Source: Flavobacteriaceae bacterium (lineage in GTDB: Bacteria > Bacteroidota > Bacteroidia > Flavobacteriales > Flavobacteriaceae). From it: 64,000 bases of DNA. Position 1 is the first letter of the stretch. Each line of letters starts with the position of its first letter. The position numbers and the translations under genes are program-made. Below, one piece after another: positions 1 through 64,000 of this stretch. The stretch spans positions 69,672 to 133,671 of the forward strand of contig CANGFO010000004.1 in assembly GCA_947453195.1 (NCBI GenBank). Direction: 5' to 3'. Below the pieces are notes generated by a model. The model was not told where the DNA came from and ran no database searches. It saw only the letters and a list, made by a program, of their open reading frames with translations.

Positions 1-80
1 CAATGATGTCTAATATTGAAAACAATGGAGCACCATGGCAATACAACCAAATGGATCGTTTTAACTGGAAAGAAGAATAA
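1..80 (+). CDS. 3' end of a probable Fe-S oxidoreductase ((Fe-S)-binding protein), truncated by the window start
   Basis: Frame 3 reads MMSNIENNGAPWQYNQMDRFNWKEE* with TAA at 78-80. This resembles the C-terminus of the Bacteroidota Fe-S oxidoreductase that precedes a CCG-domain gene. Confidence 0.6.
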   Translation, partial: MMSNIENNGAPWQYNQMDRFNWKEE

Positions 81-88
81 GATAAATC

Positions 89-589
89 ATGAGATATTTA
101 ATACTACTTACATTGCTTTTGCAACAAAATATATTTAGCCAATCTAATATAAAAACGATTGAAAGAAATGGCTATTCAATTGCTTATCCTTCGAGTTTAA
201 GATTGGATGAAACTGGAAAAAATAACACAGAATTTTCTTTGTATACAGAGAAAAAAGACGCAAATGATAATTTTGTAGAGAATCTTAATTTAATGATTCA
301 AGATTTAAAAAATTTAAATATTGATCTTAATAAATTCGTTGAAATAACTGAAAATCAAATTACGAATGCAGGAAAATTAATATCTAGTAAAAGAGTAATA
401 AAAGAAAATGCGGAATATCAAATTATGATCTATCAAGCGTCAATGAGAGGATTTGATTTAAAATTCCTACAGTATGATTTTGTAAAAAATGATAAAGCAT
501 ATTTTTTAACTTTTTCTGCAAAAACCGAAGAGTTTGATGCATATTTAAAGCAAATGCAGGAAATAATGGACAGTTTTAAAATTAATTAA
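89..589 (+). CDS. Secreted PsbP/DcrB-like hypothetical protein
   Basis: Signal peptide. YSIAYPSS at the start and FLTFSAKTEEFDAYLKQMQEIMDSFK at the end match the Mog1/PsbP-like pattern. Confidence 0.55.
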   Translation: MRYLILLTLLLQQNIFSQSNIKTIERNGYSIAYPSSLRLDETGKNNTEFSLYTEKKDANDNFVENLNLMIQDLKNLNIDLNKFVEITENQITNAGKLISSKRVIKENAEYQIMIYQASMRGFDLKFLQYDFVKNDKAYFLTFSAKTEEFDAYLKQMQEIMDSFKIN

Positions 590-664
590 TAAAAACCCTA
601 ATAATTTCCCATTTGTGAGGCTTGGGAATTTGTTGCAAATGAATGTGAACCTATAAATTTAAAA

Positions 665-1108
665 ATGGAAATGGAAAACCTTGACAAAACCTTACAAGCA
701 GTAACTGAAAACGGACAACAATTAAGTCCGGTTTTACCAGAAGGAGTGAAAAATTATTTAATTGATATTGATGGAACGGTTTGCGATGACATTCCTAATG
801 AAGAACCCGAAAGAATGCTTACTGCAGAAGTTTATCCAGATGCTTTAATCACATTAAATAGATGGTATGACGAAGGACATATTATTTTCTTTTTTACCTC
901 AAGAACCGAAGAACACAGAGATTATACCGAGCGTTGGTTAAAACAACACGGATTTAAATACCACGGAATTTTGTTTGGAAAACCAAGAGGTGGGAACTAC
1001 CACTGGATTGATAACCATTTGGTAAAAGCAACTCGTTATAGAGGTAAATTCACCGATTTAGTTTCAAAAGATGTTACTATTGAGGTTTTTGATGATGGTC
1101 AACATTAA
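665..1108 (+). CDS. HAD-superfamily (LNS2-like) phosphatase, often auto-annotated as phosphoheptose isomerase
   Basis: HAD motif I DIDGT, motif II FFTSR, and FGKPRGG; cap-less HAD size. An alternative ATG lies at 671. Confidence 0.75.
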   Translation: MEMENLDKTLQAVTENGQQLSPVLPEGVKNYLIDIDGTVCDDIPNEEPERMLTAEVYPDALITLNRWYDEGHIIFFFTSRTEEHRDYTERWLKQHGFKYHGILFGKPRGGNYHWIDNHLVKATRYRGKFTDLVSKDVTIEVFDDGQH

Positions 1109-1136
1109 TAAAATATAGTAAGTAAAATCTAATTCA

Positions 1137-1922
1137 ATGTCAGAAAATTTAGTAGTGCCAACCATGGCCGAAATGTTAGCTCAAGGCAAACAACCCGAAG
1201 TTTTATTTTGGGTAGGTTGCGCTGGAAGTTTTGACGATAGAGCAAAAAAAATCACTAAAGCTTTAGTGAAAATATTAAATAATGCGAATGTAGAATTTGC
1301 TGTATTGGGCACAGAAGAAAGTTGTACTGGCGACCCAGCAAAAAGAGCAGGAAATGAATTTCTTTTTCAAATGCAAGCCATGATGAATATTGAAGTTCTT
1401 AATGCGTATGAAGCCAAAAAAATTATTACTGCTTGTCCGCATTGTTTCAATACACTAAAAAATGAATATCCACAATTGGGTGGAAGCTATGAAGTTATGC
1501 ACCATACGGAATATTTAAAATCACTTTTAGATTCGGGTAGACTTGCCATTGAAGGTGGCCAATTTAAAGGAAAAAAAATTACATTTCACGACCCATGTTA
1601 TCTTGGTAGAGCCAACAATGTATATGAAGCGCCTAGAGATTTAATTCAAAAGTTGGATGCCGAATTAGTGGAGATGAAACGCTCAAAAGCTAACGGATTA
1701 TGTTGTGGTGCTGGTGGGGCTCAAATGTTTAAAGATGCTGAAAAAGGTAACAAAGAAATAAATATTGAACGTACGGAAGATGCATTAGAAACCCATTCAG
1801 ATATCATTGCTACTGGATGTCCATTTTGTAATACAATGATGACCGACGGTGTTAAAGTAAAGGAGAATGAAACAAAAGTGTTAGATGTTGCGGAGTTAAT
1901 TGCTAATGCTCAAGATTTATAA
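1137..1922 (+). CDS. CCG-domain (HdrD/GlpC-like) Fe-S-binding oxidoreductase subunit
   Basis: Two cysteine-rich CCG repeats: WVGC..ESCTG..CPHC and HDPCY..CCGAGG..CPFC. Confidence 0.9.
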   Translation: MSENLVVPTMAEMLAQGKQPEVLFWVGCAGSFDDRAKKITKALVKILNNANVEFAVLGTEESCTGDPAKRAGNEFLFQMQAMMNIEVLNAYEAKKIITACPHCFNTLKNEYPQLGGSYEVMHHTEYLKSLLDSGRLAIEGGQFKGKKITFHDPCYLGRANNVYEAPRDLIQKLDAELVEMKRSKANGLCCGAGGAQMFKDAEKGNKEINIERTEDALETHSDIIATGCPFCNTMMTDGVKVKENETKVLDVAELIANAQDL

Positions 1923-1937
1923 ATAAATAAGTTACTA

Positions 1938-2420
1938 ATGTACATACCATTTGAAAATTTACCTGAAGAATCTCGAATTTGGATCTACCCATCCAATAGA
2001 AAATTTTCTGATGCGGAGATTGCAGAAATAGAAAAAGATTTAGTAGATTTTTTAAATAATTGGTCGGCTCATGGCACATCATTAGAGGCTTCTTTTATTA
2101 TTAAATACAGTCGTTTTATTATCATCGCAATAAATCAAGAAGTGCACCAGGCAACGGGTTGTTCTATCGATGCTTCGGTTGCTTTTATTCAAAGTTTAGA
2201 GCAAAAATACAATGTGGATTTATTAGATAAAATGAATGTTTCCTTTAAGCAAGGTGAGTTTATTAATTATAAACCATTATTAGACTTTAAAAAACTAGCT
2301 AAAGATAAATCGGTCTCCGAAAATACTATTGTATTCAATAATCTCGTTAATACAATTGAAGAATGGAAAGAAAACTGGGAAGTTCCAGCTTCGGAAAGTT
2401 GGCACAGTAGATTCTTTTAA
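1938..2420 (+). CDS. Conserved Bacteroidota hypothetical protein (commonly mislabelled 'ABC transporter ATPase')
   Basis: WSAHG and ATGCSID motifs; no Walker A or ABC signature. Confidence 0.7.
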   Translation: MYIPFENLPEESRIWIYPSNRKFSDAEIAEIEKDLVDFLNNWSAHGTSLEASFIIKYSRFIIIAINQEVHQATGCSIDASVAFIQSLEQKYNVDLLDKMNVSFKQGEFINYKPLLDFKKLAKDKSVSENTIVFNNLVNTIEEWKENWEVPASESWHSRFF

Positions 2421-2435
2421 TCACTTAGCTTATTT

Positions 2436-5435
2436 ATGAAAAAAATAATTCAATTTGCACTTATTCTCCTATTGATATCTATAGCTACTAATTGTGGGGT
2501 AACTAAAGATTCGAATTCTATTAGTAAAATTGCAAAACCTGAATTTACTTATGATGACGAAGTTTATGTTCCGGTATTGAAATCAGAACGAAAAAACTTC
2601 TTCAAAGACTCTGAGCCCGAAACTAAATGGGTTGACAGTATTTATAACCAGATGACTTTTGAAGAAAAAATTGGCCAACTATTTATGGTGGCTGCCTATT
2701 CTAATAAAGATTCAGTACATGTAAATTCGATCGATAAATTAATTCAAGAGAATAAAATTGGCGGATTGATTTTTTTTCAAGGAGGGCCAGGTCGTCAAGC
2801 AAATTTAACCAATCGTTTTCAGTCAAAATCAAAAGTGCCTTTATTTATAGGTATTGATGCAGAGTGGGGATTAAGCATGCGATTGGATTCAACCTATAAA
2901 TACCCTTGGAATACCACATTAGGAGCTATTAAAGATTTAAAACTTATTGAAGAGGTGGGCCGAAATATGGCTCAAGAAACGAAAAGAATTGGTGCTCATT
3001 TTAATTTTGCCCCAGTTTTAGACATTAATACCAATCCAAAAAATCCTATTATAGGTAACCGTTCTTTTGGAGAAGATAAGGTCAATGTTACCGAACATGC
3101 CATTGCTTTAATGAAAGGTACCCAAAGTCAAGGTGTATTTTGCACAGGTAAACATTTTCCTGGTCATGGCGATACTGCTTTAGATTCGCATTATGCATTG
3201 CCATTAGTATCTTTCTCAAAAGATAGAATTGATAAAGTTGAATTGTATCCTTACAAACGAATGTTTGACGAAGGATTGGTTTCGGTAATGGTAGCTCATT
3301 TAAATGTTCCAAGTTTAGAGCCTAGAGAAAATTATCCTACTTCGGTATCATATAAAGTAGTTACTGATTTATTACAAAATGATTTAGGGTTTGAAGGTTT
3401 AATATTTACAGATGCTTTAAATATGAAAGCGGCTAGTAAATTCATGAAACCAGGTGATATTGATTTGGAAGCATTTTTAGCAGGAAATGATATTTTGCTT
3501 TTTGCCGAAAATGTTCCTTTGGCAGTTCAAAAAATAACTGAAGCCTACCAAAATGGGTTAATCACTGATGACAGAATTGCTAAATCAGTAAAGAAAATAT
3601 TACATTACAAATTTAAAGCTGGTTTAAATAAATTCAAACCAATTGATACAAAAAACATAGTAAACGATTTAAATACAACTTATAAAGACGCGCTACAATA
3701 TCAGTTGTACGAACATGCTACAACAGTATTAAAGAATAAGAATAATATACTGCCTATTAAAAATTTAGATCAAAAGATTGCTTATGTAAAACTAGGCGAT
3801 GATACCAATTCGACTTTTGTAACTACCTTAAAAAAATATACTGAAGTAACTGAAGTTTCTGACACCAATCTAGATTCTTTAGAAGTAAAATTAAAAGAAT
3901 TTAATACCGTTATCATCGGATATCATAAATCGGATAGAGCCTGGAAAAAACATGATTTTTCTGAAACTGAATTGGCTTGGTTGCAAGATATTGCTAAGAA
4001 GAACACGGTAATATTAGATGCTTTTGCCAAACCGTATTCGTTATCAACTATTCCAAATTTTGAAGATTTTGAAGGAGTAGTAATGTCCTATCAAAATAGT
4101 GATTTCTCACAAATAGTTGGAGCTGAATTATTATTTGGAGCAATTGAATCACAAGGAAAATTACCGGTTTCTATTAACGAAGAATTTAAGGATGGTTTTG
4201 GATTAAATACTGAAAAATTGAACCGACTCGGTTTTACCGCACCAGAAAATGTAGGGGTAAGTCCAAAAGTTTTATCCCGTATTGATGATCTTGCAAAAAA
4301 AGCCATTGATGGAAAAATGACACCTGGAATTCAAGTGCTTATTGCTAGAAGAGGTAAAGTTATTTTTCAAAAATCATACGGATATCAAACCTATGAACCA
4401 ACTACTAAAGTTCAAAATTCTGATTTGTATGATGTGGCTTCAGTAACTAAAATGGTTGCTACTTTGCCAAATGTGATGCAATTGTTTGAACAAGGGAAAG
4501 TAAATTTAGATAGCAAGTTAGGGGATATGCTTCCGCAAATGATAGGCAGTAACAAGCAAGATATTTCTTTTAAAAACTTACTTTCTCACTATGCGCGATT
4601 ACAGCCTTGGATTCCGTTTTATAAAGCTACTTTAAATGCAGATAAAACACCATCGGATAAATATTATAGTGTCATTTCAAAGGACGGATTTACTACTCAA
4701 GTAGCTCAAAATTTATATCTAAGAAATGATTATCAAGATAGTATTATGAAGCAAATAGTGGATAGTAAACTATTAGATAAAAAAGAATACAAATACAGTG
4801 ATTTTACTTTTATTTTATTGAAAGAATATTTAGAAAAAACTACGGGTAAAACTTTGGATGTTTTGACATCTGATAATTTCTACAAAACTTTGGGAATGAA
4901 TAATACATTATTCAATCCGTTACGAAAAGTGGATTCTAGTATTATAGCTCCAACAGAAGAAGACATCTATTTCCGTCACTCTTTAGTAAAAGGATATGTT
5001 CATGATATGGCTGCTGCCATGCAAGGCGGAGTAGCAGGACATGCTGGACTATTTTCGAATGCTATGGATATTGCCAAAATAATGCAAATGTATCTCCAAA
5101 AAGGAAATTATGGCGGTATTCAGTATTTTAAATCGTCTACTTTTGATATCTTCAACACGTGTTATTTCTGTTCGGAAGGGAATCGAAGAGGATTAGGATT
5201 TGATAAACCGCAATTAGGTAAAGATGGACCAACTTGTGGCTGTGTTTCAAAATCTAGTTTTGGGCATACTGGTTTTACAGGGGCCATGGCTTGGGCCGAT
5301 CCTGAAACAGAAGTAGTTTATGTGTTTTTATCAAATAGAACCTATCCTGATTCAAATGCTGCCAATACATTATCTAAAGAAAATATCAGAGAAGATATAC
5401 AAAAGGTGATTCAAGAAGCACTGTTAGATAAATAA
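2436..5435 (+). CDS. GH3 beta-N-acetylglucosaminidase fused to a C-terminal beta-lactamase-like serine hydrolase (peptidoglycan recycling), lipoprotein
   Basis: GH3 DAEWG, KHFPGHG, DSH and FTDAL; C-terminal ASVTK (SxxK), KYSD and HTGFTG; lipobox ATNC. Confidence 0.9.
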   Translation: MKKIIQFALILLLISIATNCGVTKDSNSISKIAKPEFTYDDEVYVPVLKSERKNFFKDSEPETKWVDSIYNQMTFEEKIGQLFMVAAYSNKDSVHVNSIDKLIQENKIGGLIFFQGGPGRQANLTNRFQSKSKVPLFIGIDAEWGLSMRLDSTYKYPWNTTLGAIKDLKLIEEVGRNMAQETKRIGAHFNFAPVLDINTNPKNPIIGNRSFGEDKVNVTEHAIALMKGTQSQGVFCTGKHFPGHGDTALDSHYALPLVSFSKDRIDKVELYPYKRMFDEGLVSVMVAHLNVPSLEPRENYPTSVSYKVVTDLLQNDLGFEGLIFTDALNMKAASKFMKPGDIDLEAFLAGNDILLFAENVPLAVQKITEAYQNGLITDDRIAKSVKKILHYKFKAGLNKFKPIDTKNIVNDLNTTYKDALQYQLYEHATTVLKNKNNILPIKNLDQKIAYVKLGDDTNSTFVTTLKKYTEVTEVSDTNLDSLEVKLKEFNTVIIGYHKSDRAWKKHDFSETELAWLQDIAKKNTVILDAFAKPYSLSTIPNFEDFEGVVMSYQNSDFSQIVGAELLFGAIESQGKLPVSINEEFKDGFGLNTEKLNRLGFTAPENVGVSPKVLSRIDDLAKKAIDGKMTPGIQVLIARRGKVIFQKSYGYQTYEPTTKVQNSDLYDVASVTKMVATLPNVMQLFEQGKVNLDSKLGDMLPQMIGSNKQDISFKNLLSHYARLQPWIPFYKATLNADKTPSDKYYSVISKDGFTTQVAQNLYLRNDYQDSIMKQIVDSKLLDKKEYKYSDFTFILLKEYLEKTTGKTLDVLTSDNFYKTLGMNNTLFNPLRKVDSSIIAPTEEDIYFRHSLVKGYVHDMAAAMQGGVAGHAGLFSNAMDIAKIMQMYLQKGNYGGIQYFKSSTFDIFNTCYFCSEGNRRGLGFDKPQLGKDGPTCGCVSKSSFGHTGFTGAMAWADPETEVVYVFLSNRTYPDSNAANTLSKENIREDIQKVIQEALLDK

Positions 5436-5477
5436 ATTCAAAGTAAAAGTAGTACCTTCGTATTTCAATAATTCAAC

Positions 5478-6611
5478 ATGAAAATAGCAATTGTTTGTTA
5501 TCCAACTTTTGGTGGAAGTGGCGTTGTAGCTACCGAATTAGGAATCGAATTGGCCAATCGAGGACATGAAATTCATTTCATTACCTACAGACAACCTGTA
5601 AGATTAGCTTTATTAAATTCAAATGTACATTACCACGAAGTTAATGTTCCCGAATATCCTTTATTTCATTACCAACCCTACGAATTAGCCCTTTCAAGCA
5701 AGTTGGTCGATATGGTAAAGTTATACAATATTGAATTGCTTCATGTGCATTATGCTATTCCGCATGCTTATGCAGGCTACATGGCAAAACAAATGTTGAA
5801 AGACCAAGGTATTTCTATCCCCATGGTAACTACACTCCACGGGACTGACATTACATTGGTTGGTAATCACCCAAATTATAAAACAGCAGTAAGTTTTAGT
5901 ATCAATAAATCGGATGTGGTTACTTCGGTTTCTCAAAGTTTAAAAGAGGCGACCTACAAATTATTAGACATTAAAAAAGATATTCATGTTATTCCGAATT
6001 TCATTGAATTAGTAAAACATCCAATTGAAACTAATGCGGTTTACCAAAGAGCAACTATGGCCAAACCTGAGGAGTACCTCATTACGCACATCAGTAACTT
6101 TAGAAAAGTAAAACGCATTCCGGATGTAATAAAGATTTTTAACAAAATCCAGAAAGTACTTCCAGCTAAATTAATGATGGTGGGAGATGGTCCTGAAAAA
6201 GTTAAAGCAGAACAACTTTGTGAAAAACTTGGCATTTTAGACAAGGTTATATTTTTTGGAAACAGTAATGAAATTGATAGTATTTTGTCCAATTCTGATT
6301 TATTCTTACTTCCATCAGAGACCGAAAGTTTTGGATTGGCGGCTTTAGAAGCTATGGCTTGGCGTGTTCCTGTAATTTCTAGTAATACTGGAGGTTTGCC
6401 TGAAGTTAACTTTGATGGAATTTCAGGATACTTAAGTGATGTTGGTGATATTGATCATATGGCTGAAAATGCTATTAAAATTCTTAGCAATAAAGAAACT
6501 TTATATACGTTTAAGGATAATGCATTATCTGTAGCTAAGCAGTTTGATATTCACAATATATTGCCTTTGTATGAATCAATCTATTTTAAAGCGCTTGAAG
6601 ATTCTAAATAA
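5478..6611 (+). CDS. bshA: N-acetyl-alpha-D-glucosaminyl L-malate synthase (bacillithiol biosynthesis, GT4)
   Basis: MKIAIVCYPTFGGSGVVATELG, HVHYAIPH, TTLHGTDIT, ISNFRKVKR and ESFGLAALEAM are BshA hallmarks. Confidence 0.93.
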   Translation: MKIAIVCYPTFGGSGVVATELGIELANRGHEIHFITYRQPVRLALLNSNVHYHEVNVPEYPLFHYQPYELALSSKLVDMVKLYNIELLHVHYAIPHAYAGYMAKQMLKDQGISIPMVTTLHGTDITLVGNHPNYKTAVSFSINKSDVVTSVSQSLKEATYKLLDIKKDIHVIPNFIELVKHPIETNAVYQRATMAKPEEYLITHISNFRKVKRIPDVIKIFNKIQKVLPAKLMMVGDGPEKVKAEQLCEKLGILDKVIFFGNSNEIDSILSNSDLFLLPSETESFGLAALEAMAWRVPVISSNTGGLPEVNFDGISGYLSDVGDIDHMAENAIKILSNKETLYTFKDNALSVAKQFDIHNILPLYESIYFKALEDSK

Positions 6612-6623
6612 ATTGAATAATTT

Positions 6624-7049
6624 ATGTTTAATAAAACAATAATAATTTTATTTTTTTTTGCTTTAATTTCTTGTGATTCAGCTAGAAAGCCATTGCTTTC
6701 TAAACCTTTATACGAGATATTATTCAATAGTGATAATGGAGGTGCGCCATTTCAATTTTATGAGATAGTTACTGAAACTAAAGAATTTAGTATGCTCTTA
6801 AAAGACAAAATGATTAAACCCTATGTTAAGAAAGAGGATATAAATTCTTGTAATTTTATATTAGTGAATATGGGGGAGAAAAGTAAATTAGGGTATATAA
6901 TATCGATAGAGAATATTGAGGAATTATCTGATAAAATTATTATTAAAATAAAAGAAATAGAACCTCAGTCAGCTACTACTTCACAAACTACAAAACCTTG
7001 TAGTGTAATTAAAATTAAATCCAAAAAAGCTATCGAAATAATACAATAA
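6624..7049 (+). CDS. PrcB C-terminal-like lipoprotein
   Basis: Lipobox LISC; VNMGEKSKLGYIISIENI and TTKPCSVIKI resemble the PrcB_C pattern. Confidence 0.6.
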   Translation: MFNKTIIILFFFALISCDSARKPLLSKPLYEILFNSDNGGAPFQFYEIVTETKEFSMLLKDKMIKPYVKKEDINSCNFILVNMGEKSKLGYIISIENIEELSDKIIIKIKEIEPQSATTSQTTKPCSVIKIKSKKAIEIIQ

Positions 7050-7080
7050 AAAAAATCCCGATTTAATCGGGATTTTTTTT
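7049..7080. terminator. Bidirectional rho-independent terminator
   Basis: aaaaaaatcccgat-ttaa-tcgggattttttt hairpin with A and T tails between convergent genes. Confidence 0.85.
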
Positions 7081-7081
7081 A

Positions 7082-7912
7082 TTAATTAATATGATATGTT
7101 GTAAGAAACTCTTCTTCTGATTGTGAAATTGAAGCAGGAACTGCAAACTGCGAAGCAATATCAGCATTAATATCATAATGGAAATAAGTATTAGTATACA
7201 CATTTCCAATATTTTTCGCAAAATACTCATTCATAGTCAATACGGGTTGATCTGCTAATAATGTTGCAGTTATTCCAGATGAGGTTGTGGTTATTCTAAG
7301 GTTTAAAATAAGTCTTGATTTTTTAACATTGGGATAAGTAACTCCATTAGAAGTGTAAGTTGCAAAAGTTTCTTGAGCGATTGATTTTAGGGTATAATCA
7401 ATATCTAATGGATAAGTACTTCCATTTGCAGTAACTGTTTGATGTAATGTTCCAGAGCTAGTACTAATTTCAGTATTTGCAGCGGCATTTTCTTTAAAGA
7501 AAGCAAAATTATTTAAGCTAATTTGAATTGGGGTCGTTAATCCTGGAAATGGTAAATTAAAAGTACCCGTAGCAACTAATGAACTTCCACTTATTTTAAC
7601 ACCATTATTTCTAAGGGTGTTAGAGAAAAACCCATTAGGCATAGCCGTAGTTTTCATTTTTTTATATGTAACTCCATTGATTAGAGTGTCATTGGAAATG
7701 AATAAATGGTCAATTCCAATAGAACTATTTACAGCTCCAGGTGTAACTTGTTGTACATCATAGTCCCAATAATTGCCATTTGACAAGGGCATATAAACTG
7801 TTGGTATTGCATCCGTTGGATCATCTTGTCCAGAAGTATTATTACTTTGAGAACACGAGGTTAATAATGTTGTAATTAATAATAATGCTATTATTGCTTT
7901 TGATTTCATCAT
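7082..7912 (-). CDS. Hypothetical lipoprotein
   Basis: Lipobox LTSC; 276-aa ORF. Confidence 0.75.
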   Translation of the reverse strand: MMKSKAIIALLLITTLLTSCSQSNNTSGQDDPTDAIPTVYMPLSNGNYWDYDVQQVTPGAVNSSIGIDHLFISNDTLINGVTYKKMKTTAMPNGFFSNTLRNNGVKISGSSLVATGTFNLPFPGLTTPIQISLNNFAFFKENAAANTEISTSSGTLHQTVTANGSTYPLDIDYTLKSIAQETFATYTSNGVTYPNVKKSRLILNLRITTTSSGITATLLADQPVLTMNEYFAKNIGNVYTNTYFHYDINADIASQFAVPASISQSEEEFLTTYHIN

Positions 7913-7989
7913 GTTTTTTTTTGCTAAAGTATTAAAACTTTTAATATAAAAAAATAACTCACTAAGTTAAGCTATTAAGTTTAATATTC

Positions 7990-7997
7990 TATTTTTG
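7990..7997 (+). promoter_or_regulatory. Bacteroidota sigma-A -7 element for aroC
   Basis: TATTTTTG matches TAnnTTTG, 16 nt before the ATG. Confidence 0.7.
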
Positions 7998-8013
7998 TGA
8001 AAAACAATCAACT

Positions 8014-9078
8014 ATGGCTGGAAATAGTTACGGAACGCTTTTTAAAATTACTACTTTTGGAGAATCACATGGCGAAGCTTTGGGAGGAATTATTGATGGA
8101 TGTCCACCAGGAATTGAATTGGATACAGATGCAATTCATTATGAAATGCAAAGAAGAAAACCGGGGCAGTCTTCAATTGTAACGCAGAGAAAAGAAGAAG
8201 ACGAAGTGCAATTTCTTTCTGGAATTTTTGAAGGGAAAACTACAGGAACTCCGATTGGGTTTATTATCAACAACACCAATCAAAAATCAGGAGATTATTC
8301 TCAAAATGCAGAAACATATAGACCCAGTCATGCCGATTATGTATATGAAAAGAAATACGGTATACGCGATTTTCGTGGTGGTGGAAGAAGTTCCGCTAGA
8401 GAAACTGCCTGTAGGGTAGTTGCTGGTGCTATTGCAAAACAAGTAATAAAAGATATAAAGATTACTGCTTTTGTATCTTCTGTTGGAACTATATATATTG
8501 ACAAGCCTTATCAAGATTTGGATTTTTCAAAAATAGAAAGCAATGCGGTGCGTTGCCCTGATTTTGAAACTGCCGAAAAAATGGAAAATCATATCAAGGA
8601 TATAAAAAAGCAAGGTGATACCGTTGGCGGAACCATAACTTGTGTTCTACAAAATGTTCCGATTGGATTAGGAGAACCTGTTTTTGATAAATTGCATGCC
8701 GAATTAGGTAAAGCTATACTTTCTATAAATGCTGTAAAGGGATTTGAATACGGAAGTGGATTTTGTGGCGCCCAAATGAAAGGAAGTGAACATAATGATT
8801 TGTATAATCTGGATGGTACTACAAAAACGAACCTTTCTGGAGGGATTCAAGGAGGGATTTCAAACGGAATGGATATTTACTTTAGAGTAGCTTTTAAGCC
8901 TGTTGCCACCTTAATTCAAAAGCAAGAAGTATTATCAAAAGACAATACAATAATAGAACAACAAGGAAAAGGAAGACATGATCCTTGTGTTGTTCCACGC
9001 GCAGTACCAATTGTAGAAGCAATGGCTGCACTGGTTCTTGCCGATTTTTATTTAATAAACAAAACCTACCAAAAATAA
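8014..9078 (+). CDS. aroC: Chorismate synthase
   Basis: [23 protein letters not shown] and [11 protein letters not shown]. Confidence 0.97.
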
Positions 9079-10334
9079 TGGAAACGAACACCAATTCAAA
9101 AAAATCAATTTTTAGCAATTTAACTTTTCAAATTATTATTGCTATGCTTTTAGGTGCTTTATTAGGTATCCTAATTCATAAAAATTATTCGGTTGATGAA
9201 GCAAAAAATTTTAGTGACAAAATAAAAATGCTAGCTACTATTTTTATTAGATTGGTACAAATGATAATTGCGCCATTAGTATTTACCACATTGGTTGTAG
9301 GGATTGCAAAACTTGGAGATGCAAAATCGGTAGGAAGAATAGGAGGAAAAGCATTGGGGTGGTTTTTTTCTGCTTCTTTTGTTTCCTTATTAATAGGAAT
9401 GTTTTGGGTTAATACCTTACATCCAGGGGTTGGATTGCATTTAGGGGATTTAGATGTGTCTGCAGCAAGTGAACTTACTGAAAAAGTTGAAGGGTTTTCT
9501 GCTCAAAACTTTGTAGAACATATTATTCCAAAAAGTATAGTAGAATCTATGGCTAACAATGAAATACTACAAATTGTAATATTTTCTATTTTCTTTGGAT
9601 TGGCTGCTGCTTCGATTGGTGAAAACTCAAAAGGAGTTGTAAATGCATTAGATAAAACATCACATATCATATTAAAAATGGTTAATTATGTTATGAAGTT
9701 TGCGCCAATTGGTGTTTTTGGAGCTATTGCTGGAGTGTTTGCTATTAAAGATATTAATGAATTGTTACTTGTATATGCAAAGTTTTTTAGTTCGTTTTTA
9801 GTTGGTATTTCCTCGCTTTGGTTGTTTTTATTATTGATTGGTTTTATTTTCATAAAAAAACAACTCTTTACTTTATTAAAGCGTATTGCAAGTCCATTAA
9901 TTATTGCCTTCGGAACTACTAGTAGTGAAGCGGTATTTCCCAAATTAACAGAAGAATTAGAACGTTTCGGAATTAAAGATAAAATAGTATCTTTTATGTT
10001 ACCCTTAGGTTACTCTTTTAATTTAGACGGTAGCATGATGTACATGACTTTTGCAAGTATTTTTATTGCTCAGGTTTATGGAGTTCATCTTGATTTTGGC
10101 ACGCAAATGACAATGTTGTTAGTATTAATGCTTACTAGTAAAGGGATTGCAGGTGTTCCAAGAGCAAGCTTAGTAGTTGTAGCGGCAACTTGTGGAATGT
10201 TTAAAATACCTGTAGAAGGCATTGCATTAATACTTCCAATTGATCATTTTTGTGATATGTTTAGAACTGCTACTAATGTTTTAGGTAATTCCATAGCAAC
10301 ATCGGTGGTAGGTAATTGGGAAAAAGATAGTTAA
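9078..10334 (+). CDS. Dicarboxylate/amino acid:cation symporter (DAACS, GltP/DctA family)
   Basis: FGTTSSEA, YSFNLDG and SKGIAGVP. True start is the ATG at 9078 (TAATG overlap with the aroC stop), not 8985. Confidence 0.92.
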   Translation: METNTNSKKSIFSNLTFQIIIAMLLGALLGILIHKNYSVDEAKNFSDKIKMLATIFIRLVQMIIAPLVFTTLVVGIAKLGDAKSVGRIGGKALGWFFSASFVSLLIGMFWVNTLHPGVGLHLGDLDVSAASELTEKVEGFSAQNFVEHIIPKSIVESMANNEILQIVIFSIFFGLAAASIGENSKGVVNALDKTSHIILKMVNYVMKFAPIGVFGAIAGVFAIKDINELLLVYAKFFSSFLVGISSLWLFLLLIGFIFIKKQLFTLLKRIASPLIIAFGTTSSEAVFPKLTEELERFGIKDKIVSFMLPLGYSFNLDGSMMYMTFASIFIAQVYGVHLDFGTQMTMLLVLMLTSKGIAGVPRASLVVVAATCGMFKIPVEGIALILPIDHFCDMFRTATNVLGNSIATSVVGNWEKDS

Positions 10335-10360
10335 ATATTTTTTTTTTAAAATATAAGTTA

Positions 10361-10368
10361 TATTTTTG
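10361..10368 (+). promoter_or_regulatory. -7 promoter element for the T9SS cargo gene
   Basis: TATTTTTG, 26 nt before the ATG at 10395. Confidence 0.65.
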
Positions 10369-10394
10369 CTAAACAAATCTTTAAAAACAAAATT

Positions 10395-11432
10395 ATGAAA
10401 AAACTATTACTTTTTTTTATTTCAGCTTTAGCGTTTAACGCACAAGCTCAAGATCAATTTTTCAATTCTGACTGTGAATCATATACTGTCGGAAATATTA
10501 GTACAGATTTAACAGGTGCTACTGCTGGTCAAGGTGGATGGTACACTTACACTCCAACAACAGCTGTTCCTGTAGGAACACTTTCTGATTATCAAGTTGT
10601 AAACAATACGGTTTCAAATTCAAAAGTTCTTCAAGTTTCTGGTTCTTCAGGTGCTGCTGGATCTAGATATTTATCTCAAGATATTTCAACTGCTTGGACA
10701 GGTAGAACATCTGGAAACGACATTGTTCAATTAGAATATGATTTCTTCACAGGAAGTGGTGTTACAACTTCTAAAAATACTTTCAGAACTTACATTTATA
10801 ATAATGATGGTTCTGCAGTAATCGCTGTTGCAGGATTTCATTTTGATCCTGCTACTTTAAAACTAAGCGGTTGGGCTTATTATGATAACGCTGGTACTGC
10901 TGGATATTATATTTTTAATTTAATTACTGGTGGATTAACATTAAGTGCTAATACATGGTATAGAGTTGGAGTTGCTTACGATTATAATACGGGAGACGTA
11001 ACATGGAAAGAAGCTAATGGTTTATTCTATTCAGGAGTTACTGCTGCTTCTTCGGGAATTGATATTTCAGAATGTGACTTTGCAGTAAGTGCTGGTACAA
11101 GTAATACTGTTGCAAATCAATTTCTAGTTGATAATGTAAATATTTCTGCTGTTGCTGTTGAAGCCTTATTAGGTACTAATACGAATTCATTTTCTACTAA
11201 AGATTTTTCTGTATTCCCTAATCCAGCAAAAGATTTTGTAAACGTTTCATCAACTTCTTCTTCAATTAATTCAATTGAAATTTCTGACTTAAATGGAAGA
11301 GTAGTTAAAACAGTAAATGCTATTGATGCTGCAAATGCTCAAGTTAACGTTGCTGATTTATCAACTGGAGTTTACATGATGAAAATAGTTTCTGATAAAG
11401 GAACTACAACTAAAAAGGTTATTAAAGAATAA
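10395..11432 (+). CDS. T9SS type-A sorting domain secreted protein
   Basis: Signal peptide; C-terminal FSVFPNPA..GVYMMKI..TTKKVIKE; Ser/Thr/Gly-rich beta-type body. Confidence 0.9.
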   Translation: MKKLLLFFISALAFNAQAQDQFFNSDCESYTVGNISTDLTGATAGQGGWYTYTPTTAVPVGTLSDYQVVNNTVSNSKVLQVSGSSGAAGSRYLSQDISTAWTGRTSGNDIVQLEYDFFTGSGVTTSKNTFRTYIYNNDGSAVIAVAGFHFDPATLKLSGWAYYDNAGTAGYYIFNLITGGLTLSANTWYRVGVAYDYNTGDVTWKEANGLFYSGVTAASSGIDISECDFAVSAGTSNTVANQFLVDNVNISAVAVEALLGTNTNSFSTKDFSVFPNPAKDFVNVSSTSSSINSIEISDLNGRVVKTVNAIDAANAQVNVADLSTGVYMMKIVSDKGTTTKKVIKE

Positions 11433-11452
11433 TTACTCTTTAATTATATATT

Positions 11453-11485
11453 AAAAAGACTAAGCATTGCTTAGTCTTTTTTTTT
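11453..11485 (+). terminator. Rho-independent terminator
   Basis: aaaaagactaagc-att-gcttagtctttttttt. Confidence 0.85.
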
Positions 11486-11669
11486 GCTATTAATTCAATA
11501 ATAGTATTATAACGAAAGTACTATTTACTTATGACATTCATGATAATTTTACATTTAGTGTAATAAAAAGTCATTATTTTTATATACTATATAATTTTAT
11601 TTTAAAAAAATTACACAATATTCTTTTTTAGATTTGCTAATTTAGTATATTTATGCAAAATTTATATAT

Positions 11670-12089
11670 ATGGAAATAGCAGCATGTCCCAAGTGCCAAA
11701 ATGATACCATAGTAAAAAGTGGTGTAATAAAGGATAGACAAAGGTATTTATGTAAAAAATGCAATTATTACTTTACCGTTAATAAACTTGGAAAAAAAAT
11801 AGATAGTTACTATGTAACCAAGGCTTTGCAACTTTATCTAGAAGGATTAAGTTATCGTGAAATTGAGCGAATTATCGGGGTTTCTCACGTCACAATTAGC
11901 AATTGGGTAAGAGAATTTAAAATTACTAAACCAAATCATACCGATTACCATCCTACGTACAAAATATATAATCATTTAGAATTAGTTGAATTTCTAAAAA
12001 ATAAAGACCAATTAAAGGGGGCAGGGATGATTATAACCGAACTAGGAGATAAGTTCATGCTGATAAAATGGGAACGTTTTAAAGATTAA
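11670..12089 (+). CDS. IS1 InsA-like Zn-ribbon + HTH protein with no transposase partner (probable DNA-binding regulator)
   Basis: CPKC..VKSG...RQRYLCKKC Zn ribbon, then ALQLYLEGLSYREIERIIGVSHVTISNWV HTH; no DDE domain or InsB ORF follows. Confidence 0.8.
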   Translation: MEIAACPKCQNDTIVKSGVIKDRQRYLCKKCNYYFTVNKLGKKIDSYYVTKALQLYLEGLSYREIERIIGVSHVTISNWVREFKITKPNHTDYHPTYKIYNHLELVEFLKNKDQLKGAGMIITELGDKFMLIKWERFKD

Positions 12090-12194
12090 CTATAGTAGTT
12101 TACAAAATTATATACATAATTTTTTTTCATATACCTAATTTTAGAATTTAGTCGAGCAATTAAATTGTATTACTAACCTAAAAATTACCAATTT

Positions 12195-13457
12195 ATGAAA
12201 AAAATTATTTTATTATCCTTTGCAGCTTTTTCTGCAATAGGTTACTCACAAACACCTGCTTCAGCTACTTCTGCTCCAGCAGCTAAAGAATGGGAGGTAA
12301 ATATGTACGGTTTCATTAGAACCGATTACATTTTTGATTCTAGAAAATCTGCTTCGGTAAGAGAAGATGAATTAAATCTTTATCCTTTAGATGTTGCTCC
12401 GGATAATAAAGGAAGTGATATCAATGCCGTTAATCAATCTAATTTCTTATCTGTTGTTTCTAGACTAGGAGTTAAGGCAAAAGGTCCAGATGTATGGGGT
12501 GCAAAAATGAATGGAACTTTAGAAGGTGACTTCTTTGGAAATACCGAATCCAGTCCTTCTTCAATAGGAATGTTTCGTTTGCGTCATGCTTTTGTAACAA
12601 TGGATTGGGCTAAGACTCAATTAACAATGGGGCAAACTTGGTACCCTACATTTATTCCTGAGGTTTTTCCCGGTGTTGCTAACTTCAATACTGGAATTAT
12701 GTTCAATCCTTTTGGATGGGCAACACAAGTTAAATTTAAACATAACTTATCTAAAGTAATATCTTTAGCAGTTACTGCCTATAAAGAAAGAGAGTTTGCA
12801 AACGCTATTGTTTCTCCTGGAACTCAAAATGCTGCTTCAATCAACTCGGCTTTACCTTCATTTAATTTATTATTCCAATTTAAAAACAACAATTGGATTG
12901 CAGGATTAGGAGCTGAATATAAATCACTACAACCACTTACAGATAATGGAGCAACAACAAAATTAGTTACTACTGAAAAAGTAAATAGTTCATCTGTTTT
13001 TGGATATGCTAAATATTCTAATGATAAATTTTCTGTAAAAGCTTATGCTATTTCAGGAGGGAACCTAAATAGCTTGGTGATGCTAGGAGGTTTTACAGGA
13101 ACTACAAATAACGGTATTCAATCATTTGATCCTACTAAAACAACTTCTTATTGGATTGATATTGCAAGTAATGGTAAAAAAGTGGCTCCTGGATTCTTCT
13201 TTGGATCAACTAAAAATAATGGAGCAAGTACTGCAGGAGCTATCTACATGCGTGGCTTAAGTGGACCTAGAGTAGTAGATAATGTTTGGAGAGCTTCAGG
13301 TAGAATTGATTTCAAACAAAACAAATTTAGAGTTTCTCCAGAAATAGAATATACTGCAGCTACATGGGGTGATGTAGATACTTTTGGAAAAGCTGGAGAT
13401 AACAAAACTACTGTTGGAAACATGAGAGTATTAGTTTCCTGCGTATATTCATTTTAA
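12195..13457 (+). CDS. DcaP-like outer-membrane porin
   Basis: Signal peptide, MYGFIRTDYIFD, SRLGVKA, LEGDFFG, FRLRHAF and terminal CVYSF. Confidence 0.8.
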   Translation: MKKIILLSFAAFSAIGYSQTPASATSAPAAKEWEVNMYGFIRTDYIFDSRKSASVREDELNLYPLDVAPDNKGSDINAVNQSNFLSVVSRLGVKAKGPDVWGAKMNGTLEGDFFGNTESSPSSIGMFRLRHAFVTMDWAKTQLTMGQTWYPTFIPEVFPGVANFNTGIMFNPFGWATQVKFKHNLSKVISLAVTAYKEREFANAIVSPGTQNAASINSALPSFNLLFQFKNNNWIAGLGAEYKSLQPLTDNGATTKLVTTEKVNSSSVFGYAKYSNDKFSVKAYAISGGNLNSLVMLGGFTGTTNNGIQSFDPTKTTSYWIDIASNGKKVAPGFFFGSTKNNGASTAGAIYMRGLSGPRVVDNVWRASGRIDFKQNKFRVSPEIEYTAATWGDVDTFGKAGDNKTTVGNMRVLVSCVYSF

Positions 13458-13489
13458 TAATTAACTAACCTATTAATAAAAAATAAAAT

Positions 13490-15286
13490 ATGAGTGATAA
13501 ATCAACAAAAGGAATTTGGAAAGTAATTTCGGCTTCCTCTTTAGGTACGATGATAGAATGGTATGATTTCTACATCTTTGGAAGTTTAGCAGTAGTTTTG
13601 TCTACTAAATTCTTTCCGTCAGACAATCCAACAGCCGCATTCTTATCTACATTAGCAACATTTGCTGCAGGTTTCGTGGTTCGTCCATTTGGTGCCTTAT
13701 TCTTTGGGCGTCTTGGAGATTTAATTGGAAGAAAATATACTTTCATGGTAACCTTAGTTTTAATGGGGGGAGCAACTTTTATGATTGGTTGTATTCCTAG
13801 TTATGAAACAATTGGTTTCATGGCACCTTTATTAGTATTGTTACTTCGTTTACTTCAAGGTTTAGCTCTTGGAGGAGAATATGGTGGAGCAGCAACTTAT
13901 GTAGCTGAGCACGCTCCTAGAGGACAAAGAGGTTATTGGACTTCATGGATTCAAACTACAGCAACTGTAGGTTTAATTATTTCTTTAATGGTAATTTTAA
14001 TTACTAAAGGAATATTATCTAAAGAAGAGTTTGATGCGTGGGGATGGAGAGTTCCATTCTGGGTATCTATCATCATGGTATTTGTTTCGTATTTGATTCG
14101 TAAAAACATGGATGAATCTCCAGTTTTTGCTAAAGCTAAAGCAGAAGGAAAAACGAGTGTAAATCCATTAAAAGAAAGTTTTGGACATAAATTAAATTTG
14201 AAATTTGTTCTTTTAGCTTTATTTGGAGCGACAATGGGACAAGGAGTTGTTTGGTATACTGGGCAATTTTATGCAATGAGTTTCATGAAAACAGTTCAAA
14301 GTATTGATTCTTCTCAAGTAGATACTTTATTAGGAATTGCTTTATTATTGGGTACACCATTCTTTGTATTCTTTGGATGGTTGAGTGATAAAATTGGTAG
14401 AAAAACTATTATGATGGCAGGTATGCTATTGGCTATACTTTTATATCGTCCTATTTACCGTCAGATGTATCATTTAACCGATGCAAAAGAAATGGTAAAA
14501 AATAACATTACCGTTGTAAAAGATAGTTGTAAAGCTATTGGATCATATGTAGCAACTGTTAAAACTGAGGCGGATAAAAAAGATCCATCTGTAAAAAACA
14601 CTAAAATCTTTATTGATTTCAAAACAGATACTTTATATTCTAATGGAGCTAAGTTTCACTTCACAAAAACGGATACTTTATACCTAGCTAAAGAATTAGC
14701 TTATGATGCTAAGGCAGCTGGTAAAAATGAAACGTGGATTAAATACAACTCAAAAGATAAAGCTGGGGTTGTTGTTCACAATGTTGTTAAAGTTAAAAAC
14801 GACTTGAAAGAGGATGAAAAACCAGTAAAAGTGGATACTCTTGCAGCTTTAGCATTGAAAACATTTACAAGTGGAGAAGCTAAAGATAAATCTCACATTG
14901 ATGGAATTAGTGTTAAGCCAAACGTAGCTGTAGTGAAAAATATTACAGACGATGTTAGATGGACTTTAATTTTCTTAATTTTTGTACAAGTAATTTTTGT
15001 AACTATGGTTTACGGGCCTATTGCTGCTTTCTTGGTGGAAATGTTCCCTGTAAAAATTAGATATACGTCGATGTCATTACCTTACCACGTTGGAAATGGC
15101 ATCTTTGGTGGATTATTACCTGCAATTTCAACTTACTTAGTTACAACTGCAAAAGGTACAGGTCCTAAACCATTAAATCCGGAGTTTTACTTAGAAGGAT
15201 TATGGTATCCAATTATCATTGCAGCGGTTTGTTTCGTAATCGGAATGATCTATATTGACAAAAAAATTAATACACTTCACGACTAA
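13490..15286 (+). CDS. MFS metabolite:H+ symporter (MHS family) with a large soluble insertion
   Basis: IEWYDF, FGRLGDLIGRK, GGEYGG, LSDKIGRK and EMFPVKIRYT; ~160 hydrophilic residues inserted in the C-terminal half. Confidence 0.92.
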   Translation: MSDKSTKGIWKVISASSLGTMIEWYDFYIFGSLAVVLSTKFFPSDNPTAAFLSTLATFAAGFVVRPFGALFFGRLGDLIGRKYTFMVTLVLMGGATFMIGCIPSYETIGFMAPLLVLLLRLLQGLALGGEYGGAATYVAEHAPRGQRGYWTSWIQTTATVGLIISLMVILITKGILSKEEFDAWGWRVPFWVSIIMVFVSYLIRKNMDESPVFAKAKAEGKTSVNPLKESFGHKLNLKFVLLALFGATMGQGVVWYTGQFYAMSFMKTVQSIDSSQVDTLLGIALLLGTPFFVFFGWLSDKIGRKTIMMAGMLLAILLYRPIYRQMYHLTDAKEMVKNNITVVKDSCKAIGSYVATVKTEADKKDPSVKNTKIFIDFKTDTLYSNGAKFHFTKTDTLYLAKELAYDAKAAGKNETWIKYNSKDKAGVVVHNVVKVKNDLKEDEKPVKVDTLAALALKTFTSGEAKDKSHIDGISVKPNVAVVKNITDDVRWTLIFLIFVQVIFVTMVYGPIAAFLVEMFPVKIRYTSMSLPYHVGNGIFGGLLPAISTYLVTTAKGTGPKPLNPEFYLEGLWYPIIIAAVCFVIGMIYIDKKINTLHD

Positions 15287-15298
15287 AACCTAGAAATT

Positions 15299-15517
15299 AT
15301 GATGAACGCAATAAAAAAATATATTGGAATAGTATGGATCGCTTTAGCAGCTATTGTCGCTTACTATTGCATCGGAATCTTTGGAGGAAAATTAACCTCT
15401 GGTAAACAAGATGATTTGGTTTTCGGAATTATTATCTTCTTTGTATTACTTCCTTTAGTGGTTACAGGACTTACTATTTTTGGTTGGTATGCTATGACCA
15501 ATGAATATGAAGATTAA
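15299..15517 (+). CDS. Small 2-TM membrane protein (DUF6814-like)
   Basis: 72 aa with two hydrophobic helices, directly after the MFS gene. Confidence 0.7.
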   Translation: MMNAIKKYIGIVWIALAAIVAYYCIGIFGGKLTSGKQDDLVFGIIIFFVLLPLVVTGLTIFGWYAMTNEYED

Positions 15518-15537
15518 TTAGTTACTATTTAACTTGT

Positions 15538-15570
15538 AAAAGCTCTTAGAAATAAGGGCTTTTGCTTTTT
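15538..15570 (+). terminator. Probable rho-independent terminator
   Basis: aaagctctta-gaaa-taagggcttt followed by a T-rich tail. Confidence 0.6.
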
Positions 15571-15641
15571 TAATAAACTTGTTAGCTATTTCTTTTTTCT
15601 TAACTAAAATGTAATTAATTTTAACATCTAATAATAAATAG

Positions 15642-15836
15642 ATGAAAAAAAGACACCAACAAAAAATGCTTATCATATCCTATGTTTTATTCATGGGTTT
15701 TAACATGCCGTTGGTTTTACTTTTTGATTCCTCTGCATCAGCGTTTGGTATTCCATTTATTTACTTTTATTTTTTCACTCTTTGTTTGTTATCTATAGTA
15801 ATATCCTTAATAATTGTAAAACGATATAATGAATAG
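15642..15836 (+). CDS. Small 2-TM partner protein of the SSS-domain kinase
   Basis: 64 aa, two TM helices with FGIP loop; overlaps the kinase start by 8 nt, as small SSS accessory subunits often do. Confidence 0.7.
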   Translation: MKKRHQQKMLIISYVLFMGFNMPLVLLFDSSASAFGIPFIYFYFFTLCLLSIVISLIIVKRYNE

Positions 15837-18516
15837 CATAGTATTATTAGTTATACTTACTGGTTATTTGTCTGTATTATTTTTCATTGCTCATTGGGCA
15901 GAAAAAAATGAAAATAATAAATGGACCAATAATCCGTATGTTTATACTTTATCTCTAGCTGTATATTGTACCGCTTGGACCTATTATGGTAGTATTGGAG
16001 TAGCAGCCGATCATGGCTTAAGCTATTTACCAATATATTTAGGCCCCATAATTATTGCACCTTCGTGGATATTAATTTTGAAAAAAATCATAAGAATATC
16101 TCGAGTAAATAAAATATCTAGCATTGCCGATTTCATCTCTTTACGATACGGGAACAGTCGTTTTTTAGGTGCTATAGTTACAGTTATTTGCCTTGCAGGA
16201 ATATTGCCATACATAGCCTTGCAATTAAAAGCTATTGCAGAAACTTTTCACATTGTTACCAAAACAAAAGCTAGTTCTTTAATATTTAATGATACTACCA
16301 CATATGTTGCCATTGCGTTAGCTCTATTTGCATCTTATTACGGAACTAGATATGTAGACGCCTCCGAAAAAAGAAAAGGAATTGTAACAGCCGTTGCTAT
16401 TGAAAGCGTTTTAAAATTAGTTTTCTTTCTAATAATTGGAATTTATGTTACCTACTTTGTTTTTGATGGGTTTGAGGATATTTATCAAAAAGCATCCTTA
16501 TTAGAACATTTTAAAGAAAAAAATTCCATTGGTGGTCTGCCTCAAGCAATCAATTGGTTTTTACTTTGTATACTTTCCATGTTTGCTATCTTTTTACTAC
16601 CACGACAATTTCAAGTATCAGTAATTGAAAATAACAGAGAAAACCATATCAATACAGCGGTATGGTTGTTTCCTTTGTATTTATTACTGTTCAATATTTT
16701 TGTTTATCCAATAGCTTGGGGAGGAAATATATTATTTGAAGGACAACATGCCAATTCGGATACTTATTCGTTATTAATTCCGCAATTATTTAATCAAAAA
16801 CTACTTACAGTTATGGTTTTCTTTGGAGGATTTTCTGCAGCAATTTCAATGATAGTTGTATCTTCTATTGGTCTTTCTACTATGGTTACAAACAATATTT
16901 TAATTCCATATAATTTAATTGGAAAACTTAAAGGAACAGAAGATTCAATAAGTTCAAGAAAAATTCTAAATACTCGTAAAATGAGTATCTTTTTTCTAAT
17001 CATTTTATCCTACTTAATATATCAATTCTTTGGGCTAGATTATAGTTTAGTTTCTATAGGAATGGTTGCTTTTGTAATTATTGCCCAATTATCTCCTGCT
17101 TTTTTCGGTGCTTTATTTTGGAGAAGAGGATCAAGGCTTGGGGCGATTTCTAGTATTATTGTTGGATTTATTATTTGTGTTTATACGCTGCTTATTCCAT
17201 ATTCTATTGGCACAAGTAATAGTTCGAGTACTTTTATTACAAATGGTTTTATGGGAAATCATTTATTAAAACCATTCCAATTATTTGGATTGGATTATTT
17301 AGATCCAGTTCCGCACGCCTTATTTTGGAGTTTGCTTTTTAATTGGATTACTTATTTTGCTGTTTCAGTTAGTTTTAAAGGCAATTATAGAGAACGGAAT
17401 TACGCCGAAATGTTCGTAGATATAAGTAAATACATCACCAACCACGAGAATGTTTTTGTTTGGAAAGGAACAGCCTACCGAAATGATATCGAGAAAGTAT
17501 TGATACGTTTTCTTGGATTGGAACGAACTAAGCGGGCAATGAATATTTTCAATATTAAATACAACGTAGATAGCAATCAAGAATTAGCTGACGCACGATT
17601 AATTAAGTTTTCCGAAAATTTACTCACAGGTCACATAGGAACTGCCTCTGCAAGAATTTTAATTTCGAGTGTTGTCAAAGAAGAAAAAATTAGTTTGCCT
17701 GAGGTTTTAAAAATATTAGAAGAGTCTAAAGAAAATATTATCATCAACAAAAAACTTACAGAAACTTCTAATGAACTTAAGGAGATTACAGCTAAACTTC
17801 AAATAGCGAACCACTCACTAATTGAAAAAGACAAACAAAAAGATGAATTCCTTGATACCGTTACACATGAGCTAAGAACTCCAATAACTGCTATTAGGGC
17901 GGCTAGTGAAATATTACACGATGATGACGAAATTCCTGAAGAATTAAAAAAACAATTCCTGCAAAACATTATTTCCGAATCGGATCGTTTGAATAGACTG
18001 ATTGATAAAATCTTAGATTTAGAAAAATTTGAAACAGGAAAACAAACCATAAATCCTGAGGTGAATAATCTAGTTGCAACAATTGAAAATTGTATTGAAC
18101 CACTTACTCAATTGATAAAAAACAAAAATATTACCATTGAATTTGATACTAAAAATAGAATAGATGCGTATTATGATGAAGACCGTATAATTCAATTGGT
18201 TACCAATTTGCTTTCTAATGCCATTAAATTTTGTCCAGATAATAAAGGAGTAATATCCATTAACATTGAAACTAAAGGAAATGAAATTTTAACTTCGGTT
18301 ACAGATAATGGGAAAGGAATTAACACATCCGACTTTGAAGCTATATTCGAAAAATTCTATCAATCGAATAATCAAAATATTAAAAAACCTGAGGGTAGTG
18401 GTTTAGGATTAGCTATTTGCAAACAAATTATAGAACATCATAAAGGAACTATTTGGGTAGAACCAAGCGAAATAGGAGCCCAGCTAGTATTTACTTTACC
18501 AATAAAACCAGAATAA
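15829..18516 (+). CDS. SLC5 (Na+:solute symporter)-STAC-histidine kinase, CrbS/CbrA-like
   Basis: N-terminal SSS domain (LSLAVYCTAWTYYGSIG, SIADFISLRYG), STAC-like FSENLLTGHIGTASARIL, H-box THELRTP, and NLLSNAIKF, DNGKG, GSGLGLAIC. No PAS or receiver domain evident. Confidence 0.9.
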   Translation: MNSIVLLVILTGYLSVLFFIAHWAEKNENNKWTNNPYVYTLSLAVYCTAWTYYGSIGVAADHGLSYLPIYLGPIIIAPSWILILKKIIRISRVNKISSIADFISLRYGNSRFLGAIVTVICLAGILPYIALQLKAIAETFHIVTKTKASSLIFNDTTTYVAIALALFASYYGTRYVDASEKRKGIVTAVAIESVLKLVFFLIIGIYVTYFVFDGFEDIYQKASLLEHFKEKNSIGGLPQAINWFLLCILSMFAIFLLPRQFQVSVIENNRENHINTAVWLFPLYLLLFNIFVYPIAWGGNILFEGQHANSDTYSLLIPQLFNQKLLTVMVFFGGFSAAISMIVVSSIGLSTMVTNNILIPYNLIGKLKGTEDSISSRKILNTRKMSIFFLIILSYLIYQFFGLDYSLVSIGMVAFVIIAQLSPAFFGALFWRRGSRLGAISSIIVGFIICVYTLLIPYSIGTSNSSSTFITNGFMGNHLLKPFQLFGLDYLDPVPHALFWSLLFNWITYFAVSVSFKGNYRERNYAEMFVDISKYITNHENVFVWKGTAYRNDIEKVLIRFLGLERTKRAMNIFNIKYNVDSNQELADARLIKFSENLLTGHIGTASARILISSVVKEEKISLPEVLKILEESKENIIINKKLTETSNELKEITAKLQIANHSLIEKDKQKDEFLDTVTHELRTPITAIRAASEILHDDDEIPEELKKQFLQNIISESDRLNRLIDKILDLEKFETGKQTINPEVNNLVATIENCIEPLTQLIKNKNITIEFDTKNRIDAYYDEDRIIQLVTNLLSNAIKFCPDNKGVISINIETKGNEILTSVTDNGKGINTSDFEAIFEKFYQSNNQNIKKPEGSGLGLAICKQIIEHHKGTIWVEPSEIGAQLVFTLPIKPE

Positions 18517-18535
18517 AAAATTGAACCAAATCAAT

Positions 18536-18898
18536 ATGAAAAAGATACTAATCGTAGATGATGAGCCAAATATTGTAATGTCATTAGAATATACTTTCAA
18601 AAAAAATAATTTTGAAGTATATATTGCTCGCGACGGGCAAGAAGCATTAGATATTTTAAAAGCTAAGTTTCCTGATGTTATTATTTTGGATGTCATGATG
18701 CCAATGGTAGATGGGTATGCAACCTTAGAGCAAATTAAAAAAGACAGCAATTTAACCCATACTAAAGTCATTTTTCTTTCTGCAAAAAATAAAGAAAGTG
18801 ATATTGAAAAAGGGATGGCATTAGGTGCTAATGCCTATTTAACTAAGCCGTTTTCAATAAAAAAAGTAGTCGAAAAAGTACAAGAATTAGTAAGTTAG
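18536..18898 (+). CDS. Single-domain response regulator (receiver only)
   Basis: ILIVDDE, LDVMMP, FLSA, KPF. The ATG at 18536 is preferred to the TTG at 18521. Confidence 0.92.
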   Translation: MKKILIVDDEPNIVMSLEYTFKKNNFEVYIARDGQEALDILKAKFPDVIILDVMMPMVDGYATLEQIKKDSNLTHTKVIFLSAKNKESDIEKGMALGANAYLTKPFSIKKVVEKVQELVS

Positions 18899-19831
18899 CT
18901 AATTTAAATTCATTGTCGTTCCTGCTGGAATCACATATTTTTTATCAGCTACTTTTATGTAAATAGGTAAGGAACTTAAATTAGTTACTTTATTTTTTAT
19001 TGCAGAGAACTTCAAATTTTTATAGGCATTGATATAATCAACCAAATCAATTTGTTTGGCATAATATATTGTTAAATTACCTGCTAACATTTTAAAGAAT
19101 TTTTCAGTTTCATTCCACTTGATTTCATCGGTTCCCATTTCCCAACTATGTCCCCAAATATCTAATACTGCTAATTCCTTTGATTTCAAAAAGGATTCAA
19201 TTGTTTGATAAAATAAGGCAATTTCTTTTTGATCTTTTTCTGGTTGATTCGGCTCCCAATAGGCTTTTGCAAACTGATGGATTGTAGGATGCCATCTCAA
19301 AAAATCATTCGGAATTTCAAAATTATAGGTATCTCCAACAGTTCTTGCATATTCAATTCCTAGCCGTTTTATGATTTCAACTACGGTATCGTTAGTGTTT
19401 CCAAAAGGGTAGGCCATTCCTCGTATAGGGTATCCCATTATACGCTCTAACTCTTTTCGATCTTCAAAAATTTCATTCGCAACTTCTGATTTAGAAATAT
19501 CTGGTAAATTAGGATGATTGGCAGAATGAACGGATACTTCATGACCCTTGTAAAGCTCCTTTAACTCCTCTTTATTTAAATAATCATAATAGGAATTAGT
19601 ACTTAATTTATTTGAATTTAAATGAAACGTTCCAATGAGTTGGTATTTGTTCATCATTGCGACCAATTTTCTGTCATTTTTTGCTCCATCATCATAACTC
19701 AAAATTAGTGCTTTGGTTTTTCCCTCAGGGAAAAGCATTTCAATTTTTATGGATTTGTTAGTGTCAATGTTAACTTGTGCACAATTAGAGAATGTGGTAT
19801 GTAACACTAAAATAAATATATACTTTTTCAT
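18899..19831 (-). CDS. Polysaccharide deacetylase (CE4/NodB family), exported
   Basis: SYDDG, HSANH and RGMAYPFG; N-terminal signal-like segment. Confidence 0.85.
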   Translation of the reverse strand: MKKYIFILVLHTTFSNCAQVNIDTNKSIKIEMLFPEGKTKALILSYDDGAKNDRKLVAMMNKYQLIGTFHLNSNKLSTNSYYDYLNKEELKELYKGHEVSVHSANHPNLPDISKSEVANEIFEDRKELERIMGYPIRGMAYPFGNTNDTVVEIIKRLGIEYARTVGDTYNFEIPNDFLRWHPTIHQFAKAYWEPNQPEKDQKEIALFYQTIESFLKSKELAVLDIWGHSWEMGTDEIKWNETEKFFKMLAGNLTIYYAKQIDLVDYINAYKNLKFSAIKNKVTNLSSLPIYIKVADKKYVIPAGTTMNLN

Positions 19832-19906
19832 AGATCTAAATTCTAATGCAAATTAATGATAATTAAGATTCAAAAAAGTTAATAATGCAAATTTTTTAAA
19901 AAAATG

Positions 19907-19963
19907 TATATACCTATTTAGCAAAATTAATTCTACTCGTATTTCTTTATTATCTAAATTTAC
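19907..19963 (+). promoter_or_regulatory. Candidate operator box plus TAnnTTTA promoter element upstream of the prpE-like gene
   Basis: TATATACCTATTTAGCAA at 19907-19924 and TAAATTTAC at 19955-19963; the same architecture occurs upstream of acs. Confidence 0.5.
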
Positions 19964-20000
19964 TTAATTCAATTAAACAATTGTTAATTTATATATCACA

Positions 20001-21896
20001 ATGAATTACGAAGAATTCTATTCTAAAAGTATCCAATCACCAGAAAAATTTTGGGCTGAACAAGCTGAAGCTATTTCATGGTTTAAAAAACCGACTGCCA
20101 TTTTATCTAAAGATGAAAATGATTATCCGTTATGGTTTAATGACGGGGAAATAAATGTTTGTTATTTAGCTTTAGATAAACATATAGAAGATGGGTTTGG
20201 GGATCAAGATGCTATAATTTACGATTCACCTGTTACACAAATTGTAAGAAAATATACCTTTAACGAAGTGAAAACAGAGGTTGCAAAACTGGCCGGAGGG
20301 ATGCTGTCCTTAGGATTAAAAAAAGGAGATACTGCAGTGATTTATATGCCTATGATTCCGCAAGCCGCTTTTGCTATGTTAGCTTGTGCAAGGATAGGAG
20401 TTACCCATTCGGTTGTTTTTGGTGGATTTGCTCCACATGAATTAGCCATTCGAATTGATGATTGCAAACCAAGAGTACTATTAACGGCATCTTCTGGGAT
20501 AGAAATTGATAGGCTGATTGCTTATAAGCCACTTGTGGATGAAGCCATTGAATTAGCAGAACACAAGCCAAAAAAAGTTATCGTTTTTAATCGGAAATTA
20601 GGTGCAAGAATTCCATTTAAGAAATACGATGTAGATTATGATGCTTTAGTCTATGGATCTGAAGAGACGCCCTGTGTGAGTGTTAATGCCACCCATCCTT
20701 TATATGTATTATACACATCTGGAACAACGGGAAAACCAAAAGGAATTGTCAGAGATTCTGGAGGCTATGCTACAGCACTTAAATTTTCAATGCAATACAT
20801 TTATGGAGCAAAACAAGATGAAGTTTTTTGGGCCGCTTCCGATGTGGGCTGGGTTGTAGGACATAGTTTTATTGTATACGGCCCCTTAATTAATAGAAAT
20901 ACCACTGTATTATTTGAAGGAAAACCAATTAAGACTCCAGATGCTAGTACTTTTTGGAGAGTAATTTCTGAACATAAAGTGGCAACTATGTTTACCGCTC
21001 CAACGGCTATTCGTGCAATTAAAAAAGAAGATCCAAACGGGGAATTTATTAAGCAATATGATTTGTCTTGTTTACGAACTCAATTTTTAGCTGGAGAGCG
21101 CTGCGATGTTGCTACATTAGAATGGTATAACCAACATATCCCTGTTCCTGCAATTGACCACTGGTGGCAAACTGAATCAGGTTGGCCAATGATTGCCGAT
21201 ATGATGGGAGTGGAGTATTTACCCGTAAAACCAGGATCTGCCGGAAAAGCAGTGTCTGGTTATGATATTAGAATATTTGGAGAAAACGGAACCGAATTAG
21301 GTCCTAATGAAGAAGGGTATGTAGTCATAAAATTACCATTACCTCCGGGAACCATGTTGGATTTATGGAAAGACAATCATCGATTTCAAGAAGGCTATTT
21401 GAAGAAGTTTCCTGGATATTATTTTTCTGGAGATGGAGGATATAAAGACGATGATAATTATATTTTTATAACGGGTAGGGTAGATGATGTAATTAATGTT
21501 GCCGGTCATAGACTTTCTACTGCAGAGATGGAAGAGATCGTTTCATCACATCACTCTGTTGCAGAGTGTGCTGTGGTTGGAATCAATGATGATTTAAAAG
21601 GTCAAGTTCCTTTAGGTCTAGTAGTTGTAAAACATGGTGAAGCTATAGAACATTTTCAATTACAGCATGAGGTAGTTCATTTAGTAAGAGAACAAATAGG
21701 AGCAGTGGCTTCTTTAAGGGATGTAGTTGTGGTAGAGCGATTACCAAAAACACGTTCGGGTAAAATTCTAAGAAAGTTATTGAGAAGTATCGCGGATGGA
21801 GAAAGTTTCCAAACTCCTTCAACAATAGATGATGAAGCAATAATAGATGAAATAAAGTTAGAATTTATAAAATCTAAAATAGGATCTTTTAAATAA
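20001..21896 (+). CDS. prpE: Propionate/acetate--CoA ligase (PrpE-like)
   Basis: YTSGTTGKPKG, DHWWQTESG, GRVDDVINVAGHRLST and PKTRSGKILR. Confidence 0.8.
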   Translation: MNYEEFYSKSIQSPEKFWAEQAEAISWFKKPTAILSKDENDYPLWFNDGEINVCYLALDKHIEDGFGDQDAIIYDSPVTQIVRKYTFNEVKTEVAKLAGGMLSLGLKKGDTAVIYMPMIPQAAFAMLACARIGVTHSVVFGGFAPHELAIRIDDCKPRVLLTASSGIEIDRLIAYKPLVDEAIELAEHKPKKVIVFNRKLGARIPFKKYDVDYDALVYGSEETPCVSVNATHPLYVLYTSGTTGKPKGIVRDSGGYATALKFSMQYIYGAKQDEVFWAASDVGWVVGHSFIVYGPLINRNTTVLFEGKPIKTPDASTFWRVISEHKVATMFTAPTAIRAIKKEDPNGEFIKQYDLSCLRTQFLAGERCDVATLEWYNQHIPVPAIDHWWQTESGWPMIADMMGVEYLPVKPGSAGKAVSGYDIRIFGENGTELGPNEEGYVVIKLPLPPGTMLDLWKDNHRFQEGYLKKFPGYYFSGDGGYKDDDNYIFITGRVDDVINVAGHRLSTAEMEEIVSSHHSVAECAVVGINDDLKGQVPLGLVVVKHGEAIEHFQLQHEVVHLVREQIGAVASLRDVVVVERLPKTRSGKILRKLLRSIADGESFQTPSTIDDEAIIDEIKLEFIKSKIGSFK

Positions 21897-21900
21897 TCTA

Positions 21901-21957
21901 TATATATTTATTTAGCAAGAAAAATCTTTTTCAAAATAATAGAATACTTATATTTAC
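21901..21957 (+). promoter_or_regulatory. Candidate operator box plus TAnnTTTA promoter element upstream of acs
   Basis: TATATATTTATTTAGCAA at 21901-21918 (16/18 identical to the prpE box) and TATATTTAC at 21949-21957, with the same spacing. Confidence 0.5.
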
Positions 21958-22002
21958 ATAAAATTAATTACTAGTTAAATTTAACTAATTACCCCAATTA
22001 CA

Positions 22003-23910
22003 ATGAGTTATTATAAAATACAAAACTTAGAACATTACTTTAAAATGTATAAAAAGTCGGTACGCGAACCTAGAAAATTTTGGGATCGTATTGCTGATGA
22101 GAATTTTACCTGGTACCAAAAATGGGAAAAAGTATTTGAATTTGATATGCAAGAATCTAAATTCAAGTGGTTTATTGATGCCAAAGTAAATATTACAAAA
22201 AATTGTATTGACAGACATTTATCAAAAAGAGGTGAAAAAACCGCAATAATTTTCGAGCCAAACGACCCTAGTGAAGCAGCCCAACATATTTCTTATAACG
22301 AATTGTATGCACGAGTTTCAAGAATGGCAAATGTTCTTAGAGAACAAGGTGTGAAAAAGGGAGATCGTGTTTGTATTTATTTACCAATGATACCTGAATT
22401 GGCAGTTTCAGTTTTGGCTTGCGCCCGAATTGGAGCTATCCATTCAGTTGTTTTTGCTGGATTTTCTTCTTCAGCAGTTTCAGCGAGAATTAACGACTCG
22501 GAATGTAAAATGGTAATCACTTCTGATGGAAGTTATCGCGGAAATAAAGCAATTGACTTAAAAGGAATTGTAGATGAGGCTTTAGAAAAATCTCCATGTG
22601 TAGAAAAAGTATTGGTTGTTAAACGTACAAATACTAATGTAAACATGAAAGAAGGACGCGACCAATGGCTGCAACCTTTAATGGATGCTGCAGTTCCAAA
22701 TAACGTAGCAGAAATTATGGATTCAGAAGATCCGTTATTTATATTGTATACTTCAGGATCTACAGGGAAACCTAAAGGAATGGTTCATACCACTGCTGGT
22801 TACATGGTTTATACAGCTTATACCTTTAAAAATATTTTTAATTACGAAGAAAATGACGTGTATTGGTGTACTGCTGATATTGGTTGGATTACCGGACATT
22901 CGTATATATTATACGGACCATTATTAAATGGAGCTACTACAGTAATTTTTGAAGGTGTTCCTTCTTATCCTGACTTTAGCCGTTTTTGGGAAGTAATAGA
23001 AAAACATAAAGTAAATCAGTTTTATACTGCACCAACTGCAATTAGAGCCCTAGCAAAGGAAAGTTTAGATTACGTTCAAAGATTCCCTTTAAGTTCATTA
23101 AAAGTTATTGGCTCTGTTGGAGAACCAATTAATGAAGAAGCATGGCACTGGTACAATGACCATGTAGGAGGGAAGCGCTGTCCACTTGTAGATACGTGGT
23201 GGCAAACCGAAACTGGTGGAATTATGATTTCACCAATACCTTTTGTAACCCCAACAAAACCAACCTATGCATCCTTACCATTACCTGGAATTCAACCGGT
23301 TTTGATGGATGAATTGCGTAATGAAATCGACGGAAACCAAGTTACAGGAAGTTTATGTATAAAATTTCCTTGGCCTTCTATGGCTAGAACAATTTGGGGA
23401 GACCACCAAAGATATAAAGAAACTTATTTCTCAGCATTCCCCGGTAAATACTTTACTGGAGATGGAGCATTAAGAGATGAAGTTGGGTACTATAGAATTA
23501 CCGGAAGAGTAGATGATGTAATTATTGTTTCTGGGCATAATCTAGGTACTGCACCAATAGAAGATGCTATAAATGAACACCCAGCCGTGGCAGAAAGTGC
23601 TATTGTTGGATTCCCTCATGATATTAAAGGTAATGCACTTTATGGTTTTGTAATCTTAAAAGAAGTAGGGGAAAGTAGAAATCATGAAAACCTTGCAAAA
23701 GAGATCAATCAATTGATTTCAGATCAAATTGGGCCAATTGCTAAATTGGATAAAATTCAGTTTGTTTCTGGTTTACCAAAAACAAGATCTGGTAAAATCA
23801 TGCGTAGAATTTTAAGAAAAATTGCCGAAGGAGATTTCTCTAATTTTGGGGATACTTCAACTTTATTGAATCCAGAAATTGTAGATGAAATAAAGGATGG
23901 TAAAATTTAG
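22003..23910 (+). CDS. acs: Acetyl-CoA synthetase (AMP-forming)
   Basis: YTSGSTGKPKG, CTADIGWITGH, DTWWQTETG and PKTRSGKIMRRILRK. Confidence 0.95.
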   Translation: MSYYKIQNLEHYFKMYKKSVREPRKFWDRIADENFTWYQKWEKVFEFDMQESKFKWFIDAKVNITKNCIDRHLSKRGEKTAIIFEPNDPSEAAQHISYNELYARVSRMANVLREQGVKKGDRVCIYLPMIPELAVSVLACARIGAIHSVVFAGFSSSAVSARINDSECKMVITSDGSYRGNKAIDLKGIVDEALEKSPCVEKVLVVKRTNTNVNMKEGRDQWLQPLMDAAVPNNVAEIMDSEDPLFILYTSGSTGKPKGMVHTTAGYMVYTAYTFKNIFNYEENDVYWCTADIGWITGHSYILYGPLLNGATTVIFEGVPSYPDFSRFWEVIEKHKVNQFYTAPTAIRALAKESLDYVQRFPLSSLKVIGSVGEPINEEAWHWYNDHVGGKRCPLVDTWWQTETGGIMISPIPFVTPTKPTYASLPLPGIQPVLMDELRNEIDGNQVTGSLCIKFPWPSMARTIWGDHQRYKETYFSAFPGKYFTGDGALRDEVGYYRITGRVDDVIIVSGHNLGTAPIEDAINEHPAVAESAIVGFPHDIKGNALYGFVILKEVGESRNHENLAKEINQLISDQIGPIAKLDKIQFVSGLPKTRSGKIMRRILRKIAEGDFSNFGDTSTLLNPEIVDEIKDGKI

Positions 23911-23935
23911 TTTTTTTTTAGTTTAAATAGTTTTT

Positions 23936-23970
23936 AAAAAGCTGCTTCTTATGAAGTAGCTTTTTTTTTT
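23936..23970. terminator. Bidirectional rho-independent terminator
   Basis: aaaaagctgcttc-ttat-gaagtagctttttttttt between convergent genes. Confidence 0.85.
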
Positions 23971-23974
23971 ATAG

Positions 23975-24349
23975 TTAACTATTATCTTTTCGGATATAAA
24001 CTATGAAAGATATAGATAGAGCTAAATAGGGAAGTGTACTGCAAAATATCTTATAATTTTTGGAAAATATTCCGACTATAAAAAAGAAAAATACTAGTAA
24101 AAATAACAAAAACACACCTAATGTATTCGCTTTTTTATTGAATTTAGGATATAAAACACCAAGAATTAGTAGGATTTGAGCAATTAATCCAGCCAAAATA
24201 ACCGGATGCGTTAAATTATTAATTAGGCTCTCGGTTTTAGTCGCAATTTCTATTTCTCCTTGAAAAATAAACATGGAATTGTTTGGGGGCCACTCCAAGT
24301 AACAAAACTGAAAAGCTAGTAATAAAGTTAAATTTAATACTCTTCGCAT
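23975..24349 (-). CDS. Hypothetical membrane protein (about 4 TM)
   Basis: Hydrophobic 124-aa ORF abutting the exonuclease-like gene. Confidence 0.7.
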   Translation of the reverse strand: MRRVLNLTLLLAFQFCYLEWPPNNSMFIFQGEIEIATKTESLINNLTHPVILAGLIAQILLILGVLYPKFNKKANTLGVFLLFLLVFFFFIVGIFSKNYKIFCSTLPYLALSISFIVYIRKDNS

Positions 24350-24946
24350 TTACAAGATATTCAATCTAGATTTCAGTTTTAAAAACAATAACGCTAGGGT
24401 ATAAGCGTCATCGGTGGTAGAAATTCGTTCTGTTTTTGGGATTTTATATAAGGTTCCTAATTGTTCAATAGTAAAATTTGCATTGTTGATGTCGTTTAGT
24501 TTCTTGTGCATAATTTCGACATCCAAAGCTTCATTTTTTAATCTTCCGCAAGCCATTTTTTCAAGAACCTCATTAATCATTTCAACATCAAAATTAATGC
24601 GATGCCCAACCAAGGTTGAGTTTCCAATGTATTCAATGAGTTTTTCCATGGCTTGCCACTCTGACATTTTTGGTTGTTCAGACTCTAATAAGAAATCACT
24701 AGAAATACCATTATCGTGCAGGTATTTGTATTGCGGAATGGTAACTTCAAAAACATCTCCAATACGAATACTGTCTTCTATAATTGAAACTGCACCAAAC
24801 GATAATATAACGTCTTTTTTTGGATTTAACCCACTAGTTTCCGTGCATAAAACTACATATCGATTGGATTTGTGTTCGAATTTTGATAAGTAGGTCTTCC
24901 AGAATTCAGGAGAATTTTTATTTATATTTTTTAACCAATCAATCAT
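24350..24946 (-). CDS. DnaQ/PolC-like 3'-5' exonuclease family protein, catalytically degenerate
   Basis: ExoI reads VLCTETSG (Asp replaced by Cys), ExoII VGHRINFD is retained, and ExoIII reads RISTTDD (His absent). Confidence 0.8.
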   Translation of the reverse strand: MIDWLKNINKNSPEFWKTYLSKFEHKSNRYVVLCTETSGLNPKKDVILSFGAVSIIEDSIRIGDVFEVTIPQYKYLHDNGISSDFLLESEQPKMSEWQAMEKLIEYIGNSTLVGHRINFDVEMINEVLEKMACGRLKNEALDVEIMHKKLNDINNANFTIEQLGTLYKIPKTERISTTDDAYTLALLFLKLKSRLNIL

Positions 24947-24949
24947 AAC

Positions 24950-26863
24950 TTAAGAAAATTGCGTTAATTGAATTTTATCTTTAATCAACTCTTCAAGATC
25001 TTTCATTGGTGCTAAAGCATTTTTTAATTTCTCTTTGTCCACTTTATTCAGCTCATCTAAGTTGATAAATTGTCCAGTATCATCATTCTTTAAACCTTCT
25101 AAAGTTCTAAATTTAGATAAGACTAAAAATGCATCGGCACAATTTAAATAAATTTCAGAAAACTTAGGATCAACCATAGCTAACTGTTTAAATCTTAAGT
25201 AAGTGCTATTAACCCCTTTAATATTATTGCTTAAAATTAATAATCGAGCTCCATCTATTAAAGGCATTAATGCTTTAGTTTTGATGTCAAATTTGCCTTT
25301 ATGTTCCCCTTCTTCTTCAATATTGAACTTTTTAAAGAAGTTCAGTGGAGTAGGTTTTTTGATGGTATCGTTTCCTAAGTAATCTAAGAAAAGTACTTTA
25401 TTTTTTATGTTTGAAAAAATAATATCGGTTAGTGCGTCTTCAATTTTTTGTTCGCCAAAAGCCATTTCATAATCAAAGAATACGCTACTGATTTCATTAG
25501 TGCTTTCACCTGGAGTATTCATCCAATTCTCGTATTGTTTTACCCAGTCAGTCAATGACTTACACCACATCATATTGCTAGCCATATGGCCGTTAGGACA
25601 ATTTATATAACCTACTTTTTCAAGTGTTGCTGTGGCTTTTCGGGCTAATTTTAAAAAATAATCTTTTACATCTCTGTATTTTTCGGGAGTAACATCTTCA
25701 AAGACCAAAATACTATCTTGATCTGTTAATAATAACTGCTCTTTTCTACCTTGACTTCCAATGCTTAGCCAGGCAAAACGTGCAGGAGGAGAGCCTAATT
25801 CTAAAATAGCTTGCTCTACAGCGCGCTTAATAATGGCTAAAGTAATTTCTCCAACAATACTGCTAATATGAGTGAGCGGAATGTTTTTATTTAAAGAAGA
25901 TTGAATGATATCAGCCAATTTATTTCGAACTAATTTCAATTCTTTGGCGGTTTGAGATTTTTTTATCTCTTTTAAAAGAATTCCTGGATTATTAGCTTGA
26001 GCCACAACCAAATCATGTTCTGAAATTATACCTTTAACTTCCGATTTGTCCGTTCCGTCTTTAGTTACGCACAGGTGAGTAACCGCGTGTTTCAACATAA
26101 CCAACTGAGCTTCTGCAACTGAAATGTTTTCAGTAACCGTTATTACTGGAGAGGCCATGATTTTACTGATAGTATTCGTTAAAGGAAATCGGCCCGTAGC
26201 CACTTTAGACCTAAAATCTTTATCAGTAACAATGCCAATCGGGTTATTTTGATCAATAATTAAGGCGCTATCAAACATGTTTTCGGTAACCAACTGCGCA
26301 GCATCTTTAATTAAGGTATCGTGGCTAATTTTTAAAGGTGTTTTATTGTAGTTTAAAGACTGAAAGTATTGCATATCTGACTGATTATCAGTGTAGGATA
26401 CGTTATCAGATATCAAAGTATGATTTTTATTGTCTAAACTATTTTTTGTATTTACCGCAAAACTCTCCAGAAGAAAATCTAGAACCGGAGCATTTTGCGC
26501 CACAAATGGTTTAAAAGTAGCAATTGGAATAGCGTAAACAATACTTTCTTCACGGGCTTTTGCTGTCATTTGATAATTGTTCTTTGCGAAGAAAGGACGC
26601 AAACCAAAAATATCACCAGCATAACATTTATTTAATAAAGTTTCCTCAGCATCAGAAATAACAGTTAAATGAATAACTCCAGAGGCAACTACATAAAAAG
26701 AGTCGTGGAGCGAGTCATTTATCTGAAACAACGATTTATGTTTTTCTAAATTAATTACACGAATAGTTGATACAATCTTAAGTAAATCTTCGTAAGATAA
26801 ATAACTAAACGGTTCGTATTCTTTTAAAAAGTTTGCTATACGTTGGGAAATAGCATTTTCCAT
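24950..26863 (-). CDS. cNMP-binding + CBS + DUF294 (GlnD-like) nucleotidyltransferase
   Basis: cNMP domain GDIFG, CBS pair (GIVTDKD, GIISEHD), NTase motif GSQGRKEQLLLTDQD, and C-terminal FDIKTKALMP. Confidence 0.9.
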   Translation of the reverse strand: MENAISQRIANFLKEYEPFSYLSYEDLLKIVSTIRVINLEKHKSLFQINDSLHDSFYVVASGVIHLTVISDAEETLLNKCYAGDIFGLRPFFAKNNYQMTAKAREESIVYAIPIATFKPFVAQNAPVLDFLLESFAVNTKNSLDNKNHTLISDNVSYTDNQSDMQYFQSLNYNKTPLKISHDTLIKDAAQLVTENMFDSALIIDQNNPIGIVTDKDFRSKVATGRFPLTNTISKIMASPVITVTENISVAEAQLVMLKHAVTHLCVTKDGTDKSEVKGIISEHDLVVAQANNPGILLKEIKKSQTAKELKLVRNKLADIIQSSLNKNIPLTHISSIVGEITLAIIKRAVEQAILELGSPPARFAWLSIGSQGRKEQLLLTDQDSILVFEDVTPEKYRDVKDYFLKLARKATATLEKVGYINCPNGHMASNMMWCKSLTDWVKQYENWMNTPGESTNEISSVFFDYEMAFGEQKIEDALTDIIFSNIKNKVLFLDYLGNDTIKKPTPLNFFKKFNIEEEGEHKGKFDIKTKALMPLIDGARLLILSNNIKGVNSTYLRFKQLAMVDPKFSEIYLNCADAFLVLSKFRTLEGLKNDDTGQFINLDELNKVDKEKLKNALAPMKDLEELIKDKIQLTQFS

Positions 26864-26995
26864 AAATGTTTTATTTAAATGATTCCTATAAATATACTAC
26901 AAAAATAATAAACAAAGGAGTGTAATAAGGTAAAGGATTAATAAGTTTACTAACATATTTATTACCAATATTAACATTTTATGTAAAGGGTTTTG

Positions 26996-27027
<32 letters not shown>

Positions 27028-27045
27028 TGCAAGAATAATACGTAT

Positions 27046-28584
27046 TTAATCCAATTCACTAAGGATCTTTATTCGGTATATTTTACCAATAGCAACAATT
27101 AAGCGCGTGTTATAATCATCGATTAACCAACTGCGATAATTCTTTGAAACATTTCCAAGACAAGAACAATATTGTTTTATTCTAAATTCAATATCATCAA
27201 TTAGTTCTTTTGATAATCTTCGAGCTGATACTAAATCATCCGTGTTGTTCACACACATTTTTGCATGTTGATCTAAAGATTTTTCAATTATGGTTTTAGC
27301 TTTTAAATTAGCTCGAACAGTTATTTTAAACTCTTCCATGACATCCATATAAATATCTTCAGAATTTTTGAATTTAGCCAATAATTCTGGTGGCATGACA
27401 TATTTAAAATTACTCTCAATTTCCGCATCATCTCTCAAGTTTTCCAAATAATATTCGGGAGACTTGAAAATATGTTGCCAATCGACAGGATTATTCCACA
27501 AACCGAAACGCAAAGCATTGTTTCCTAGATCAATAATTGTAAAATTATCTTTATTTGGTAATTTTCTGGATCCACGCCCAATCATTTGAAAATAAAGCGT
27601 TAACGATTTTGTTGCTCTGTTTAAAATGATACTTTCAACCGTTGGTTCATCAAACCCCGTGGTTAATATTCCTACTGATGTTAATATTGCATCGGGAGTT
27701 TTCTTAAACCAACTTAAAATTTCTTTTCGATCTTCTGCGGTTGTTGTGTTATCTAAATGTCTTATATTAAATCCGGCTTGTTTAAAACTTTCATATACAT
27801 GAATTGAAGTATGAATTCCGTTATTGAAGATTAGTGTTTTCTTTCCTAACGATTTCTCGGTATATGCATGCAGAAGCTTTTCTTGCATGACCATATTTGT
27901 GTACAAGTCTTCTGAAGATTTGACCGTATAATCACCGTTTATCCCTACTTTTAGGGAAGTTAATCCCACATCATAGTTGTAAGTAGTTGCTTTTGCCAAA
28001 AATCCTTTGTCTATTAAGTTTTGAATAGTATCTCCCACAATTAACTCATTGTAGTTTTTATACATTGGCAGCTTAATATTTGAGCTCAATGGCGTTGCAG
28101 TTACACCTAAGATAAAAGCATTTGTAAAAGCGCTAAATAACTTTCTAAATGAGTTGAAATGAGCTTCGTCAATTATCAGTAAACCAACATCTTGTATCTC
28201 TAATTTATCATCATTAAGACGGTTTTTTAAAGTCTCAATCATTGCCACAAAACAAGAATATTCATCTTGATCTGGAAGTTCTTTAATAGCACTATTGATT
28301 ATTTTATTTTTTACATCAAATGCCTTTAGCATTTTAGAGGTTTGTTTACAAAGTTCTATTCGATGAGTTAAAACGACAACTTTCTTATTGTGCTTTTCTA
28401 AATATCTACGAGTAATTTCGGAGAAGATTACGGTTTTACCTCCGCCAGTTGGCAACTGATATAATAAATGATAATTGGAAGGTGCACTATCTATGCGGTC
28501 AAAGATCTTATCTATGTCACCTATTTGATAACTATAGAGTTCTTTTTTTTCTTCGATTTCTAGAAGTAGCTCTTTTTTTGACAT
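27046..28584 (-). CDS. SF2 DEAD/DEAH-box helicase
   Basis: LPTGGGKT, DEAH, TATP, TTGFDEP and QMIGRGSR. The ATG at 28584 is preferred because the TTG at 28605 lies inside the promoter element. Confidence 0.9.
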   Translation of the reverse strand: MSKKELLLEIEEKKELYSYQIGDIDKIFDRIDSAPSNYHLLYQLPTGGGKTVIFSEITRRYLEKHNKKVVVLTHRIELCKQTSKMLKAFDVKNKIINSAIKELPDQDEYSCFVAMIETLKNRLNDDKLEIQDVGLLIIDEAHFNSFRKLFSAFTNAFILGVTATPLSSNIKLPMYKNYNELIVGDTIQNLIDKGFLAKATTYNYDVGLTSLKVGINGDYTVKSSEDLYTNMVMQEKLLHAYTEKSLGKKTLIFNNGIHTSIHVYESFKQAGFNIRHLDNTTTAEDRKEILSWFKKTPDAILTSVGILTTGFDEPTVESIILNRATKSLTLYFQMIGRGSRKLPNKDNFTIIDLGNNALRFGLWNNPVDWQHIFKSPEYYLENLRDDAEIESNFKYVMPPELLAKFKNSEDIYMDVMEEFKITVRANLKAKTIIEKSLDQHAKMCVNNTDDLVSARRLSKELIDDIEFRIKQYCSCLGNVSKNYRSWLIDDYNTRLIVAIGKIYRIKILSELD

Positions 28585-28602
28585 AGCAATTTTACAATTT
28601 TG

Positions 28603-28610
28603 CAAAACTA
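28603..28610 (-). promoter_or_regulatory. -7 promoter element for the helicase
   Basis: Minus strand TAGTTTTG. Confidence 0.7.
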
Positions 28611-28650
28611 CACCTAAAAAAAGGTTTCACCATAACTATTTTAAATTATT

Positions 28651-29169
28651 CTACAAATAATCTAATTTTTCTAGTGTTATTTGAAATTCGATGGTATTGA
28701 ACCATTTTTGCTCTATTGTTTTATGGTGTACGTCCACTACTCTACTTTTAAATCCAGCAGTAATTCCATTTTCATTCATAAAAAGTACGGCCTGTTGAAA
28801 CGAAGAAAACATACTTTTATAAAATGCCTCTTGTTTTATTTCTTTTTCAGAAGAATACGTTTGTGCAATTTCTATGGTATACAACATCAAATCGGCTATT
28901 AAATGAGTATCCATGCCCAGTGACATGAAATGTTTAATATACTTTTGCGCAACCGATCGACGCATTTTTGCTCTTTTTCCTTTTATTGGATAGAATTCAT
29001 TAGTTATTTTGAGCTTGGCTTCTTTGATTAATTTATTCTCATTTGGATTAAAAGCAAAGTCATAATACACCTTAACTTCCTTGAATTTATCATACAAATC
29101 CATGATATGTTCTTCAAGTTGTACCTTATTTAAGTCTGTTAAATACTTTTTTAGATCTCGTTTGCTCAT
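28651..29169 (-). CDS. Conserved hypothetical protein (DUF6155-like)
   Basis: MSKRDLKKYL..LYDKF..VKVYYDF pattern. Confidence 0.7.
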   Translation of the reverse strand: MSKRDLKKYLTDLNKVQLEEHIMDLYDKFKEVKVYYDFAFNPNENKLIKEAKLKITNEFYPIKGKRAKMRRSVAQKYIKHFMSLGMDTHLIADLMLYTIEIAQTYSSEKEIKQEAFYKSMFSSFQQAVLFMNENGITAGFKSRVVDVHHKTIEQKWFNTIEFQITLEKLDYL

Positions 29170-29188
29170 AATAAATACTAAATTATTG

Positions 29189-29239
29189 CAAAAGTAACCT
29201 AGTTTCTTGTTTTATATCTATTGTTATTACTTAATTTTG
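29189..29239. promoter_or_regulatory. Divergent -7 promoter elements
   Basis: TACTTTTG on the minus strand at 29189-29196 and TAATTTTG on the plus strand at 29232-29239. Confidence 0.65.
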
Positions 29240-29258
29240 CAAACACAATTTAATAATT

Positions 29259-29543
29259 ATGATCAGGATTTTTAAAATTACAGCAATACTAGAGGGGTTT
29301 TCATATATTTTTTTATTAGCTAATATGATAGTCAATAAACATTCCAATCCCGAATTATATAAAACGTTATTATTTCCAATTGGAATGACGCATGGTGTAT
29401 TATTTATTGCCTATCTATATTTGACTTTTTATTTAAAAACTAAACAAAATTGGTCTTTTAAAGATACTGCTATTATTGTATTGGGGTCTTTAATTCCGTT
29501 TGGCGCTTTTTTTATCGAGAAAAAATATTTGAAAAATGCATAA
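29259..29543 (+). CDS. DUF3817-like membrane protein
   Basis: AILEGFSY, GMTHGVLF and SLIPFG. Confidence 0.8.
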   Translation: MIRIFKITAILEGFSYIFLLANMIVNKHSNPELYKTLLFPIGMTHGVLFIAYLYLTFYLKTKQNWSFKDTAIIVLGSLIPFGAFFIEKKYLKNA

Positions 29544-30786
29544 TTTTTTAGAAAAAATATTCGGTTGGTTGTATCCCTTACTTAGAAAGATTTCGCTTGG
29601 AGATCTAACTTCTGCATATATTAGTTTGGTAATTAACATATTTATTTTATGCGTAATAGCCTATGTGATTTATGTCATCTTTAGATTGGTGTTGGTTGCG
29701 CTTATGGCAATAATTGCAAGAAAAACCAAAACCCATTTTGACGACTTGTTAGTTTCAAATCAAACCGCTAAGTACATAGCACATTTAATTCCGTTTTTAT
29801 TTATATACAAATCGGTTCCAATCATACTCGAAAATTATGATTATTGGGAATCAATTTTTGGTAAAATGGTTGGCGTTTATATAGTTCTTTTATCGCTTTG
29901 GATTGTACGAAGTATATTAAAGGCTACGAGTGAATATATCAAAGAAAAGCCTAAGTTAAGTGATAAGCCTATAGATAGCTACATTCAGGTTATCATGATT
30001 ATTTTATGGATTTTTTGCATTGGAATCATTATCTCTAAAATTTTTGACATAAATCTAAATACATTATTTGGTGTACTTGGAGCCATTTCTGCTATTATTA
30101 TTTTAATTTTTAGAGACACCATTCTCGGTTTTGTAGCCAGTGTTCAGGTTTCATTAAATGATATGGTTCGCATAGGTGATTGGATTACGTTTGATAAATA
30201 TGGAGCTGATGGTGATGTTATTGAAATAAATTTGGCTACAGTTAAAGTTAGAAATTTTGACAATACCACTACAACTATTCCAACCTATAGTTTGATATCT
30301 GATTCTTTTAGAAACTGGCGTGGTATGTTGAAGTCGGATGGACGACGAATTAAAAGGCATATTTTGGTAAAAGCGAAAAGCATTCGTTTTCTTTCCGAAT
30401 CAGAATTGATAAAATTGAAAAGAATTCAACTCATATCACATTATATTGATACTAGACAAATTGAAATTAACAAATTTAATAGTGCTAATAATGTAGATAA
30501 ATCATTAGCAATTAATGGGCGAAATATCACTAATTTCGGATTGTATAGAAAATACATAACCTCATATTTAGAAAATTACCCTGGAATAAATAAAGATATG
30601 ATTTTGCTTTGCCGACAATTACAACCTACTTCGCAGGGAATACCACTAGAGATTTATGCATTTTCTAAAGATCAAAGATTTGAGCAATACGAGCACATCA
30701 TGGCTGATATTTTTGATCACATCATTGCCTCAATTGCTTACTTCGATTTAGAGTTATTTGAAATAACTTCTGATAAATTAAAATAG
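29536..30786 (+). CDS. Small-conductance mechanosensitive channel (MscS/YbdG-like)
   Basis: DMVRIGDWI, GDVIEINLATVKVRNFD, FRNWRGM and GIPLEIYAF. Confidence 0.92.
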   Translation: MHNFLEKIFGWLYPLLRKISLGDLTSAYISLVINIFILCVIAYVIYVIFRLVLVALMAIIARKTKTHFDDLLVSNQTAKYIAHLIPFLFIYKSVPIILENYDYWESIFGKMVGVYIVLLSLWIVRSILKATSEYIKEKPKLSDKPIDSYIQVIMIILWIFCIGIIISKIFDINLNTLFGVLGAISAIIILIFRDTILGFVASVQVSLNDMVRIGDWITFDKYGADGDVIEINLATVKVRNFDNTTTTIPTYSLISDSFRNWRGMLKSDGRRIKRHILVKAKSIRFLSESELIKLKRIQLISHYIDTRQIEINKFNSANNVDKSLAINGRNITNFGLYRKYITSYLENYPGINKDMILLCRQLQPTSQGIPLEIYAFSKDQRFEQYEHIMADIFDHIIASIAYFDLELFEITSDKLK

Positions 30787-31176
30787 ATTGTTTTTTAAAC
30801 GATCTTCTACAAATTCTATTTTGGTTTTTCCGTGAGCTTGAGGTTTTCCATCAAGGCCTACGCTTACCATTGTTATTTGGTCTATTGTGATAATTGTTTC
30901 TTTGGTCATCATGTTTCTAACTTCACAAGTTAGTGTTAATGAAGTGGTTCCGAATTTTATTACATCAATACCAATTTCAACAATATCACCTTGTTTTGCT
31001 GAGCTTCTAAAGTTTATTTCAGACATGTGCTTGGTAACAATTCTAGGGCTTTCCAATTGAATAATTGCATAAAGTGCTATTTCTTCATCAATCCAAGCCA
31101 AAAGTCGTCCACCAAACAAAGTACTGTTTGGATTTAAATCTTCGGGTTTTACCCATTTTCTGGTATGAAATCTCAT
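30778..31176 (-). CDS. Acyl-CoA thioesterase (hotdog fold, YciA-like)
   Basis: DLNPNSTLFGGRLLAWIDE. Confidence 0.9.
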   Translation of the reverse strand: MRFHTRKWVKPEDLNPNSTLFGGRLLAWIDEEIALYAIIQLESPRIVTKHMSEINFRSSAKQGDIVEIGIDVIKFGTTSLTLTCEVRNMMTKETIITIDQITMVSVGLDGKPQAHGKTKIEFVEDRLKNNLF

Positions 31177-31198
31177 AATTGTAAGTATTAATTGTTAA

Positions 31199-31296
31199 CA
31201 AAGCTAGTTGTTTTTTGAATTCTACTGCTTTTTTTGAATGAAAAATAAAATTATTTTTATAAGCATTTAATTTTTTACAGTAAAATCGTATATTTG
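31199..31296. promoter_or_regulatory. Divergent -7 promoter elements (thioesterase / OmpA)
   Basis: TAGCTTTG on the minus strand at 31199-31206 and TATATTTG on the plus strand at 31289-31296. Confidence 0.65.
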
Positions 31297-31330
31297 TATA
31301 ATATTATATACTTTAATACTTAATAACATT

Positions 31331-32665
31331 ATGAAAAAGGTTACCTTATTATCTTTATTCTTATTTTCTGGATTAGCCAGCTTAGCTCAAGAAAACAAAG
31401 TTCAAAAAGATACATCCTCAACAATCAATAAATATACGATTGAATTAACAACGGGTCAATCAAAGGGTGTGAATCCTTATACAGATGGTTACTTTTCAAG
31501 TTCTGACAACAAGGTATTGGGAACGATTGTGATTAACTCATTTAACTTAGGTGTAAGATACATGATTAATCCTGTTTTTGGTATTAAAACCGATTTAGGT
31601 TATGTAAATTTAAAAAATAATCCTGGTACTACCAGTTTACCTTTCGAAATGAAAGTGTATTCGTTGGGAGTTCAAGGAGTAATTAATGCTAATAGACTAT
31701 TAGGAATAGAAAAACAATTTGGAAGATTTGGAATGTTACTTCATGGTGGTTTTCAACTTTCTCAGATGACTCCAAATACTGCTAATGAGGTTAACCCATT
31801 AAATTCAGCTGATATTATTCGCTACCATAATGCAGGACTAAAAGAATATAATGTAGGATTGGTATATGGTTTTTCTCCTCAGTTTAGAGTAAGTAATAGA
31901 ATTGCATTAATTTCAGATGTTTCTGTAGTTAATAGCTATAGACAACACTTTGCTTGGGATGGAGCTTATTCAGATTCGAAAAACAATTTATCAGGACAAT
32001 TAATTTCTATGTCTTTAGGTTTGACTTATTCATTAGGAAAAGACAAAATGCACGGAGACTGGGCTGTGGTTAAAGATAAATACACTAAACAAATTGAGAA
32101 GTTACAAAAACAAGTTAAAGATATTGAAACTTCAATGAGTGACATGGATAAAGATGGTGTTGCAGATTATTTAGATCAAGAAAACAATTCTGTAGCCGGT
32201 GTTGCTGTTGATACTAAAGGAAGAATGGTAGATCTTAACAAAAATGGTGTGCCAGATGAATTAGAAAGATATATTGAGCAAAATCAAAAAGACTTCTCTA
32301 AAATTCATACTGCAAATACAGTAATGCAATTGGTAAATGAAGGCTATATTGCTGCTTTCTTTGAAACTAATAAAGTGGATCCTACTGATATTTCTTCTCC
32401 TGGAATTGATTTCATTAGAACCTACTTAAAAAACAACCCTAAATCTTCTATTGAAATATTAGGTCATGCGGATGAAATTGGAAGTAGTGAAAGTAATGTT
32501 ACATTAGCTAAAGCTCGTGCAGAAGCAGTAAAAGCGATACTCGTTAAAGCTGGTATTGAAGAATCTAGACTTCAAGTAGTTTCTAAAGGTGAAGATACTT
32601 CTGTTCAAGCTGATTCTGAAGGTGCTAGAAAATTAGTAAGAAAAGTTACATTCAAAATAAAATAA
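31331..32665 (+). CDS. OmpA family protein (beta-barrel + TSP3-like repeats + peptidoglycan-binding domain)
   Basis: Signal peptide; DMDKDGVADYLD and DLNKNGVPDELE; GHADEIG..N..LAKARAEAVK; RKVTF. Confidence 0.92.
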   Translation: MKKVTLLSLFLFSGLASLAQENKVQKDTSSTINKYTIELTTGQSKGVNPYTDGYFSSSDNKVLGTIVINSFNLGVRYMINPVFGIKTDLGYVNLKNNPGTTSLPFEMKVYSLGVQGVINANRLLGIEKQFGRFGMLLHGGFQLSQMTPNTANEVNPLNSADIIRYHNAGLKEYNVGLVYGFSPQFRVSNRIALISDVSVVNSYRQHFAWDGAYSDSKNNLSGQLISMSLGLTYSLGKDKMHGDWAVVKDKYTKQIEKLQKQVKDIETSMSDMDKDGVADYLDQENNSVAGVAVDTKGRMVDLNKNGVPDELERYIEQNQKDFSKIHTANTVMQLVNEGYIAAFFETNKVDPTDISSPGIDFIRTYLKNNPKSSIEILGHADEIGSSESNVTLAKARAEAVKAILVKAGIEESRLQVVSKGEDTSVQADSEGARKLVRKVTFKIK

Positions 32666-32688
32666 TAGTTTTAAATTTGATATTAATT

Positions 32689-32718
32689 AAAACCTCTGTT
32701 TTACAGAGGTTTTTTTTT
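32689..32718 (+). terminator. Rho-independent terminator after ompA
   Basis: aaaacctctgt-ttt-acagaggtttttttt. Confidence 0.85.
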
Positions 32719-32727
32719 ACAAAAAAA

Positions 32728-33132
32728 ATGATGACAGAAAGAGATACATTACTATCAAAAATAAAGATTGAAAAATTAGGGGAAATAAATGCAACCTCTT
32801 CATCTGAAGAGAAATTTCAAAATTGTTCTCTCCGCCCTATCTTGAAATTACAAAACGACTTACTACTACAATTCTTTATTTCTTACGCAATCAAAAACAA
32901 AAAGGTGTTTTTTTATTTATCCCAAGAAAATAAATTTAAGTACATAGAAAATTCGGTACAATCAGACAACGTATTTAGAAACCAATTAATTGGATTAATT
33001 ATAGGTTTATTTAGTATGAGCGAATATAAAGAATACGCAAAAAACCCTTCCAATTTAAATAAGCGAATTCTGAATTTACTTATTGAAAGATGGAAGAGTC
33101 AGTTGCATCTATTAGAAAATAATCTTTTCTAA
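32728..33132 (+). CDS. Conserved Flavobacteriaceae hypothetical protein (often mislabelled 'glyoxalase')
   Basis: EEKFQNCSLRPILKLQNDLL pattern. Start moved to ATG 32728 because the TTG extension runs through the terminator. Confidence 0.7.
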   Translation: MMTERDTLLSKIKIEKLGEINATSSSEEKFQNCSLRPILKLQNDLLLQFFISYAIKNKKVFFYLSQENKFKYIENSVQSDNVFRNQLIGLIIGLFSMSEYKEYAKNPSNLNKRILNLLIERWKSQLHLLENNLF

Positions 33133-33143
33133 ATAAAGTAAAA

Positions 33144-33635
33144 TTAATCTTCTTTGTGCTCTTCGTTGATAGTATTAGATGCTGCTTTTGTAGTTTCATT
33201 TCTAATTTCTGTATGTCGAATTTCACCACCAGAAGTACCGGTTTTCTGCGCTAAAAAAATACCTACTGAAGCAAGTACTATAGCAAAGTAGATTAACAAT
33301 TTGGATTTTGTATTATTTTTAAAATTCAAATAGATTCCTGCAGCAGAAACTGCTCCTAATAAATATAAAAGTAAAGCAAATTTTTCTGCAATTTCTTCAT
33401 GTTCATGGATTATTCCTTTTCCAATTGTTGGCAGGTCCTCTACCATTTCTTCTGCACCTTCACCGGTAGCCATACTACCTGCAGCAAATAGCGCGGCGAC
33501 AACAAATAGACCATAAGCAGTATTTATTATACTTTTATTCTTTAAAACAATTCCAAAAAGCAGTATTCCTAAGCCTAAAACAATTCCAATTATTGGAAAG
33601 TGGTTTACCACCATATGTAAATGTGCATCGTTCAT
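33144..33635 (-). CDS. DUF2231-like membrane protein (His-rich, possibly haem- or metal-binding)
   Basis: HLHMVVNHFPI, TGEGAEE, HEHEE and GGEIRH. Confidence 0.7.
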   Translation of the reverse strand: MNDAHLHMVVNHFPIIGIVLGLGILLFGIVLKNKSIINTAYGLFVVAALFAAGSMATGEGAEEMVEDLPTIGKGIIHEHEEIAEKFALLLYLLGAVSAAGIYLNFKNNTKSKLLIYFAIVLASVGIFLAQKTGTSGGEIRHTEIRNETTKAASNTINEEHKED

Positions 33636-33674
33636 GATTTTAATTTATTAAATTAGTACTATTTTATTTTTCTT

Positions 33675-35054
33675 TTATATGATTAATGTTACTTCTGTTC
33701 CTTGATTCTCTTCACTAGTTAAAACTAATTCTACGTTTAGTACATCACATAATCTTTTAGCAATTGAGAGTCCTAGTCCTATTCCATCTATTTCAGGGTG
33801 ATTCACTGTATAATTAGTTTTGTAAAATGCATTAAATACTTTTTCAACTTCCTCTTTTGCAATACCAATGCCATGGTCAATAATTTTTAATGAGGTATTA
33901 GAGTCTTTAGAATCTATAGTGATTGAAATTGTATCATTTAGTTTTGAATATTTTACAGCATTAGAAATTAGGTTGTTTATTACTATAGTTAGTAAATATT
34001 TATCCGTATTTACATAATTTGCTGGAATACTATCAAATGAAATTTTTACTTTTTGTTTTTGCAATTCTTCAGAAAAATGGTTTATAACTTCATTTACAAT
34101 TTCATTTAAATTTAGATTCTCAATTCTAAGAAATTGCTTTTGATTTTCTAATCGAGCTAAAATCAATAATTGATCCACTAATTTATTCATCCTATCAACT
34201 TCTGAAATGCATAAATTTATTTTTTGTTGGTATTCTTCCGTGTTTCTTGGTTTTCGTATTAATACTTCCAAAGTACCTTTAATAACTGCTAATGGAGTTC
34301 TTAACTCATGAGAAGCATCCGATGTAAACTGTTTTTCTCTTTCAATAGTATTGGCTATTCGATCTAATAAATTATTTATAGTGTTGGATAGTACAAATAA
34401 TTCATCTTTATATTTTGGAAGAGGTATTCTAGTTGCTATATTATTTTTGTTAATTGTTTCAGATATCGCAATGATTTTATTAATGGGCTTAATACTTTTT
34501 CCTGCAATAAATTGGGATACAAAAAACAAAGTAATTAAAACTAGTGGAAATAATACAAAAAGAATATTGATAAGACTATTTAATATATCTATTTCTTCTT
34601 TGGTAGATAAGGCAACCATTAAATATCCCTGAATTTTATTATGAAAAAATAAAGGAACTTGAATTTGTCGAATATCTTTACCTAAAACTACTAAATTAGT
34701 AATTTTCTGTATTTGAATATTTTTTTCAAATAACAAATTTTGAGATCTTAAATTTCTAGATTTCTGAATTACGTTCCCATTAATGTCTGTAACTTGTAAG
34801 AAAACAGGATCAATAAAAACTTCGTTGTGTTCTCTTTGCTCCCATTCCTCATGTTCATTAATTTCAAGTTCTTCTTCATTATAACTTAATTTTTGTTGAT
34901 ATTCTTCAACTTCTTTAACAAGTTGATCATTAATATTTTTATCAATGGATAGGGAAACAATATTATAAATAGAAAAAAATACTACAAAAATTAATATTGC
35001 AGCAGATATTATATAATAAAAGGAAATTCTGTTTTTAAGAGATAAATTAATCAT
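33675..35054 (-). CDS. Sensor histidine kinase (2 TM, HAMP, HisKA, HATPase)
   Basis: FTSDASHELRTPL, NLISNAVKYS, DHGIG and GIGLGLSI. Confidence 0.93.
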   Translation of the reverse strand: MINLSLKNRISFYYIISAAILIFVVFFSIYNIVSLSIDKNINDQLVKEVEEYQQKLSYNEEELEINEHEEWEQREHNEVFIDPVFLQVTDINGNVIQKSRNLRSQNLLFEKNIQIQKITNLVVLGKDIRQIQVPLFFHNKIQGYLMVALSTKEEIDILNSLINILFVLFPLVLITLFFVSQFIAGKSIKPINKIIAISETINKNNIATRIPLPKYKDELFVLSNTINNLLDRIANTIEREKQFTSDASHELRTPLAVIKGTLEVLIRKPRNTEEYQQKINLCISEVDRMNKLVDQLLILARLENQKQFLRIENLNLNEIVNEVINHFSEELQKQKVKISFDSIPANYVNTDKYLLTIVINNLISNAVKYSKLNDTISITIDSKDSNTSLKIIDHGIGIAKEEVEKVFNAFYKTNYTVNHPEIDGIGLGLSIAKRLCDVLNVELVLTSEENQGTEVTLII

Positions 35055-35056
35055 AT

Positions 35057-35725
35057 TTAATTGTCATTAGCAATATAACCAACTCCTCTAATTGTTTTTA
35101 CAATATCATTATCCTTATTGATATTTAGTTTTTTTCGAATGGAATTCATAAAAACATCAATTACTCCAGTATCATAGTCAAAATGAATATTCCATACATT
35201 TTCAATAATTTCAGATCGAGAACAAACTCTACCTTTATTATGAACTAAATATAGCAACAATTCAAACTCTCTTTGTGTAAGGGTTATAATAATACCATCA
35301 CTAGTTACAATATGTTTCTTAGTATTAATTATTATATTACCTAAAGATAATACTTCATTTAAAGTACTTTTTCTAAAATGGACTTTAATTCGCTCTAAAA
35401 GTTCTTCAAAGCTAAATGGCTTTTTAATATAATCATTTGCTCCAGCTTGAAATCCTTCAATTGTCTCTTGAATTGTATCTTTTGCAGTTAAAAACAATAT
35501 CGGAATTTGAGTATTTTTTTCTCTAATTTTTTTACAAACTTCAATTCCTGGTAATTTGGGTAACATCCAATCCAGTAAGATTAAATCTATCTTATGATTT
35601 AGTGCAAATTCTAGTCCTAACAACCCATTATTTGCAACTTCAATAGTATAACCCTCTTCTTCTAACCCTTGAGTTAAAAAATTTGAAATTCCTATTTCAT
35701 CTTCAATAATTAATATTTTTGCCAT
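35057..35725 (-). CDS. OmpR-family response regulator
   Basis: IEDE, LDWMLP, KPF; winged helix LTQREFELL..KTIRGVGY. Confidence 0.93.
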   Translation of the reverse strand: MAKILIIEDEIGISNFLTQGLEEEGYTIEVANNGLLGLEFALNHKIDLILLDWMLPKLPGIEVCKKIREKNTQIPILFLTAKDTIQETIEGFQAGANDYIKKPFSFEELLERIKVHFRKSTLNEVLSLGNIIINTKKHIVTSDGIIITLTQREFELLLYLVHNKGRVCSRSEIIENVWNIHFDYDTGVIDVFMNSIRKKLNINKDNDIVKTIRGVGYIANDN

Positions 35726-35728
35726 TAT

Positions 35729-37159
35729 TTACAACACAAATTTAAAGTTAAAGGTAATAATATTTGCATTTAAACCATCACTTCTTTGGTAATAATTATA
35801 GCGTAAATCAATATTTTTTAAACCAAATCCAAAGATTTTAAAATTGGTAAAAATATCTAGATAGGTTGCTCCCACCCCATATTGATTACTATTGAATTTA
35901 GACAAATCATAATCAGAAGTATAGAATGTTTCTGTAGATAAGTGCTGTTCAAAAGGTGCAAAATAGGTTGATGCATTTTGAATGTAATAGCGATACATTG
36001 GATACACAGTATATTTATCATTTATTTTAATTGGAAATTCAATATTTGCAGTATGTGCATTTATCCCCCAATCATCTGTATAAAAACGATAATACGTTCT
36101 AATTTTAAATTTTTCGTTTATGTAGTAATTTATTCGAATCCCTATAGGAAATTTTACTCGAGTGCTTGGTAATCGTTCAATGTCATCTGCCAATCGGTAT
36201 ACTCCAACATTATCAGAAGATTGATAATTTGATATATATTGCTTCTGACCAATATAATAATTTGGAACATCGGCAAAATACATTCGGTGATATGGAGTTG
36301 ACAATAACCCTTCTTGACGCAATAAATCAAAGAATATAGAGAATTGTAATATACGATTTACAATTTGAGAAAAACTAAATGAAACCGAATATGAATTTCT
36401 TTTTTCAATATCTAAAGTTTTAAATTTAACAGGCTTATATAAAATACTTCCTATGCCATTTTCATTTAAAATACTTACTCCAGATAAATATCCATTATAC
36501 TGAAATGTATTGCCATACTTAGCATATTCGTGTAATTCTGTAGGATATATTGGTCTCCATTTATCTAAATAAATATTAGTTTTTAAGCTAACCTCAGTAT
36601 TTTTTTTATTAAATAATTTGGTAATTCCTCCTCCAAAACCAAATGAAGTATAATCAAACTCATTGGATACAGAAACATCTGCATTCCAAATAAAGTTTCT
36701 GCTATCGCTACTGTGACTATAATTGCCACTAAGACTAATTAATTGGTCGGATGCCGATGCGCCAGATGAAGCTAACCAAGGAGTTCCAATGGGAGGCGAA
36801 TTGGTAGTGGTTGTATGACCAGATGCACCCGAACTTGTGCTGTTGCTAACAAAAGGATTAATATTACTAGATGAAGCAGATGTATATGCCGAAATCCCCG
36901 TATCAATTGTTAATATATCGTCCTCGTTCATTGGTACAGCAACGATAATATTGGTAGCAAAATCTGTTAGTTTTTCAGAGCCCATACCTCCTGAAACTGC
37001 CGAATGAATACCATCTTGCTTATAATAACTCATTAAAATATCAGCCTCGGTACTTTCTAATACTGCCTTTTTAAATTTAAATATTGTGTCTTTTGCTTTC
37101 TCTTGTGAAAATGAAAACAAAGTCAAAAATAGCATAGATAATAGTAAGAGATTTTTCAT
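35729..37159 (-). CDS. DUF3570-like outer-membrane beta-barrel protein
   Basis: Signal peptide from ATG 37159 (MKNLLLLSMLF); YYKQDG, SNEFDYTS, ERLPSTR, YRFYTDDWGI; two SGAS motifs. Confidence 0.8.
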   Translation of the reverse strand: MKNLLLLSMLFLTLFSFSQEKAKDTIFKFKKAVLESTEADILMSYYKQDGIHSAVSGGMGSEKLTDFATNIIVAVPMNEDDILTIDTGISAYTSASSSNINPFVSNSTSSGASGHTTTTNSPPIGTPWLASSGASASDQLISLSGNYSHSSDSRNFIWNADVSVSNEFDYTSFGFGGGITKLFNKKNTEVSLKTNIYLDKWRPIYPTELHEYAKYGNTFQYNGYLSGVSILNENGIGSILYKPVKFKTLDIEKRNSYSVSFSFSQIVNRILQFSIFFDLLRQEGLLSTPYHRMYFADVPNYYIGQKQYISNYQSSDNVGVYRLADDIERLPSTRVKFPIGIRINYYINEKFKIRTYYRFYTDDWGINAHTANIEFPIKINDKYTVYPMYRYYIQNASTYFAPFEQHLSTETFYTSDYDLSKFNSNQYGVGATYLDIFTNFKIFGFGLKNIDLRYNYYQRSDGLNANIITFNFKFVL

Positions 37160-37160
37160 A

Positions 37161-37370
37161 TTAATTACAACCACAGCCTCCTCCTGATTTTCCGCCATTA
37201 GCCCCTGCAGAAGCTTCTCTATAAACTTGAAAATTTACTTCATGTCGTTCTGATGTTCTAGCGCCCAGTTTCATTTCGGGATCATTAATTAATTCTTTTT
37301 CATACTCCTTTACACTTTCACAAGAAGTAAAATTTAAAACAATTATTAGTACTAAAAAACACTTATTCAT
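37161..37370 (-). CDS. DUF4266-like small lipoprotein
   Basis: Lipobox FTSC; C-terminal YREASAGANGGKSGGGCGCN. Confidence 0.85.
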   Translation of the reverse strand: MNKCFLVLIIVLNFTSCESVKEYEKELINDPEMKLGARTSERHEVNFQVYREASAGANGGKSGGGCGCN

Positions 37371-38352
37371 TTTTATATTTTTTTAAATCTATATTATCCG
37401 AAGTATACACTTTTCCTTTGTCATCAACCATAATACAACTAATGCCAGGCAACTTATTTACTAATTCCATTCCTTTTTCTTTGCCTAATACAAAAATCCC
37501 CGTAGCTAAAGCATCTGCAACTTCGGTAGTTTTTGCAAAAACCGAAACACTTACCAAACCTTGCGCAGGATAACCAGTTCTAGGATCAATAATATGTGAA
37601 TAACGAATGCCGTTAAAAACTACATATTTTTCATAACTTCCTGAAGTTTCAACAGCTGAATCTTCTAAAGGAAACATGGCGAAAATTTTGTTTTTATTCA
37701 TCGGATTTTTAATTCCGACTTTCCATTGCTTACCGTTTGGCTGTTTTCCCCAAGTACTTATATCTCCTGAAACATTAATAATTCCAGAAACTACTCCTTT
37801 TGATTTTAATAATTTAGTGACCATGTCGGCAATATAACCCTGCCCTATGCCTCCAAGACCTAATTTCATTCCAGGTGTTTTTAAGAATATCGTTCTATTT
37901 GATTTATCTAAAATAATGTTTTTGTATCCAATTTTTGAAACGGATTCTTTTATAGCAGAAGCAGATGGCATTACTTTCATTGAACCATCAAACTTCCATA
38001 TTTTATCCATTGATGCATAACTGATATCAAAAGCTCCATTTGTAATTTGAGAAATTTTTATTGAACGTTCAATTAAATCATATAACTCCTCCGAAACTTC
38101 TATAGGTTTAATACCAGCGTTTCTGTTTATTTCTGATATTGGAGTGGTTGGAATCCAATCGGAAATTAAATTTTCAATTCTTTTTACTTCAGCAACTCCT
38201 ATCTCAATATTTTCATTTATTTCAATGGTGTCTTTCCCCACTAAGGTAATTTCAAATGGGCTTCCAAGTAAACTTAGAACTCTTTTATGAATTACTTGAG
38301 AGTTAAGTGAATTCATGAAAAATAATAGAAATAAATAGCCTAACCTCTTCAT
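37363..38352 (-). CDS. apbE: FAD:protein FMN transferase
   Basis: LLGSPF, GAFDIS, LGGIGQGY, NVSGD, VETSGSYE, HIIDPRTG and ADALAT. Confidence 0.93.
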   Translation of the reverse strand: MKRLGYLFLLFFMNSLNSQVIHKRVLSLLGSPFEITLVGKDTIEINENIEIGVAEVKRIENLISDWIPTTPISEINRNAGIKPIEVSEELYDLIERSIKISQITNGAFDISYASMDKIWKFDGSMKVMPSASAIKESVSKIGYKNIILDKSNRTIFLKTPGMKLGLGGIGQGYIADMVTKLLKSKGVVSGIINVSGDISTWGKQPNGKQWKVGIKNPMNKNKIFAMFPLEDSAVETSGSYEKYVVFNGIRYSHIIDPRTGYPAQGLVSVSVFAKTTEVADALATGIFVLGKEKGMELVNKLPGISCIMVDDKGKVYTSDNIDLKKYKNE

Positions 38353-38796
38353 TTATTGTTTCTCTAAATCTTTAATTTTATCTAAATATTCATAACCATC
38401 CAAACTTAAATAACCTAATACCCCAAGTACTTTTTCCTCTTTATCTAAAAGCAATACATAAGGAAAATTCCCATCTTGATTGTACTTTTCAGCTAATGCC
38501 AAATTTTGTTTACGTAAATCTTCAGATAATTGGTTGGCTTTTTTCTTTGGGAAATCAGCTCTATACATTACATAGTTATCTTTAGCATATTTATTGAAAT
38601 CAGCAGATTGCCATACGTTCTTGTCCAGTTTAATACAAGGTCCACACCAATCAGAGCCCGAAAAAACAAGTAGTATTCTCCTGTTTTTTTCTTTAGCTTC
38701 TTGTTTCGCAGCTTCAAAACTCGATTTCCACTGTTGTGCATTTGAATTAATAAAAAACAGTAAAAATAACAGTAATGCAATTAATTTTATTTTCAT
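38353..38796 (-). CDS. Exported thioredoxin-family protein
   Basis: Signal peptide; FSGSDWCGPC; FP motif. Confidence 0.9.
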   Translation of the reverse strand: MKIKLIALLLFLLFFINSNAQQWKSSFEAAKQEAKEKNRRILLVFSGSDWCGPCIKLDKNVWQSADFNKYAKDNYVMYRADFPKKKANQLSEDLRKQNLALAEKYNQDGNFPYVLLLDKEEKVLGVLGYLSLDGYEYLDKIKDLEKQ

Positions 38797-38992
38797 AATT
38801 TGTACAAATATTTCATTTAAAAACGGGTTAAATAATTATAATGTAAACCTAAAGATAATAGTGTATTTATCTCTTAATTTAACGCTATTTTATTAGAATT
38901 TTAAGTCAATCTTAATCTATAGACTTCACTGTCTTAATTATTGAAGATTTCTCTTTTTTAAAAATAAAATGACCAATTTAAATTATGGATAT

Positions 38993-39023
38993 AAAAAAAC
39001 CGGACTTTGAATCCGGTTTTTTT
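38993..39023. terminator. Rho-independent terminator
   Basis: aaaaaaaccgga-ctttgaa-tccggttttttt. Confidence 0.8.
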
Positions 39024-39041
39024 AAATAAAAGAAAAATAAG

Positions 39042-40460
39042 TTATAATTTAATATCTGCATACGTTACAAAAATCATCTTACCATCTGAATACCTCTTTG
39101 CAAACAACATTTTACTACTGTCTTGAAAATAAGTAAAGAATTGATTGATGTATTCTCCATATTGGTAATCTCTAAATTCAGAGTTAATGTTTAGATATAC
39201 TTTATTTTCTCTCGTGTTAAAATTAGGAGCTTGTAGCTTAAAGAAACCGCCGTTAAATCCTAAGTTTACGTAATGATCACCATGATAATTCATCAATCCA
39301 AATGAATCATTATATTCAGCATTGGTTTCGGATGCACCTAAATCTATTTTTTTCTTGAATTTACCATCCATTTCAAGTGTAATTATGCAAGAATGTCCAA
39401 AGTGATATACTGGAACGGTGAAACTTGAATTAGGAAAAGTTGGATCTGGTTTAGTTCCACCTTGAAATTTACAATCTGCAAAGAGTTGAATTTCATTATT
39501 TTGAACTGAAACATTTCTAAAAACTACTTCATTAATATCTTTAATGCTATTGAATCCGTCGATATCGTTGTTTTGTAACATTTTACCCAATTGAATATCG
39601 TACAACATTAAATACCCAAAATCACCTCGTCGAATTCCTTTTGCTGGATAATTAAAAGCTATCAAATAATCTTGAGTTCCAATAGAAATAGCAATTGGTT
39701 TTTGAAGTTTAATAGCTGCACCAAAATCTTTATTTTCGATACCATTGGTATCTACCATGGCTAATACATTGTTATAACCTACCTCTTTAACGGTTCTTAT
39801 GAAAGCAAATCTTCCTGAGTTGGTAAGTACTCTTTGATTGGTATTCGTTTCTGCTGGAAATGAAATGGTTTTTTTCCAAACTTCATTTAATGTAGTTCCA
39901 TCAAGTACGATGCAATCGCTCTCCTCAGGATCTTTTTTAGTACTATATTTTTGAAATACAATTCCAATATATTTACTATTGTCAGACCTCATTACAAAGA
40001 GATCTCCCGATTTAGAAGCTGATAAAATAGGATATTCAAATAATGTAGTTGTGGTAAAAGTCCCTGATTTTTTATCAAAAACAATTTTATCCAATTGCGC
40101 CTTTTTAGTTTTGTTTGAATATGAATGAGCAAATACTACAAACTTATCACCAGCAATTTCGTAACTTCCTTTATAAAAATGCAAAGTAAACATATCTGCT
40201 TGTGGAAAGTTTTGCGTGAAGGTATTAACCAATTGATTTTTTTGATCAAATTTTCTAATGATAACTTGATTTTGAGCTACCATCCCATCTTTATTTACAA
40301 CAGATGCTAAATAGTAATTATAGTTATCTTTCATAACTAACTGCATGTCTTGCTCTGATTTGGTATCTATATCAAATTTAGATCCCCATTCAACTTTAGA
40401 TTGTCCAATAGCCGTAGTTAATACTAAAATTGCAAGACAAGTAAATAATATATTTTTCAT
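39042..40460 (-). CDS. Secreted hypothetical protein (beta-rich)
   Basis: Signal peptide; 472 aa; no recognisable motif. Confidence 0.7.
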   Translation of the reverse strand: MKNILFTCLAILVLTTAIGQSKVEWGSKFDIDTKSEQDMQLVMKDNYNYYLASVVNKDGMVAQNQVIIRKFDQKNQLVNTFTQNFPQADMFTLHFYKGSYEIAGDKFVVFAHSYSNKTKKAQLDKIVFDKKSGTFTTTTLFEYPILSASKSGDLFVMRSDNSKYIGIVFQKYSTKKDPEESDCIVLDGTTLNEVWKKTISFPAETNTNQRVLTNSGRFAFIRTVKEVGYNNVLAMVDTNGIENKDFGAAIKLQKPIAISIGTQDYLIAFNYPAKGIRRGDFGYLMLYDIQLGKMLQNNDIDGFNSIKDINEVVFRNVSVQNNEIQLFADCKFQGGTKPDPTFPNSSFTVPVYHFGHSCIITLEMDGKFKKKIDLGASETNAEYNDSFGLMNYHGDHYVNLGFNGGFFKLQAPNFNTRENKVYLNINSEFRDYQYGEYINQFFTYFQDSSKMLFAKRYSDGKMIFVTYADIKL

Positions 40461-40482
40461 TTTAATAGTTGATTATATTTAT

Positions 40483-40514
40483 AAAAAAAGGGTAAAACAT
40501 TTTTGCTTTACCCC
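40483..40514 (-). terminator. Probable rho-independent terminator
   Basis: Minus strand gggtaaa..tttaccc followed by T7. Confidence 0.6.
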
Positions 40515-40520
40515 ATTGAT

Positions 40521-41714
40521 TTATTTTGAATTATAAATTGAAGTTTCTAGCCTTTTCAATTCATTTTCATCGTCGTAAGACAATTTCATATAGATTTGAT
40601 TTTCTTGAAATTCATTTAAGAACTTTTCAGCTTCTGTTCTTTTACCTAAAGCTAAATGCAAACGAATTAAATTAAAATACACAAACTCAGCAATTTTATT
40701 ATTAAAATCTGCTTTTTTGTCTTTGTAATCCACCTTTGTTAAAGTTTCTTTCCAAATATCAATTCCTTTTTGCATTCCGGTCAATGCAGCAGCAGTCATT
40801 TCAGGGCTTTGCGGATTTAACTTTCTTAAATTTGTTGTTACATAAATATCAGCTCTTTCTAAGTCATCAAATTTTCCTTTGTTTTTTACGCTTTGTAACT
40901 TAACAGTATTTCTTACACTTTGGTAACCAAAATTATCATTAAGATATTGATTAATGAATGCCATTACTTTATTTAAATGATTTTTTTCTTCAAGCGGTTT
41001 ATTGATATTATTTGTTGGAGCTGAAGAAATAAAAGCAAAGTCTTTAAAGAAAATGTTATTAATTTTTTCTACGCCATTAACTTTTACAACCAATTTAGTA
41101 GGTTGGTTTGCAAAAGTTTGTCCAGCGTTATCTTGAAAATTCAATTTTTGAATATCTAAATTGATATCTACATATCCACCATCGCGAGTAAATCCAGAAA
41201 TGGCAACTTGAGAAGCTAATACATTATTATCTACAATGATGTAGTCATTTAAATTAGGATCTCTATAAACCGGAGGTTGTGGTTTGTAATAAACTGGTTT
41301 TGATGGATTAACCAAACGAGGATTTTTTCCTTGGTCGGTCATTGACAAACGCTCTAATAAAGATAATTTTTTGAATTCAGCTGATTCTAATTCAAATTTT
41401 TCTTTTGCTTTAGCTACTTCTACATCATAGTCCGCTAATTTTTGCTTAAAATCTTTTTCGCTATCCGCAACCGTTTGATTGTAGTTTTTTACTTCATTTT
41501 GGAAATCAACTTTAGATTGTGCAATAACATCCTCTGTTTTTAAACTGTAAGGCGAAGTAACCGTAACTTTAAATTGTCTTGATGCTGCATCGATAGGAAA
41601 TTTAGGTGCTTTCAACATTTGAAAGTCGACCATTTCAGCAGAAACGCTTTGTGCATTAACTGATGAAACAGCAATTAACACGAATAAGGATAATAATAAT
41701 TTAGAAAATTTCAT
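40521..41714 (-). CDS. Secreted hypothetical protein with a coiled-coil insertion
   Basis: Signal peptide; helical charged segment at ~aa 60-115; TATTTTTG promoter element at 41739-41746. Confidence 0.7.
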   Translation of the reverse strand: MKFSKLLLSLFVLIAVSSVNAQSVSAEMVDFQMLKAPKFPIDAASRQFKVTVTSPYSLKTEDVIAQSKVDFQNEVKNYNQTVADSEKDFKQKLADYDVEVAKAKEKFELESAEFKKLSLLERLSMTDQGKNPRLVNPSKPVYYKPQPPVYRDPNLNDYIIVDNNVLASQVAISGFTRDGGYVDINLDIQKLNFQDNAGQTFANQPTKLVVKVNGVEKINNIFFKDFAFISSAPTNNINKPLEEKNHLNKVMAFINQYLNDNFGYQSVRNTVKLQSVKNKGKFDDLERADIYVTTNLRKLNPQSPEMTAAALTGMQKGIDIWKETLTKVDYKDKKADFNNKIAEFVYFNLIRLHLALGKRTEAEKFLNEFQENQIYMKLSYDDENELKRLETSIYNSK

Positions 41715-41787
41715 TTTTTATTGGGTTAAAAATTTTGACAAAAATAGATTTTTTTTAGTAAATAAACTATCTATAGTTATTGATTAT

Positions 41788-43815
41788 CTATAGCAATCCA
41801 CTATATTTTCTAATAAACCATTCACAAGCAAGTGTAATAGAAATTAGAATTAATAACCAGTACCAATCAATTAAAGGTGTTTTTTGAACAATTGCTTTTT
41901 CAACTGCTTTGTAATTAGGATTTTCAAGAAGATTTTTGATTAGCTCATCTACTTGATTTGGCACGTACACCATTCCTTTAGTTTGAGTTGCAAGCTGTTT
42001 TAGTTTTGGCAGATCTGGGTTAACAAATTGCTTTTCAATATCAAAATCAATGATTTCAAAAGTGCTGGAGTAATTCGAATTGGAATTCAATTCTTTAACT
42101 TGGAACGAATAGCCTCCCGGCTGCAATCCATCTAAATTGACTTTAAAATTAGAACTGGTTTTCAACAAATCATACTTTTTAACTTGCTTCGTTTTTGTAT
42201 TCGTAACAGCAATAGATAAACGTGCTTTTTCATCTAATTCATAATTTTTATTGAAATATTGAGCTGTAATCTCAATGGCATCACCCGAATTATAAAATCG
42301 CTCATGATTTACAATTAGCGATTTTCGAGAATCATTAGAAGCTAAAAACTGAATGGTTTTATCTAAAAAAACATCAAATTCTTCAAATGATTTTTTGCTA
42401 ACATAATTTTCTGCGCGCCACTTCCAAATGTTCTCTCCAAATAAGTAAGCATTTCGTTTTCCTGTAGTTTCAGAATAAGCCAATAAAGGGGCATTTGTAG
42501 CAACATTGCGAATACTTGAACTCAATAAAACAGATACATTCGGCTTTGCAGTAATAGTCCCGAATTGGTTTTCAAGAGGTGGAAAATTTTCAAAACCAAT
42601 ATTGTCCAAAGCAAATAGGTTAAAATTAGTATTGAAATTAGCTAAATAATCTTCCTTTTGGGAAGACATTTTGAATTCAAAATCGGATTGATATTGATTT
42701 AAGAAATTAAAGTCGGTTTTGTTTCCCGTAATAATAAAGGTGTTGATTTTAAAGTTTTTATTTGCTTCAAAAATCGATTTAAATTCAGCATTAGGTTGGT
42801 ATAAAACAAGTACATTGTAATTTACTAAAGAATTAATTTGACCTGGTTTAAGTATAGTTACTTTACGTTGTGCGTTTGTTTCAATTGCTCTTTTAATGGC
42901 GCCTAAATCAGGATGGTTAATTGCAGAAATTAAAGCTATTTCCGATTTTTGATCAATAACTTCAACTGCAAATTTCTTTACATTATTATAGGTGTTTTTT
43001 TCATTTTCAGGTGAGGTTATTTTTGCATTTAAAACGTGTACTCCTGTTTTATCTGCCGGTAACAAAACATTTATAATCTCCGATTTTTTATTTGGAGAAA
43101 ATGTAATATTCTGACTTGTATAAGTTTCATTTCCTTGAGAAATAGTGAATTTAGCATTCACTGATTTGGTTCCCGCATATTGTAAAAATACTTCAACTGG
43201 AAATTTATTTTTGTGAAACGCGTATTTATTTACATTAATCGTATTTATTTTTAAATCCAAATAAGTTGTGGTGTCTCCTACTACCAATGGATAAACTTTG
43301 TTATTAGAATCAAAACTAAAAACATAATCCGAGCCTGAAGTTTGATTTCCATCCGTAATTAATACTGTAGGAAAAGTCCTATTTTTAAATAGGTTTTTTA
43401 AATTAGTTGCAACAAGATCAATTTTTGTTTCTTTTCCTTTAAAATTGAATTCATCAATAGATTGAAATTCCGAATCAAAACCAAAAGATTGTACTTCAAA
43501 TTTTTGTTTTAAATCTGAATTGGATATTAGTTTTTCATAAACCTCTTTTGCATTTGCAACAGCTTTTAAGTCGGTTATAGAAGCCGAATTATCAACTACA
43601 ATTGGAAGTGGTGTTTTAATTGTTTCAAATGTACTTCTTGTAATTATTGGGTTAATCAATAATAACAATATTCCAAATACCGTTGTAAAACGTAAAAAAG
43701 CCAAAAGGTTTGTCCTACTAGACTTACTCTTGGCTTTATAAAAATATTGAAAATAAGATAATCCACTTGCTATTACTACAGAAAGGAGAACTAATAAAAT
43801 AGTGGAAGTATTCAT
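41788..43815 (-). CDS. VWA-domain membrane protein (conserved Bacteroidota type)
   Basis: Two N-terminal TM helices, VVDNSAS and LITDGN MIDAS-like motifs, C-terminal TM with EWFIRK. Confidence 0.8.
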   Translation of the reverse strand: MNTSTILLVLLSVVIASGLSYFQYFYKAKSKSSRTNLLAFLRFTTVFGILLLLINPIITRSTFETIKTPLPIVVDNSASITDLKAVANAKEVYEKLISNSDLKQKFEVQSFGFDSEFQSIDEFNFKGKETKIDLVATNLKNLFKNRTFPTVLITDGNQTSGSDYVFSFDSNNKVYPLVVGDTTTYLDLKINTINVNKYAFHKNKFPVEVFLQYAGTKSVNAKFTISQGNETYTSQNITFSPNKKSEIINVLLPADKTGVHVLNAKITSPENEKNTYNNVKKFAVEVIDQKSEIALISAINHPDLGAIKRAIETNAQRKVTILKPGQINSLVNYNVLVLYQPNAEFKSIFEANKNFKINTFIITGNKTDFNFLNQYQSDFEFKMSSQKEDYLANFNTNFNLFALDNIGFENFPPLENQFGTITAKPNVSVLLSSSIRNVATNAPLLAYSETTGKRNAYLFGENIWKWRAENYVSKKSFEEFDVFLDKTIQFLASNDSRKSLIVNHERFYNSGDAIEITAQYFNKNYELDEKARLSIAVTNTKTKQVKKYDLLKTSSNFKVNLDGLQPGGYSFQVKELNSNSNYSSTFEIIDFDIEKQFVNPDLPKLKQLATQTKGMVYVPNQVDELIKNLLENPNYKAVEKAIVQKTPLIDWYWLLILISITLACEWFIRKYSGLL

Positions 43816-43858
43816 TATTTGGTTTATTTCAAAATTCTGTTTGTACTAATTGCAACGA

Positions 43859-44605
43859 TTAAGTTAACATTCCACCACAAACATTTAATACTTGTCCTGA
43901 AACATAGGCACTCATATCTGAAGCGAAATACAAACAAGCGTTGGCAACATCTTCTGGAGTTCCTCCTCTTTTTAATGGAATAGAATCTCTCCAGCCTTGT
44001 ACCACATCCGCATTTAATTTTGCCGTCATTTCTGTTTCAATAAAACCCGGAGCAATTGCATTGCAACGAATATTTCTTGATCCTAATTCTAAAGCAATTG
44101 ATTTGGTAAAACCAATCATACCGGCTTTTGAAGCTGAGTAATTTGCTTGACCCGCATTACCCTTCACTCCTACCACGCTACTCATGTTGACAATGGATCC
44201 ACTGCGGTTTTTCAACATGATTTTTTGAACTGCTTTGGTCATATTAAATACCGACTTCAAATTGATTTCAATAACTTTATCAAAATCTTCCTCGCTCATT
44301 CGCATTAATAAGTTATCCTTAGTGATTCCAGCATTGTTAATTAATATATCTACTGTTCCAAAATCTTCTAATACGGCATCAACTAATTGTTGCGCTTCAT
44401 TAAAATCGGCAGCATTTGATTTGTATCCTTTAGCTTTAATACCTAAAGCGTTTAAATCATTTTCTAAAGCCATAGCAGATTCTGCAGACGAACTATAGGT
44501 AAAAGCAACATTTGCTCCATGTTGAGCAAAAACTTTTGCTATTCCACTTCCAATTCCTCGACTTGCACCGGTAATTATGGCGACTTTTCCTTCCAATAAT
44601 TTCAT
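43859..44605 (-). CDS. fabG: 3-oxoacyl-ACP reductase
   Basis: TGASRGIG, NNAGITKD, YSASKAG and APGFIET. Confidence 0.96.
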   Translation of the reverse strand: MKLLEGKVAIITGASRGIGSGIAKVFAQHGANVAFTYSSSAESAMALENDLNALGIKAKGYKSNAADFNEAQQLVDAVLEDFGTVDILINNAGITKDNLLMRMSEEDFDKVIEINLKSVFNMTKAVQKIMLKNRSGSIVNMSSVVGVKGNAGQANYSASKAGMIGFTKSIALELGSRNIRCNAIAPGFIETEMTAKLNADVVQGWRDSIPLKRGGTPEDVANACLYFASDMSAYVSGQVLNVCGGMLT

Positions 44606-44639
44606 ATGAATAATAGTATTTATTTTGTTTATTGAATTG

Positions 44640-44647
44640 CAAATATA
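44640..44647 (-). promoter_or_regulatory. -7 promoter element for fabG
   Basis: Minus strand TATATTTG. Confidence 0.65.
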
Positions 44648-44737
44648 TGAAATACAATTTAAGTTAGAAGCGTTGAAATTTCTATAATATTAAAATCATT
44701 ATAGGTAATTTATTATATTTACATAAATTAAATTATT

Positions 44738-45925
44738 ATGAAACTAGTCAAATTAATTGGATTAACTATTACGGGAATAATTTTAACTTCGTGTAATAAA
44801 TCAGACGACTCTTACCAAGACATAAAATACCCAAATGTAAAAGCAACTTTTGGAACGGCAATAGATTTGGATAATTTATTAAATTATCAAGGTCAAACAG
44901 TGCCCGCCTATATTACAAAAGACAATACAACTATTGGAAATTCGATAACCGATAAAGGGGCTACGCTAGGAAGGGTTTTGTTTTATGATAAAAAACTTTC
45001 TGTAAACAATGCCATTTCTTGTTCATCTTGTCATCAACAAGCCAATGCTTTTAGTGATACCGCAGTTGCTAGTGTTGGATCAAACGGAAGCACAGCAAGA
45101 CATTCCATGCGATTAATAAATTCAAGATTTGCATCAGAATTTAAATTCTTTTGGGATGAAAGAGCCACTTCATTAGAAATGCAAACTACAATGCCTATAA
45201 AAAATCATGAAGAAATGGGTTACAGTGGCCTAAATGGTGACCAAAGTATTACAGATTTAGTAGCGAAGTTAAGTGGTTTGGGCTATTACAAAGAGCTATT
45301 TAAATTTGTATATGGCTCTGAAGAAATAACAGAAACAAAAATCCAATTAGCCTTAGCTCAATTTGTTAAAAGTATTCAGTCTTTTGATTCTAAATATGAT
45401 GTTGGTCGAAGTCAAGTTGCAAGTGATACTGATCCTTTTCCTAATTTCACAACAGAAGAAAACGATGGAAAAAATCTTTTTATGACAATTCCCGTTTTTG
45501 ATAATACTGGAAATAGAATTTCGGGTGGTATTGGATGTGGTCAATGCCACAAAGCTCCAGAATTTGATATTTCTGTAAATTCGCACAATAATGGAATTAT
45601 TGGTAAATTAACAGGTACCGGAATAGATATCACGATAACAAGAGCTCCAACATTAAGAAATCTAGTGAAACTTAATGGGGATCTTAATTCACCAATGATG
45701 CATACCGGGCAATTCACTTCATTACAACAAGTTATTGGCCATTATGGAACAATTAATGTAGCTCCAGGAAACACTAATTTAGATCAGAAATTAAATCCAA
45801 CTGGAACAGGTCAGCAACTTCATTTAACAGCTCCCGAAGTGAATTCGGTTATTGCTTTTATCAAATCATTATCTGGTTCGGCAGTGTATACAGATGTACG
45901 ATGGTCAAATCCGTTTCCTAATTAA
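44738..45925 (+). CDS. Di-haem cytochrome c peroxidase/MauG-family lipoprotein
   Basis: Lipobox LTSC; GRVLFYDKKLS; CSSCH and CGQCH haem motifs; FWDERA; PTLRN; PMMHTG. Confidence 0.9.
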   Translation: MKLVKLIGLTITGIILTSCNKSDDSYQDIKYPNVKATFGTAIDLDNLLNYQGQTVPAYITKDNTTIGNSITDKGATLGRVLFYDKKLSVNNAISCSSCHQQANAFSDTAVASVGSNGSTARHSMRLINSRFASEFKFFWDERATSLEMQTTMPIKNHEEMGYSGLNGDQSITDLVAKLSGLGYYKELFKFVYGSEEITETKIQLALAQFVKSIQSFDSKYDVGRSQVASDTDPFPNFTTEENDGKNLFMTIPVFDNTGNRISGGIGCGQCHKAPEFDISVNSHNNGIIGKLTGTGIDITITRAPTLRNLVKLNGDLNSPMMHTGQFTSLQQVIGHYGTINVAPGNTNLDQKLNPTGTGQQLHLTAPEVNSVIAFIKSLSGSAVYTDVRWSNPFPN

Positions 45926-45933
45926 TATCAAAC

Positions 45934-45964
45934 AAAAAGCCCTACAAATTGTAGGGCTTTTTTT
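45934..45964. terminator. Bidirectional rho-independent terminator
   Basis: aaaaagccctaca-aat-tgtagggctttttttt between convergent genes. Confidence 0.85.
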
Positions 45965-45983
45965 ATAACTATAAGATATTAGT

Positions 45984-46856
45984 TTATCCTAATACTTCTT
46001 TTACTTTTTTACCTATTTCTGCTGGAGAATCTACTACGTGAATTCCACATTCTCTCATGATACGTTTTTTAGCTTCAGCAGTATCATCAGCTCCACCAAC
46101 AATTGCACCAGCGTGACCCATTGTACGACCTTTAGGAGCAGTTTCACCAGCAATGAACCCAACAACTGGTTTGCGGTTTCCATCTGCTTTTATCCATTTT
46201 GCAGCATCAGCTTCTAGTTGCCCTCCAATTTCACCAATCATTACGATGCAATTTGTTTCTGGATCATTCATTAATAATTCAACTGCTTGTTTCGTTGTTG
46301 TTCCAATAATTGGATCACCACCAATACCAATCGCAGTTGTAATTCCTAATCCTTGTTTTACCACTTGATCTGCAGCTTCATAAGTTAAAGTACCCGATTT
46401 AGATACAATACCAACTGATCCTTTTTTGAAAACAAAACCTGGCATAATACCCACTTTTGCTTCACCTGGTGTAATTACACCTGGACAGTTAGGTCCAATT
46501 AATCTACAATTTCTATCTTTAATATAATCATACGCTTTAATCATATCAGCAACAGGAATACCTTCAGTAATACAAATGATTACTTTAATTCCTGCATCGG
46601 CAGCTTCCATAATAGCATCGGCAGCAAAAGCTGGCGGAACAAAAATAATTGTAGTATCGGCTCCTGCTTTAACCACTGCATCTTTTACCGTATTAAATAC
46701 GGGACGGTCTAAATGTATAGATCCTCCTTTTCCTGGAGTAACTCCACCAACTACATTAGTTCCGTATTCGATCATTTGCTGTGCGTGAAAAGTTCCTTCA
46801 CTTCCAGTAAACCCTTGAACAATTATTTTTGAATCTTTATTAACTAAAACGCTCAT
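45984..46856 (-). CDS. sucD: Succinyl-CoA synthetase alpha subunit
   Basis: [30 protein letters not shown] and MGHAGA; TACTTTTG promoter element at 46893-46900. Confidence 0.97.
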
Positions 46857-46953
46857 GATAGATATATTATATTGTTTTTATTTTTTGTGTTGCAAAAGTA
46901 TAAAATAGTAATTAGTTTTTTAATTAAAATTTGCTAAATTTCTATATATACTA

Positions 46954-47316
46954 TTAATTAAATTGGCTCATTTGATAGCCTCTATATAATTTGTCGTCTT
47001 TAATTTCCCAAATGACAAAAAAATGCGCTAATAGCATTTCTTCCCTTGGATTTTCAAATGTTTTAACAAAATGTGAATAACGTACCGAAACCATTTGATC
47101 TTCGGCAATAATATGGGTAATTCTCATTTTTGAGCGAACATAGGCTTTGCTTAAATCCGCAGTTAAACTTAATACATCCTCGCGATTCATTTGTACAAAT
47201 CCTTTACTGCTGTTCCATTCAATAATTAAGTCGGGATGTAAAAATTCATTTACTTCTGATTGATTTAATAATAAATCATTTTTATAAAAATCTAAAACTA
47301 ATTCTTTTGGTGTCAT
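46954..47316 (-). CDS. NTF2/SnoaL-like protein
   Basis: LHPD, HIIAEDQMVSVRY and WEIKDDKL. Confidence 0.75.
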   Translation of the reverse strand: MTPKELVLDFYKNDLLLNQSEVNEFLHPDLIIEWNSSKGFVQMNREDVLSLTADLSKAYVRSKMRITHIIAEDQMVSVRYSHFVKTFENPREEMLLAHFFVIWEIKDDKLYRGYQMSQFN

Positions 47317-47318
47317 AC

Positions 47319-48245
47319 TTAAGATTTTTTTAGAAGTTCGGGAATGCGTTTAATATTTGCTAATTGCTTTAATTTTTCTCTAGATTCTTCAATTGGAGTT
47401 CCGAAATAAGATTTTCCACCTTCAACTGATTTTGTTACTCCAGTTTGACCTAAGATAACTGCCTTTGCACCTATTGTAATTCCGCTTGTAGTTCCTACTT
47501 GGCCCCACAAAGTAACTTCATCTTCAATGATTACACAACCAGCAATACCAGTTTGTGCAGCAATTAAACATTTTTTTCCAATTAGGGTGTCGTGCCCCAC
47601 ATGAACTTGGTTGTCGATTTTAGTTCCAGCACCAATAGTTGTATCGCCTGTAACCCCTTTATCAATTGTACAAAGAGCCCCAATTCCAACATTATCTTCT
47701 ATAACCACTCTTCCACCTGACAGAAGTTGATCAAATCCTTCTTCTCTTTTTTTGTAATAAAAAGCGTCTGCTCCTAGAATAGTTCCTGCTTGAATGATAA
47801 CATTATCTCCAATAACACAATTATCATAAATAGAAACATTGGCATGAAGGATGCAATTTTTACCAATATTTACATTGTGACCAATAAAACAATTTGGCTG
47901 AATTACAGTTCCCTCACCGATCACTGCAGATTCTGAAATAGAAACATTTGCAGAAAGAAATGGTCTAAAATGTTTAGTAAGTTTATTGAAATCTCTAAAG
48001 GGATCATCTGAAATAAGCAGTGCTTTTCCTTCCGGACAAGCAACTTCTTTGTTAATCAATACTATTGTAGCAGCAGATTGAAGTGCCTTATCGTAATATT
48101 TTGGATGATCTACAAATACAATATCACCTTCTGTTACCACATGGATTTCATTCATACCATAAACTGGAAAATCGGATGCTCCAACATAAGAACATCCAAT
48201 TATTCCGGCAATATCATTAAGCTTTTGTGGTTTAGTAAATTTCAT
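47319..48245 (-). CDS. Second LpxD-like hexapeptide-repeat acyltransferase
   Basis: LpxD N-terminal domain plus left-handed beta-helix; IDKG, KIDNQVHVGHD. Confidence 0.85.
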   Translation of the reverse strand: MKFTKPQKLNDIAGIIGCSYVGASDFPVYGMNEIHVVTEGDIVFVDHPKYYDKALQSAATIVLINKEVACPEGKALLISDDPFRDFNKLTKHFRPFLSANVSISESAVIGEGTVIQPNCFIGHNVNIGKNCILHANVSIYDNCVIGDNVIIQAGTILGADAFYYKKREEGFDQLLSGGRVVIEDNVGIGALCTIDKGVTGDTTIGAGTKIDNQVHVGHDTLIGKKCLIAAQTGIAGCVIIEDEVTLWGQVGTTSGITIGAKAVILGQTGVTKSVEGGKSYFGTPIEESREKLKQLANIKRIPELLKKS

Positions 48246-48256
48246 TTAAAAGAAAT

Positions 48257-48823
48257 TTATTCTTTAACACGCTCCATGTAAGAACCTGTAGCGGTGTCAA
48301 TTTTAATTTTATCACCTTCGTTAATGAATAAAGGTACGTTTACTGAAGCTCCAGTTTCTACTTTGGCTGGTTTTGTAGCATTAGTAGCTGTATTTCCTTT
48401 TACTCCTGGTTCTGCATAAGTCACTTCCAAAACGATTGAAGCTGGCATATCTACAGAAAGAGGCATATCCGTTTCAGTGTTTATTTGAACCATTACTAGC
48501 GTTCCTTCTTTTAATAAATCTGGAGCGTCTAAGATTTTTTTATCTAATGTTATTTGCTCGTAAGATTCTGTATTCATGAAATGAAACTGATCACCTTCAT
48601 TATATAAATATTGAAAAGTTTGAGTTTCAACACGAATGTCTTCAATTTTATGACCCGCAGAAAAAGTATTATCTAATACTTTTCCGTTAGTTAAGCTTTT
48701 TAATTTTGTTCTAACAAAAGCGGGGCCTTTACCAGGTTTAACATGAAGAAATTCGATGATTTTATAAATATCGTGATTGAATTTAATACATAATCCGTTT
48801 CTAATATCTGATGTAGATGCCAT
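48257..48823 (-). CDS. efp: Elongation factor P
   Basis: HVKPGKGPAF, PGVKGNT and VPLFINEG. Confidence 0.97.
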   Translation of the reverse strand: MASTSDIRNGLCIKFNHDIYKIIEFLHVKPGKGPAFVRTKLKSLTNGKVLDNTFSAGHKIEDIRVETQTFQYLYNEGDQFHFMNTESYEQITLDKKILDAPDLLKEGTLVMVQINTETDMPLSVDMPASIVLEVTYAEPGVKGNTATNATKPAKVETGASVNVPLFINEGDKIKIDTATGSYMERVKE

Positions 48824-48856
48824 TTTTATATTTGTTTATTGTTAATTGTTGTTTTT

Positions 48857-49642
48857 TTAATATCCTCCAGAATAGCCTTTCATGATTCCACGAGAGGAAT
48901 TTCTTATAAAGTCTAATATCTCGTCACGCTCAGGAGATGCAGCCATTTCCGCTTCTATAATTCCCACTGCTTGCGAAGTATTGTAATTTTTTTGGTACAA
49001 AATTCTATAGATATCTTGAATTTCTCTAATTTTTTCTGAAGTAAATCCTCTTCTTCTCAAACCAACCGAATTGATTCCAACATAAGATAAAGGTTCTTTA
49101 GCCGCTTTAGTATAAGGAGGTACATCTTTTCGAACCAATGATCCACCAGAAATCATTGCGTGATCTCCAACATGAATAAATTGATGTAATGCAGCTAATC
49201 CACCAATTATGGCATAATTACCTACAATAACATGTCCTGCAAGTGCCACACCATTTACAATGATAGCATTATCTCCAATGTGACAATCGTGAGCAATATG
49301 GGCTGTTGCCATAATCAAACAGTTGTTTCCAATTTTAGTTTGACCAGATGCAATAGTTCCTCTGTTAATTGTAACACATTCTCTTACGGTTGTATTGTCT
49401 CCAATAATTGCAAGTGAATCTTCACCACCAAATTTTAAATCTTGAGGTACTGCAGAAATAACTGCTCCAGGAAAAATATTACAATTTTTTCCAATACGAG
49501 CGCCTTCCATAATGGTTACATTTGAACCGATCCAAGTTCCTTCTCCAATTTCTACATTGTTATGAATGGTTGTAAAAGGTTCAATTACAACATTCTTAGC
49601 GATTTTGGCGCCGGGATGAACATAGGCTAATGGTTGATTCAT
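48857..49642 (-). CDS. lpxA: UDP-N-acetylglucosamine acyltransferase
   Basis: PQDLKF, RECVTINRGT and HIAHDC. Confidence 0.96.
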   Translation of the reverse strand: MNQPLAYVHPGAKIAKNVVIEPFTTIHNNVEIGEGTWIGSNVTIMEGARIGKNCNIFPGAVISAVPQDLKFGGEDSLAIIGDNTTVRECVTINRGTIASGQTKIGNNCLIMATAHIAHDCHIGDNAIIVNGVALAGHVIVGNYAIIGGLAALHQFIHVGDHAMISGGSLVRKDVPPYTKAAKEPLSYVGINSVGLRRRGFTSEKIREIQDIYRILYQKNYNTSQAVGIIEAEMAASPERDEILDFIRNSSRGIMKGYSGGY

Positions 49643-49705
49643 ATTGTATTAAATTTTTGGTAAATGTAATAGGTATTTTTTATTTAAAATAATTGCCTTC
49701 TAAAT

Positions 49706-51094
49706 TTATTGTTTTTTAGCAATTTGCGCCATCAATTCGGCTTCAGCAACTAACTTTCCATTTGCATAGGCGTTGGCTTGCATGTGGCAAATCCCTCTTC
49801 TTATTGGAGTAATTAACTCGCATTTAAAGATTAAGGTGTCACCAGGCAATACTTTATGCTTGAACTTCACATTATCAATTTTCATGAAATAGGTTAGGTA
49901 ATTTTCTGGATCTGGAACTGTACTTAATACTAATATCCCTCCCGATTGCGCCATAGCTTCAACAATTAAAACGCCTGGCATAACTGGTGCGTCAGGAAAA
50001 TGTCCCACAAAGAAATTTTCATTCATGGTTACATTTTTCATACCAACCACATGCGTAGCAGACATTTCAATGATTCGATCTATTAATAAAAATGGAGGTC
50101 TGTGTGGAAGAATATTCATAATTTGATGAATATCCATTAATGGAGGTAGGTTTAAGTCAAATACCGGTACTTGGTTTTTTTGCTCAATTTTAATCAGTTT
50201 AGCCATTTTTTTTGCAAATTGAGTATTTACAAAATGACCTGGTTTATTGGCAATAACTTTACCTTTAATTCGCATACCAATTAAAGCCAAATCACCAATT
50301 ACATCAAGTAATTTATGACGTGCAGCTTCATTTGGGTAATGCAAAGTAAGATTATCCAGAATTCCGTTTTCTTTAACTGCAATTTGGTCTTTTCCAAAAG
50401 CCTTTTTAAGACTTTCCATTGTTTGTGCAGAAATTTCTTTATCTACATAAACGATAGCGTTATTTAAATCACCTCCTTTTATCAAACCGTCATTAAGCAA
50501 GTTTTCTAATTCATGTAAAAAACTAAAAGTTCTCGCATCAGAAATTTCCGATTTAAAGTCGGCTATATTTTTAAGTGTTGCATTTTGAGTTCCTAATACT
50601 TTGGTACCAAAATCGACCATGGTTGTTACTTGATACTCATCAGAAGGCATTATAATAATCTCACTTCCGGTAGTTTCATCAACGAATGAAATTACTTCTT
50701 TTACAACATAATATTTACGTTCTGCATCTTGCTCCACAACACCAACTTTTTCGATTGCTTCAACAAAATATTTTGAAGAACCATCCATAATTGGTGGCTC
50801 AGATTCATTCAATTCAATAATAACATTATCAACATCAAGTCCAACAAAAGCGGCTAATACATGTTCTGAAGTTTGAATTTTTACTCCAAGTTTTTCCAAA
50901 TTAGTTCCGCGTTGCGTATTTACAACATAATTTGCATCGGCTTCAATAACTGGACTTCCTTCCAAATCAACTCTTACAAAAGTGAATCCATTATCTATAG
51001 GGGCAGGCTTAAAAGTCATTTTAACTTCTTTTCCTGTATGTAATCCGACACCTGTAAGTGAAATTTCACTTTGAATGGTTTTTTGCTTTACCAT
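49706..51094 (-). CDS. lpxC: Bifunctional LpxC/FabZ
   Basis: GVGLHTG, TSEHVLA and ARHKLLD (LpxC); LPHRPPFLLID and GHFPDAPVMPG (FabZ). Confidence 0.96.
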   Translation of the reverse strand: MVKQKTIQSEISLTGVGLHTGKEVKMTFKPAPIDNGFTFVRVDLEGSPVIEADANYVVNTQRGTNLEKLGVKIQTSEHVLAAFVGLDVDNVIIELNESEPPIMDGSSKYFVEAIEKVGVVEQDAERKYYVVKEVISFVDETTGSEIIIMPSDEYQVTTMVDFGTKVLGTQNATLKNIADFKSEISDARTFSFLHELENLLNDGLIKGGDLNNAIVYVDKEISAQTMESLKKAFGKDQIAVKENGILDNLTLHYPNEAARHKLLDVIGDLALIGMRIKGKVIANKPGHFVNTQFAKKMAKLIKIEQKNQVPVFDLNLPPLMDIHQIMNILPHRPPFLLIDRIIEMSATHVVGMKNVTMNENFFVGHFPDAPVMPGVLIVEAMAQSGGILVLSTVPDPENYLTYFMKIDNVKFKHKVLPGDTLIFKCELITPIRRGICHMQANAYANGKLVAEAELMAQIAKKQ

Positions 51095-51118
51095 AATTTA
51101 ATTCTGTTTGTATAAATA

Positions 51119-52138
51119 TTATTCTAATTTCTTTTTTAAGGCATCCAATTCAGATACGATTTTTGGTAAATTTCTGAAATGAACATACGATTTACTAAAT
51201 TCACCATAAGTAAAAGCAGGTGATCCTTGAACTACTTCCCCATCTTTCAATGATTTTCCAATTCCGGATTGTGCTTGAATTCTTACATTATCTCCAATCG
51301 TAATATGTCCGGCAACTCCAACCTGACCACCAATCATACAGTTTTTTCCGATTTTAGTAGAACCTGCAATTCCGGTTTGAGCAGCTATAACGGTGTTTTC
51401 ACCAATTTCAACATTATGTGCAATTTGAATCTGGTTATCCAACTTCACTCCTTTTCTAATAATTGTCGAACCCATTGTTGCTCTATCGATAGTGGTGCAC
51501 GCACCAATCTCCACATCGTCTTCTAATATTACATTTCCAATTTGTGGGATTTTACTGTAAGTCCCATCTTCATGGGGCGCAAAGCCAAACCCATCAGAAG
51601 CGACAATAACACCAGAATGTATAACGCAGTTATTTCCAATTTCGGTTTCAGAATAAACTCTAACACCCGCAAAAAACACACAATTATCTCCAATTACTAC
51701 ATTGTCTCCAATAAAAGTATTTGGATATATTTTTACATTATTTCCAATTTTTACATTCTTCCCAACATAACAAAAACTACCTAAATACAAATCATCACCA
51801 TAAGTAACACCTTCGGAAATTACAGAAGGTTGTTCAATACCGGATTTCATTAATTTAACTTGATTGTAATATTCTAAAAGTTTGGAAAAAGCTTGATAGG
51901 GATCATCTACTTTTATTAAAGTAGTGGTAATTTGATTTTCTGGTTCGAAATTTTTGTTGACAATGGTAACCGTTGCCTGAGTGGTGTAAATATAATTTTG
52001 ATATTTTGGATTGGACAAAAATGTTAGCGATCCTGGAATCCCTTCTTCAATTTTAGCCAACTTGCTCACTTCAGCATTAGGATTACCTACTACTTCGCCG
52101 TTTAAAATACCCGCAATTTGTTCTGCTGTGAATTTCAT
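51119..52138 (-). CDS. lpxD: UDP-3-O-acylglucosamine N-acyltransferase
   Basis: FLSNPKY, DGFGFAP, KIPQIGNV, IDRATMG and KLDNQIQIAHN; TATTTTTG promoter element at 52187-52194. Confidence 0.96.
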   Translation of the reverse strand: MKFTAEQIAGILNGEVVGNPNAEVSKLAKIEEGIPGSLTFLSNPKYQNYIYTTQATVTIVNKNFEPENQITTTLIKVDDPYQAFSKLLEYYNQVKLMKSGIEQPSVISEGVTYGDDLYLGSFCYVGKNVKIGNNVKIYPNTFIGDNVVIGDNCVFFAGVRVYSETEIGNNCVIHSGVIVASDGFGFAPHEDGTYSKIPQIGNVILEDDVEIGACTTIDRATMGSTIIRKGVKLDNQIQIAHNVEIGENTVIAAQTGIAGSTKIGKNCMIGGQVGVAGHITIGDNVRIQAQSGIGKSLKDGEVVQGSPAFTYGEFSKSYVHFRNLPKIVSELDALKKKLE

Positions 52139-52212
52139 TTATTCAAAATTATACCCCAACTAATTTAAGTGGAATAAGAATAGTTGCAAAAATATGAAAA
52201 TTAATTTAAACA

Positions 52213-53448
52213 CTAGATATCTAAGAGTACTTTTGGGAAACAGATGTAATATTTTGTAACCGATTTAGAAAGTGCTTTTACCTGTAATTGATCTGAAGAA
52301 TCTACTAGATTTTCAATTTCACCGTCTTTTTTCAATATGCTTATAGGTTCGCTTTCTTTATTATAGGCCTGATTTTTCAGTTTTCCTTTAAAAACAAAAT
52401 AATTAGCCTCTTTATCTGATAAAGAATACAAGTTCATTATTTTGTTTTTATACTGCGCTAATTGTTCTGTATCTACTTTTTCATCCAAAACAATTATTTT
52501 CAATAAATCTCTATTGATAATCATTTTACTAAGCGAACTTAGAACAAAATCAGCATGAAATTGCCAAGATTTTATCGCTCCAAGTACATCATAATCATCT
52601 AATTGCGAAAAGGTAATTAGTTCATCCAAATTAAATGTATCTGTTGTAATCTTATTATTCAGAAAAAAAGATAGTGATTTGCTACATTCCAATTGCTCCC
52701 CTTTTTGAGTCAATTCTTTGGCTCTTTTAAGTATTTTGGTCAACGTAATTTCGGCCACAACCGATGTTTTGTGCAAATAGGCTTGCCAATACATTAAACG
52801 TCTGGCAACCAAAAATTTCTCTACCGAATAAATTCCTTTTTCTTCAATAACAAGCACATCTTCTTTTACATTCATCATTTGAATCAATCGATCGCTGTTG
52901 ATGTTTCCTTCGGCTACGCCACTATAAAAACTGTCGCGTTTTAAATAATCCATTCGATCCATATCTAATTGACTTGAAATCAACTGAAGCATAAATTTAC
53001 GGTGGTATTCGCCTTTAAAAATTTGAATGGCTAAATCTAATTTCCTTTCAAATTCTTCATTTAAGGCATTCATGAATTTAAGTGAAATTTCTTCGTGATG
53101 CACTTCTTCTACAATACTGTGCTCCATGGCATGACTAAAAGGTCCGTGGCCTATATCATGAAGCAATATGGCAATATACAAAGCGTTTTCTTCTTCGTTA
53201 GATATAGCTACTCCTTTAAATCTTAGGGTTTGAACTGCTTTTTGCATAATATGCATACAGCCCAAAGCATGATGAAACCTCGTGTGGTGCGCACCCGGGT
53301 ATACCAAGTAAGACAATCCCATTTGAGAAATTCTTCTTAAACGCTGAAAATAGGGATGCTGAATTAAATCGTAAATTAAGGAATTGGGTATGGTTATAAA
53401 CCCATAAATGGGATCATTGAAAATTTTGAGTTTATTGGTTGCAATCAC
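52213..53448 (-). CDS. HD-domain phosphohydrolase (SAMHD1/dNTPase-like)
   Basis: FQRLRRISQMG, HTRFHH, LHDIGHGPFSH and DMDRMDY; GTG start; TACATTTG at 53475-53482. Confidence 0.9.
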   Translation of the reverse strand: MIATNKLKIFNDPIYGFITIPNSLIYDLIQHPYFQRLRRISQMGLSYLVYPGAHHTRFHHALGCMHIMQKAVQTLRFKGVAISNEEENALYIAILLHDIGHGPFSHAMEHSIVEEVHHEEISLKFMNALNEEFERKLDLAIQIFKGEYHRKFMLQLISSQLDMDRMDYLKRDSFYSGVAEGNINSDRLIQMMNVKEDVLVIEEKGIYSVEKFLVARRLMYWQAYLHKTSVVAEITLTKILKRAKELTQKGEQLECSKSLSFFLNNKITTDTFNLDELITFSQLDDYDVLGAIKSWQFHADFVLSSLSKMIINRDLLKIIVLDEKVDTEQLAQYKNKIMNLYSLSDKEANYFVFKGKLKNQAYNKESEPISILKKDGEIENLVDSSDQLQVKALSKSVTKYYICFPKVLLDI

Positions 53449-53713
53449 AATAGAATCGATTATTTTTTATAATACAAATGTACTATTTTTTTAGTTTCCT
53501 AAAACGAAAATACAACCTGCAGCCTAAGTGCCAATCGTGTTTCTTTTAATTCTATTACTATCTGCATAAATAATTAGGAAAAACTGAAAAAGTAACTCAA
53601 AAGAAGCATTAAAATTATCACATTCATAAATCGACTTTATTTATATAAAAATTATAATTTGTTACGATTATTTTGCTGAAGCAATTAATAAATTTGCCGA
53701 AATATTCAACATT

Positions 53714-55036
53714 ATGAAAGTAGGAATTGACAGCATTTCAATAGATCTCCCAAGAATACATTTACCCATTCAAACCCTAGCAATAAATCGAAATATCGAG
53801 CCTGATAAACTAATCAAAGGATTGGGATTGCAAAAAATGAGCTTTCCAGATGTTCATAATGATGTGGTGACTTTTGCCACCAATGCAGTGTTTAAACTAC
53901 TTCAGCAAGAGCAAATTAACCCGCAAGAAATTGCTAGAATATATGTAGGTACCGAAAGTTCGGTAGATTCATCAAAACCAATTGCTTCCTATATTACAGC
54001 ACTTTTAGAGCAGCATTATGGCTTAGGAACTTTTAGAAAATGCGATACACTCGATATGACTTTTGCTTGTATTGGCGCCGTAGATGCCCTACAAACTACA
54101 TTAGATTTCATTCGATTAAATCCAACTAAAAAAGCAATTGTTGTAGCGACTGACAATGCCAAATACGATTTAAATTCTACTGGAGAATACACCCAAGGAG
54201 CCGGAGCAATTGCCATGCTAATTACTTCCAATCCAAAATTGTTGTCCTTTTCTAATGAAGTAGGTGTTTCTGCCGATGGCGTTTTTGACTTCTTTAAACC
54301 AAGACGTAGTTTTTCTAAAAATGAAATCCTAAATACAACCGATAATCCAGAATGGTTTGGAATACTTGAAAACGAAGTTTCTATCTACAAAGAACAACCC
54401 GTTTTTGATGGACACTATTCAAACGAATGCTACATTAACAGAACGAGTGAAGCCTATTTTAGCTACAAAGAATTAACCAATCAATCGGAATCCATTTATA
54501 AGAATTGGGAAAATGTATTGATGCACCTTCCCTATTGTTTTCAGGCGCGTAGAACTTTTGTAGACATTTATGCCAAAGAAAACCAACTCACCGAAGAAAA
54601 CAAAGTCATTGCCAAAAGTGAGGATTATATAGATTTTGTATCCAAAGCAATATTTCCATCCGAAATTGCATCTGGGCAAATAGGTAATATGTACACGGGA
54701 TCTATCTTTTTAGGGCTACTATCAACTTTAGAATATCATTTACAAAATGATAACGATATTGTTTCAAAAAAAATGGGGTTCATAGCATACGGAAGTGGAT
54801 CTAAAGCCAAAGTTTTTGAAGCAGAAGTGCAACCTGATTGGAAAAATGTTGTATCTAAAGTTGGATTATTTGATTTATTAAACAACAGTACCGAAATTGA
54901 TTTTGGAACCTACATTTCCTTGCACAAAAAAGAACGAAACCAATCGGTTTTAACCCCTAAAAATGAGTTTGTTTTGGATTATATTGAAAAAGAAAATCCG
55001 GTTTTAATTGGCGCTAGGTATTATAAATTGGTTTAA
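53714..55036 (+). CDS. mvaS: Hydroxymethylglutaryl-CoA synthase (mevalonate pathway)
   Basis: GTES (catalytic Glu), FACIGA (Cys), TQGAGA, MHLPY (His), GNMYTGS and YGSG; TAAATTTG at 53689-53696. Confidence 0.92.
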   Translation: MKVGIDSISIDLPRIHLPIQTLAINRNIEPDKLIKGLGLQKMSFPDVHNDVVTFATNAVFKLLQQEQINPQEIARIYVGTESSVDSSKPIASYITALLEQHYGLGTFRKCDTLDMTFACIGAVDALQTTLDFIRLNPTKKAIVVATDNAKYDLNSTGEYTQGAGAIAMLITSNPKLLSFSNEVGVSADGVFDFFKPRRSFSKNEILNTTDNPEWFGILENEVSIYKEQPVFDGHYSNECYINRTSEAYFSYKELTNQSESIYKNWENVLMHLPYCFQARRTFVDIYAKENQLTEENKVIAKSEDYIDFVSKAIFPSEIASGQIGNMYTGSIFLGLLSTLEYHLQNDNDIVSKKMGFIAYGSGSKAKVFEAEVQPDWKNVVSKVGLFDLLNNSTEIDFGTYISLHKKERNQSVLTPKNEFVLDYIEKENPVLIGARYYKLV

Positions 55037-55956
55037 TTCTTGCCCATTAAAAATTCCATTGGAATAGCAAAACGACTTTTCCATGCTTTTTCGCTATGAT
55101 CATCTCCTTCAAATTTTTTGGTCATCCAACTCGTACTGGTATAATCTTTAGATTTCATAATTTCATCTACTTGAGGTTGAAGTGTTTCGTACATCTCATC
55201 TAAAGTAGCAGTTCCATAATCAAAATAGATTTTGTGGTCTTTTGGATTAGGTAAATTCAATTTCAAATAGTTAAAAAAAGCATCCGGAATAGGGTTTCCT
55301 TTGATACCGAAAATTCCAGGCCAATGGGTTGATAAACAAGCCGCTCCACCAAAAACAATAGGATATTCGCAAATAGCATACATCGAAATCAACCCACCCA
55401 TACTGCTGCCCGCAACAAAAGTGTGCGCTTTATCCGTGTAAACTGAGTATTTTTTATCAATTAATGGTTTCACTTCTTGAACAATAAATTTCAAGTAATT
55501 GTCTGAATTTATTTTTCCGTTATTAAAAATACTTTGTCCATTGCTTCTGTTGGCTTTATAAATTGAATCTTGCTGAAAGGTTGTTAAACTTTCAAAGGGC
55601 TTTTGTGGAAAATAATCTATATGTCGTGTACTATCACCGTTAAACATTCCTACCACAATTACATCTTGAATTTTTGATTCTTGCATTAATTTTCCTAGCA
55701 CATCATCTACGTCCCAAGCTTGTTTATTCCATGTGGTTTCTGGATCATAAAGCATCTGCCCATCGTGCATATATAAAACCGAGTACTTTTTTTCAGCCGA
55801 ATAATTTTCAGGCAACCAAATATCTATATTGCGTTTGGTTACAAATTGAGATTTAAAGTTATCAATACGTTCAATAGTTCCACTCGCAACCTTTGGCAAA
55901 GTTTGACCTATTACCGAAGTTGCAATAAGCAAAAAGAATATATTTTTTATTTTCAT
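55033..55956 (-). CDS. Secreted alpha/beta-hydrolase (putative esterase family)
   Basis: LYMHDGQ, GSSMGG and DHSEKAW; signal peptide. Confidence 0.9.
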   Translation of the reverse strand: MKIKNIFFLLIATSVIGQTLPKVASGTIERIDNFKSQFVTKRNIDIWLPENYSAEKKYSVLYMHDGQMLYDPETTWNKQAWDVDDVLGKLMQESKIQDVIVVGMFNGDSTRHIDYFPQKPFESLTTFQQDSIYKANRSNGQSIFNNGKINSDNYLKFIVQEVKPLIDKKYSVYTDKAHTFVAGSSMGGLISMYAICEYPIVFGGAACLSTHWPGIFGIKGNPIPDAFFNYLKLNLPNPKDHKIYFDYGTATLDEMYETLQPQVDEIMKSKDYTSTSWMTKKFEGDDHSEKAWKSRFAIPMEFLMGKN

Positions 55957-56102
55957 GATAGATAAACTAATTAGAAATCAAATTTAACAAAAAACCTAAC
56001 TTATTTAAAAATAAATCGCTATATTTAAAAAAGAAATCCCACTTCTATTTCAGCCTGCATTCTAATGGAAATACAATTAGTAAATCTGTTAAAGAGTAAC
56101 AA

Positions 56103-56876
56103 ATGCAAAAAAAGTACTTTAAATTTTTAGTTTTAATCGCGTTAATAGTATTGGTATATGCGATTGGAAATTATTTCCCTATAGAAATCTTAAAACCCGA
56201 TTATCCCGAAACTGATGTTTTAAATAAATCGGAATACTAGCGATTTATTGTTTCGATTATATCTGCCTTCATTACATTTTGTGCCGTATTAGTAGCCTTA
56301 TTTAAAGATGATTTAAGAGAGTATTGGAAAAGACAACGATTAATATTAAGCGAACCCACCCAAATAACCATTGAAGATTTAAATGATTATGAAACCGAAT
56401 CTACTAATAGAGCTTTAATTGCCAACAGATACATTTCGAGAATTGAAATAAAAAATAGTGGTAACATCCCTTCAATTAACACCGAACTGTTTCTAGAAAA
56501 ATTAGAATTTAAAGCAAAAGAATCAACAATAATCCAGCAAATTGAATGTTATGGAAAGCCACTTCAGTGGAACGGATCGGAATCAACTGCCATGGTGTTG
56601 CCAGTTGGTGCTAAGAAATTAATTGATATTGTAAATATTACGGTACCTGAAAAAATTTCAAAACCCGATTCTCAAATTGAAAAAAATCCATCCAAAATAA
56701 TAATTGGAGGTATTCCAAATCATAAAGAAAAAAATAAAGGAACATGGTACGCCACCTTTGGATTGTATTCTCAAAATCACAGTTTGGTTTCCTTTAAAGT
56801 TGAAATTGAATGGACTGGGGTCTGGACCTCAAGATTAACCGAATTCAAATCCCAATATCAAATAAAAATAGTTTAA
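56103..56876 (+). pseudogene. 257-codon 2-TM membrane protein gene interrupted by one in-frame TAG (56238-56240); the ORF track shows only its last 94 aa
   Basis: The ATG at 56103 and the listed ORF at 56592 share a frame. The reading MQKKYFKFLVLIALIVLVYAIG..KSEY*RFIVSIISAFITFCAVLVALFKDD..AMVLPVG.. has only this stop. Confidence 0.8.
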
Positions 56877-56877
56877 A

Positions 56878-57147
56878 ATGAAAAAGGTATATTTAATTCA
56901 ATATCATTCTGTAGATAACCAACTATTTGAAAACAAGGTAAAATCGTTAGGCGAATGGGTAAAATATTTTTCTGATAATTGGATTGTTTCAAGCGAATTG
57001 AGTGCACAAGAAATTTACGATAAAATAACTGAAGGCTTTGAAAACAAAAGCATTATCATTATAGAAATGAGCACCGAAAATTACTATGGTCGAATGGATC
57101 CGAAAATTTGGAACTTCTTAAAAATGAATAAAAAGAAAAAACTTTAA
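56878..57147 (+). CDS. Small alpha/beta protein resembling Cas2/VapD-like ferredoxin-fold families
   Basis: YLIQY..KVKSLGEWVKYFSDNWIVSSELSAQEIYDKI..IIIIEM pattern; starts 1 nt after the upstream stop. Confidence 0.55.
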   Translation: MKKVYLIQYHSVDNQLFENKVKSLGEWVKYFSDNWIVSSELSAQEIYDKITEGFENKSIIIIEMSTENYYGRMDPKIWNFLKMNKKKKL

Positions 57148-57839
57148 TTGCAGTTCCATTTAAAATTAGATAATTTATCCTTGGTACTTTCTGATAAATT
57201 ATAATGCCACCACTCCGAACTAAAGGCTTTGAAGTTGTGTTTGAGCATCACCTCTTTTAAATAGGCTCTGTTTTTGAGAATCTTTTTAGATAATCCCTGG
57301 AAATTGTGCCCTGCCTCAGGACCAAAAAAATCAAAAGGTGTTCCCATATCTACTTCTTTTCCGTTGGCCGTTACTAGAGTAAGATCTACAGCACCGCCTC
57401 TATTATGTACTGAACCTTTTTTAGGATCGGCAACATAATCGGCATTGGGAACCAATTCAAACATTTTCTTTTGAATATCCAACGGACGGTAGCAATCAAA
57501 TAACTTAATACGGTAACCTTTCTCCATGAATTCGGCATTGGCCTCCTTTAAAAATTTTATCGTTTTCAATCTCAAATAACAATCGGCGCAATCGTAGACT
57601 TTATGTTTTAAGAAATTATCGTTAGTGGCGTATTTCATATCCAAAACAAAATCAGATCCAAAATCGGTGAGTTTTACAAAAGTAGTATCGCTTATACCTT
57701 CATACATCGCAATAGAATTCCCTTTGATGTAGTTGTTTTTCAAAACCCTACTCGATTTATAGTTGGCCGATTCTGTGGGTTTACACCCCACAAACGCCAA
57801 TAATAAAAAAGAAAAAAGAAAAATATTCTTAAAACACAT
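57144..57839 (-). CDS. D-Ala-D-Ala dipeptidase (M15/VanX-DdpX family) lipoprotein
   Basis: DMKYAT, FDCYRP, SVHNRGGAVD and EWWH; lipobox FVGC from ATG 57839. The TTG at 57863 falls inside TATATTTG (57861-57868). Confidence 0.9.
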   Translation of the reverse strand: MCFKNIFLFSFLLLAFVGCKPTESANYKSSRVLKNNYIKGNSIAMYEGISDTTFVKLTDFGSDFVLDMKYATNDNFLKHKVYDCADCYLRLKTIKFLKEANAEFMEKGYRIKLFDCYRPLDIQKKMFELVPNADYVADPKKGSVHNRGGAVDLTLVTANGKEVDMGTPFDFFGPEAGHNFQGLSKKILKNRAYLKEVMLKHNFKAFSSEWWHYNLSESTKDKLSNFKWNCN

Positions 57840-57891
57840 GAATTGTAAATAATAGAAATTCAAATATAATAATTCGTAAACTATTATTAAT

Positions 57892-57924
57892 AAAAAAAGA
57901 ACCGCAAATTAATTGCGGTTCTTT
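57892..57924 (-). terminator. Rho-independent terminator
   Basis: aaagaaccgcaa-atta-attgcggttcttt, with a T7 tail on the minus strand. Confidence 0.8.
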
Positions 57925-57955
57925 ATAATTATTGTTATTAACTTTAAAAAGAAGA

Positions 57956-58408
57956 TTATCGAATAAACTTTTTAATATAAACATCATTAGCAGCCGGGTA
58001 ATTAAGTGTTTTTAATTGCAACTCAGTTGAACTAATTAATGTTATTTGACTTGTAACATTATAGTTAGCTAATAAAGTGTTAGATGGACTATAGGCGTTA
58101 GCATTAATATTTACAGTAGTAGATGATGGAAGTGTATATGTGCCTGTAGAATAACCTGCTAAAGTAGAAAAGTTTGTATCAGAATATGACTGAGTACTAA
58201 AACTACCGTCAGCGTTAAAATAATTTAACTCACTCTTAACCGTATTTGTCCCACCAAATTTTTCAACTCCATTTAATACTGCAGATGTAGTTTTCCATAA
58301 ACCTTGAATACTATAAGAAGGTGTTGGAGTTGAAGTAGTTCCTGAATCTTTTGAACAGGAAAAAAATAAAAATGGAATTAATAACAAAAAATAATTTAAT
58401 TTTTTCAT
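57956..58408 (-). CDS. Lipocalin-like lipoprotein
   Basis: Lipobox FFSC; IQGLWK lipocalin-like motif; beta-strand pattern. Confidence 0.7.
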   Translation of the reverse strand: MKKLNYFLLLIPFLFFSCSKDSGTTSTPTPSYSIQGLWKTTSAVLNGVEKFGGTNTVKSELNYFNADGSFSTQSYSDTNFSTLAGYSTGTYTLPSSTTVNINANAYSPSNTLLANYNVTSQITLISSTELQLKTLNYPAANDVYIKKFIR

Positions 58409-58464
58409 AAAATAACTTATTGAATTATTGCTTACTCTAAATAGTTTTCAGCTACCCTAAATTT

Positions 58465-59061
58465 TTAAAAATTATATCTTAATCCAGCTCCCATAACGAA
58501 AGAACTAATATTGTTGTTAGAAGTTACTTTATAAGTAGTTCCACCATATTGAAGCTCATCCCATTTTCCAGTTGTATAATCTAAATTTAAAGACAATTTA
58601 AATCCTTTGGTTACTCCAAAATTTAAAGAACTACCAAATACAAAACCAGAACCTTTCAATGTAGCATCATCATATCCAATACCTGTTTCTTTTCCAACAA
58701 TACTAAATGCATATTGCGGTTTAAAATCAAGGGATAATTTATCACTTAAATTCGCTGTATACATAGGTCCTACTGAAAATACTGCTACTCCAAGAGCACC
58801 TTTATTTTTGTATGCAAACCCAGAAGAAGTTAAATTTAAAGTTGCACCCCATTCTTTTGTAAATCGATATCCAAAATTTATAAATCCTAAATTAATTCCA
58901 GAATTTAAATTATCAGATCCATATCCACCTGGTACAGCATAACCTATGGAAACTCCTAAATATGCTTTTGATTCTTTTACTTTAGAATCTTTTACTAAAT
59001 CTTGCGCTTTTATTGTGCAAGATGCTAATAATACAATGATTAATAAAAAACTTTTTTTCAT
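58465..59061 (-). CDS. Small outer-membrane beta-barrel protein
   Basis: Signal peptide; alternating beta strands; terminal AGLRYNF. Confidence 0.85.
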   Translation of the reverse strand: MKKSFLLIIVLLASCTIKAQDLVKDSKVKESKAYLGVSIGYAVPGGYGSDNLNSGINLGFINFGYRFTKEWGATLNLTSSGFAYKNKGALGVAVFSVGPMYTANLSDKLSLDFKPQYAFSIVGKETGIGYDDATLKGSGFVFGSSLNFGVTKGFKLSLNLDYTTGKWDELQYGGTTYKVTSNNNISSFVMGAGLRYNF

Positions 59062-59168
59062 TTTTTTGGTTTTAATTTTTGCCTACTCTATACAGTTTTC
59101 AGCTTCCCTGAGTTTTATTTATATAATTATTTAACAGTAATTTTCTCATTAATTTTAAATTTTATTTA

Positions 59169-59201
59169 CAAAAATAATAAATAATTCGACTTATAAGTCG
59201 A
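59169..59201. promoter_or_regulatory. -7 element (minus strand) with an adjacent perfect 16-bp palindromic operator candidate
   Basis: TATTTTTG on the minus strand at 59169-59176; TCGACTTATAAGTCGA at 59186-59201. Confidence 0.6.
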
Positions 59202-59245
59202 GTAAAAGAAAGTTTTTTAGATTTTTTCTTTATTTTCTTTGTTAA

Positions 59246-59482
59246 ATGCAGAATCATTTTGAACAAATAGAAATAAAACTTGTAAATAAGCTTTATAAAA
59301 TTTTCATCGAAAAGTATGATGGAAATAAATCAAAGTTTGCAAAAGCCTCAAAATGTTCCGAAACAACTGTAAGACGTGTTTTTAGTTCCAAACAAAGAAT
59401 GACTTTAGATTTATTTTTAAGATTTTGTTACGCATTAGAAATTAATGTACAACAAATATTTAATGATATTGAAAATGAATAG
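59246..59482 (+). CDS. XRE/Cro-C1-family HTH transcriptional regulator
   Basis: NKSKFAKASKCSETTVRRVF..MTLDLFLRFCYALEI. Confidence 0.85.
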   Translation: MQNHFEQIEIKLVNKLYKIFIEKYDGNKSKFAKASKCSETTVRRVFSSKQRMTLDLFLRFCYALEINVQQIFNDIENE

Positions 59483-59508
59483 AATATCTCTAAAATAAAT
59501 AAAACAAT

Positions 59509-59533
59509 AAAAGCCACTATAAATAGTGGCTTT
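59509..59533. terminator. Bidirectional terminator between the XRE gene and tRNA-Arg
   Basis: aaaagccactat-aa-atagtggcttt. Confidence 0.75.
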
Positions 59534-59539
59534 CGTATG

Positions 59540-59613
59540 TGATCCCAGAAGGATTCGAACCTTCGACCTACGCATTAGAAGTGCGTTGCTCTATCCAGCT
59601 GAGCTATGGAACC
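59540..59613 (-). tRNA. tRNA-Arg(TCT)
   Basis: GGTTCCA/TGGGATC acceptor stem, anticodon arm ACGCA-CTTCTAA-TGCGT, T loop GTTCGAATC; CCA not encoded. Confidence 0.96.
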
Positions 59614-59639
59614 CTTTGCTTAATTAATAAAACTCAAAA

Positions 59640-59818
59640 AAAGTAGACTTTCTTTAAAGTTCCTTGATTTATTTTGTCGGGGTGGCAGGGTTATTAAAAT
59701 GATCCTGTAGGGTTATGTTGCAAATTAAAGCTTCGCTTCAATTTAAAACAAACCTTAAACTTTAAATGAAAGTAAACTTTCTTTAAAGTTCCTCGCTTTA
59801 TTTTGTCGGGGTGGCAGG
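59640..59818 (+). repeat. 50-bp direct repeat (59640-59689 and 59769-59818) containing the last 13 nt of tRNA-Pro plus 37 nt of trailer
   Basis: 47/50 identity, 129-bp offset, 79-bp unique spacer. Confidence 0.9.
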
Positions 59819-59880
59819 ATTCGAACCTGCGGCCTCCTGCTCCCAAAGCAGGCGCGATAACCGGGCTACGCTACACCCCG
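59806..59880 (-). tRNA. tRNA-Pro(TGG)
   Basis: CGGGGTG/CACCCCG acceptor stem, anticodon arm CCTGC-TTTGGGA-GCAGG, GTTCGAATC. Confidence 0.96.
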
Positions 59881-59892
59881 AGGTGTAAAAAG

Positions 59893-59979
59893 CGGAGAGT
59901 AAGGGATTCGAACCCTTGGTACAGTTCCCCATACGCATGTTTAGCAAACATGTCCTTTCGGCCTCTCAGGCAACTCTCC
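59893..59979 (-). tRNA. tRNA-Ser(GCT)
   Basis: GGAGAGT/ACTCTCC acceptor stem, anticodon arm CATGT-TTGCTAA-ACATG, long variable arm; TACATTTG promoter element at 60022-60029. Confidence 0.96.
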
Positions 59980-60243
59980 AAAATCTTTATATTAATAAGA
60001 ACGTTTCTCTTTAAGCGGTTGCAAATGTAAGGTATCCTAATAATATTTACAACATTTTGTTTTACTTTTTTAATTATTAATTAATTCAAAGTATGAATTC
60101 CTTAAAAATCAAATATATAGAATCTACTATTTTAGCATCTAATAATTTATATCGATTATCTTTAACATAAAAACAGAATTTATTCAAAAAATAGTAAATT
60201 TGCAAAACAAACGGACAAATCCTAACATTAATACCACAAGATT

Positions 60244-61422
60244 ATGAATAAAAAAATAGTAATCGTTTCAGCAGTAAGAACTCCAATTGGAAGTTTTATG
60301 GGCGCTTTATCTTCTGTCCCTGCCCCACATCTTGGTGCAGCAGCTATTAAGGGAGCTTTACAAAAAATTAATTTAGATCCTAATCTAGTGGATGAAGTGT
60401 TTATGGGTAATGTAGTGCAAGCAGGTGTTGGACAAGCGCCAGCAAGACAAGCGGCACTGTTTGCTGGACTTTCAAATGAAGTAGTTTGTACCACAGTAAA
60501 TAAAGTGTGTGCTTCGGGAATGAAATCTATCATGATGGGAGCTCAGGCAATTATGACTGGCGATGCAGAAATAGTAGTTGCTGGTGGAATGGAGAACATG
60601 AGCAGTATTCCACATTATGTTCATATGAGAAACGGAGTAAAATTTGGCCCAACTACGATGATGGACGGAATGCAAAAAGACGGTTTAGTTGATGCTTACG
60701 ACAATAATGCCATGGGCGTTTCTGCCGATTTATGTGCGTCAGATTATAAAATATCACGTGAAGAACAAGATGCTTTCGCAATCGAATCGTATGAAAGATC
60801 AGCTAAAGCCTGGGAAGCAGGAAAATTTGATTCAGAAATTGTTCCTGTTGCGGTACCGCAAAGAAAAGGAGATCCAATATTAGTTACTAAAGATGAAGAA
60901 TTTACTAATGTAAAATTAGATAAAATACCTTCATTAAATGCCGTGTTCACTAAGGACGGAACGGTAACCGCCGCCAACGCTTCAACTATTAACGATGGAG
61001 CAGCTGCAGTAATTTTAATGAGTGAAGAAAAAGCTAAAGAAATGGGATTAACTCCCCTAGCCTATATAAAATCCTATGCAGATGCAGCACAAGAACCAAA
61101 ATGGTTCACTACTACTCCTGCAAAAGCAGTTAATAAAGCGTTAAGCAAAGCCAATTTAGAATTAAGCAATGTAGATTATTTCGAATTTAACGAAGCATTT
61201 GCAGTTGTTGGTTTGGCGAATGCCAAAATATTAGGATTGAACACAAGCAACATCAATGTAAATGGTGGTGCAGTTTCTTTAGGACATCCTCTTGGATGCT
61301 CTGGAGCAAGAATTGTGGTTACCTTATTGAATGTATTGAAACAAAATAATGCCAAAACCGGAGTTGCAGCAATTTGCAATGGCGGCGGCGGTGCATCGGC
61401 AATTATAATCGAAAACATCTAA
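60244..61422 (+). CDS. Acetyl-CoA C-acyltransferase (thiolase)
   Basis: NKVCASGM, NEAFA, GHPLGCSG and CNGGGG; TAAATTTG at 60195-60202. Confidence 0.96.
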   Translation: MNKKIVIVSAVRTPIGSFMGALSSVPAPHLGAAAIKGALQKINLDPNLVDEVFMGNVVQAGVGQAPARQAALFAGLSNEVVCTTVNKVCASGMKSIMMGAQAIMTGDAEIVVAGGMENMSSIPHYVHMRNGVKFGPTTMMDGMQKDGLVDAYDNNAMGVSADLCASDYKISREEQDAFAIESYERSAKAWEAGKFDSEIVPVAVPQRKGDPILVTKDEEFTNVKLDKIPSLNAVFTKDGTVTAANASTINDGAAAVILMSEEKAKEMGLTPLAYIKSYADAAQEPKWFTTTPAKAVNKALSKANLELSNVDYFEFNEAFAVVGLANAKILGLNTSNINVNGGAVSLGHPLGCSGARIVVTLLNVLKQNNAKTGVAAICNGGGGASAIIIENI

Positions 61423-61437
61423 TTAATTCCATTTTGA

Positions 61438-62199
61438 ATGTTTGGAATATGTAATTTATCAATAATCCCGTTACGAGCTGAAGCTAGTGATCGTAGTGAA
61501 ATTGTCTCTCAAGTATTGTTTGGGGAATATTTTGCTGTGCTAGAAAAAGACAGGCAATGGAGTAAGATTAAATTACACTATGATGGTTATGAAGGATGGG
61601 TAGACAGTAAGCAATACCAAGTCATTACCAAAGATAACTACGAATTACTAAGCAAACAAGAAATAGCACTGAACGCCGATTTAGTTGAATACATTTCAGT
61701 TTCTGATAATTCATTAATTCCGATTGCACTTGGTGCTTCTTTATCGTTTTTAGAACTTCCAGAAATAAATACTAAAAACTACCAATTTGAAGGATTAAAA
61801 GTTTCAGGGATTCAAGCTAAATCAAATATTATAGCTACCGCTTATTTGTATTTGAATGCTCCGTATTTATGGGGCGGAAAAACTCCTTTCGGGATTGACT
61901 GCTCAGGCTTTACGCAAATGGTATACAAGTTAAACGGCTACAAATTATTGCGTGATGCCTCACAGCAAGCTACTCAAGGTGAAGTATTGAGTTTTATTGA
62001 AGAAAGTGAGCCAGGCGATTTAGCATTTTTTGATAACGAAGAAGGAAACATCATTCACGTGGGAATAATGTTAGAAAACAACTACATCATTCATGCCAGC
62101 GGAAAAGTGCGTGTAGACCGATTGGATCACCTTGGGATTTATAATGCCGAAACCAACAGACACACCCACCGACTTCGAGTAATTAAAAAAATCATATAA
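61438..62199 (+). CDS. SH3 + NlpC/P60 (C40) peptidoglycan peptidase
   Basis: SQVLFGE..YEGWV SH3; PYLWGG, DCSGF, HVGI and IIHASG. Confidence 0.93.
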   Translation: MFGICNLSIIPLRAEASDRSEIVSQVLFGEYFAVLEKDRQWSKIKLHYDGYEGWVDSKQYQVITKDNYELLSKQEIALNADLVEYISVSDNSLIPIALGASLSFLELPEINTKNYQFEGLKVSGIQAKSNIIATAYLYLNAPYLWGGKTPFGIDCSGFTQMVYKLNGYKLLRDASQQATQGEVLSFIEESEPGDLAFFDNEEGNIIHVGIMLENNYIIHASGKVRVDRLDHLGIYNAETNRHTHRLRVIKKII

Positions 62200-62230
62200 A
62201 AAAACCGATGTTTGACATCGGTTTTTTTTT
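62198..62230. terminator. Bidirectional rho-independent terminator
   Basis: aaaaaaaccgatgt-ttg-acatcggtttttttt. Confidence 0.85.
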
Positions 62231-62240
62231 AATTACTAAA

Positions 62241-62708
62241 TTATTTTTTCTTTTTAGATTTAGATTTTCTTTTAGCCTTAGCTTTTTTATTAGCCTTTGC
62301 TTTATCCTTAGCTTTTTGTTTTTTAGCTTTTTCTCTTTTTTTAGCTTTTTGCTTTTTAAGTCTATCTTTTTCTTTTTGCTTTTCTTTTTTAACTTTAGCT
62401 TTCTTTTTTTCTTTTACTTTTTTAGCAATCTCTTTTTCAGATTTTTTCATTTTTGGTGTTTTTATATCTTCGATTAATTCTGATTCTAATACTGTTTCTA
62501 CAATAATTTCATTTGAAATTTCATATTGATTTTCTTCCGTTTGAATTTCAGTTACTACTGGATTAGCGACTCTAACTCTTGTTCTAGGTTTCGCAGGAGT
62601 TTTTGTAGGAGCAACTTCTTCAATAATTTGTGATTCAACATTTGCTGATACATCGATTTCAGTTGAATTGTTAATTTCTTCGTTAGTAGGTGTTGTTTTC
62701 TTTATCAT
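62241..62708 (-). CDS. Low-complexity protein with an acidic N-half and Lys-rich, histone-H1-like C-half
   Basis: 39 Lys in the last 73 residues (KAK/KKxK repeats). Confidence 0.7.
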   Translation of the reverse strand: MIKKTTPTNEEINNSTEIDVSANVESQIIEEVAPTKTPAKPRTRVRVANPVVTEIQTEENQYEISNEIIVETVLESELIEDIKTPKMKKSEKEIAKKVKEKKKAKVKKEKQKEKDRLKKQKAKKREKAKKQKAKDKAKANKKAKAKRKSKSKKKK

Positions 62709-62832
62709 TTATTTTGTTAATTTATAGTAAACTATATGTAAATTTATCGTTAACAAATGTAAAACAAAAAACAATACGCAAATGTTAAGTTTTAATTTTG
62801 AGTAAAAACTTAACATTGGAAAATAGTAAAAT

Positions 62833-62867
62833 AAAAAAAACTCCTAAATAATATTATTTAAGAGTTT
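62833..62867 (-). terminator. Probable terminator of the PiT gene
   Basis: Minus strand aaactcttaaata..tatttaggagtttttttt. Confidence 0.6.
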
Positions 62868-62892
62868 GTAATAGTTAACTTTCTTAACCAAA

Positions 62893-64000
62893 TTATTTTA
62901 TTAAAAAAGATAGTAAATAATAAATAATACTAGCCAATACAGCCGATACAGGAATTGTTAATATCCAAGCCCAAAGCAATTTAACAGTAACCCCCCATCT
63001 TACAGCTGAAACCCTTTTGGTAACACCTACCCCAATAATTGAACCAGTAATGGTATGTGTGGTAGAAACGGGTATTTTAAAATGCTCTGTTGTAAATAAA
63101 GTCAAGGCGCCTGCCGATTCGGCAACTACTCCTTCAAAGGCATTTACTTTCGTGATTTTGGACCCCATTGTTTTTACAATTTTCCATCCACCACTTAAAG
63201 TACCTGCTGCAATAGCCGAATAACAAGCTATTGGAATCCACTCTGGCATATTAGCTTTAATTCCTAAATCTTCATTTGGAAGAATCACATTAAGATCTAA
63301 CCATCCATTAGACATATTAAAATTAGGGTGTGTTCTTAAAAATACAGCAACAGCAGCTGCAATTATACCCATTACTTTTTGAGAGTCATTTCCTCCATGA
63401 CCTAAGCTGAATGCTGCAGAAGAAAGTAACTGCATTCTTTTTAATATTTTTTCTGCTTTGGCTGTTGAAACAAAACTAAAAGCTAAATTAAAAAATGCTA
63501 AACTGTAAAAAATTATTCCTACAAGCAACCATTTGATATTGCCCGCTTCACTGATAACTGCTAAAAAGTGATTTTCAAATCTTGGTTTTTCAATATCAAA
63601 TTTCATAACTAATATTAAAAACCAAAATACCAATCCCATTAACACTAATGTAAATAGCTTAGGCGTAATTAATTTCTTAGACGAATACATCATCCAAATT
63701 GAAATAAAGTACGAAATAATCATACCCAATAACGGAGCTAATACAATAAAAGCAATAACAATAGCAACTCCAGAAGGCAATCCACCATTCTCTCCTGGTT
63801 TATACCAATTCACAACATGAAATCCAGCATGTGCTATGGCTGCTCCTGCGAATCCACCAATTAAGGTATGAGAGGAAGAGGAAGGAATTCCTTTCCACCA
63901 AGTAATTAAATTCCAAATAATTGCAGCAATAATTCCAGCAAGAATAACTGTCAGATCGATATTTTCAGATTTTGCTGTTTTTGCTACGGTATCAGCAACT
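62893..64000 (-). CDS. Inorganic phosphate transporter (PiT family), 5' end outside the window
   Basis: The frame is open to the window end (VADTVAK..GIPSSSSHTLIGG); later FSLGHGGNDSQK and PVSTTH are PiT signatures. Confidence 0.93.
   Translation of the reverse strand, partial: VADTVAKTAKSENIDLTVILAGIIAAIIWNLITWWKGIPSSSSHTLIGGFAGAAIAHAGFHVVNWYKPGENGGLPSGVAIVIAFIVLAPLLGMIISYFISIWMMYSSKKLITPKLFTLVLMGLVFWFLILVMKFDIEKPRFENHFLAVISEAGNIKWLLVGIIFYSLAFFNLAFSFVSTAKAEKILKRMQLLSSAAFSLGHGGNDSQKVMGIIAAAVAVFLRTHPNFNMSNGWLDLNVILPNEDLGIKANMPEWIPIACYSAIAAGTLSGGWKIVKTMGSKITKVNAFEGVVAESAGALTLFTTEHFKIPVSTTHTITGSIIGVGVTKRVSAVRWGVTVKLLWAWILTIPVSAVLASIIYYLLSFLIK

What the first reader, a model, noticed from the sequence alone, without database searches (positions are those of the whole stretch)
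11670..12089. IS1 InsA-like protein apparently domesticated as the DNA-binding regulator of an acetate/propionate locus
Seen: a 139-aa protein with an InsA-type Zn ribbon (CPKC...CKKC) and HTH, followed by a ~50-aa non-DDE tail. No InsB ORF, terminal inverted repeats or target duplication are visible. It sits directly upstream of the porin-MFS-SSS kinase-REC-prpE-acs genes and is the only recognisable DNA-binding protein in the 15-kb locus. Known: InsA is the IR-binding, autorepressing domain of the IS1 transposase. Inference: a transposon-derived transcription factor co-opted to control carboxylate uptake and activation, possibly the output of the kinase/REC pair.
Basis: partly seen in the sequence, partly recalled or inferred. 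Interest (0 to 1): 0.8.

Follow-up and report, generated by a model that had tools for sequence, protein, structure and literature searches.

The report
Domesticated IS1 InsA regulator with IR-derived operators
A small gene that looks like a piece of a jumping gene (IS1) is a fixed, strongly conserved host gene in Flavobacteriaceae, and the old transposon end sequences it should recognise now sit in its own promoter and in front of acetate/propionate-activating genes, which points to a transposon-derived transcription factor with transposon-derived binding sites.

Summary
Window 11670-12089(+) encodes a 139-aa protein with a CxxC...CxxC zinc ribbon, an HTH and a ~55-aa tail. No InsB follows it.

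The domestication reading is strongly supported.
- The gene is single copy and always 139 codons.
- dN/dS is about 0.01-0.04, tail included.
- It always forms the 5' edge of the same porin-transporter-SLC5 kinase-REC-CoA ligase block in 80 Flavobacterium assemblies and in Tenacibaculum, Ulvibacter and Winogradskyella. Upstream genes differ in every case.

New findings:
- **Origin of the protein.** The whole protein, tail included, matches the frame-0 (OrfA) product of -1-frameshifting IS1-family elements.
- **Motif.** A 17-nt motif, TTGCTAAATNNNTATAT, occurs in tandem over the gene's own promoter. It occurs in reverse orientation, exactly 47 nt from the -7 box, upstream of prpE and acs, and in this genome upstream of sucD.
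- **Motif identity.** This motif is the terminal inverted repeat of Bacteroidota IS1 elements. A matrix built only from prpE/acs sites ranks the two IS ends first and second in three independent elements.
- **IRR-like site.** In marine genera a reverse IR-like site also abuts the stop codon, so the gene is a fossil IRL-orfA-IRR mini-IS1.

DNA binding, the sign of regulation and any link to the kinase/REC pair remain inferred.

The parts
11670..12089 (+). InsA/OrfA-like gene, 139 aa. Zn ribbon at residues 5-38, HTH at 46-82, C-terminal beta-alpha-beta-beta tail at 96-135.
   Evidence: AF2 model mean pLDDT 81.9. All 79 orthologues are exactly 139 codons. dN/dS 0.01-0.04.
11634..11650 (+). IR-like site 1 (TTGCTAATTTAGTATAT), IRL-equivalent, 20-36 nt upstream of the ATG.
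   Evidence: present at <=1 mismatch in 79 loci; near-invariant block; top PWM hit in distant genera.
11653..11669 (+). IR-like site 2 (ATGCAAAATTTATATAT), a tandem copy 19 nt downstream of site 1.
   Evidence: The same 19-nt tandem arrangement is seen in L084, L088 and L180-L182.
11628..11635 (+). -7-like promoter box TAGATTTG (TAnnTTTG) overlapping site 1.
   Evidence: The consensus and its position at -12..-5 come from PMC9723704.
12090..12105 (-). Degenerate IRR-like element abutting the stop codon. Its reverse complement is TTGTAAACTACTATAG, 1 nt shorter than the IR.
   Evidence: Conserved in all 80 loci. It is a full-length reverse IR-like site in Tenacibaculum, Ulvibacter and Winogradskyella.
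12087..12150 (+). Conserved non-coding block upstream of the porin-like gene. It presumably holds the promoter and operator of the downstream operon.
12195..13457 (+). 420-aa putative outer-membrane (porin-like) protein with no family assigned.
   Evidence: no Pfam or NCBIfam hit. Syntenic.
13490..15286 (+). MFS metabolite/H+ symporter. DUF4212+SSF takes its place in marine genera.
15299..15517 (+). DUF6814 small protein.
15642..15836 (+). Conserved 64-aa ORF overlapping the kinase start.
15829..18516 (+). SLC5/SSS-domain histidine kinase (CrbS-like, non-hybrid).
   Evidence: HisKA, HATPase_c; 43% identity over full length to the L088 kinase, which carries PF00474.
18521..18898 (+). Stand-alone receiver (REC) protein with no output domain.
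19908..19924 (-). Reverse-oriented IR-like site upstream of prpE (TTGCTAAATAGGTATAT).
19955..19962 (+). -7-like box TAAATTTA of the prpE promoter, 47 nt from the site start.
20001..21896 (+). Propionate--CoA ligase-like gene.
21902..21918 (-). Reverse-oriented IR-like site upstream of acs (TTGCTAAATAAATATAT).
21949..21956 (+). -7-like box TATATTTA of the acs promoter, 47 nt from the site start.
22003..23910 (+). Acetate--CoA ligase (acs).
   Evidence: TIGR02188 at 952.8 bits against a cut-off of 725.
46931..46947 (+). Tentative, lineage-specific IR-like site upstream of the minus-strand sucD-like gene (45984-46856). It is reverse-oriented relative to that gene and lies 47 nt from a perfect TACTTTTG box at 46893-46900.
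   Evidence: Not conserved in 73 of 76 related sucD loci.

Best explanation
The gene is the immobilised, domesticated frame-0 product (OrfA, the InsA equivalent) of a Bacteroidota IS1-family element.

**Proposed origin (inferred).** That element landed in front of a short-chain carboxylate uptake/activation locus in an ancestor of many Flavobacteriaceae. It lost orfB and the cleavable GG termini.

**Shown here.**
- It is a single-copy, syntenic gene under strong purifying selection.
- It matches IS1 OrfA over its whole length.
- Its ~55-aa tail corresponds to the out-of-frame read-through of the start of the DDE core.
- A 17-nt motif that equals the IS1 terminal inverted repeat lies in tandem over the gene's own promoter and next to its stop codon.
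- In Flavobacterium the same motif lies at about -59..-43 of the prpE and acs promoters.

**Inferred mechanism.**
- The Zn-ribbon/HTH module still binds these IR-derived operators, as InsA binds IS1 ends.
- Binding over its own -7 box and start site gives autorepression, as at IS1 IRL.
- Binding just upstream of the -33 region of prpE and acs, and next to the porin-transporter promoter, controls those genes, most likely as an activator.
- The conserved tail is a dimerisation or signal-receiving domain. It may be contacted by the adjacent REC-only response regulator, which lacks a DNA-binding output of its own.
For: **Fixed host gene**
- One copy in the window and one per locus.
- One place in each of the complete F. 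kingsejongi and Winogradskyella genomes.
- 79/79 orthologous ORFs are intact at 139 codons.
- dN/dS is 0.01-0.04. pN/pS of the tail is 0.10.
- Gene order is identical downstream but not upstream in 80 Flavobacterium loci, in marine metagenome contigs and an uncultured assembly, and in Tenacibaculum, Ulvibacter and Winogradskyella. This holds even where the transporter type is swapped.

**IS1 origin**
- tblastn matches annotated IS1 transposases at 27-48% identity. One match covers residues 6-139.
- The alignment shows the tail matches the frame-0 read-through after the A-run slip site.
- The Tenacibaculum element, read with a -1 shift, scores 216 bits on NF033558 and 67 bits on PF03400.

**Operators**
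- The motif gives 4 hits in the window against 0.30 expected.
- In 1.4 Mb of loci, sites with <=1 mismatch number 79 upstream of the gene, 29 upstream of prpE, 27 upstream of acs and only 4 elsewhere.
- Site presence tracks the presence of an intergenic gap: 0/22 when the gap is <60 nt and 50/54 when it is >=120 nt.
- 57/59 reverse sites have a TAnnTTT[G/A] box at exactly +47. prpE, acs and sucD of the window do too.
- The -7 box position comes from PMC9723704.

**Motif equals IS1 IR**
- A PWM made only from prpE/acs sites ranks the two terminal IRs first and second in L083, L170 and L178.
- The IR sequences are GGCATTGCTAATTTAATATAG, GGTATTGCTAAATTAGTAGAC and GGTGTTGCTAATTTAAAATAC.
- A reverse IR-like site abuts the stop codon in L180-L182. 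In L180 it is the best hit in 20 kb.

**Known biology**
- InsA binds IS1 IRs through its Zn finger and HTH.
- It represses the promoter that overlaps IRL (PMC12428005).
Against: - No binding, expression or genetic data exist for this protein. The assignment of the motif to this protein rests on homology and co-localisation.
- Whether it activates or represses prpE and acs is inferred from site position only.
- The IRR-like site varies in length between genera (17, 16 and 15 nt). This is odd for a strict operator.
- In marine genera no site lies upstream of the ligase genes. Control of acs there would have to run through operon read-through or other promoters.
- The sucD site is not conserved.
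- Pairwise distances of the protein correlate only weakly with those of the kinase (rho 0.19-0.35, against 0.80 for kinase versus REC). The protein is short and the sample was chosen by similarity.
- Metatranscriptome support for expression is a single 151-nt contig.
- Nothing links the protein physically to REC.
Confidence: 0.75

Rival explanations
1. Host-retained IS1 inhibitor. The protein is kept because, like InsA, it binds IS1 ends and blocks transposition of incoming IS1 elements. Its position next to the acetate locus is a historical accident.
For: - InsA overproduction nearly abolishes IS1 transposition by competing at IRL and IRR (PMC12428005).
- The protein's presumed target equals the IR of IS1 elements that exist in Flavobacteriaceae.
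Against: - It does not explain IR-like sites held at a fixed 47-nt distance from the -7 boxes of prpE and acs.
- It does not explain why those sites appear only where these genes have their own promoter region.
- It does not explain unbroken synteny with the same locus across genera while upstream genes change.
Confidence: 0.07
2. The motif is bound by another factor, for example an unlinked regulator or the unknown partner of the REC protein. The InsA-like protein then has a different role, such as autoregulated adaptor or anti-activator.
For: - No direct evidence assigns the motif to this protein.
- The REC-only regulator must act through some partner.
- Marine loci lack sites at the ligase genes.
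Against: - The motif is the cognate end sequence of the very transposase family the protein derives from.
- Tandem copies sit on its own promoter in every genus examined.
- No other DNA-binding protein is encoded in the block.
Confidence: 0.1
3. Decaying or non-autonomous IS remnant (mini-IS or MITE-like) with no host function, possibly still mobilisable in trans.
For: - It is flanked by IR-like sequences in inverted orientation.
- Databases name it an IS1 family transposase.
Against: - dN/dS is 0.01-0.04 while synonymous sites are saturated.
- The length is invariant at 139 codons.
- It is single copy at one fixed position across genera.
- The terminal GG of true IS1 ends is absent.
- The flanking non-coding DNA is itself conserved.
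Confidence: 0.02

Closest known systems
IS1 InsA (E. coli), the repressor and transposition inhibitor encoded by IS1
   Same: - N-terminal Zn ribbon plus HTH.
- Product of frame-0 translation of the transposase gene.
- Presumed target is the IS1 terminal inverted repeat.
- The site overlaps its own promoter, which is the autorepression geometry.
   Different: - It is not part of a mobile element. There is no orfB, no DDE domain and no GG termini, and it is single copy.
- It is 139 aa against 91 aa for InsA, because in this IS1 subgroup the slip site lies after the first DDE strand and frame 0 runs on for ~35 codons.
- Extra sites sit at metabolic promoters.
- Sequence identity to bona fide IS1 genes is only 27-48%.
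Frameshifting IS1-family elements of Bacteroidota and Archaea (Tenacibaculum finnmarkense plasmid IS1, L083; L170; L178; Methanomethylovorans, L082)
   Same: - OrfA is collinear over the whole 139 aa, including the GxGxxxxExG tail.
- Their IRs carry TTGCTAAWTT..TA.A, which is the locus motif.
   Different: They encode a full DDE transposase by -1 frameshift. Their IRs start with GG. They are found in unrelated contexts.
CrbS/CrbR (MxtR/ErdR) acetate-responsive two-component system controlling acs in Vibrio and Pseudomonas (PMC5715377, PMC5436829)
   Same: An SLC5-domain sensor kinase is encoded next to genes for acetate uptake and activation. A specific upstream DNA motif sits at the acs promoter.
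   Different: The kinase here is not a hybrid. The response regulator is REC-only and lacks CrbR's HTH output. The candidate DNA binder is a transposon-derived protein unrelated to CrbR.
Transposase-derived transcription factors that use transposon-end-derived sites (eukaryotic cases; bacterial TnpB-derived TldR repressors, PMC10705468)
   Same: A mobile-element DNA-targeting module is reused for host gene regulation.
   Different: This one is protein-guided rather than RNA-guided. It derives from the regulatory OrfA of a DDE insertion sequence. The IS ends themselves appear to be reused as operators in a bacterial metabolic regulon. My searches found no description of such a case.

Membership tests
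IS1 family transposase (NCBIfam NF033558 / ISfinder IS1) | N-terminal Zn ribbon plus HTH DNA-binding module | tested here: met
   NF050000 scores 38.6 bits against a 28 cut-off. HTH_23 scores 25.2 bits against 24.6. The AF2 model shows both modules.
IS1 family transposase (NCBIfam NF033558 / ISfinder IS1) | DDE catalytic domain (PF03400), reached through orfB or a -1 frameshift | tested here: not met
   The protein ends at residue 139. The profile match covers positions 1-120 of 199 and scores 78.9 bits against a cut-off of 100. The residue aligned with the first catalytic Asp is Val. tblastn finds no InsB part in the window or in 81 loci.
IS1 family transposase (NCBIfam NF033558 / ISfinder IS1) | Terminal inverted repeats with GG termini that delimit a mobile unit | tested here: not met
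   The inner IR sequence is present on both sides. The terminal GG seen in L083, L170 and L178 is absent.
IS1 family transposase (NCBIfam NF033558 / ISfinder IS1) | Mobility: multiple copies, variable contexts | tested here: not met
   It is single copy and always at the same locus.
InsA-type IS1 regulator | Frame-0 product of an IS1 transposase gene | tested here: met
   It is collinear with the frame-0 translation of IS1 genes through and beyond the slip site. By descent only, since no orfB remains.
InsA-type IS1 regulator | Specific binding to IS1 inverted repeats and repression of the IRL promoter | not testable with these tools
   IR-like tandem sites overlap its own -7 box and start region. 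Binding itself needs EMSA or ChIP.
InsA-type IS1 regulator | Pfam Zn_ribbon_InsA (PF03811) above the gathering score | tested here: not met
   It scores 21.1 bits against 26.1. Some orthologues do carry a precomputed PF03811 hit.
CrbS/CrbR-type acetate two-component system | SLC5/SSS-domain sensor kinase next to acs | tested here: met
   The window kinase is 43% identical over its full length to a kinase with PF00474+HisKA+HATPase_c. The window protein itself gave no PF00474 hit.
CrbS/CrbR-type acetate two-component system | Response regulator with its own DNA-binding output (CrbR, LuxR-type HTH) | tested here: not met
   The adjacent regulator is 125 aa and REC only.

The most novel reading that the evidence does not exclude
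**Network.** A bacterial transcription network built from one insertion sequence. The IS1 OrfA became the transcription factor. The IS1 ends became its operators: first the two ends around the gene, then new copies at prpE and acs in the genus Flavobacterium.

**Tail domain.** The ~55-aa tail is a peptide born from out-of-frame translation of the transposase catalytic core. It became a folded signal-receiving domain.

**Signal path.** The phosphorylated REC-only regulator of a CrbS-like SLC5 kinase would control DNA binding through that tail. The transposon-derived protein would then replace the missing output domain of a two-component system.
Probability: 0.25. Interest if true: 0.92.

Novelty: new variant of a known kind. 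Interest (0 to 1): 0.82.

Why it matters
- Domestication of a transposase DNA-binding module together with its transposon-end binding sites is a textbook route to new regulatory networks in eukaryotes. In bacteria it is barely documented.
- This case is clean, ancient and widespread, spanning many Flavobacteriaceae genera.
- The ancestral state (sites only around the gene) and a later expansion (sites at prpE and acs) can both be seen.
- It would identify the missing regulator of acetate/propionate assimilation in an ecologically dominant group of freshwater and marine heterotrophs.
- It would correct a systematic misannotation. These genes are labelled IS1 family transposase, terminase gpP-related or DNA invertase in public records.
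- It is a possible example of a functional domain that arose from an overprinted reading frame.
- The prediction is directly testable in F. johnsoniae or other tractable flavobacteria.

Tried and rejected
- **Inverted repeats by self-complementarity.** A search around the gene gave only AT-rich noise and the terminator of the upstream gene at 11453-11481. The IS ends were found only after phylogenetic footprinting and comparison with real IS1 ends.
- **Structure search.** Foldseek against the PDB and a profile search of PDB sequences gave nothing significant. There were only generic HTH hits and weak Lrp/AsnC-like hits, all with E>0.05 in Foldseek. The tail has no assignable fold relative.
- **Tree congruence proxy.** Pairwise distance correlation with the kinase, REC and prpE-like ligase was weak (rho 0.19-0.35). 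The acs comparison had only 28 pairs (rho 0.80). I treat the test as inconclusive, not as evidence of transfer (one search timed out).
- **Extending the regulon to sucD.** The window's site has the right geometry. It is absent from 73 of 76 related sucD loci. It is kept only as a tentative, lineage-specific site.
- **RNA evidence.** Only metatranscriptome contigs from lakes were available. They are fragmentary and have no strand information. One contig lies in the gene. No transcription start sites could be read.
- **Porin promoter.** I could not place a convincing -7 box across species in the conserved block after the stop codon. The window has TAATTTTA 30 nt from the site, but other species do not align to it.
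- **DcaP label.** The DcaP label for the porin-like gene has no support from Pfam or NCBIfam.
- **Second Tenacibaculum copy.** The second plasmid copy lies in the same context as the first. It does not independently define the IS boundaries, and no target duplication was evident.

Full report
**1. The observation**

The ORF at 11670-12089(+) exists and encodes 139 aa. It has two CxxC pairs (C6/C9 and C28/C31) and an HTH at residues ~46-84.
- Pfam gives HTH_23 just above its cut-off. It gives Zn_ribbon_InsA at 21.1 bits, below the 26.1 cut-off.
- NCBIfam gives the IS1/IS1595 zinc-binding domain above its cut-off.
- The IS1 transposase model NF033558 scores 78.9 bits against a cut-off of 100. 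It covers only profile positions 1-120 of 199.

- an unassigned 420-aa secreted protein;
- an MFS metabolite/H+ symporter and DUF6814;
- a 64-aa ORF;
- an 895-aa histidine kinase. Its N-terminal 600 residues are 43% identical over full length to kinases that carry the SSF/SLC5 Pfam domain;
- a 125-aa REC-only protein;
- a prpE-like ligase and acs.

A polysaccharide deacetylase on the minus strand (18899-19831) is specific to this window. No other DNA-binding domain is encoded in the block.

**2. It is a fixed host gene, not an insertion sequence**

*Distribution.* A scan of one genome per species found 573 relatives. The best 80 come from 80 different Flavobacterium or Flavobacteriaceae assemblies at 81-95% identity.

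*Synteny.* In every locus with enough downstream DNA the gene is followed, on the same strand, by the same series: porin-like gene, transporter, small ORFs, kinase, REC, prpE and/or acs. The upstream genes are not conserved.

*Copy number and integrity.*
- There is one copy in the window and one per locus. All 79 orthologous ORFs are intact at exactly 139 codons.
- The complete F. kingsejongi chromosome holds it at one place, with the same synteny.

*Selection.*
- Synonymous sites are mostly saturated. Where they are not, dN/dS is 0.01-0.04.
- pN/pS is 0.13 for the Zn ribbon, 0.07 for the HTH and 0.10 for the tail.
- The C-terminal GAGMIITELGDKFMLIKWERF stretch is almost invariant.

*Other genera.*
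- Orthologues at 64-66% identity in marine metagenome contigs and in another uncultured assembly have the same order.
- So do Tenacibaculum, Ulvibacter and a complete Winogradskyella genome.
- There the MFS+DUF6814 transporter is replaced by DUF4212+SSF. The transporter was exchanged, but the InsA-like gene, porin-like gene, kinase, REC and ligases stayed.
- The same 139-aa protein is also recorded in Lutibacter, Mangrovimonas, Jejuia and Neptunitalea.

*Tree congruence.* A distance-correlation proxy was only weakly positive, and I treat it as inconclusive.

**3. Where the protein comes from**

tblastn against plasmids shows 27-48% identity to annotated IS1 family transposase genes. In one case the match runs over residues 6-139.

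Translating those genes in frame 0 gives a ~145-150-aa OrfA with these parts in order:
- Zn ribbon, HTH and linker;
- the VE(L/V)DEMHxYIGxKK segment, which holds the first catalytic Asp and the A-run slip site;
- then xGSGLLLIELGK... and a stop.

The window protein aligns with all of it: HLELVEFLKNKDQLKGAGMIITELGDKF. The Asp position is Val.

Reading the Tenacibaculum finnmarkense gene with a -1 shift at CATAAAAAAACT gives a 219-aa protein. It scores 216 bits on NF033558 and 67 bits on PF03400 DDE_Tnp_IS1. That element is therefore a bona fide IS1 member.

The 139-aa protein is thus the whole frame-0 product of such an element. Its "non-DDE tail" is the out-of-frame read-through of the DNA that encodes the first strands of the DDE core.

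Structure and remnants:
- AlphaFold2 (mean pLDDT 81.9) predicts the tail as a small beta-alpha-beta-beta unit at residues 96-135. No structural relative was found.
- No trace of the InsB part is left in the window or in 81 orthologous loci.

**4. A conserved non-coding motif**

Although synonymous sites are saturated, two non-coding blocks are nearly invariant across ~75-80 species:
- the ~50 nt before the ATG;
- the ~65 nt after the stop codon.

Conserved blocks also lie upstream of prpE and acs. They share a 17-nt motif, TTGCTAAATNNNTATAT.

*Counts.*
- In the window the motif (<=1 mismatch) occurs 4 times against 0.30 expected.
  - 11634-11650(+), before the InsA-like ATG.
  - 19908-19924(-), before prpE.
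  - 21902-21918(-), before acs.
  - 46931-46947(+), before a minus-strand sucD-like gene.
- A weaker tandem copy follows the first site by 19 nt (11653-11669).
- In 1.4 Mb of orthologous loci, sites with <=1 mismatch number 79 before the InsA-like gene (forward), 29 before prpE and 27 before acs (both reverse), and 4 anywhere else.

*Link to promoters.*
- The prpE and acs sites are absent when the gene follows its neighbour by <60 nt (0/22). They are present when there is a gap of >=120 nt (50/54).
- The reverse sites keep a fixed geometry. A TAnnTTT[G/A] box starts exactly 47 nt from the site start in prpE, acs and sucD of the window and in 57 of 59 sites overall.
- In flavobacteria the sigma-A -7 box TAnnTTTG lies at -12 to -5 (PMC9723704). 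The reverse sites therefore span about -59 to -43, a typical activator position.
- In the gene's own promoter the box TAGATTTG (11628-11635) overlaps site 1. The two sites then cover about -6 to +30, a repressor position.

*The sucD site.* It is not conserved in related genomes. Only 3 of 76 loci have any comparable hit, and those lie elsewhere. It is at best a recent addition.

**5. The motif is the IS1 inverted repeat**

The terminal IRs of three independent Bacteroidota IS1 elements all contain the motif:

| Element | IR sequence |
|---|---|
| Tenacibaculum IS1 (L083) | GGCATTGCTAATTTAATATAG; right end, read as its reverse complement, GGCATTGCTAATTCAATAAAG |
| L170 | GGTATTGCTAAATTAGTAGAC; right end, read as its reverse complement, GGTATTGCTAAATTGATAGAC |
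| L178 | GGTGTTGCTAATTTAAAATAC |

I built a weight matrix only from the reverse-oriented prpE/acs sites, so it is independent of the gene's own promoter. Scanned over 4.4-5.5 kb on both strands, it ranks the left and right IS ends first and second in all three elements, in the correct inward orientation.

In Tenacibaculum, Ulvibacter and Winogradskyella the InsA-like gene is bracketed:
- two tandem forward sites lie before the ATG;
- a full-length reverse site abuts the stop codon. It is the best hit in 20 kb in L180, and rank 3 and rank 4 in L181 and L182.

In Flavobacterium the element after the stop codon is conserved but 1 nt shorter (TTGTAAA-N4-TATAG). None of these sites keeps the terminal GG of real IS1 ends.

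The gene is therefore a fossil IRL-orfA-IRR mini-IS1. The marine genera have no site before the ligase genes, so the prpE and acs sites look like a later expansion within Flavobacterium.

**6. Mechanism**

*Established for E. coli IS1 (PMC12428005).*
- InsA binds the IRs through its Zn finger and HTH.
- It represses the promoter that overlaps IRL.
- It competes with the transposase at both ends.

*Inferred by homology here.*
- The 139-aa protein binds the IR-derived sites.
- It autorepresses.
- It acts on the promoter next to the IRR-like site, that of the porin-transporter operon.
- In Flavobacterium it also acts on prpE and acs, probably as an activator.

*The REC link.* The adjacent SLC5 kinase and REC-only regulator resemble CrbS/CrbR, which controls acs in Proteobacteria (PMC5715377, PMC5436829). 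They lack a DNA-binding output. That the conserved tail receives the REC signal is attractive but untested. I put it at roughly one in four.

**7. Rivals**
- A pure IS-immunity role does not explain the promoter-locked sites or the synteny.
- Binding of the motif by another factor is possible. It is disfavoured because the motif is the cognate end of the protein's own ancestral transposase family.
- A neutral remnant is excluded by selection, copy number and fixed position.

**8. Novelty**

Full-text searches found no description of this protein family, of a domesticated InsA, or of the motif. Public records call these genes IS1 family transposase, terminase gpP-related protein or DNA invertase.

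The principle of a transposase-derived factor that uses transposon-end-derived sites is known from eukaryotes. For RNA-guided TnpB derivatives it is known in bacteria (PMC10705468). I therefore rate this a new variant of a known kind.

Noticed in passing
window 15642-15836 (+): A 64-aa ORF overlaps the start of the SLC5 kinase by 8 nt. It is conserved at 45-70% identity in most orthologous loci and is called as a gene in F. kingsejongi and Winogradskyella. It has only weak DUF3311/DUF2721-like hits. It may be a small membrane subunit of the sensor.
   Followed up: partly
window 18899-19831 (-): A polysaccharide deacetylase gene lies on the opposite strand between REC and prpE. None of the 80 orthologous loci has it at this place, so it is a window-specific insertion that enlarges the REC-prpE gap.
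   Followed up: partly
window 13490-15517; L084, L088, L180-L182: The locus transporter was replaced by a non-orthologous one. Flavobacterium has MFS symporter + DUF6814. Marine genera have DUF4212 + SSF (ActP-like). The rest of the block is unchanged.
   Followed up: partly
L081 13946-16632 and 19030-19854 (F. kingsejongi): The kinase is called as two ORFs (389 + 493 aa) here. A DDE_Tnp_1 insertion sequence sits between the two ligase genes. The locus may be damaged in this strain.
   Followed up: no
window 21957-22002 (acs 5' leader): The acs leader contains an inverted repeat (TTAGTTAAAT/ATTTAACTAA). A transcriptome study of F. psychrophilum lists a conserved structured 5' element upstream of acsA in Flavobacteriaceae with no Rfam family (PMC9723704).
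   Followed up: no
L170 2447-3205: This is an IS1-like element with clear IRs, seen in a single genomic context. Its C-terminal DDE part (TDYW...TVEG) lies in the same frame as OrfA. A second frame change would be needed to read it, so it is probably a decaying copy. Its OrfA (P0130) is the closest IS-type relative of the domesticated family, at 46% identity.
   Followed up: partly
L180 17119-17393, L181 17225-17443, L182 17315-17539: A conserved 72-74-aa ORF (MKFQ...) lies between REC and the first ligase gene in the marine genera. It is absent from the window.
   Followed up: no
window 12110-12142: A direct repeat, ATATACATAATTTT / ATATACCTAATTTT, has 19-nt spacing in the intergenic region before the porin-like gene. 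This is the same spacing as the tandem IR-like sites, but the repeat is not conserved in other species.
   Followed up: partly
window 11453-11481: A perfect 14-nt hairpin followed by a T run ends the upstream T9SS-sorted protein gene (10395-11432). It marks the 5' boundary of the conserved block.
   Followed up: no
one search hit list (P0141, P0143, P0150, P0198, P0208 and others): Proteins of 430-830 aa carry 5-11 tandem repeats of an HTH matching residues ~50-88 of this protein. Their nature is unknown.
   Followed up: no

Follow-up and report, generated by a model that had tools for sequence, protein, structure and literature searches.

We identified, in a freshwater Flavobacterium, an acetate/propionate uptake-and-activation gene cluster that belongs to a conserved Bacteroidota locus type and encodes a transporter-like sensor kinase, a receiver-only protein, and an InsA-like protein that is likely the DNA-binding regulator of the locus. 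The reading that best explains the whole, to which we assign a probability of roughly 40%, is that the kinase signals to the receiver, the receiver to the InsA-like protein, and the latter to ~20-bp boxes (CTATAYYWATTTAGCAA) found at its own promoter and upstream of both acyl-CoA synthetase genes. Short-chain carboxylates (acetate and propionate type) would then be imported and turned into acyl-CoA, with acetate or propionate as the presumed ligand of the kinase. The features found in the window, i.e., the whole 64-kb stretch of DNA analyzed, are listed in Table 1.

Table 1 Features of the acetate/propionate locus, in window positions
Feature	Position	Strand	Size	Remarks
InsA-like promoter/operator region	11629..11669	-		-7 box plus two box copies
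InsA-like protein	11670..12089	+	139 aa	proposed DNA-binding regulator
Outer-membrane-channel-like protein	12195..13457	+	420 aa	signal peptide, aromatic C-terminus
MFS metabolite/H+ symporter and DUF6814 membrane protein	13490..15517	+	598 aa and 72 aa	family matches
Two-helix membrane peptide	15642..15836	+	64 aa	translationally coupled to kinase
Sensor histidine kinase	15829..18516	+	895 aa	SLC5-like/STAC-like, no PAS, no receiver
Stand-alone receiver	18536..18898	+	120 aa	no output domain
Box GTATATACCTATTTAGCAAAAT	19906..19927	+		~95 nt upstream of prpE-like ATG, 26.0 bits
Propionate/acetate-CoA ligase paralogue, prpE-like	20001..21896	+	631 aa	77/80 loci
Box ATATATATTTATTTAGCAAGAA	21900..21921	+		~100 nt upstream of acs ATG, 28.9 bits
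Acetyl-CoA synthetase, acs	22003..23910	+	635 aa	TIGR02188 953 bits (cut-off 725), 78/80 loci
Convergent DUF294/exonuclease/membrane-protein operon	23975..26863	-		alternative target module, domain matches

The gene order InsA-like/channel/MFS/DUF6814/peptide/kinase/receiver/prpE-like/acs was established from 80 Flavobacterium loci, of which 75 carry the InsA-like gene and 79 each the peptide and the receiver. The same order is kept in Spirosoma (L092) and Hymenobacter (L091), which represent another class, and in L081. The MFS and DUF6814 genes (58-59/80 loci) likely encode a carboxylate importer and are followed by a terminator (15536-15565); in L082, L083, and L090 the importer slot holds DUF4212+SSF or DUF485+SSF (ActP-type) pairs. 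The 420-aa protein, presumably a porin, has no Pfam or NCBIfam match and was detected by similarity in 36 of the 80 loci, and unannotated proteins of 422-547 aa fill its position in L082, L090, L091, and L092. The prpE-like product scores 740 bits against the PrpE model, under the cut-off of 955, and 665 bits against an acetate-CoA ligase subfamily model, over the cut-off of 657. A second terminator (23936-23965) lies 3' of acs. The link to acetate genes drawn in the first-pass annotation thus held, as the two synthetase genes lie 3' of the receiver in 77-78 of the 80 loci and acs is also located 3' of it in distant relatives.

The kinase consists of an SLC5-type domain (residues ~1-515), a linker, a STAC-like four-helix bundle (~551-615), a helix (623-698), and the ATPase domain (783-893). 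Pfam recovered HisKA (670-737), with the phospho-accepting histidine H680 in the DHp, and HATPase_c (783-893), and found neither PAS nor REC. Although a Pfam search of residues 1-670 gave no SSF match, even with a cut-off of E<=10, the SLC5 assignment is right: the cryo-EM chain 10ED_A, a Pseudomonas CbrXA SLC5-STAC construct (PMC13488458), is matched over residues 6-458 (E=4e-58); the helices of the AlphaFold model (pLDDT 82) read as 13 transmembrane segments; Foldseek pairs this model with SGLT2 (E 8e-10) and SGLT1 (E 2e-9), with TM 0.65-0.66; and the Na2-site lysine K196 of CbrA is kept. The STAC domain is supported rather than proven by the model, in which two hairpins (551-562/564-578 and 589-603/605-615) give four helices with a linker of 10 residues. 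A FLGLERT turn in this region fits the LGPx(x)A hallmark, and Foldseek returned a weak match to the STAC crystal structure 5A1Q (rank 3, TM 0.55, E 3.1) spanning 67 alignment columns for a chain of 68 residues; a sequence profile of the region found neither of the solved STAC structures. The helix 623-698 runs unbroken into the phospho-accepting helix, leaving no room for a PAS domain. The state of the transporter-like domain would be passed to the STAC bundle and, through this one long helix, directly to the phospho-accepting helix.

The stop codon of the peptide gene overlaps the kinase ATG, with an overlap of 8 nt (ATGAATAG), and the offset between the two genes (-187) is constant wherever the kinase match begins at residue 1. 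The peptide has two hydrophobic segments, with Kyte-Doolittle peaks at residues 10-28 and 40-58, and ORFs of 63-78 aa occupy its position in L083-L086, L089, L090, and L092. By analogy, we regard it as the counterpart of CbrX, which is translationally coupled to cbrA (PMC6591292) and which binds the SLC5 domain and co-purifies with it (PMC13488458). Peptide and kinase together would form the membrane sensor. The resemblance to Pseudomonas CbrXA/CbrB (PDB 10ED) includes the N-terminal 450 residues, the Na2-site lysine, the coupled two-helix peptide gene, and a STAC-like bundle beneath the transporter domain, whereas CbrA differs by its PAS domain, its NtrC-type partner CbrB, and its ligand, histidine. 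Sequence similarity to CbrA is also much lower, at 200 bits, than to a CrbS-like hybrid relative (P0164), at 476 bits.

The peptide, the kinase lacking PAS and REC, and the receiver-only protein had been correctly recognized in the first-pass annotation, and the positions of peptide and receiver around the kinase are unchanged in 79/80 Flavobacterium loci, so this three-gene arrangement is not due to chance. The annotation had gone further and described a stripped-down, CrbS-like pathway with a wiring distinct to Bacteroidota; the gene anatomy and the acetate link stood, whereas these further points were not supported. The architecture without PAS and REC is the commonest among the closest cluster representatives (62/150) and is thus not stripped down. 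Nor is the wiring specific to Bacteroidota: a receiver-only gene lies directly 3' of the kinase in eight distant contexts sampled (GC 36-72%), and the pair also occurs in lineages of 55-72% GC, with receivers 37-53% identical to that of the window. Orthology to CrbS is not supported either; the locus has no hybrid receiver, no LuxR partner, and no ACTU-type box at the acs promoter. The CrbS/CrbR (MxtR/ErdR) systems of Vibrio and Pseudomonas share with the locus an SLC5-like membrane domain-STAC-HisKA kinase, ties to acs, an acetate importer, and a DUF294/RNase_T gene pair, as well as a conserved box upstream of acs. However, CrbS, a hybrid kinase, carries a receiver within the same protein, and its LuxR-type partner binds an inverted-repeat ACTU motif, whereas the kinase of the window has no fused receiver or PAS, its partner is receiver-only, and the box of the locus is unrelated to ACTU and is not an inverted repeat. 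As a control, a relative with the hybrid PAS+REC architecture has a LuxR-type regulator for a neighbor, as CrbS has CrbR.

The receiver gene was listed as 18521-18898 (125 aa, TTG start), but translation probably begins at the ATG at 18536, which yields the 120 aa of Table 1. Response_reg matches residues 9-121 of the 125 (E=1e-30); the acidic pair, the phospho-acceptor Asp, the Ser, and the Lys-Pro-Phe are all kept, and a domain search found no output domain. Orthologues lie directly 3' of the kinase in L081-L085 and L089-L092. Single-domain response regulators such as CheY, DivK, CpdR, and Spo0F act by protein contact and similarly combine all catalytic residues with the lack of an output domain; pairing of any of them with an SLC5/STAC kinase, or with a DNA-binding protein of transposase origin, is not known. 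An Hpt protein that would support a relay of the Spo0F type is absent from the locus. The adjacent receiver would be the only local partner of the kinase. The locus has no LuxR- or NtrC-type regulator, as the first-pass annotation had stated, and none of the LytTR type; no DNA-binding response regulator was found near it, and the sole other receiver in the 64 kb belongs to an OmpR-type regulator, located 16 kb away with its own HAMP kinase.

The InsA-like protein carries a CxxC...CxxC zinc ribbon and a helix-turn-helix (residues 51-84), with matches to Pfam HTH_23 (25.2 bits, cut-off 24.6) and to the NCBIfam IS1/IS1595 zinc domain (38.6 bits, cut-off 28). It reaches 78.9 bits against the IS1 transposase model, under the cut-off of 100, and covers profile positions 1-120 only. 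The database annotation of this gene as a transposase is wrong; the gene has a constant place in the locus, with no DDE ORF and no flanking IS repeats. Its identity among the Flavobacterium loci (77-97%) is above that of the kinase, and is 58% in Spirosoma and Hymenobacter and 64% in L081; L090 retains a divergently oriented fragment, so the linkage outlived a rearrangement. We propose that it is a domesticated IS1-type DNA-binding module without the transposase part. IS1 InsA uses a zinc finger and an HTH for DNA binding and represses its own promoter (PMC12428005). The two proteins are alike in this zinc ribbon-HTH layout, in size (~100-140 aa), and in having sites, here predicted, that overlap their own promoter. 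Unlike InsA, the locus protein lacks an InsB/DDE frame and terminal inverted repeats, occupies a syntenic place fixed across two Bacteroidota classes, has predicted sites before metabolic genes as well, and bears an extra C-terminal tail of 50 aa.

The box is highly specific in its location. On both strands of the window, only two matches of at least 18 bits are found, those upstream of prpE-like and acs. In 1.65 Mb of related loci, 100 matches reach at least 18 bits, and three places account for all of them: 48 are upstream of acs, 40 upstream of prpE-like, and 12, in reverse, at the InsA-like promoter. It should be noted that box variants are undercounted, since ATTTAGCA served as the seed of the matrix; the InsA-like promoter box of the window, a degenerate variant (AAATATACTAAATTAGCAA), scores 3.0 bits with this seed-biased matrix. 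At the InsA-like promoter, 47 of 73 loci have a site of at least 12 bits, invariably on the minus strand and with a constant position (-39 from the ATG), a score reached by 0.3% of shuffled controls, and the last ~50 nt before the gene are nearly invariant in 73 species. In the window, a TAnnTTTG-type -7 box (TAGATTTG) at 11629-11636 is overlapped by a reverse box copy (11631-11652), and a second, weaker copy is found at 11648-11669. In the loci scanned, neither the channel gene nor the MFS gene is preceded by the box, and the peptide gene has it upstream in one locus only (13.4 bits). Roughly half of the Flavobacterium loci have gaps of 20-40 nt between the receiver, prpE-like, and acs genes and no internal box; in these, the box is found at the InsA-like promoter only. 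Spirosoma (56% GC) has exactly two matches of at least 8 bits in 20.7 kb, a forward one at -87 of acs and a reverse one that precedes the InsA-like gene; a box in this reverse orientation is also kept at the InsA-like promoters of L081 and Hymenobacter.

Its fixed place in the locus and the box shared by its promoter and both synthetase genes make the InsA-like protein the likely regulator and a serious candidate for the output of the receiver, as the first-pass annotation had suggested, and it is this protein that probably binds the boxes. The two tandem copies over its promoter point to autoregulation, as with IS1 InsA, while the single boxes, which precede the -7 elements of prpE-like and acs by ~45-60 nt (~45 nt for acs, whose -7-like element is TATATTTA), point to activation. 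The phosphorylated receiver would contact the InsA-like protein and switch or strengthen its activity, a step that we put forward tentatively. One could instead suppose that the receiver serves as a sink or shuttle for phosphate, that the kinase signals directly or by relay to a DNA-binding response regulator elsewhere, and that this regulator binds the boxes, the InsA-like gene being a mere target. Single-domain receivers are well known as sinks or relays in branched pathways (Spo0F, CheY-type sinks), the characterized SLC5/STAC kinases all signal to DNA-binding regulators (CrbR, CbrB, RpuR), our control, a hybrid PAS+REC relative, adjoins a LuxR-type (REC+GerE) regulator, and the view of this genome is limited to 64 kb. 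We nonetheless find this improbable, as about 90 loci inspected contain neither an Hpt protein nor a second regulator, and the one place where the box is invariant is the promoter of a gene for a DNA-binding protein, an arrangement that usually marks autoregulation. Moreover, the box was seen only in lineages bearing the InsA-like gene; L082, the single sampled locus in which another HTH (ArsR-type) takes its place, has none. Points against the reading centered on the InsA-like protein are the degenerate box at its promoter in the window, the loci with a box at that promoter only, and F. aciduliphilum (L017), where both boxes are kept with no InsA-like gene within 10 kb upstream.

The convergent operon downstream of acs encodes a cNMP-binding/CBS/DUF294 nucleotidyltransferase (637 aa), an RNase_T-type DEDDh exonuclease (198 aa), and a membrane protein (124 aa). 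The first two could be the targets of the receiver, in a post-transcriptional or nucleotide-based step of acetate use, with the InsA-like protein as a separate local transcription factor responding to its own signal. The first-pass annotation had named the DUF294 enzyme as a candidate target, and it deserves to be taken seriously, as it is an operon partner of the kinase in GC-rich relatives. The DUF294/exonuclease module lies within the kinase-receiver operon in two such lineages (L083 and L084): in L083 the order is DUF294/peptide/kinase/receiver/exonuclease/ActP, with overlapping start and stop codons, and the operon is alike in L084/L085, without the DUF294 and ActP genes. The exonuclease of these relatives is fused to a HAMP-PAS and degenerate HisKA/HATPase module, a natural docking surface for a receiver. 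The alpha4-beta5-alpha5 output face of the receiver is well conserved across the GC-rich lineages, and the InsA-like gene is absent from their sampled contexts, which favors a partner common to all lineages. The DUF294 gene also adjoins the locus in L082 as well as in the window, and L082 keeps the kinase and receiver although the ArsR-type HTH replaces the InsA-like gene, so the DNA-binding protein of the locus may represent a separate input. In Pseudomonas, the homologues of the pair (pp_0354/pp_0353 and pflu5625) are CrbR/ErdR targets within the CrbS/R (MxtR/ErdR) regulon. Against this, no more than 21-24 of the 80 Flavobacterium loci have the pair within 10 kb of the kinase, the Flavobacterium exonuclease has no kinase-like module, and deletion of pp_0354 or pp_0353 in P. 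putida causes no acetate growth defect (PMC9927547). We view this module as the main alternative target, albeit a somewhat unlikely one.

A phosphorylated receiver could also feed back on the membrane machinery, be it the channel, the MFS/DUF6814 importer, or the SLC5 domain of the kinase itself, tuning uptake and not transcription. The kinase is a transporter-like "transceptor", importer genes always adjoin it, and STAC has been proposed to regulate solute flow (PMC9100948). This seems very improbable, since it would leave the box regulon unaccounted for and the type of importer varies by lineage (MFS, DUF4212+SSF, DUF485+SSF) while the receiver is conserved; no precedent was found in the SLC5/STAC kinase family.

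Signaling from kinase through receiver to the InsA-like protein can finally be compared with RpuS/RpuR of Sinorhizobium and PrlS/PrlR of Brucella, in which SLC5/STAC kinases also govern carboxylate use (pyruvate for RpuS/RpuR) and a direct-repeat box is located upstream of a transporter operon. These alphaproteobacterial systems differ by their DNA-binding regulator partners.

The low GC content of the window (~31%) is that of a low-GC Flavobacterium, and its DNA is present in freshwater and lake metagenomes; a search of runs of any kind returned freshwater metagenome DNA runs only. Kinase identity is 92% with a Flavobacterium MAG and 73-88% with 79 further species genomes of the Flavobacterium group, a few of which are labelled Flavobacteriaceae or Bacteroidota only. 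The first-pass annotation had described a small membrane-protein gene, an SLC5/STAC kinase devoid of PAS and REC domains, and a receiver-only protein, and the three genes lie exactly where it had placed them (see the table). The peptide stop and the kinase ATG overlap by 8 nt, and the peptide ORF is also kept in distant relatives. Pfam finds HisKA (E=4.5e-19) and HATPase_c (E=3.7e-27) alone in the kinase, which bears out the lack of PAS and REC; the ATPase domain forms the C-terminus and ends at residue 895, with no fused receiver. The columns of H680, N793, N797, G828, F843, and G856/G858/G860 are invariant in 59 homologues. The HisKA domain carries the H-E-x-x-T motif, which is typical of bifunctional kinase/phosphatases. 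In the receiver, Response_reg alone is detected (E=1e-30, residues 9-121 of 125), as first described, and D8, D9, D52, S82 (Ser/Thr), K104, P105, and F106 are conserved in five distant orthologues.

Features of the locus, with window positions and the number of related Flavobacterium-group loci (of 80) in which each gene was found
Feature	Position	Description	Loci of 80
InsA-like gene	11670-12089 (+)	139-aa zinc-ribbon/HTH protein	75
Channel-like protein			36
MFS importer			58
DUF6814			59
Peptide ORF	15642-15836	64 aa, two hydrophobic segments	79
Kinase	15829-18516	895 aa; Pfam: HisKA 670-737, HATPase_c 783-893, nothing else	
Receiver	18536-18898 (from ATG)	Complete receiver, all catalytic residues, no output domain	79
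Box	19906	Upstream of prpE-like, 26.0 bits	
prpE-like		Acyl-CoA synthetase gene	77
Box	21900	Upstream of acs, 28.9 bits	
acs		Acyl-CoA synthetase gene	78

Among the matches listed, at least 120 of the closest homologues are 886-909 aa long and carry HisKA and HATPase_c only. A split hybrid kinase or a frameshift was considered and rejected, since these 120 homologues have a separate receiver gene and hybrids make up just 11/150 representatives. Peptide, kinase, and receiver form one unit, and the receiver is the cognate partner of the kinase. Of note, Hymenobacter weizhouensis has an additional gene between the small ORF and the kinase gene (L091:8588-8959); it encodes a 123-aa four-helix-bundle protein of the 23S_rRNA_IVP family and interrupts their usual start-stop overlap.

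The N-terminal part of the kinase escapes the standard domain models. No SSF, STAC, or PAS model of Pfam or NCBIfam matched it; for Pfam this held even at E<=10, including SSF over residues 1-670, and the relatives show just "faint" precomputed SSF matches. Because the SSF model is silent, the SLC5 assignment was based on a PDB sequence search and on fold comparison. Residues 6-458 align with 10ED_A (E=4e-58), a cryo-EM structure of a Pseudomonas CbrX-CbrA SLC5-STAC construct (PMC13488458). An AlphaFold model of the kinase (59 homologues, pLDDT 82.3), whose helices were read as 13 membrane segments, pairs in Foldseek with human SGLT2 and SGLT1 (TM 0.65-0.66), and the top 50 matches of the full-length model consist of kinase cores and two SLC5 transporters. 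No CbrXA (10ED) chain is among the Foldseek matches listed; it may post-date the fold library, which ends in April 2026. K196, the Na2-site lysine discussed in the CbrA paper, is nearly invariant in the kinase family. The 10ED_A alignment, the SGLT fold match, and the Pfam matches together confirm the SLC5, HisKA, and HATPase parts of the architecture, and the kinase is a member of the SLC5/STAC transceptor family. It should be noted that the Pfam SSF model misses the whole SLC5-kinase subfamily (window 15829-17838), so domain-based surveys will undercount these transceptors.

In the model, the last membrane helix is followed by four helices that would form two hairpins (551-562/564-578 and 589-603/605-615) connected by a 10-residue linker (579-588). 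A predicted unbroken helix (623-698) then runs into the phospho-accepting H680 and would leave no space for a PAS domain. In its published description (PMC4834066), the STAC domain is built of two hairpins with a linker of nine residues and a turn of the form LGPx(x)A; in the kinase, the turn reads FLGLERT, with a family consensus of RFLGxxxA. When the STAC region was modelled alone (pLDDT 83.5), the STAC crystal structure 5A1Q ranked third among 350,542 chains, its Foldseek alignment covering 67 columns against its 68 residues (TM 0.55) at a nonsignificant E of 3.1. A profile of this region (A1, 48 homologues) recovered neither 5A1Q nor 10ED from the PDB sequences, only spurious matches to HP0242 and Hsp70. 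On these models, a STAC domain in the kinase is likely, not proven.

The N-terminal 670 residues of the kinase were used as a query against 1.84 billion cluster representatives, and 4157 relatives were found. Among the best 150 of these 4157, 62 have the architecture seen here (~900 aa, linked directly to the kinase core and lacking a receiver), 45 are kinases with inserted domains, 32 have no detectable kinase core (some visibly with other output domains), and 11 are hybrid kinases with a receiver. We examined the genomic contexts of relatives with the same architecture as the window kinase and 37-45% identity to it, in DNA of widely differing GC content: L081 (36%), L082 (44%), L083 (71%), L084/L085 (72%), L089 (55%), L090 (66%), L091 (Hymenobacter weizhouensis, 63%), and L092 (Spirosoma sordidisoli, 56%). 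In every such context having downstream DNA, a receiver-only gene lies directly 3' of the kinase, and in most a 63-78-aa ORF lies 5' of it. These receivers are 37-53% identical to the window receiver, a conservation equal to or above that of the kinases. The control was P0164, a hybrid relative with PAS and REC; it adjoins a REC+GerE (LuxR-type) regulator, which is the CrbS/CrbR arrangement. The pairing across lineages, taken with this LuxR-type neighbour of the hybrid, shows that the lone receiver marks a distinct, widespread subfamily, which spans Flavobacteriia, Cytophagia, and several GC-rich lineages. The pairing of kinase and lone receiver is ancient and not a Bacteroidota invention. The first-pass annotation had seen a "stripped-down" acetate-sensing pathway, a wrong picture given the 62 relatives of the same architecture, and had proposed a distinct Bacteroidota wiring, which is refuted by the kinase and receiver-only pairs in relatives of up to 72% GC.

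SLC5/STAC transceptor kinases have so far been represented by a few proteobacterial systems, all ending in an ordinary DNA-binding regulator. In the literature, we found no description of this subfamily, of a lone receiver tied to acs, or of an InsA-derived acs regulator. The search of cluster representatives defines a large uncharacterised SLC5/STAC subfamily with a conserved partner that has no output domain; this lack raises the question of how the signal is routed to its targets. The locus thus draws attention to an output step that calls for explanation in a sensor family of wide distribution, and it supplies defined parts for studying that step.

The locus resembles CrbS/CrbR in purpose, a carboxylate-linked transceptor kinase being paired with acs in both. 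The label "CrbS-like" fits this purpose and the acs link, but not three defining features. CrbS is a hybrid kinase with a C-terminal receiver, whereas the window kinase has none; CrbR is a LuxR-type regulator, whereas the partner here is receiver-only; and CrbS/CrbR has the ACTU inverted-repeat motif upstream of acs, whereas a different box is found here. Direct reading upstream of prpE-like and acs found no ACTU-like inverted repeat, and no REC+GerE protein is encoded within the 64-kb window, in keeping with the earlier statement that the locus has no LuxR-type regulator. By analogy to CrbS/R, and from synteny (acs in 78/80 loci), the locus would control acs. With CbrXA it shares a small membrane peptide coupled to an SLC5/STAC-like core; such a coupled peptide gene has been described for CbrA only, and the window peptide is likened to CbrX by its coupling to the kinase gene and its two helices.

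Gene counts come from tblastn searches of the 80 related loci with the proteins of the window as queries. The genes keep one fixed order: InsA-like, channel-like protein, MFS importer, DUF6814, peptide, kinase, receiver, prpE-like, and acs. The acs gene is also found 3' of the receiver in L081, L082, and L089-L092. The locus serves short-carboxylate uptake and CoA activation; how Bacteroidota of freshwater and soil use acetate and propionate is relevant to carbon turnover, and the locus could serve as a short-chain fatty-acid sensor part. From gene order and the terminator-like hairpins 3' of DUF6814 and acs, the predicted transcription units of the window are InsA-like, peptide-kinase-receiver, prpE-like, and acs, with the InsA-like transcript perhaps running on through the importer genes.

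Several neighbours vary. A polysaccharide deacetylase gene (310 aa; 18899-19831, minus strand), whose stop abuts that of the receiver, separates receiver and prpE-like only in the window and, among the 80 loci, in the closest relative, L001; it is therefore a recent insertion, and it has put ~1.1 kb between the receiver and prpE-like. L003 has a weaker deacetylase match ~11.6 kb from the kinase start. The importer slot (window 13490-15517) holds MFS+DUF6814 in Flavobacterium, Spirosoma, and L081 and DUF4212+SSF in L082 and L090, and L083 has a DUF485+SSF (ActP-type) pair instead, 3' of the exonuclease gene. Every one of these transporters is accompanied by a small membrane partner, which suggests that an acetate importer was replaced non-homologously. 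The window has one further two-component pair, at 33675-37198 (minus strand) beside a DUF3570 protein: a 222-aa regulator of the OmpR type and a 459-aa HAMP kinase. They are its sole other receiver and kinase and are probably unrelated.

The InsA-like protein is 77-97% identical among the loci and better conserved than the kinase. Like InsA of IS1, it has an N-terminal zinc ribbon (CxxC...CxxC; C6, C9, C28, and C31) and an HTH. It scores 38.6 bits with NF050000 (cut-off 28), 25.2 bits with HTH_23 (cut-off 24.6), and 78.9 bits with the IS1 transposase model, below the cut-off of 100 and over model positions 1-120 only. IS1 is a mobile element of variable location with an InsB/DDE frame and terminal inverted repeats, whereas the InsA-like gene has a fixed position and neither a DDE frame nor flanking IS-type or terminal repeats. 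Its place in the locus is unchanged in Spirosoma and Hymenobacter, where the protein is 58% identical, and in L081, where it is 64% identical, and L090 holds a fragment in divergent orientation at a contig edge. That the gene is an IS relic was rejected on its fixed position in 75/80 loci and in Cytophagales and on the lack of IS repeats; it is domesticated and a probable regulator. In public databases it is named a transposase, an IS1 family transposase, a terminase gpP N-terminus-related DNA-binding protein, an HTH protein, or a "DNA invertase Pin-like recombinase." The transposase-type naming of this conserved single-copy candidate is a systematic mis-annotation across Flavobacterium genomes, and our analysis corrects it. 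Of note, L082 (44% GC) encodes a 96-aa ArsR-type HTH protein (L082:2028-2318) 5' of the transporter genes, in the place of the InsA-like gene; DUF294 adjoins this gene divergently, and no CTATAYYWATTTAGCAA box is present.

Comparison of upstream regions revealed a shared box, RnCTATAYYWATTTAGCAAKA, scored with a matrix seeded on ATTTAGCA. Over both strands of the 64 kb, only the two sites in the table reach 18 bits. In the 80 loci (1.65 Mb), matches of >=18 bits number 100: 48 precede acs, 40 precede prpE-like, and 12 stand reversed just upstream of the InsA-like ATG; none falls elsewhere in the 1.65 Mb. At >=12 bits, the box is found at the InsA-like promoter in 47/73 loci, always on the minus strand and at -39, a site score reached by shuffled sequences in 0.3% of cases; the window's own InsA-like box is a two-substitution variant (3.0 bits). 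The box is absent upstream of the channel, MFS, and DUF294 operons. A dedicated box marks three promoters. In the Spirosoma locus (56% GC, 20.7 kb), there are exactly two matches of >=8 bits: one at -87 of acs, in forward orientation, and one before the InsA-like gene, reversed. The reversed copy at the InsA-like promoter is also kept in Hymenobacter and L081, an AT-rich island in the divergent spacer of L090 contains box-related sequence, and L082, with its ArsR-type HTH replacing InsA-like, has no box. Together, the 139-aa protein, the ~20-bp box at three promoters, and the kinase-receiver pair make a test set in Bacteroidota. Within the kinase coding region (window 16015-16036, plus strand), a box-like match of 14.2 bits (GGCTTAAGCTATTTACCAATAT) is probably due to chance.

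The final ~50 nt of the InsA-like promoter are almost invariant, and the 28 nt before the ATG (window 11642-11669, GTATATTTATGCAAAATTTATATAT) show nearly 100% identity in 73 species and are far more conserved than the coding sequence, which suggests a second operator copy or leader-level control. The promoter holds a -7 box, TAnnTTTG, which is the Bacteroidota-type -7 consensus; the first box copy overlaps it, with a second, weaker copy ~19 nt downstream. Autorepression would be expected to show such a layout, and IS1 offers the parallel: its InsA binding site overlaps the promoter that InsA represses (PMC12428005). At acs, a TATATTTA element follows the box after ~45 nt, and a box so placed would be suited to activation. 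A sigma-70-type promoter scan could not tell the real sequence from shuffled ones, as one would expect in Bacteroidota. Receiver, prpE-like, and acs are spaced 20-40 nt with no internal box in about half of the Flavobacterium loci, and these fused-operon species have no box upstream of the peptide/kinase operon, except L015. L015 is the only locus with a box there; it scores 13.4 bits (ACCTATATCAAATTAGCAATTT) and stands ~91 nt 5' of the small ORF. Since the receiver-to-prpE-like spacer of L015 is 32 nt, its box may have been relocated to the promoter driving the synthetase gene.

The only invariant location of the box is the InsA-like promoter, and the box has been seen only in lineages that carry the gene. 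From this distribution in sequence, we assign the box to the InsA-like protein and put the probability that this protein binds it at roughly two in three. It would repress its own synthesis through the boxes at its own promoter, and the phosphorylated receiver would act via the InsA-like protein. This last step, drawn from proximity and the lack of any other output, is the weakest link: the alpha4-beta5-alpha5 face of the receiver is conserved where the sampled contexts show no InsA-like gene, and the local HTH protein is swappable, as in L082. Lesser rivals to it are that a distant DNA-binding regulator takes the signal and that the receiver feeds back on transport. The broader proposal, in which the phosphorylated lone receiver is a detachable regulatory subunit of a domesticated InsA-type protein and non-canonical effectors are used subfamily-wide, is tentative and rather doubtful. 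If true, a two-component output would be split over two genes, with its DNA-binding half recruited from a transposon; the effectors would be InsA-like in Bacteroidota, and pseudo-kinase-exonuclease fusions and the DUF294 nucleotidyltransferase elsewhere.

The main rival to the InsA-like protein as the receiver's target is the DUF294 nucleotidyltransferase together with the DEDDh exonuclease. This pair is a CrbR/ErdR target in Pseudomonas, and in GC-rich relatives it is part of the kinase-receiver operon, with overlapping start and stop codons; among the 80 loci, the DUF294/exonuclease operon lies within 10 kb in 21-24 only. The HAMP, PAS, and degenerate HisKA/HATPase module of the GC-rich exonuclease is a plausible docking site for the receiver. 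In L083 and L084, the gene overlapping the receiver stop (L083:7365-9500 and L084:5969-8155) encodes a 711-728-aa fusion. In L083 it shows HAMP, PAS, weak resemblance to HisKA and HATPase, and a strongly matched RNase_T exonuclease domain; in L084, PAS and RNase_T only. Judged by its domains, the GC-rich fusion could be a pseudo-kinase-exonuclease and the ancestral target of the receiver.

Follow-up and report, generated by a model that had tools for sequence, protein, structure and literature searches.

A 17-nt box found upstream of the prpE-like and acs genes of this genome is probably (at a rough probability of 0.6) the operator of a family-wide acetate/propionate regulon of the Flavobacteriaceae, bound by an InsA-like HTH protein encoded in the same locus. 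The window, that is, the whole 64-kb stretch of DNA analyzed here, is from an organism found in freshwater metagenomes only. An earlier note on this DNA had proposed a regulon motif at activator-dependent promoters, and this reading is, as a whole, partly supported. All of its quoted strings and coordinates were confirmed, with the boxes at prpE and acs identical at 16/18 positions and the 31-nt offset to the downstream element exact at both. The features of this region (all on the + strand) are as follows.

19907-19924, +, prpE box, TATATACCTATTTAGCAA; PWM 17-mer at 19908-19924, ATATACCTATTTAGCAA, 24.4 bits; predicted position about -60 to -43
19955-19963, +, prpE -7-like element, TAAATTTAC, 30 nt after the box; predicted TSS near 19967
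20001-21896, +, prpE-like acyl-CoA synthetase gene; top match to propionate-CoA ligase models, below their cut-offs
21901-21918, +, acs box, TATATATTTATTTAGCAA; PWM 17-mer at 21902-21918, ATATATTTATTTAGCAA, 22.0 bits
21949-21957, +, acs -7-like element, TATATTTAC, 30 nt after the box; predicted TSS near 21961
22003-23910, +, acs, above the model cut-off
23936-23965, terminator after acs

The box, CTATAccTATTTAGCAA, is 17 nt long and asymmetric. Its two conserved segments, TATA (positions 2-5) and TTTAGCAA (positions 10-17), are spaced one turn of the helix apart, and direct reading of CTATACCTATTTAGCAA against its own reverse complement gives no dyad symmetry. At acs it starts 5 nt past the prpE stop codon. 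Each -7-like element begins 31 nt past the last base of its box, leaving 30 nt between the two, and the box is predicted to occupy about -59 to -43, immediately before a -33 region that is weak and T-rich. The sigma-A -7 box of Flavobacterium psychrophilum is located at -12 to -5 (PMC9723704). The prpE and acs promoters resemble the Bacteroidetes sigma-A type (-33 TTTG / -7 TAnnTTTG) in having TAnnTTT at the expected distance from the start codons, but differ from it in having TAnnTTTAC, which matches TAnnTTTG at 7/8 positions with the G replaced by A, and in that no clear -33 TTTG was found about 20 nt before the -7 box of either gene in the window. Positions 7-10 of the spacer are T-rich (TCTT, TTCT, TTTC), the G being missing in the window and in most orthologues, with ATTG present in a few. 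A sigma-70-type promoter scan gave fewer matches than shuffled sequence and is uninformative for this phylum. Two other readings were rejected. A sigma-54 reading of the spacer, suggested by TTGGCA in some orthologues, failed on direct reading, since the -12 position lacks a GC and the element is not conserved. The prpE box as a minus-strand promoter of the divergent deacetylase gene would be spaced at 26 nt, and at the acs box there is no gene on the minus strand for such a promoter to serve.

Taken alone, the 16/18 match is only modestly unusual (P ~0.04 in 3000 Markov-1 simulations of the AT-rich intergenic regions of 169 and 106 nt). TAnnTTTAC occurs at a frequency of ~5.6e-4 per position in a Markov-1 background, and because of this rarity an offset common to both boxes is very unlikely by chance. 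Contigs from four metatranscriptomes were short and of low depth, with none spanning a box; near acs, fragmentary contigs start at 21948 and 21974. The former lies 13 nt upstream of the predicted acs TSS and could be due to a different start site or to read-through from prpE, which is possible because there is no terminator between the two genes.

The earlier note had made conservation in orthologous upstream regions a test of its proposal, and on this the motif stood up well. Among 41 distinct box-bearing orthologous prpE/acs promoters, 39 have TAnnTTTAC exactly 30 nt after the box, while the distance from box to ATG ranges from 54 to 93 nt and the spacer sequence is also variable. The spacing is invariant across genera. 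The A-C of the element is invariant in these same 39 promoters, which is left unexplained if the promoters are simply regarded as weakened, as the note had it. The box is kept in 14 distinct prpE promoters and 25 distinct acs promoters. Information content is 1.24-1.34 bits per position for the box, 1.28-1.32 for the -7 element and 0.38-0.66 for the spacer. A comparison of acs gap lengths, which is independent of PWM selection, found the box in 21/27 genomes with a gap of at least 60 nt and in 0/40 with a shorter gap, where acs directly follows prpE. In four loci the acs gap is 90 nt or more yet no box is present, and three of these loci do carry the HTH gene. Over 1.46 Mb of sequence, a PWM trained on the prpE/acs boxes only gave 82 inverted matches before the HTH gene, 24 before acs and 15 before prpE, with none inside conserved locus genes. 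In a metagenome scan, 35 of the 76 ORF-bearing matches listed precede Acs or PrpE. In F. psychrophilum, according to TSS tables, the promoter of acs is unlike these, having a -7 element of canonical form and a leader of 270 nt, and the box is not visible there. As this promoter is of another type, it is uninformative on the prpE/acs class, and only sucD is of use for comparison with that species.

These data bear on the simplest alternative, namely that the box similarity is functionless, being a remnant of a prpE/acs tandem duplication or chance in AT-rich DNA. The two genes are indeed adjacent paralogues, and the P value of the match alone would allow it. Pairwise identity, however, stays at 0.81-0.92 in the box (81-92% for box and -7 element) versus 0.43-0.56 in the spacer (43-56% for spacer and flanks), the spacing does not vary across genera, and the box is also found, in both orientations, at the non-paralogous HTH, porin, sucD and cNMP-CBS genes. 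A functionless box is hardly credible, and is for practical purposes refuted by the comparative data.

In the window, a degenerate box pattern gave 9 matches against 1.8 expected, a number reached in 0/100 shuffles. A relaxed form of the composite, defined as a box scoring at least 6 bits followed after 29-31 nt by TAnnTTT, is found only four times on both strands of the 64 kb, at the porin, prpE, acs and sucD genes, all four sites being intergenic and 75-89 nt upstream of a start codon. TAnnTTTAC by itself also precedes four box-less genes of the window and is not confined to box promoters. The sucD site is arranged as follows.

46892-46947, -, sucD promoter: box ATATAGAAATTTAGCAA at 46947-46931 (17.5 bits), 30 nt, TACTTTTGC at 46900-46892, 35 nt, ATG
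45984-46856, -, sucD gene

The -7 element of sucD is the canonical TACTTTTG, with full sigma-A consensus, and matches the TSS-mapped sigma-A promoter of sucD in F. psychrophilum. A box-like element is found at sucD in 4/7 lineages, at a spacing of 30 or 51 nt, and is missing in 3/7. At prpE, acs and sucD of this genome the box is in a single orientation exactly 30 nt before the -7 element.

Box and TAnnTTTAC together might be regarded as the bipartite promoter of an alternative sigma factor in place of sigma-A with an activator. Flavobacteria have several alternative sigma factors, each with its own motif (PMC9723704). The presence of TTTAC instead of TTTG is invariant in the prpE/acs promoters that have the element at 30 nt, which would suit such a factor. 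Against it, the elements are 30 nt apart, and to our knowledge the spacers of sigma factors are all far shorter than this. The box also sits with the canonical TACTTTTG of sucD, at a promoter mapped as sigma-A in F. psychrophilum, it is inverted at the HTH gene, and no sigma factor gene is linked to the locus. This makes a sigma-type promoter very improbable.

The porin promoter and gene lie between the HTH gene and the transporter gene.

12090-12151, +, porin promoter, comprising box A, a TATATA element, a T-run and a conserved TAGAATTTAG
12090-12106, +, box A, CTATAGTAGTTTACAAA
From about 12110, +, second TATATA element
12120-12127, +, T-run
12142-12151, +, conserved TAGAATTTAG
From 12195, +, porin-like gene, 420 aa, no family match

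Here the earlier claim was that TAGTTTACAA (12096-12105), a 7/10 match to TATTTAGCAA, has the same 31-nt offset to TAATTTTA (12136-12143). The box-like element at this promoter, a variant of the box placed ahead of the porin-transporter operon, is conserved, but the offset did not hold. The conserved -7-like element is (T)AGAATTTGG, with its TTT offset by 57 +/- 1 from the box start compared to 51 at prpE/acs, so that the distance from box to -7 element is 6 nt longer. Given this difference, and as TAATTTTA at 12136 is not conserved, the 31-nt offset is coincidental and peculiar to this genome.

The copies of the box that are strongest and most widely present form an inverted pair directly upstream of the InsA-like gene; neither this pair nor the sucD site had been described in the earlier note.

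11634-11669, -, double-box block upstream of the HTH gene, 36 nt, near-invariant
rc 11634-11650, -, inverted box 1, ATATACTAAATTAGCAA, 19.4 bits
rc 11653-11669, -, inverted box 2, ATATATAAATTTTGCAT, with a 19-nt period to box 1
11629-11636 and 11646-11654, candidate -7 elements of the HTH gene, TAGATTTG and TATATTTAT, both overlapped by the double box
11670-12089, +, InsA-like protein with zinc ribbon, HTH and small C-terminal domain, 139 aa; candidate box-binding regulator

The double box is found at a fixed -36 of the HTH gene in 58/63 loci and carries 1.35 bits per position versus 1.04 in the first 60 coding nt. An upstream extension of the HTH ORF into this conserved block was ruled out by an in-frame TAG. 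In locus L057 the HTH gene is divergent from prpE with the double box between the two, and in loci where the HTH homologues are only ~40% identical, both the locus type and the boxes are retained.

Identity of the HTH protein is 64-94% across 80 loci. It matches NF050000 (IS1/IS1595 zinc-binding) at 38.6 bits (cut-off 28) and HTH_23 at 25.2 (cut-off 24.6), while Zn_ribbon_InsA (21.1) and the IS1 transposase model (78.9) remain under their cut-offs of 26.1 and 100. Its best full-length model match is to the N-terminal 120 residues of the IS1 transposase. The predicted structure (pLDDT 78.5) has a zinc ribbon (beta ribbon at 14-37), a three-helix HTH (helices at 46-82) and a small alpha/beta domain. 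No significant match of the sequence was found in the PDB. The best Foldseek matches of the model are to Lrp/AsnC and are weak (E ~6e-3, TM 0.25-0.29); the C-terminal topology is beta-alpha-beta-beta only, compared to the winged HTH and C-terminal RAM domain (beta-alpha-beta-beta-alpha-beta) of those proteins, with which there is no sequence match. The family comprises ~2,400 clusters now annotated as transposase, terminase or hypothetical.

The HTH protein would be expected to bind the box as an oriented unit. From co-localization and a geometry of the autoregulatory type, we infer the link between protein and box. At prpE, acs and sucD it would activate RNA polymerase from the upstream site, the position of the box and its fixed distance to a non-consensus -7 element being what would fit an activator site, whereas at its own gene it would act as a repressor through the overlapping inverted boxes. 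A different assignment of sign is that the box is a repressor operator or dual-function site at prpE and acs also, with derepression when carboxylates are present. The InsA protein of IS1 is a known repressor, which binds the ends of IS1 and acts on its own promoter, and at the HTH gene the boxes lie over the core promoter, as would be expected of a repressor. At prpE, acs and sucD, however, no part of the box reaches into the -33 region; it is always upstream of it, with a single orientation and a distance that does not vary. Such placement is typical of activation by RNA polymerase contact and is not needed for simple occlusion. In addition, the -33 region is a poor one and the -7 element departs from consensus, and the two sucD spacings differ by 21 nt with helical phase kept. 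Repression at these promoters is therefore considered unlikely.

The genes of the locus following that of the porin, and those downstream of acs that are of relevance here, are listed below.

13490-15286, +, MFS metabolite/H+ symporter gene
15299-15517, +, 72-aa membrane ORF
15536-15565, terminator after the 72-aa membrane ORF
15642-15836, +, CbrX-like 64-aa membrane peptide gene, overlapping the kinase start
15829-18516, +, SLC5-type sensor histidine kinase gene (HisKA + HATPase)
18521-18898, +, stand-alone receiver gene, 125 aa, REC only, without a DNA-binding domain
24350-24946, -, DEDD exonuclease gene
24950-26863, -, cNMP-binding/CBS/DUF294 nucleotidyltransferase-like gene

The genes for the HTH protein, porin, transporter, CbrX-like peptide, SLC5 kinase, receiver, PrpE and Acs are syntenic across the Flavobacteriaceae, with the porin gene following the HTH gene in all loci and with DUF4212 and an SSF permease in place of the MFS transporter in distant loci. 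The InsA-like protein, receiver and kinase had already been named as suspects, and this is borne out by their synteny with the targets in about 76/80 loci. Residues 6-458 of the kinase align to the CbrA SLC5-STAC structure (10ED, chain 10ED_A, E = 4e-58 in a PDB sequence search). No Pfam family, SSF included, matched the N-terminus of the window kinase; SSF does match the kinase of the distant locus L212. The box is absent upstream of the kinase operon, L029 excepted. It is also absent upstream of the cNMP-CBS gene in this window, and precedes the cNMP-CBS-DUF294 orthologue in three marine genomes. No known RNA families were found in 11000-24500. The earlier proposal of a regulon motif is sustained, in that the box is a conserved cis element common to functionally linked genes.

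In the proposed mechanism, the SLC5-type transceptor kinase would set the activity of the HTH protein through the stand-alone receiver, the signal being acetate, propionate or a related carboxylate. A Flavobacteriaceae-wide path of three parts, from SLC5 kinase to receiver to domesticated InsA-like HTH protein, would be new to bacteria; the HTH protein would read the box by orientation and distance, activating acetate/propionate genes and repressing itself. This full path is put forward tentatively, as a possibility. As the receiver of the locus has no output domain, the box might also be a true operator bound by another protein, with the HTH gene being one more of its targets. This protein could be a global carbon regulator, or a DNA-binding response regulator that is encoded outside the locus and works with the SLC5 kinase. 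The tandem boxes at the HTH and porin promoters, with their 19-20-nt period, would agree with this, as the direct-repeat sites of some response-regulator families resemble such a layout. On the other hand, no other DNA-binding gene, LuxR-type genes included, is conserved in the locus across the 80 genomes or in the distant loci, the pairing of box and HTH gene outlasts both the change of gene order in L057 and divergence to ~40% protein identity, and autoregulation usually shows itself by sites over the promoter of the regulator itself. Binding by another protein thus seems rather doubtful, and the InsA-like protein is retained as the candidate regulator.

The closest known system is the proteobacterial two-component system CrbS/CrbR (MxtR/ErdR) with its ACTU motif, described in Vibrio and Pseudomonas (PMC5715377, PMC5436829), to which the regulator and motif found here are unrelated. 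In both, acs is under a sensor kinase with an SLC5-type transporter-like domain (here as judged from motif and locus) and the operator is just upstream of the core promoter, the ACTU site at -52 to -36 of acs (PMC5715377, PMC5436829) and the box at about -59 to -43. Both regulons take in carboxylate uptake genes and a cNMP-binding/CBS/nucleotidyltransferase gene (here by motif only), and the cNMP-CBS-DUF294 gene of the window has the domain architecture of Pflu5625 of the CrbS/R regulon. The motif is also missing in both where the system is missing or a target has no promoter of its own. However, CrbR is a response regulator of the LuxR family, while the receiver here has no DNA-binding domain and the role of binder would fall to a zinc-ribbon/HTH protein that is a relative of IS1 InsA. 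The imperfect inverted repeat of ACTU has no counterpart in the box, which is asymmetric and shows no sequence relation to it. CrbS has been described as a hybrid kinase, whereas a gene of its own encodes the receiver here. The promoters of the present system belong to the Bacteroidetes -33/-7 type, and its regulon also includes prpE, the porin gene and possibly sucD.

There is a further likeness to CbrX-CbrA of Pseudomonas (PDB 10ED; PMC13022988), in that the N-terminus of the kinase aligns to the SLC5 domain of CbrA and a small ORF encoding two membrane helices runs into the kinase start in the manner of cbrX. CbrA differs in sensing histidine and signaling to the sigma-54 activator CbrB (PMC13022988). 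With IS1 InsA, the HTH protein shares a zinc ribbon followed by an HTH, an IS1/IS1595 zinc-binding domain above cut-off and a putative autorepression via sites overlapping its own promoter. Unlike InsA, it is encoded by a chromosomal, single-copy and syntenic gene, conserved at 64-94% identity over a whole bacterial family and with neither an insB frame nor terminal repeats beside it, and the protein has an extra conserved C-terminal alpha/beta domain. Nothing specific came out of literature searches on this system, on InsA-derived regulators or on the regulation of acs in flavobacteria.

In Bacteroidetes the control of transcription has been poorly mapped, with few operators defined outside polysaccharide utilization loci. 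Here there is a family-wide operator of strict architecture with a candidate regulator, a sensor and a coherent target set, consisting of an outer-membrane channel, an inner-membrane carboxylate transporter and acetyl- and propionyl-CoA synthetases, with succinyl-CoA synthetase and the cNMP/CBS nucleotidyltransferase as further possible targets. If the proposed mechanism is true, a two-component system found across the Flavobacteriaceae would have co-opted a transposase fragment as its DNA-binding output, and thousands of "transposase-like" genes would be re-annotated as regulators. The flavobacterial acetate switch would then combine a sensor of the Proteobacteria type with an unrelated DNA-binding output, in bacteria that are major consumers of low-molecular-weight carbon in lakes and oceans, and would also offer a natural carboxylate-inducible promoter module for flavobacterial genetics.

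The 18-mers that the earlier note had matched upstream of the prpE-like acyl-CoA synthetase gene (prpE) and of acs were confirmed at 19907–19924 and 21901–21918 with 16/18 identity, as was the TAnnTTTAC element, whose first T lies at 19955 and 21949, 31 nt past the end of each 18-mer. The caution attached to this match, that the DNA is AT-rich, was justified for the bare 18-mer: when the two intergenic regions were simulated 3000 times under a Markov-1 model, a best identity of at least 16 was reached in 4.3% of cases. TAnnTTTAC is expected at ~5.6e-4 per position in the background, so an offset common to prpE and acs is unexpected by chance. When both strands of the 64-kb window were searched with a less stringent composite (box scoring ≥6 bits, 29–31 nt, TAnnTTT), just four occurrences were found (porin, prpE, acs, and sucD), all intergenic and 75–89 nt 5′ of a start codon. 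TAnnTTTAC also lies 24–55 nt upstream of four genes lacking the box (44738, plus strand; 49642, 62708, and 38796, minus strand), which makes it a possible functional −7 variant for sigma-A in this organism.

Phylogenetic footprinting, which the earlier note had proposed, was conducted on 80 orthologous prpE loci of Flavobacteriaceae genomes (66–89% protein identity, 10-kb flanks). Box and TAnnTTTAC recur at prpE and acs genes that have their own upstream region, with differing sequence in between. With the spacing left free, TAnnTTTAC was found exactly 30 nt after the 17-mer in 39 of 41 distinct box-bearing promoters, the A-C after TTT being invariant in these 39/41, and the distance from box to ATG ranged from 54 to 93 nt. 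Information content was 1.24–1.34 bits/position in the box and 1.28–1.32 in the −7 element, compared to 0.38–0.66 in the spacer and 0.19–0.53 in the flanks, and pairwise identity was 0.81–0.92 in the box versus 0.43–0.56 in the spacer. These sets were chosen with the motif; a motif-independent question is posed by the length of the prpE–acs gap. Where it is at least 60 nt, a box (≥12 bits) is present in 21 of 27 loci, versus 0 of 40 where it is shorter and the genes are arranged as an operon. A duplication remnant or a chance match was ruled out by the comparative data.

The 17-bp element upstream of the acyl-CoA synthetase genes is asymmetric, has a set orientation, and keeps a constant distance to the −7 element. 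Its consensus is CTATAccTATTTAGCAA, in which no dyad symmetry was found, and its conserved parts, TATA and TTTAGCAA, have centers approximately one helical turn apart. In most genomes prpE directly follows the receiver gene, so that a box-bearing prpE promoter standing on its own is a lineage-specific trait. A polysaccharide deacetylase gene (18899–19831, minus strand) separates the receiver gene from prpE in the window and in orthologous loci L001 and L014 only. In marine loci (L051, L054, L056, L059–L062, and others) a small membrane ORF ending in NPNWFGLFNSKK occupies the 270–300 nt between them.

A position weight matrix trained only on prpE and acs boxes of other genomes was used to scan loci totaling 1.46 Mb, with a threshold of 15 bits. 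This gave 82 matches upstream of the gene encoding an InsA-like helix-turn-helix (HTH) protein, all inverted, 24 upstream of acs, 15 upstream of prpE, and 19 elsewhere, with none within conserved locus genes. The HTH gene matches belong to a 36-nt block, TTGCTAAATTAGTATATTTATGCAAAATTTATATAT (11634–11669), which consists of two tandem inverted boxes with a period of 19 nt. In 58 of 63 loci this block runs directly up to the HTH start codon; it is nearly invariant across Flavobacteriaceae and exceeds the first 60 coding nt in conservation (1.35 versus 1.04 bits/position). A strong terminator 150 nt upstream means that the gene needs its own promoter here, and the block overlaps both plausible −7 elements, so that inverted box copies lie over the promoter of this co-localized gene. 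At locus L057, prpE and the HTH gene are transcribed divergently, and the orientation of the double box between them suits both.

The porin promoter had been included in the earlier note on the basis of two strings, present at 12096–12105 and 12136–12143. It does carry a genuine box, within a conserved architecture:
Box A, CTATAnnnnTTTACA, immediately 3′ of the HTH gene (TTTAGCA or ATTAGCAA in marine genera)
Second TATATA element, 19–20 nt after box A
T-run, after the second TATATA element
(T)AGAATTTGG, with TTT at offset 57 ± 1 from the box start
The identical spacing that had been claimed does not hold, as the proposed element TAATTTTA is not conserved and the offset from box start to TTT is 57 ± 1 versus 51 at prpE and acs, placing the porin 6 nt out of register.

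A non-paralogous probable target lies in the window, as does a gene whose orthologue has a box in other genomes:
46931–46947, minus strand, sucD box (17.5 bits), with TACTTTTGC beginning after exactly 30 nt and the succinate-CoA ligase alpha ATG after a further 35 nt
24350–26863, minus strand, cNMP-binding/CBS/DUF294 gene with DEDD exonuclease, adjoining acs
The sucD −7 element and following sequence almost match the F. psychrophilum sucD promoter, where the mapped start belongs to sigma-A class SM1 with a 30-nt leader. This −7 element is conserved among seven distinct sucD lineages, four of which have a box-like element (the window at 30 nt, three others at 51 nt) and three of which have none. 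The 21-nt difference consists of ACTAATY heptads, whose copy number varies in the spacer (window 46901–46930; orthologous loci L201, L207, L208, and L211), and equals two helical turns, with phase kept. From its sequence, sucD is probably a regulon member, though not a universal one. The box precedes the cNMP-binding/CBS/DUF294 orthologue in three marine genomes, and such a gene is reported to be likewise paired with acetate genes in Pseudomonas (Pflu5625). The exact composite pattern gave 127 matches in metagenome contigs, 76 with a recognizable downstream ORF, of which 35 precede Acs or PrpE. A 60–62-aa ORF (MMPGIPKAKVKSR...) recurs in contigs L088, L094, L107, L126, L138, L179, and L184, preceded by TATAGTAATTTAGCAA, 30 nt, and TAGATTT; the latter was ruled out as its −7 box, the ATG being only 7–10 nt from the T of TAGATTT. 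We consider the box to be a functional operator of this regulon with a probability of roughly 0.9.

Nearly all 80 loci share the order HTH, porin-like, transporter, small membrane peptide, sensor kinase, receiver, prpE, acs. The kinase N-terminus aligns to the SLC5-STAC cryo-EM structure of Pseudomonas CbrA (10ED, E = 4e-58), and the receiver (125 aa) stands alone without an output domain. Two small membrane ORFs are conserved:
15299–15517, 72 aa, ending in FGWYAMTNEYED, directly after the MFS transporter gene and before a terminator (15536–15565)
15642–15836, 64 aa, two helices (MKKRHQQK...), overlapping the kinase start (ATGAATAG), in all loci
The latter resembles cbrX of Pseudomonas in position and form, CbrX being the peptide bound to CbrA in 10ED (PMC13022988).

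The HTH protein is the sole DNA-binding candidate conserved in the locus. Its 139 aa comprise an IS1/IS1595-type zinc ribbon, an HTH, and a conserved C-terminal domain, modeled by AlphaFold (pLDDT 78.5) as a beta ribbon, a three-helix HTH, and a beta-alpha-beta-beta domain; structural neighbors are weak (Lrp/AsnC-type regulators, E ~6e-3) and a lead only. The family (~2,400 clusters at 90% identity) is annotated as transposase, terminase-related, or hypothetical, and relatives down to ~32% identity keep all three parts. Homologs of ~40% identity lie in a locus of the same type, along with porin-like, DUF4212 + SSF permease, SSF-kinase, receiver, and Acs genes, and here too the HTH gene has the double inverted box on its 5′ side, with a direct box on its 3′ side. 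The permease pair replaces the MFS transporter in distant loci L212–L214, so that this position of the regulon is filled by another inner-membrane transporter, and the L214 HTH gene is oriented divergently to a cNMP-CBS-DUF294/RNase T pair. Synteny and autoregulatory geometry suggest that the HTH protein would bind the box, activate prpE and acs (and sucD), and repress its own gene, with the SLC5 kinase governing its activity via the receiver. It is rather unlikely that the box is instead bound by a factor from outside the locus, be it a response regulator or a global one.

In F. psychrophilum the −7 box of sigma-A promoters extends from −12 to −5 (PMC9723704), by which rule starts are predicted near 19967 (prpE) and 21961 (acs). 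The start of one metatranscriptome contig, at 21948, lies upstream of the latter and could reflect prpE read-through, since the two genes lack an intervening terminator. From these predicted starts the boxes would span ~−59 to −43, an activator position immediately 5′ of a T-rich, G-less −33 region. Repression at prpE and acs fits this geometry poorly and is improbable. An alternative-sigma bipartite promoter is also unlikely, given the 30-nt gap between the elements and the sigma-A promoter used at the sucD site. The full proposal, with the HTH protein as binder and activation as the mode, is somewhat favored.

The literature searched yielded no paper on this operator or regulon, nor on a regulator derived from InsA in Bacteroidetes. 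The predicted operator position closely parallels that of the ACTU site (−52 to −36 of Pseudomonas acs), and the system, known here from sequence, would work like CrbS/CrbR with ACTU (PMC5715377; PMC5436829). Two defining features of the latter, a LuxR-type regulator and an inverted-repeat motif, are missing, and the regulon is therefore best regarded not as a member but as a variant of CrbS/CrbR-type control.
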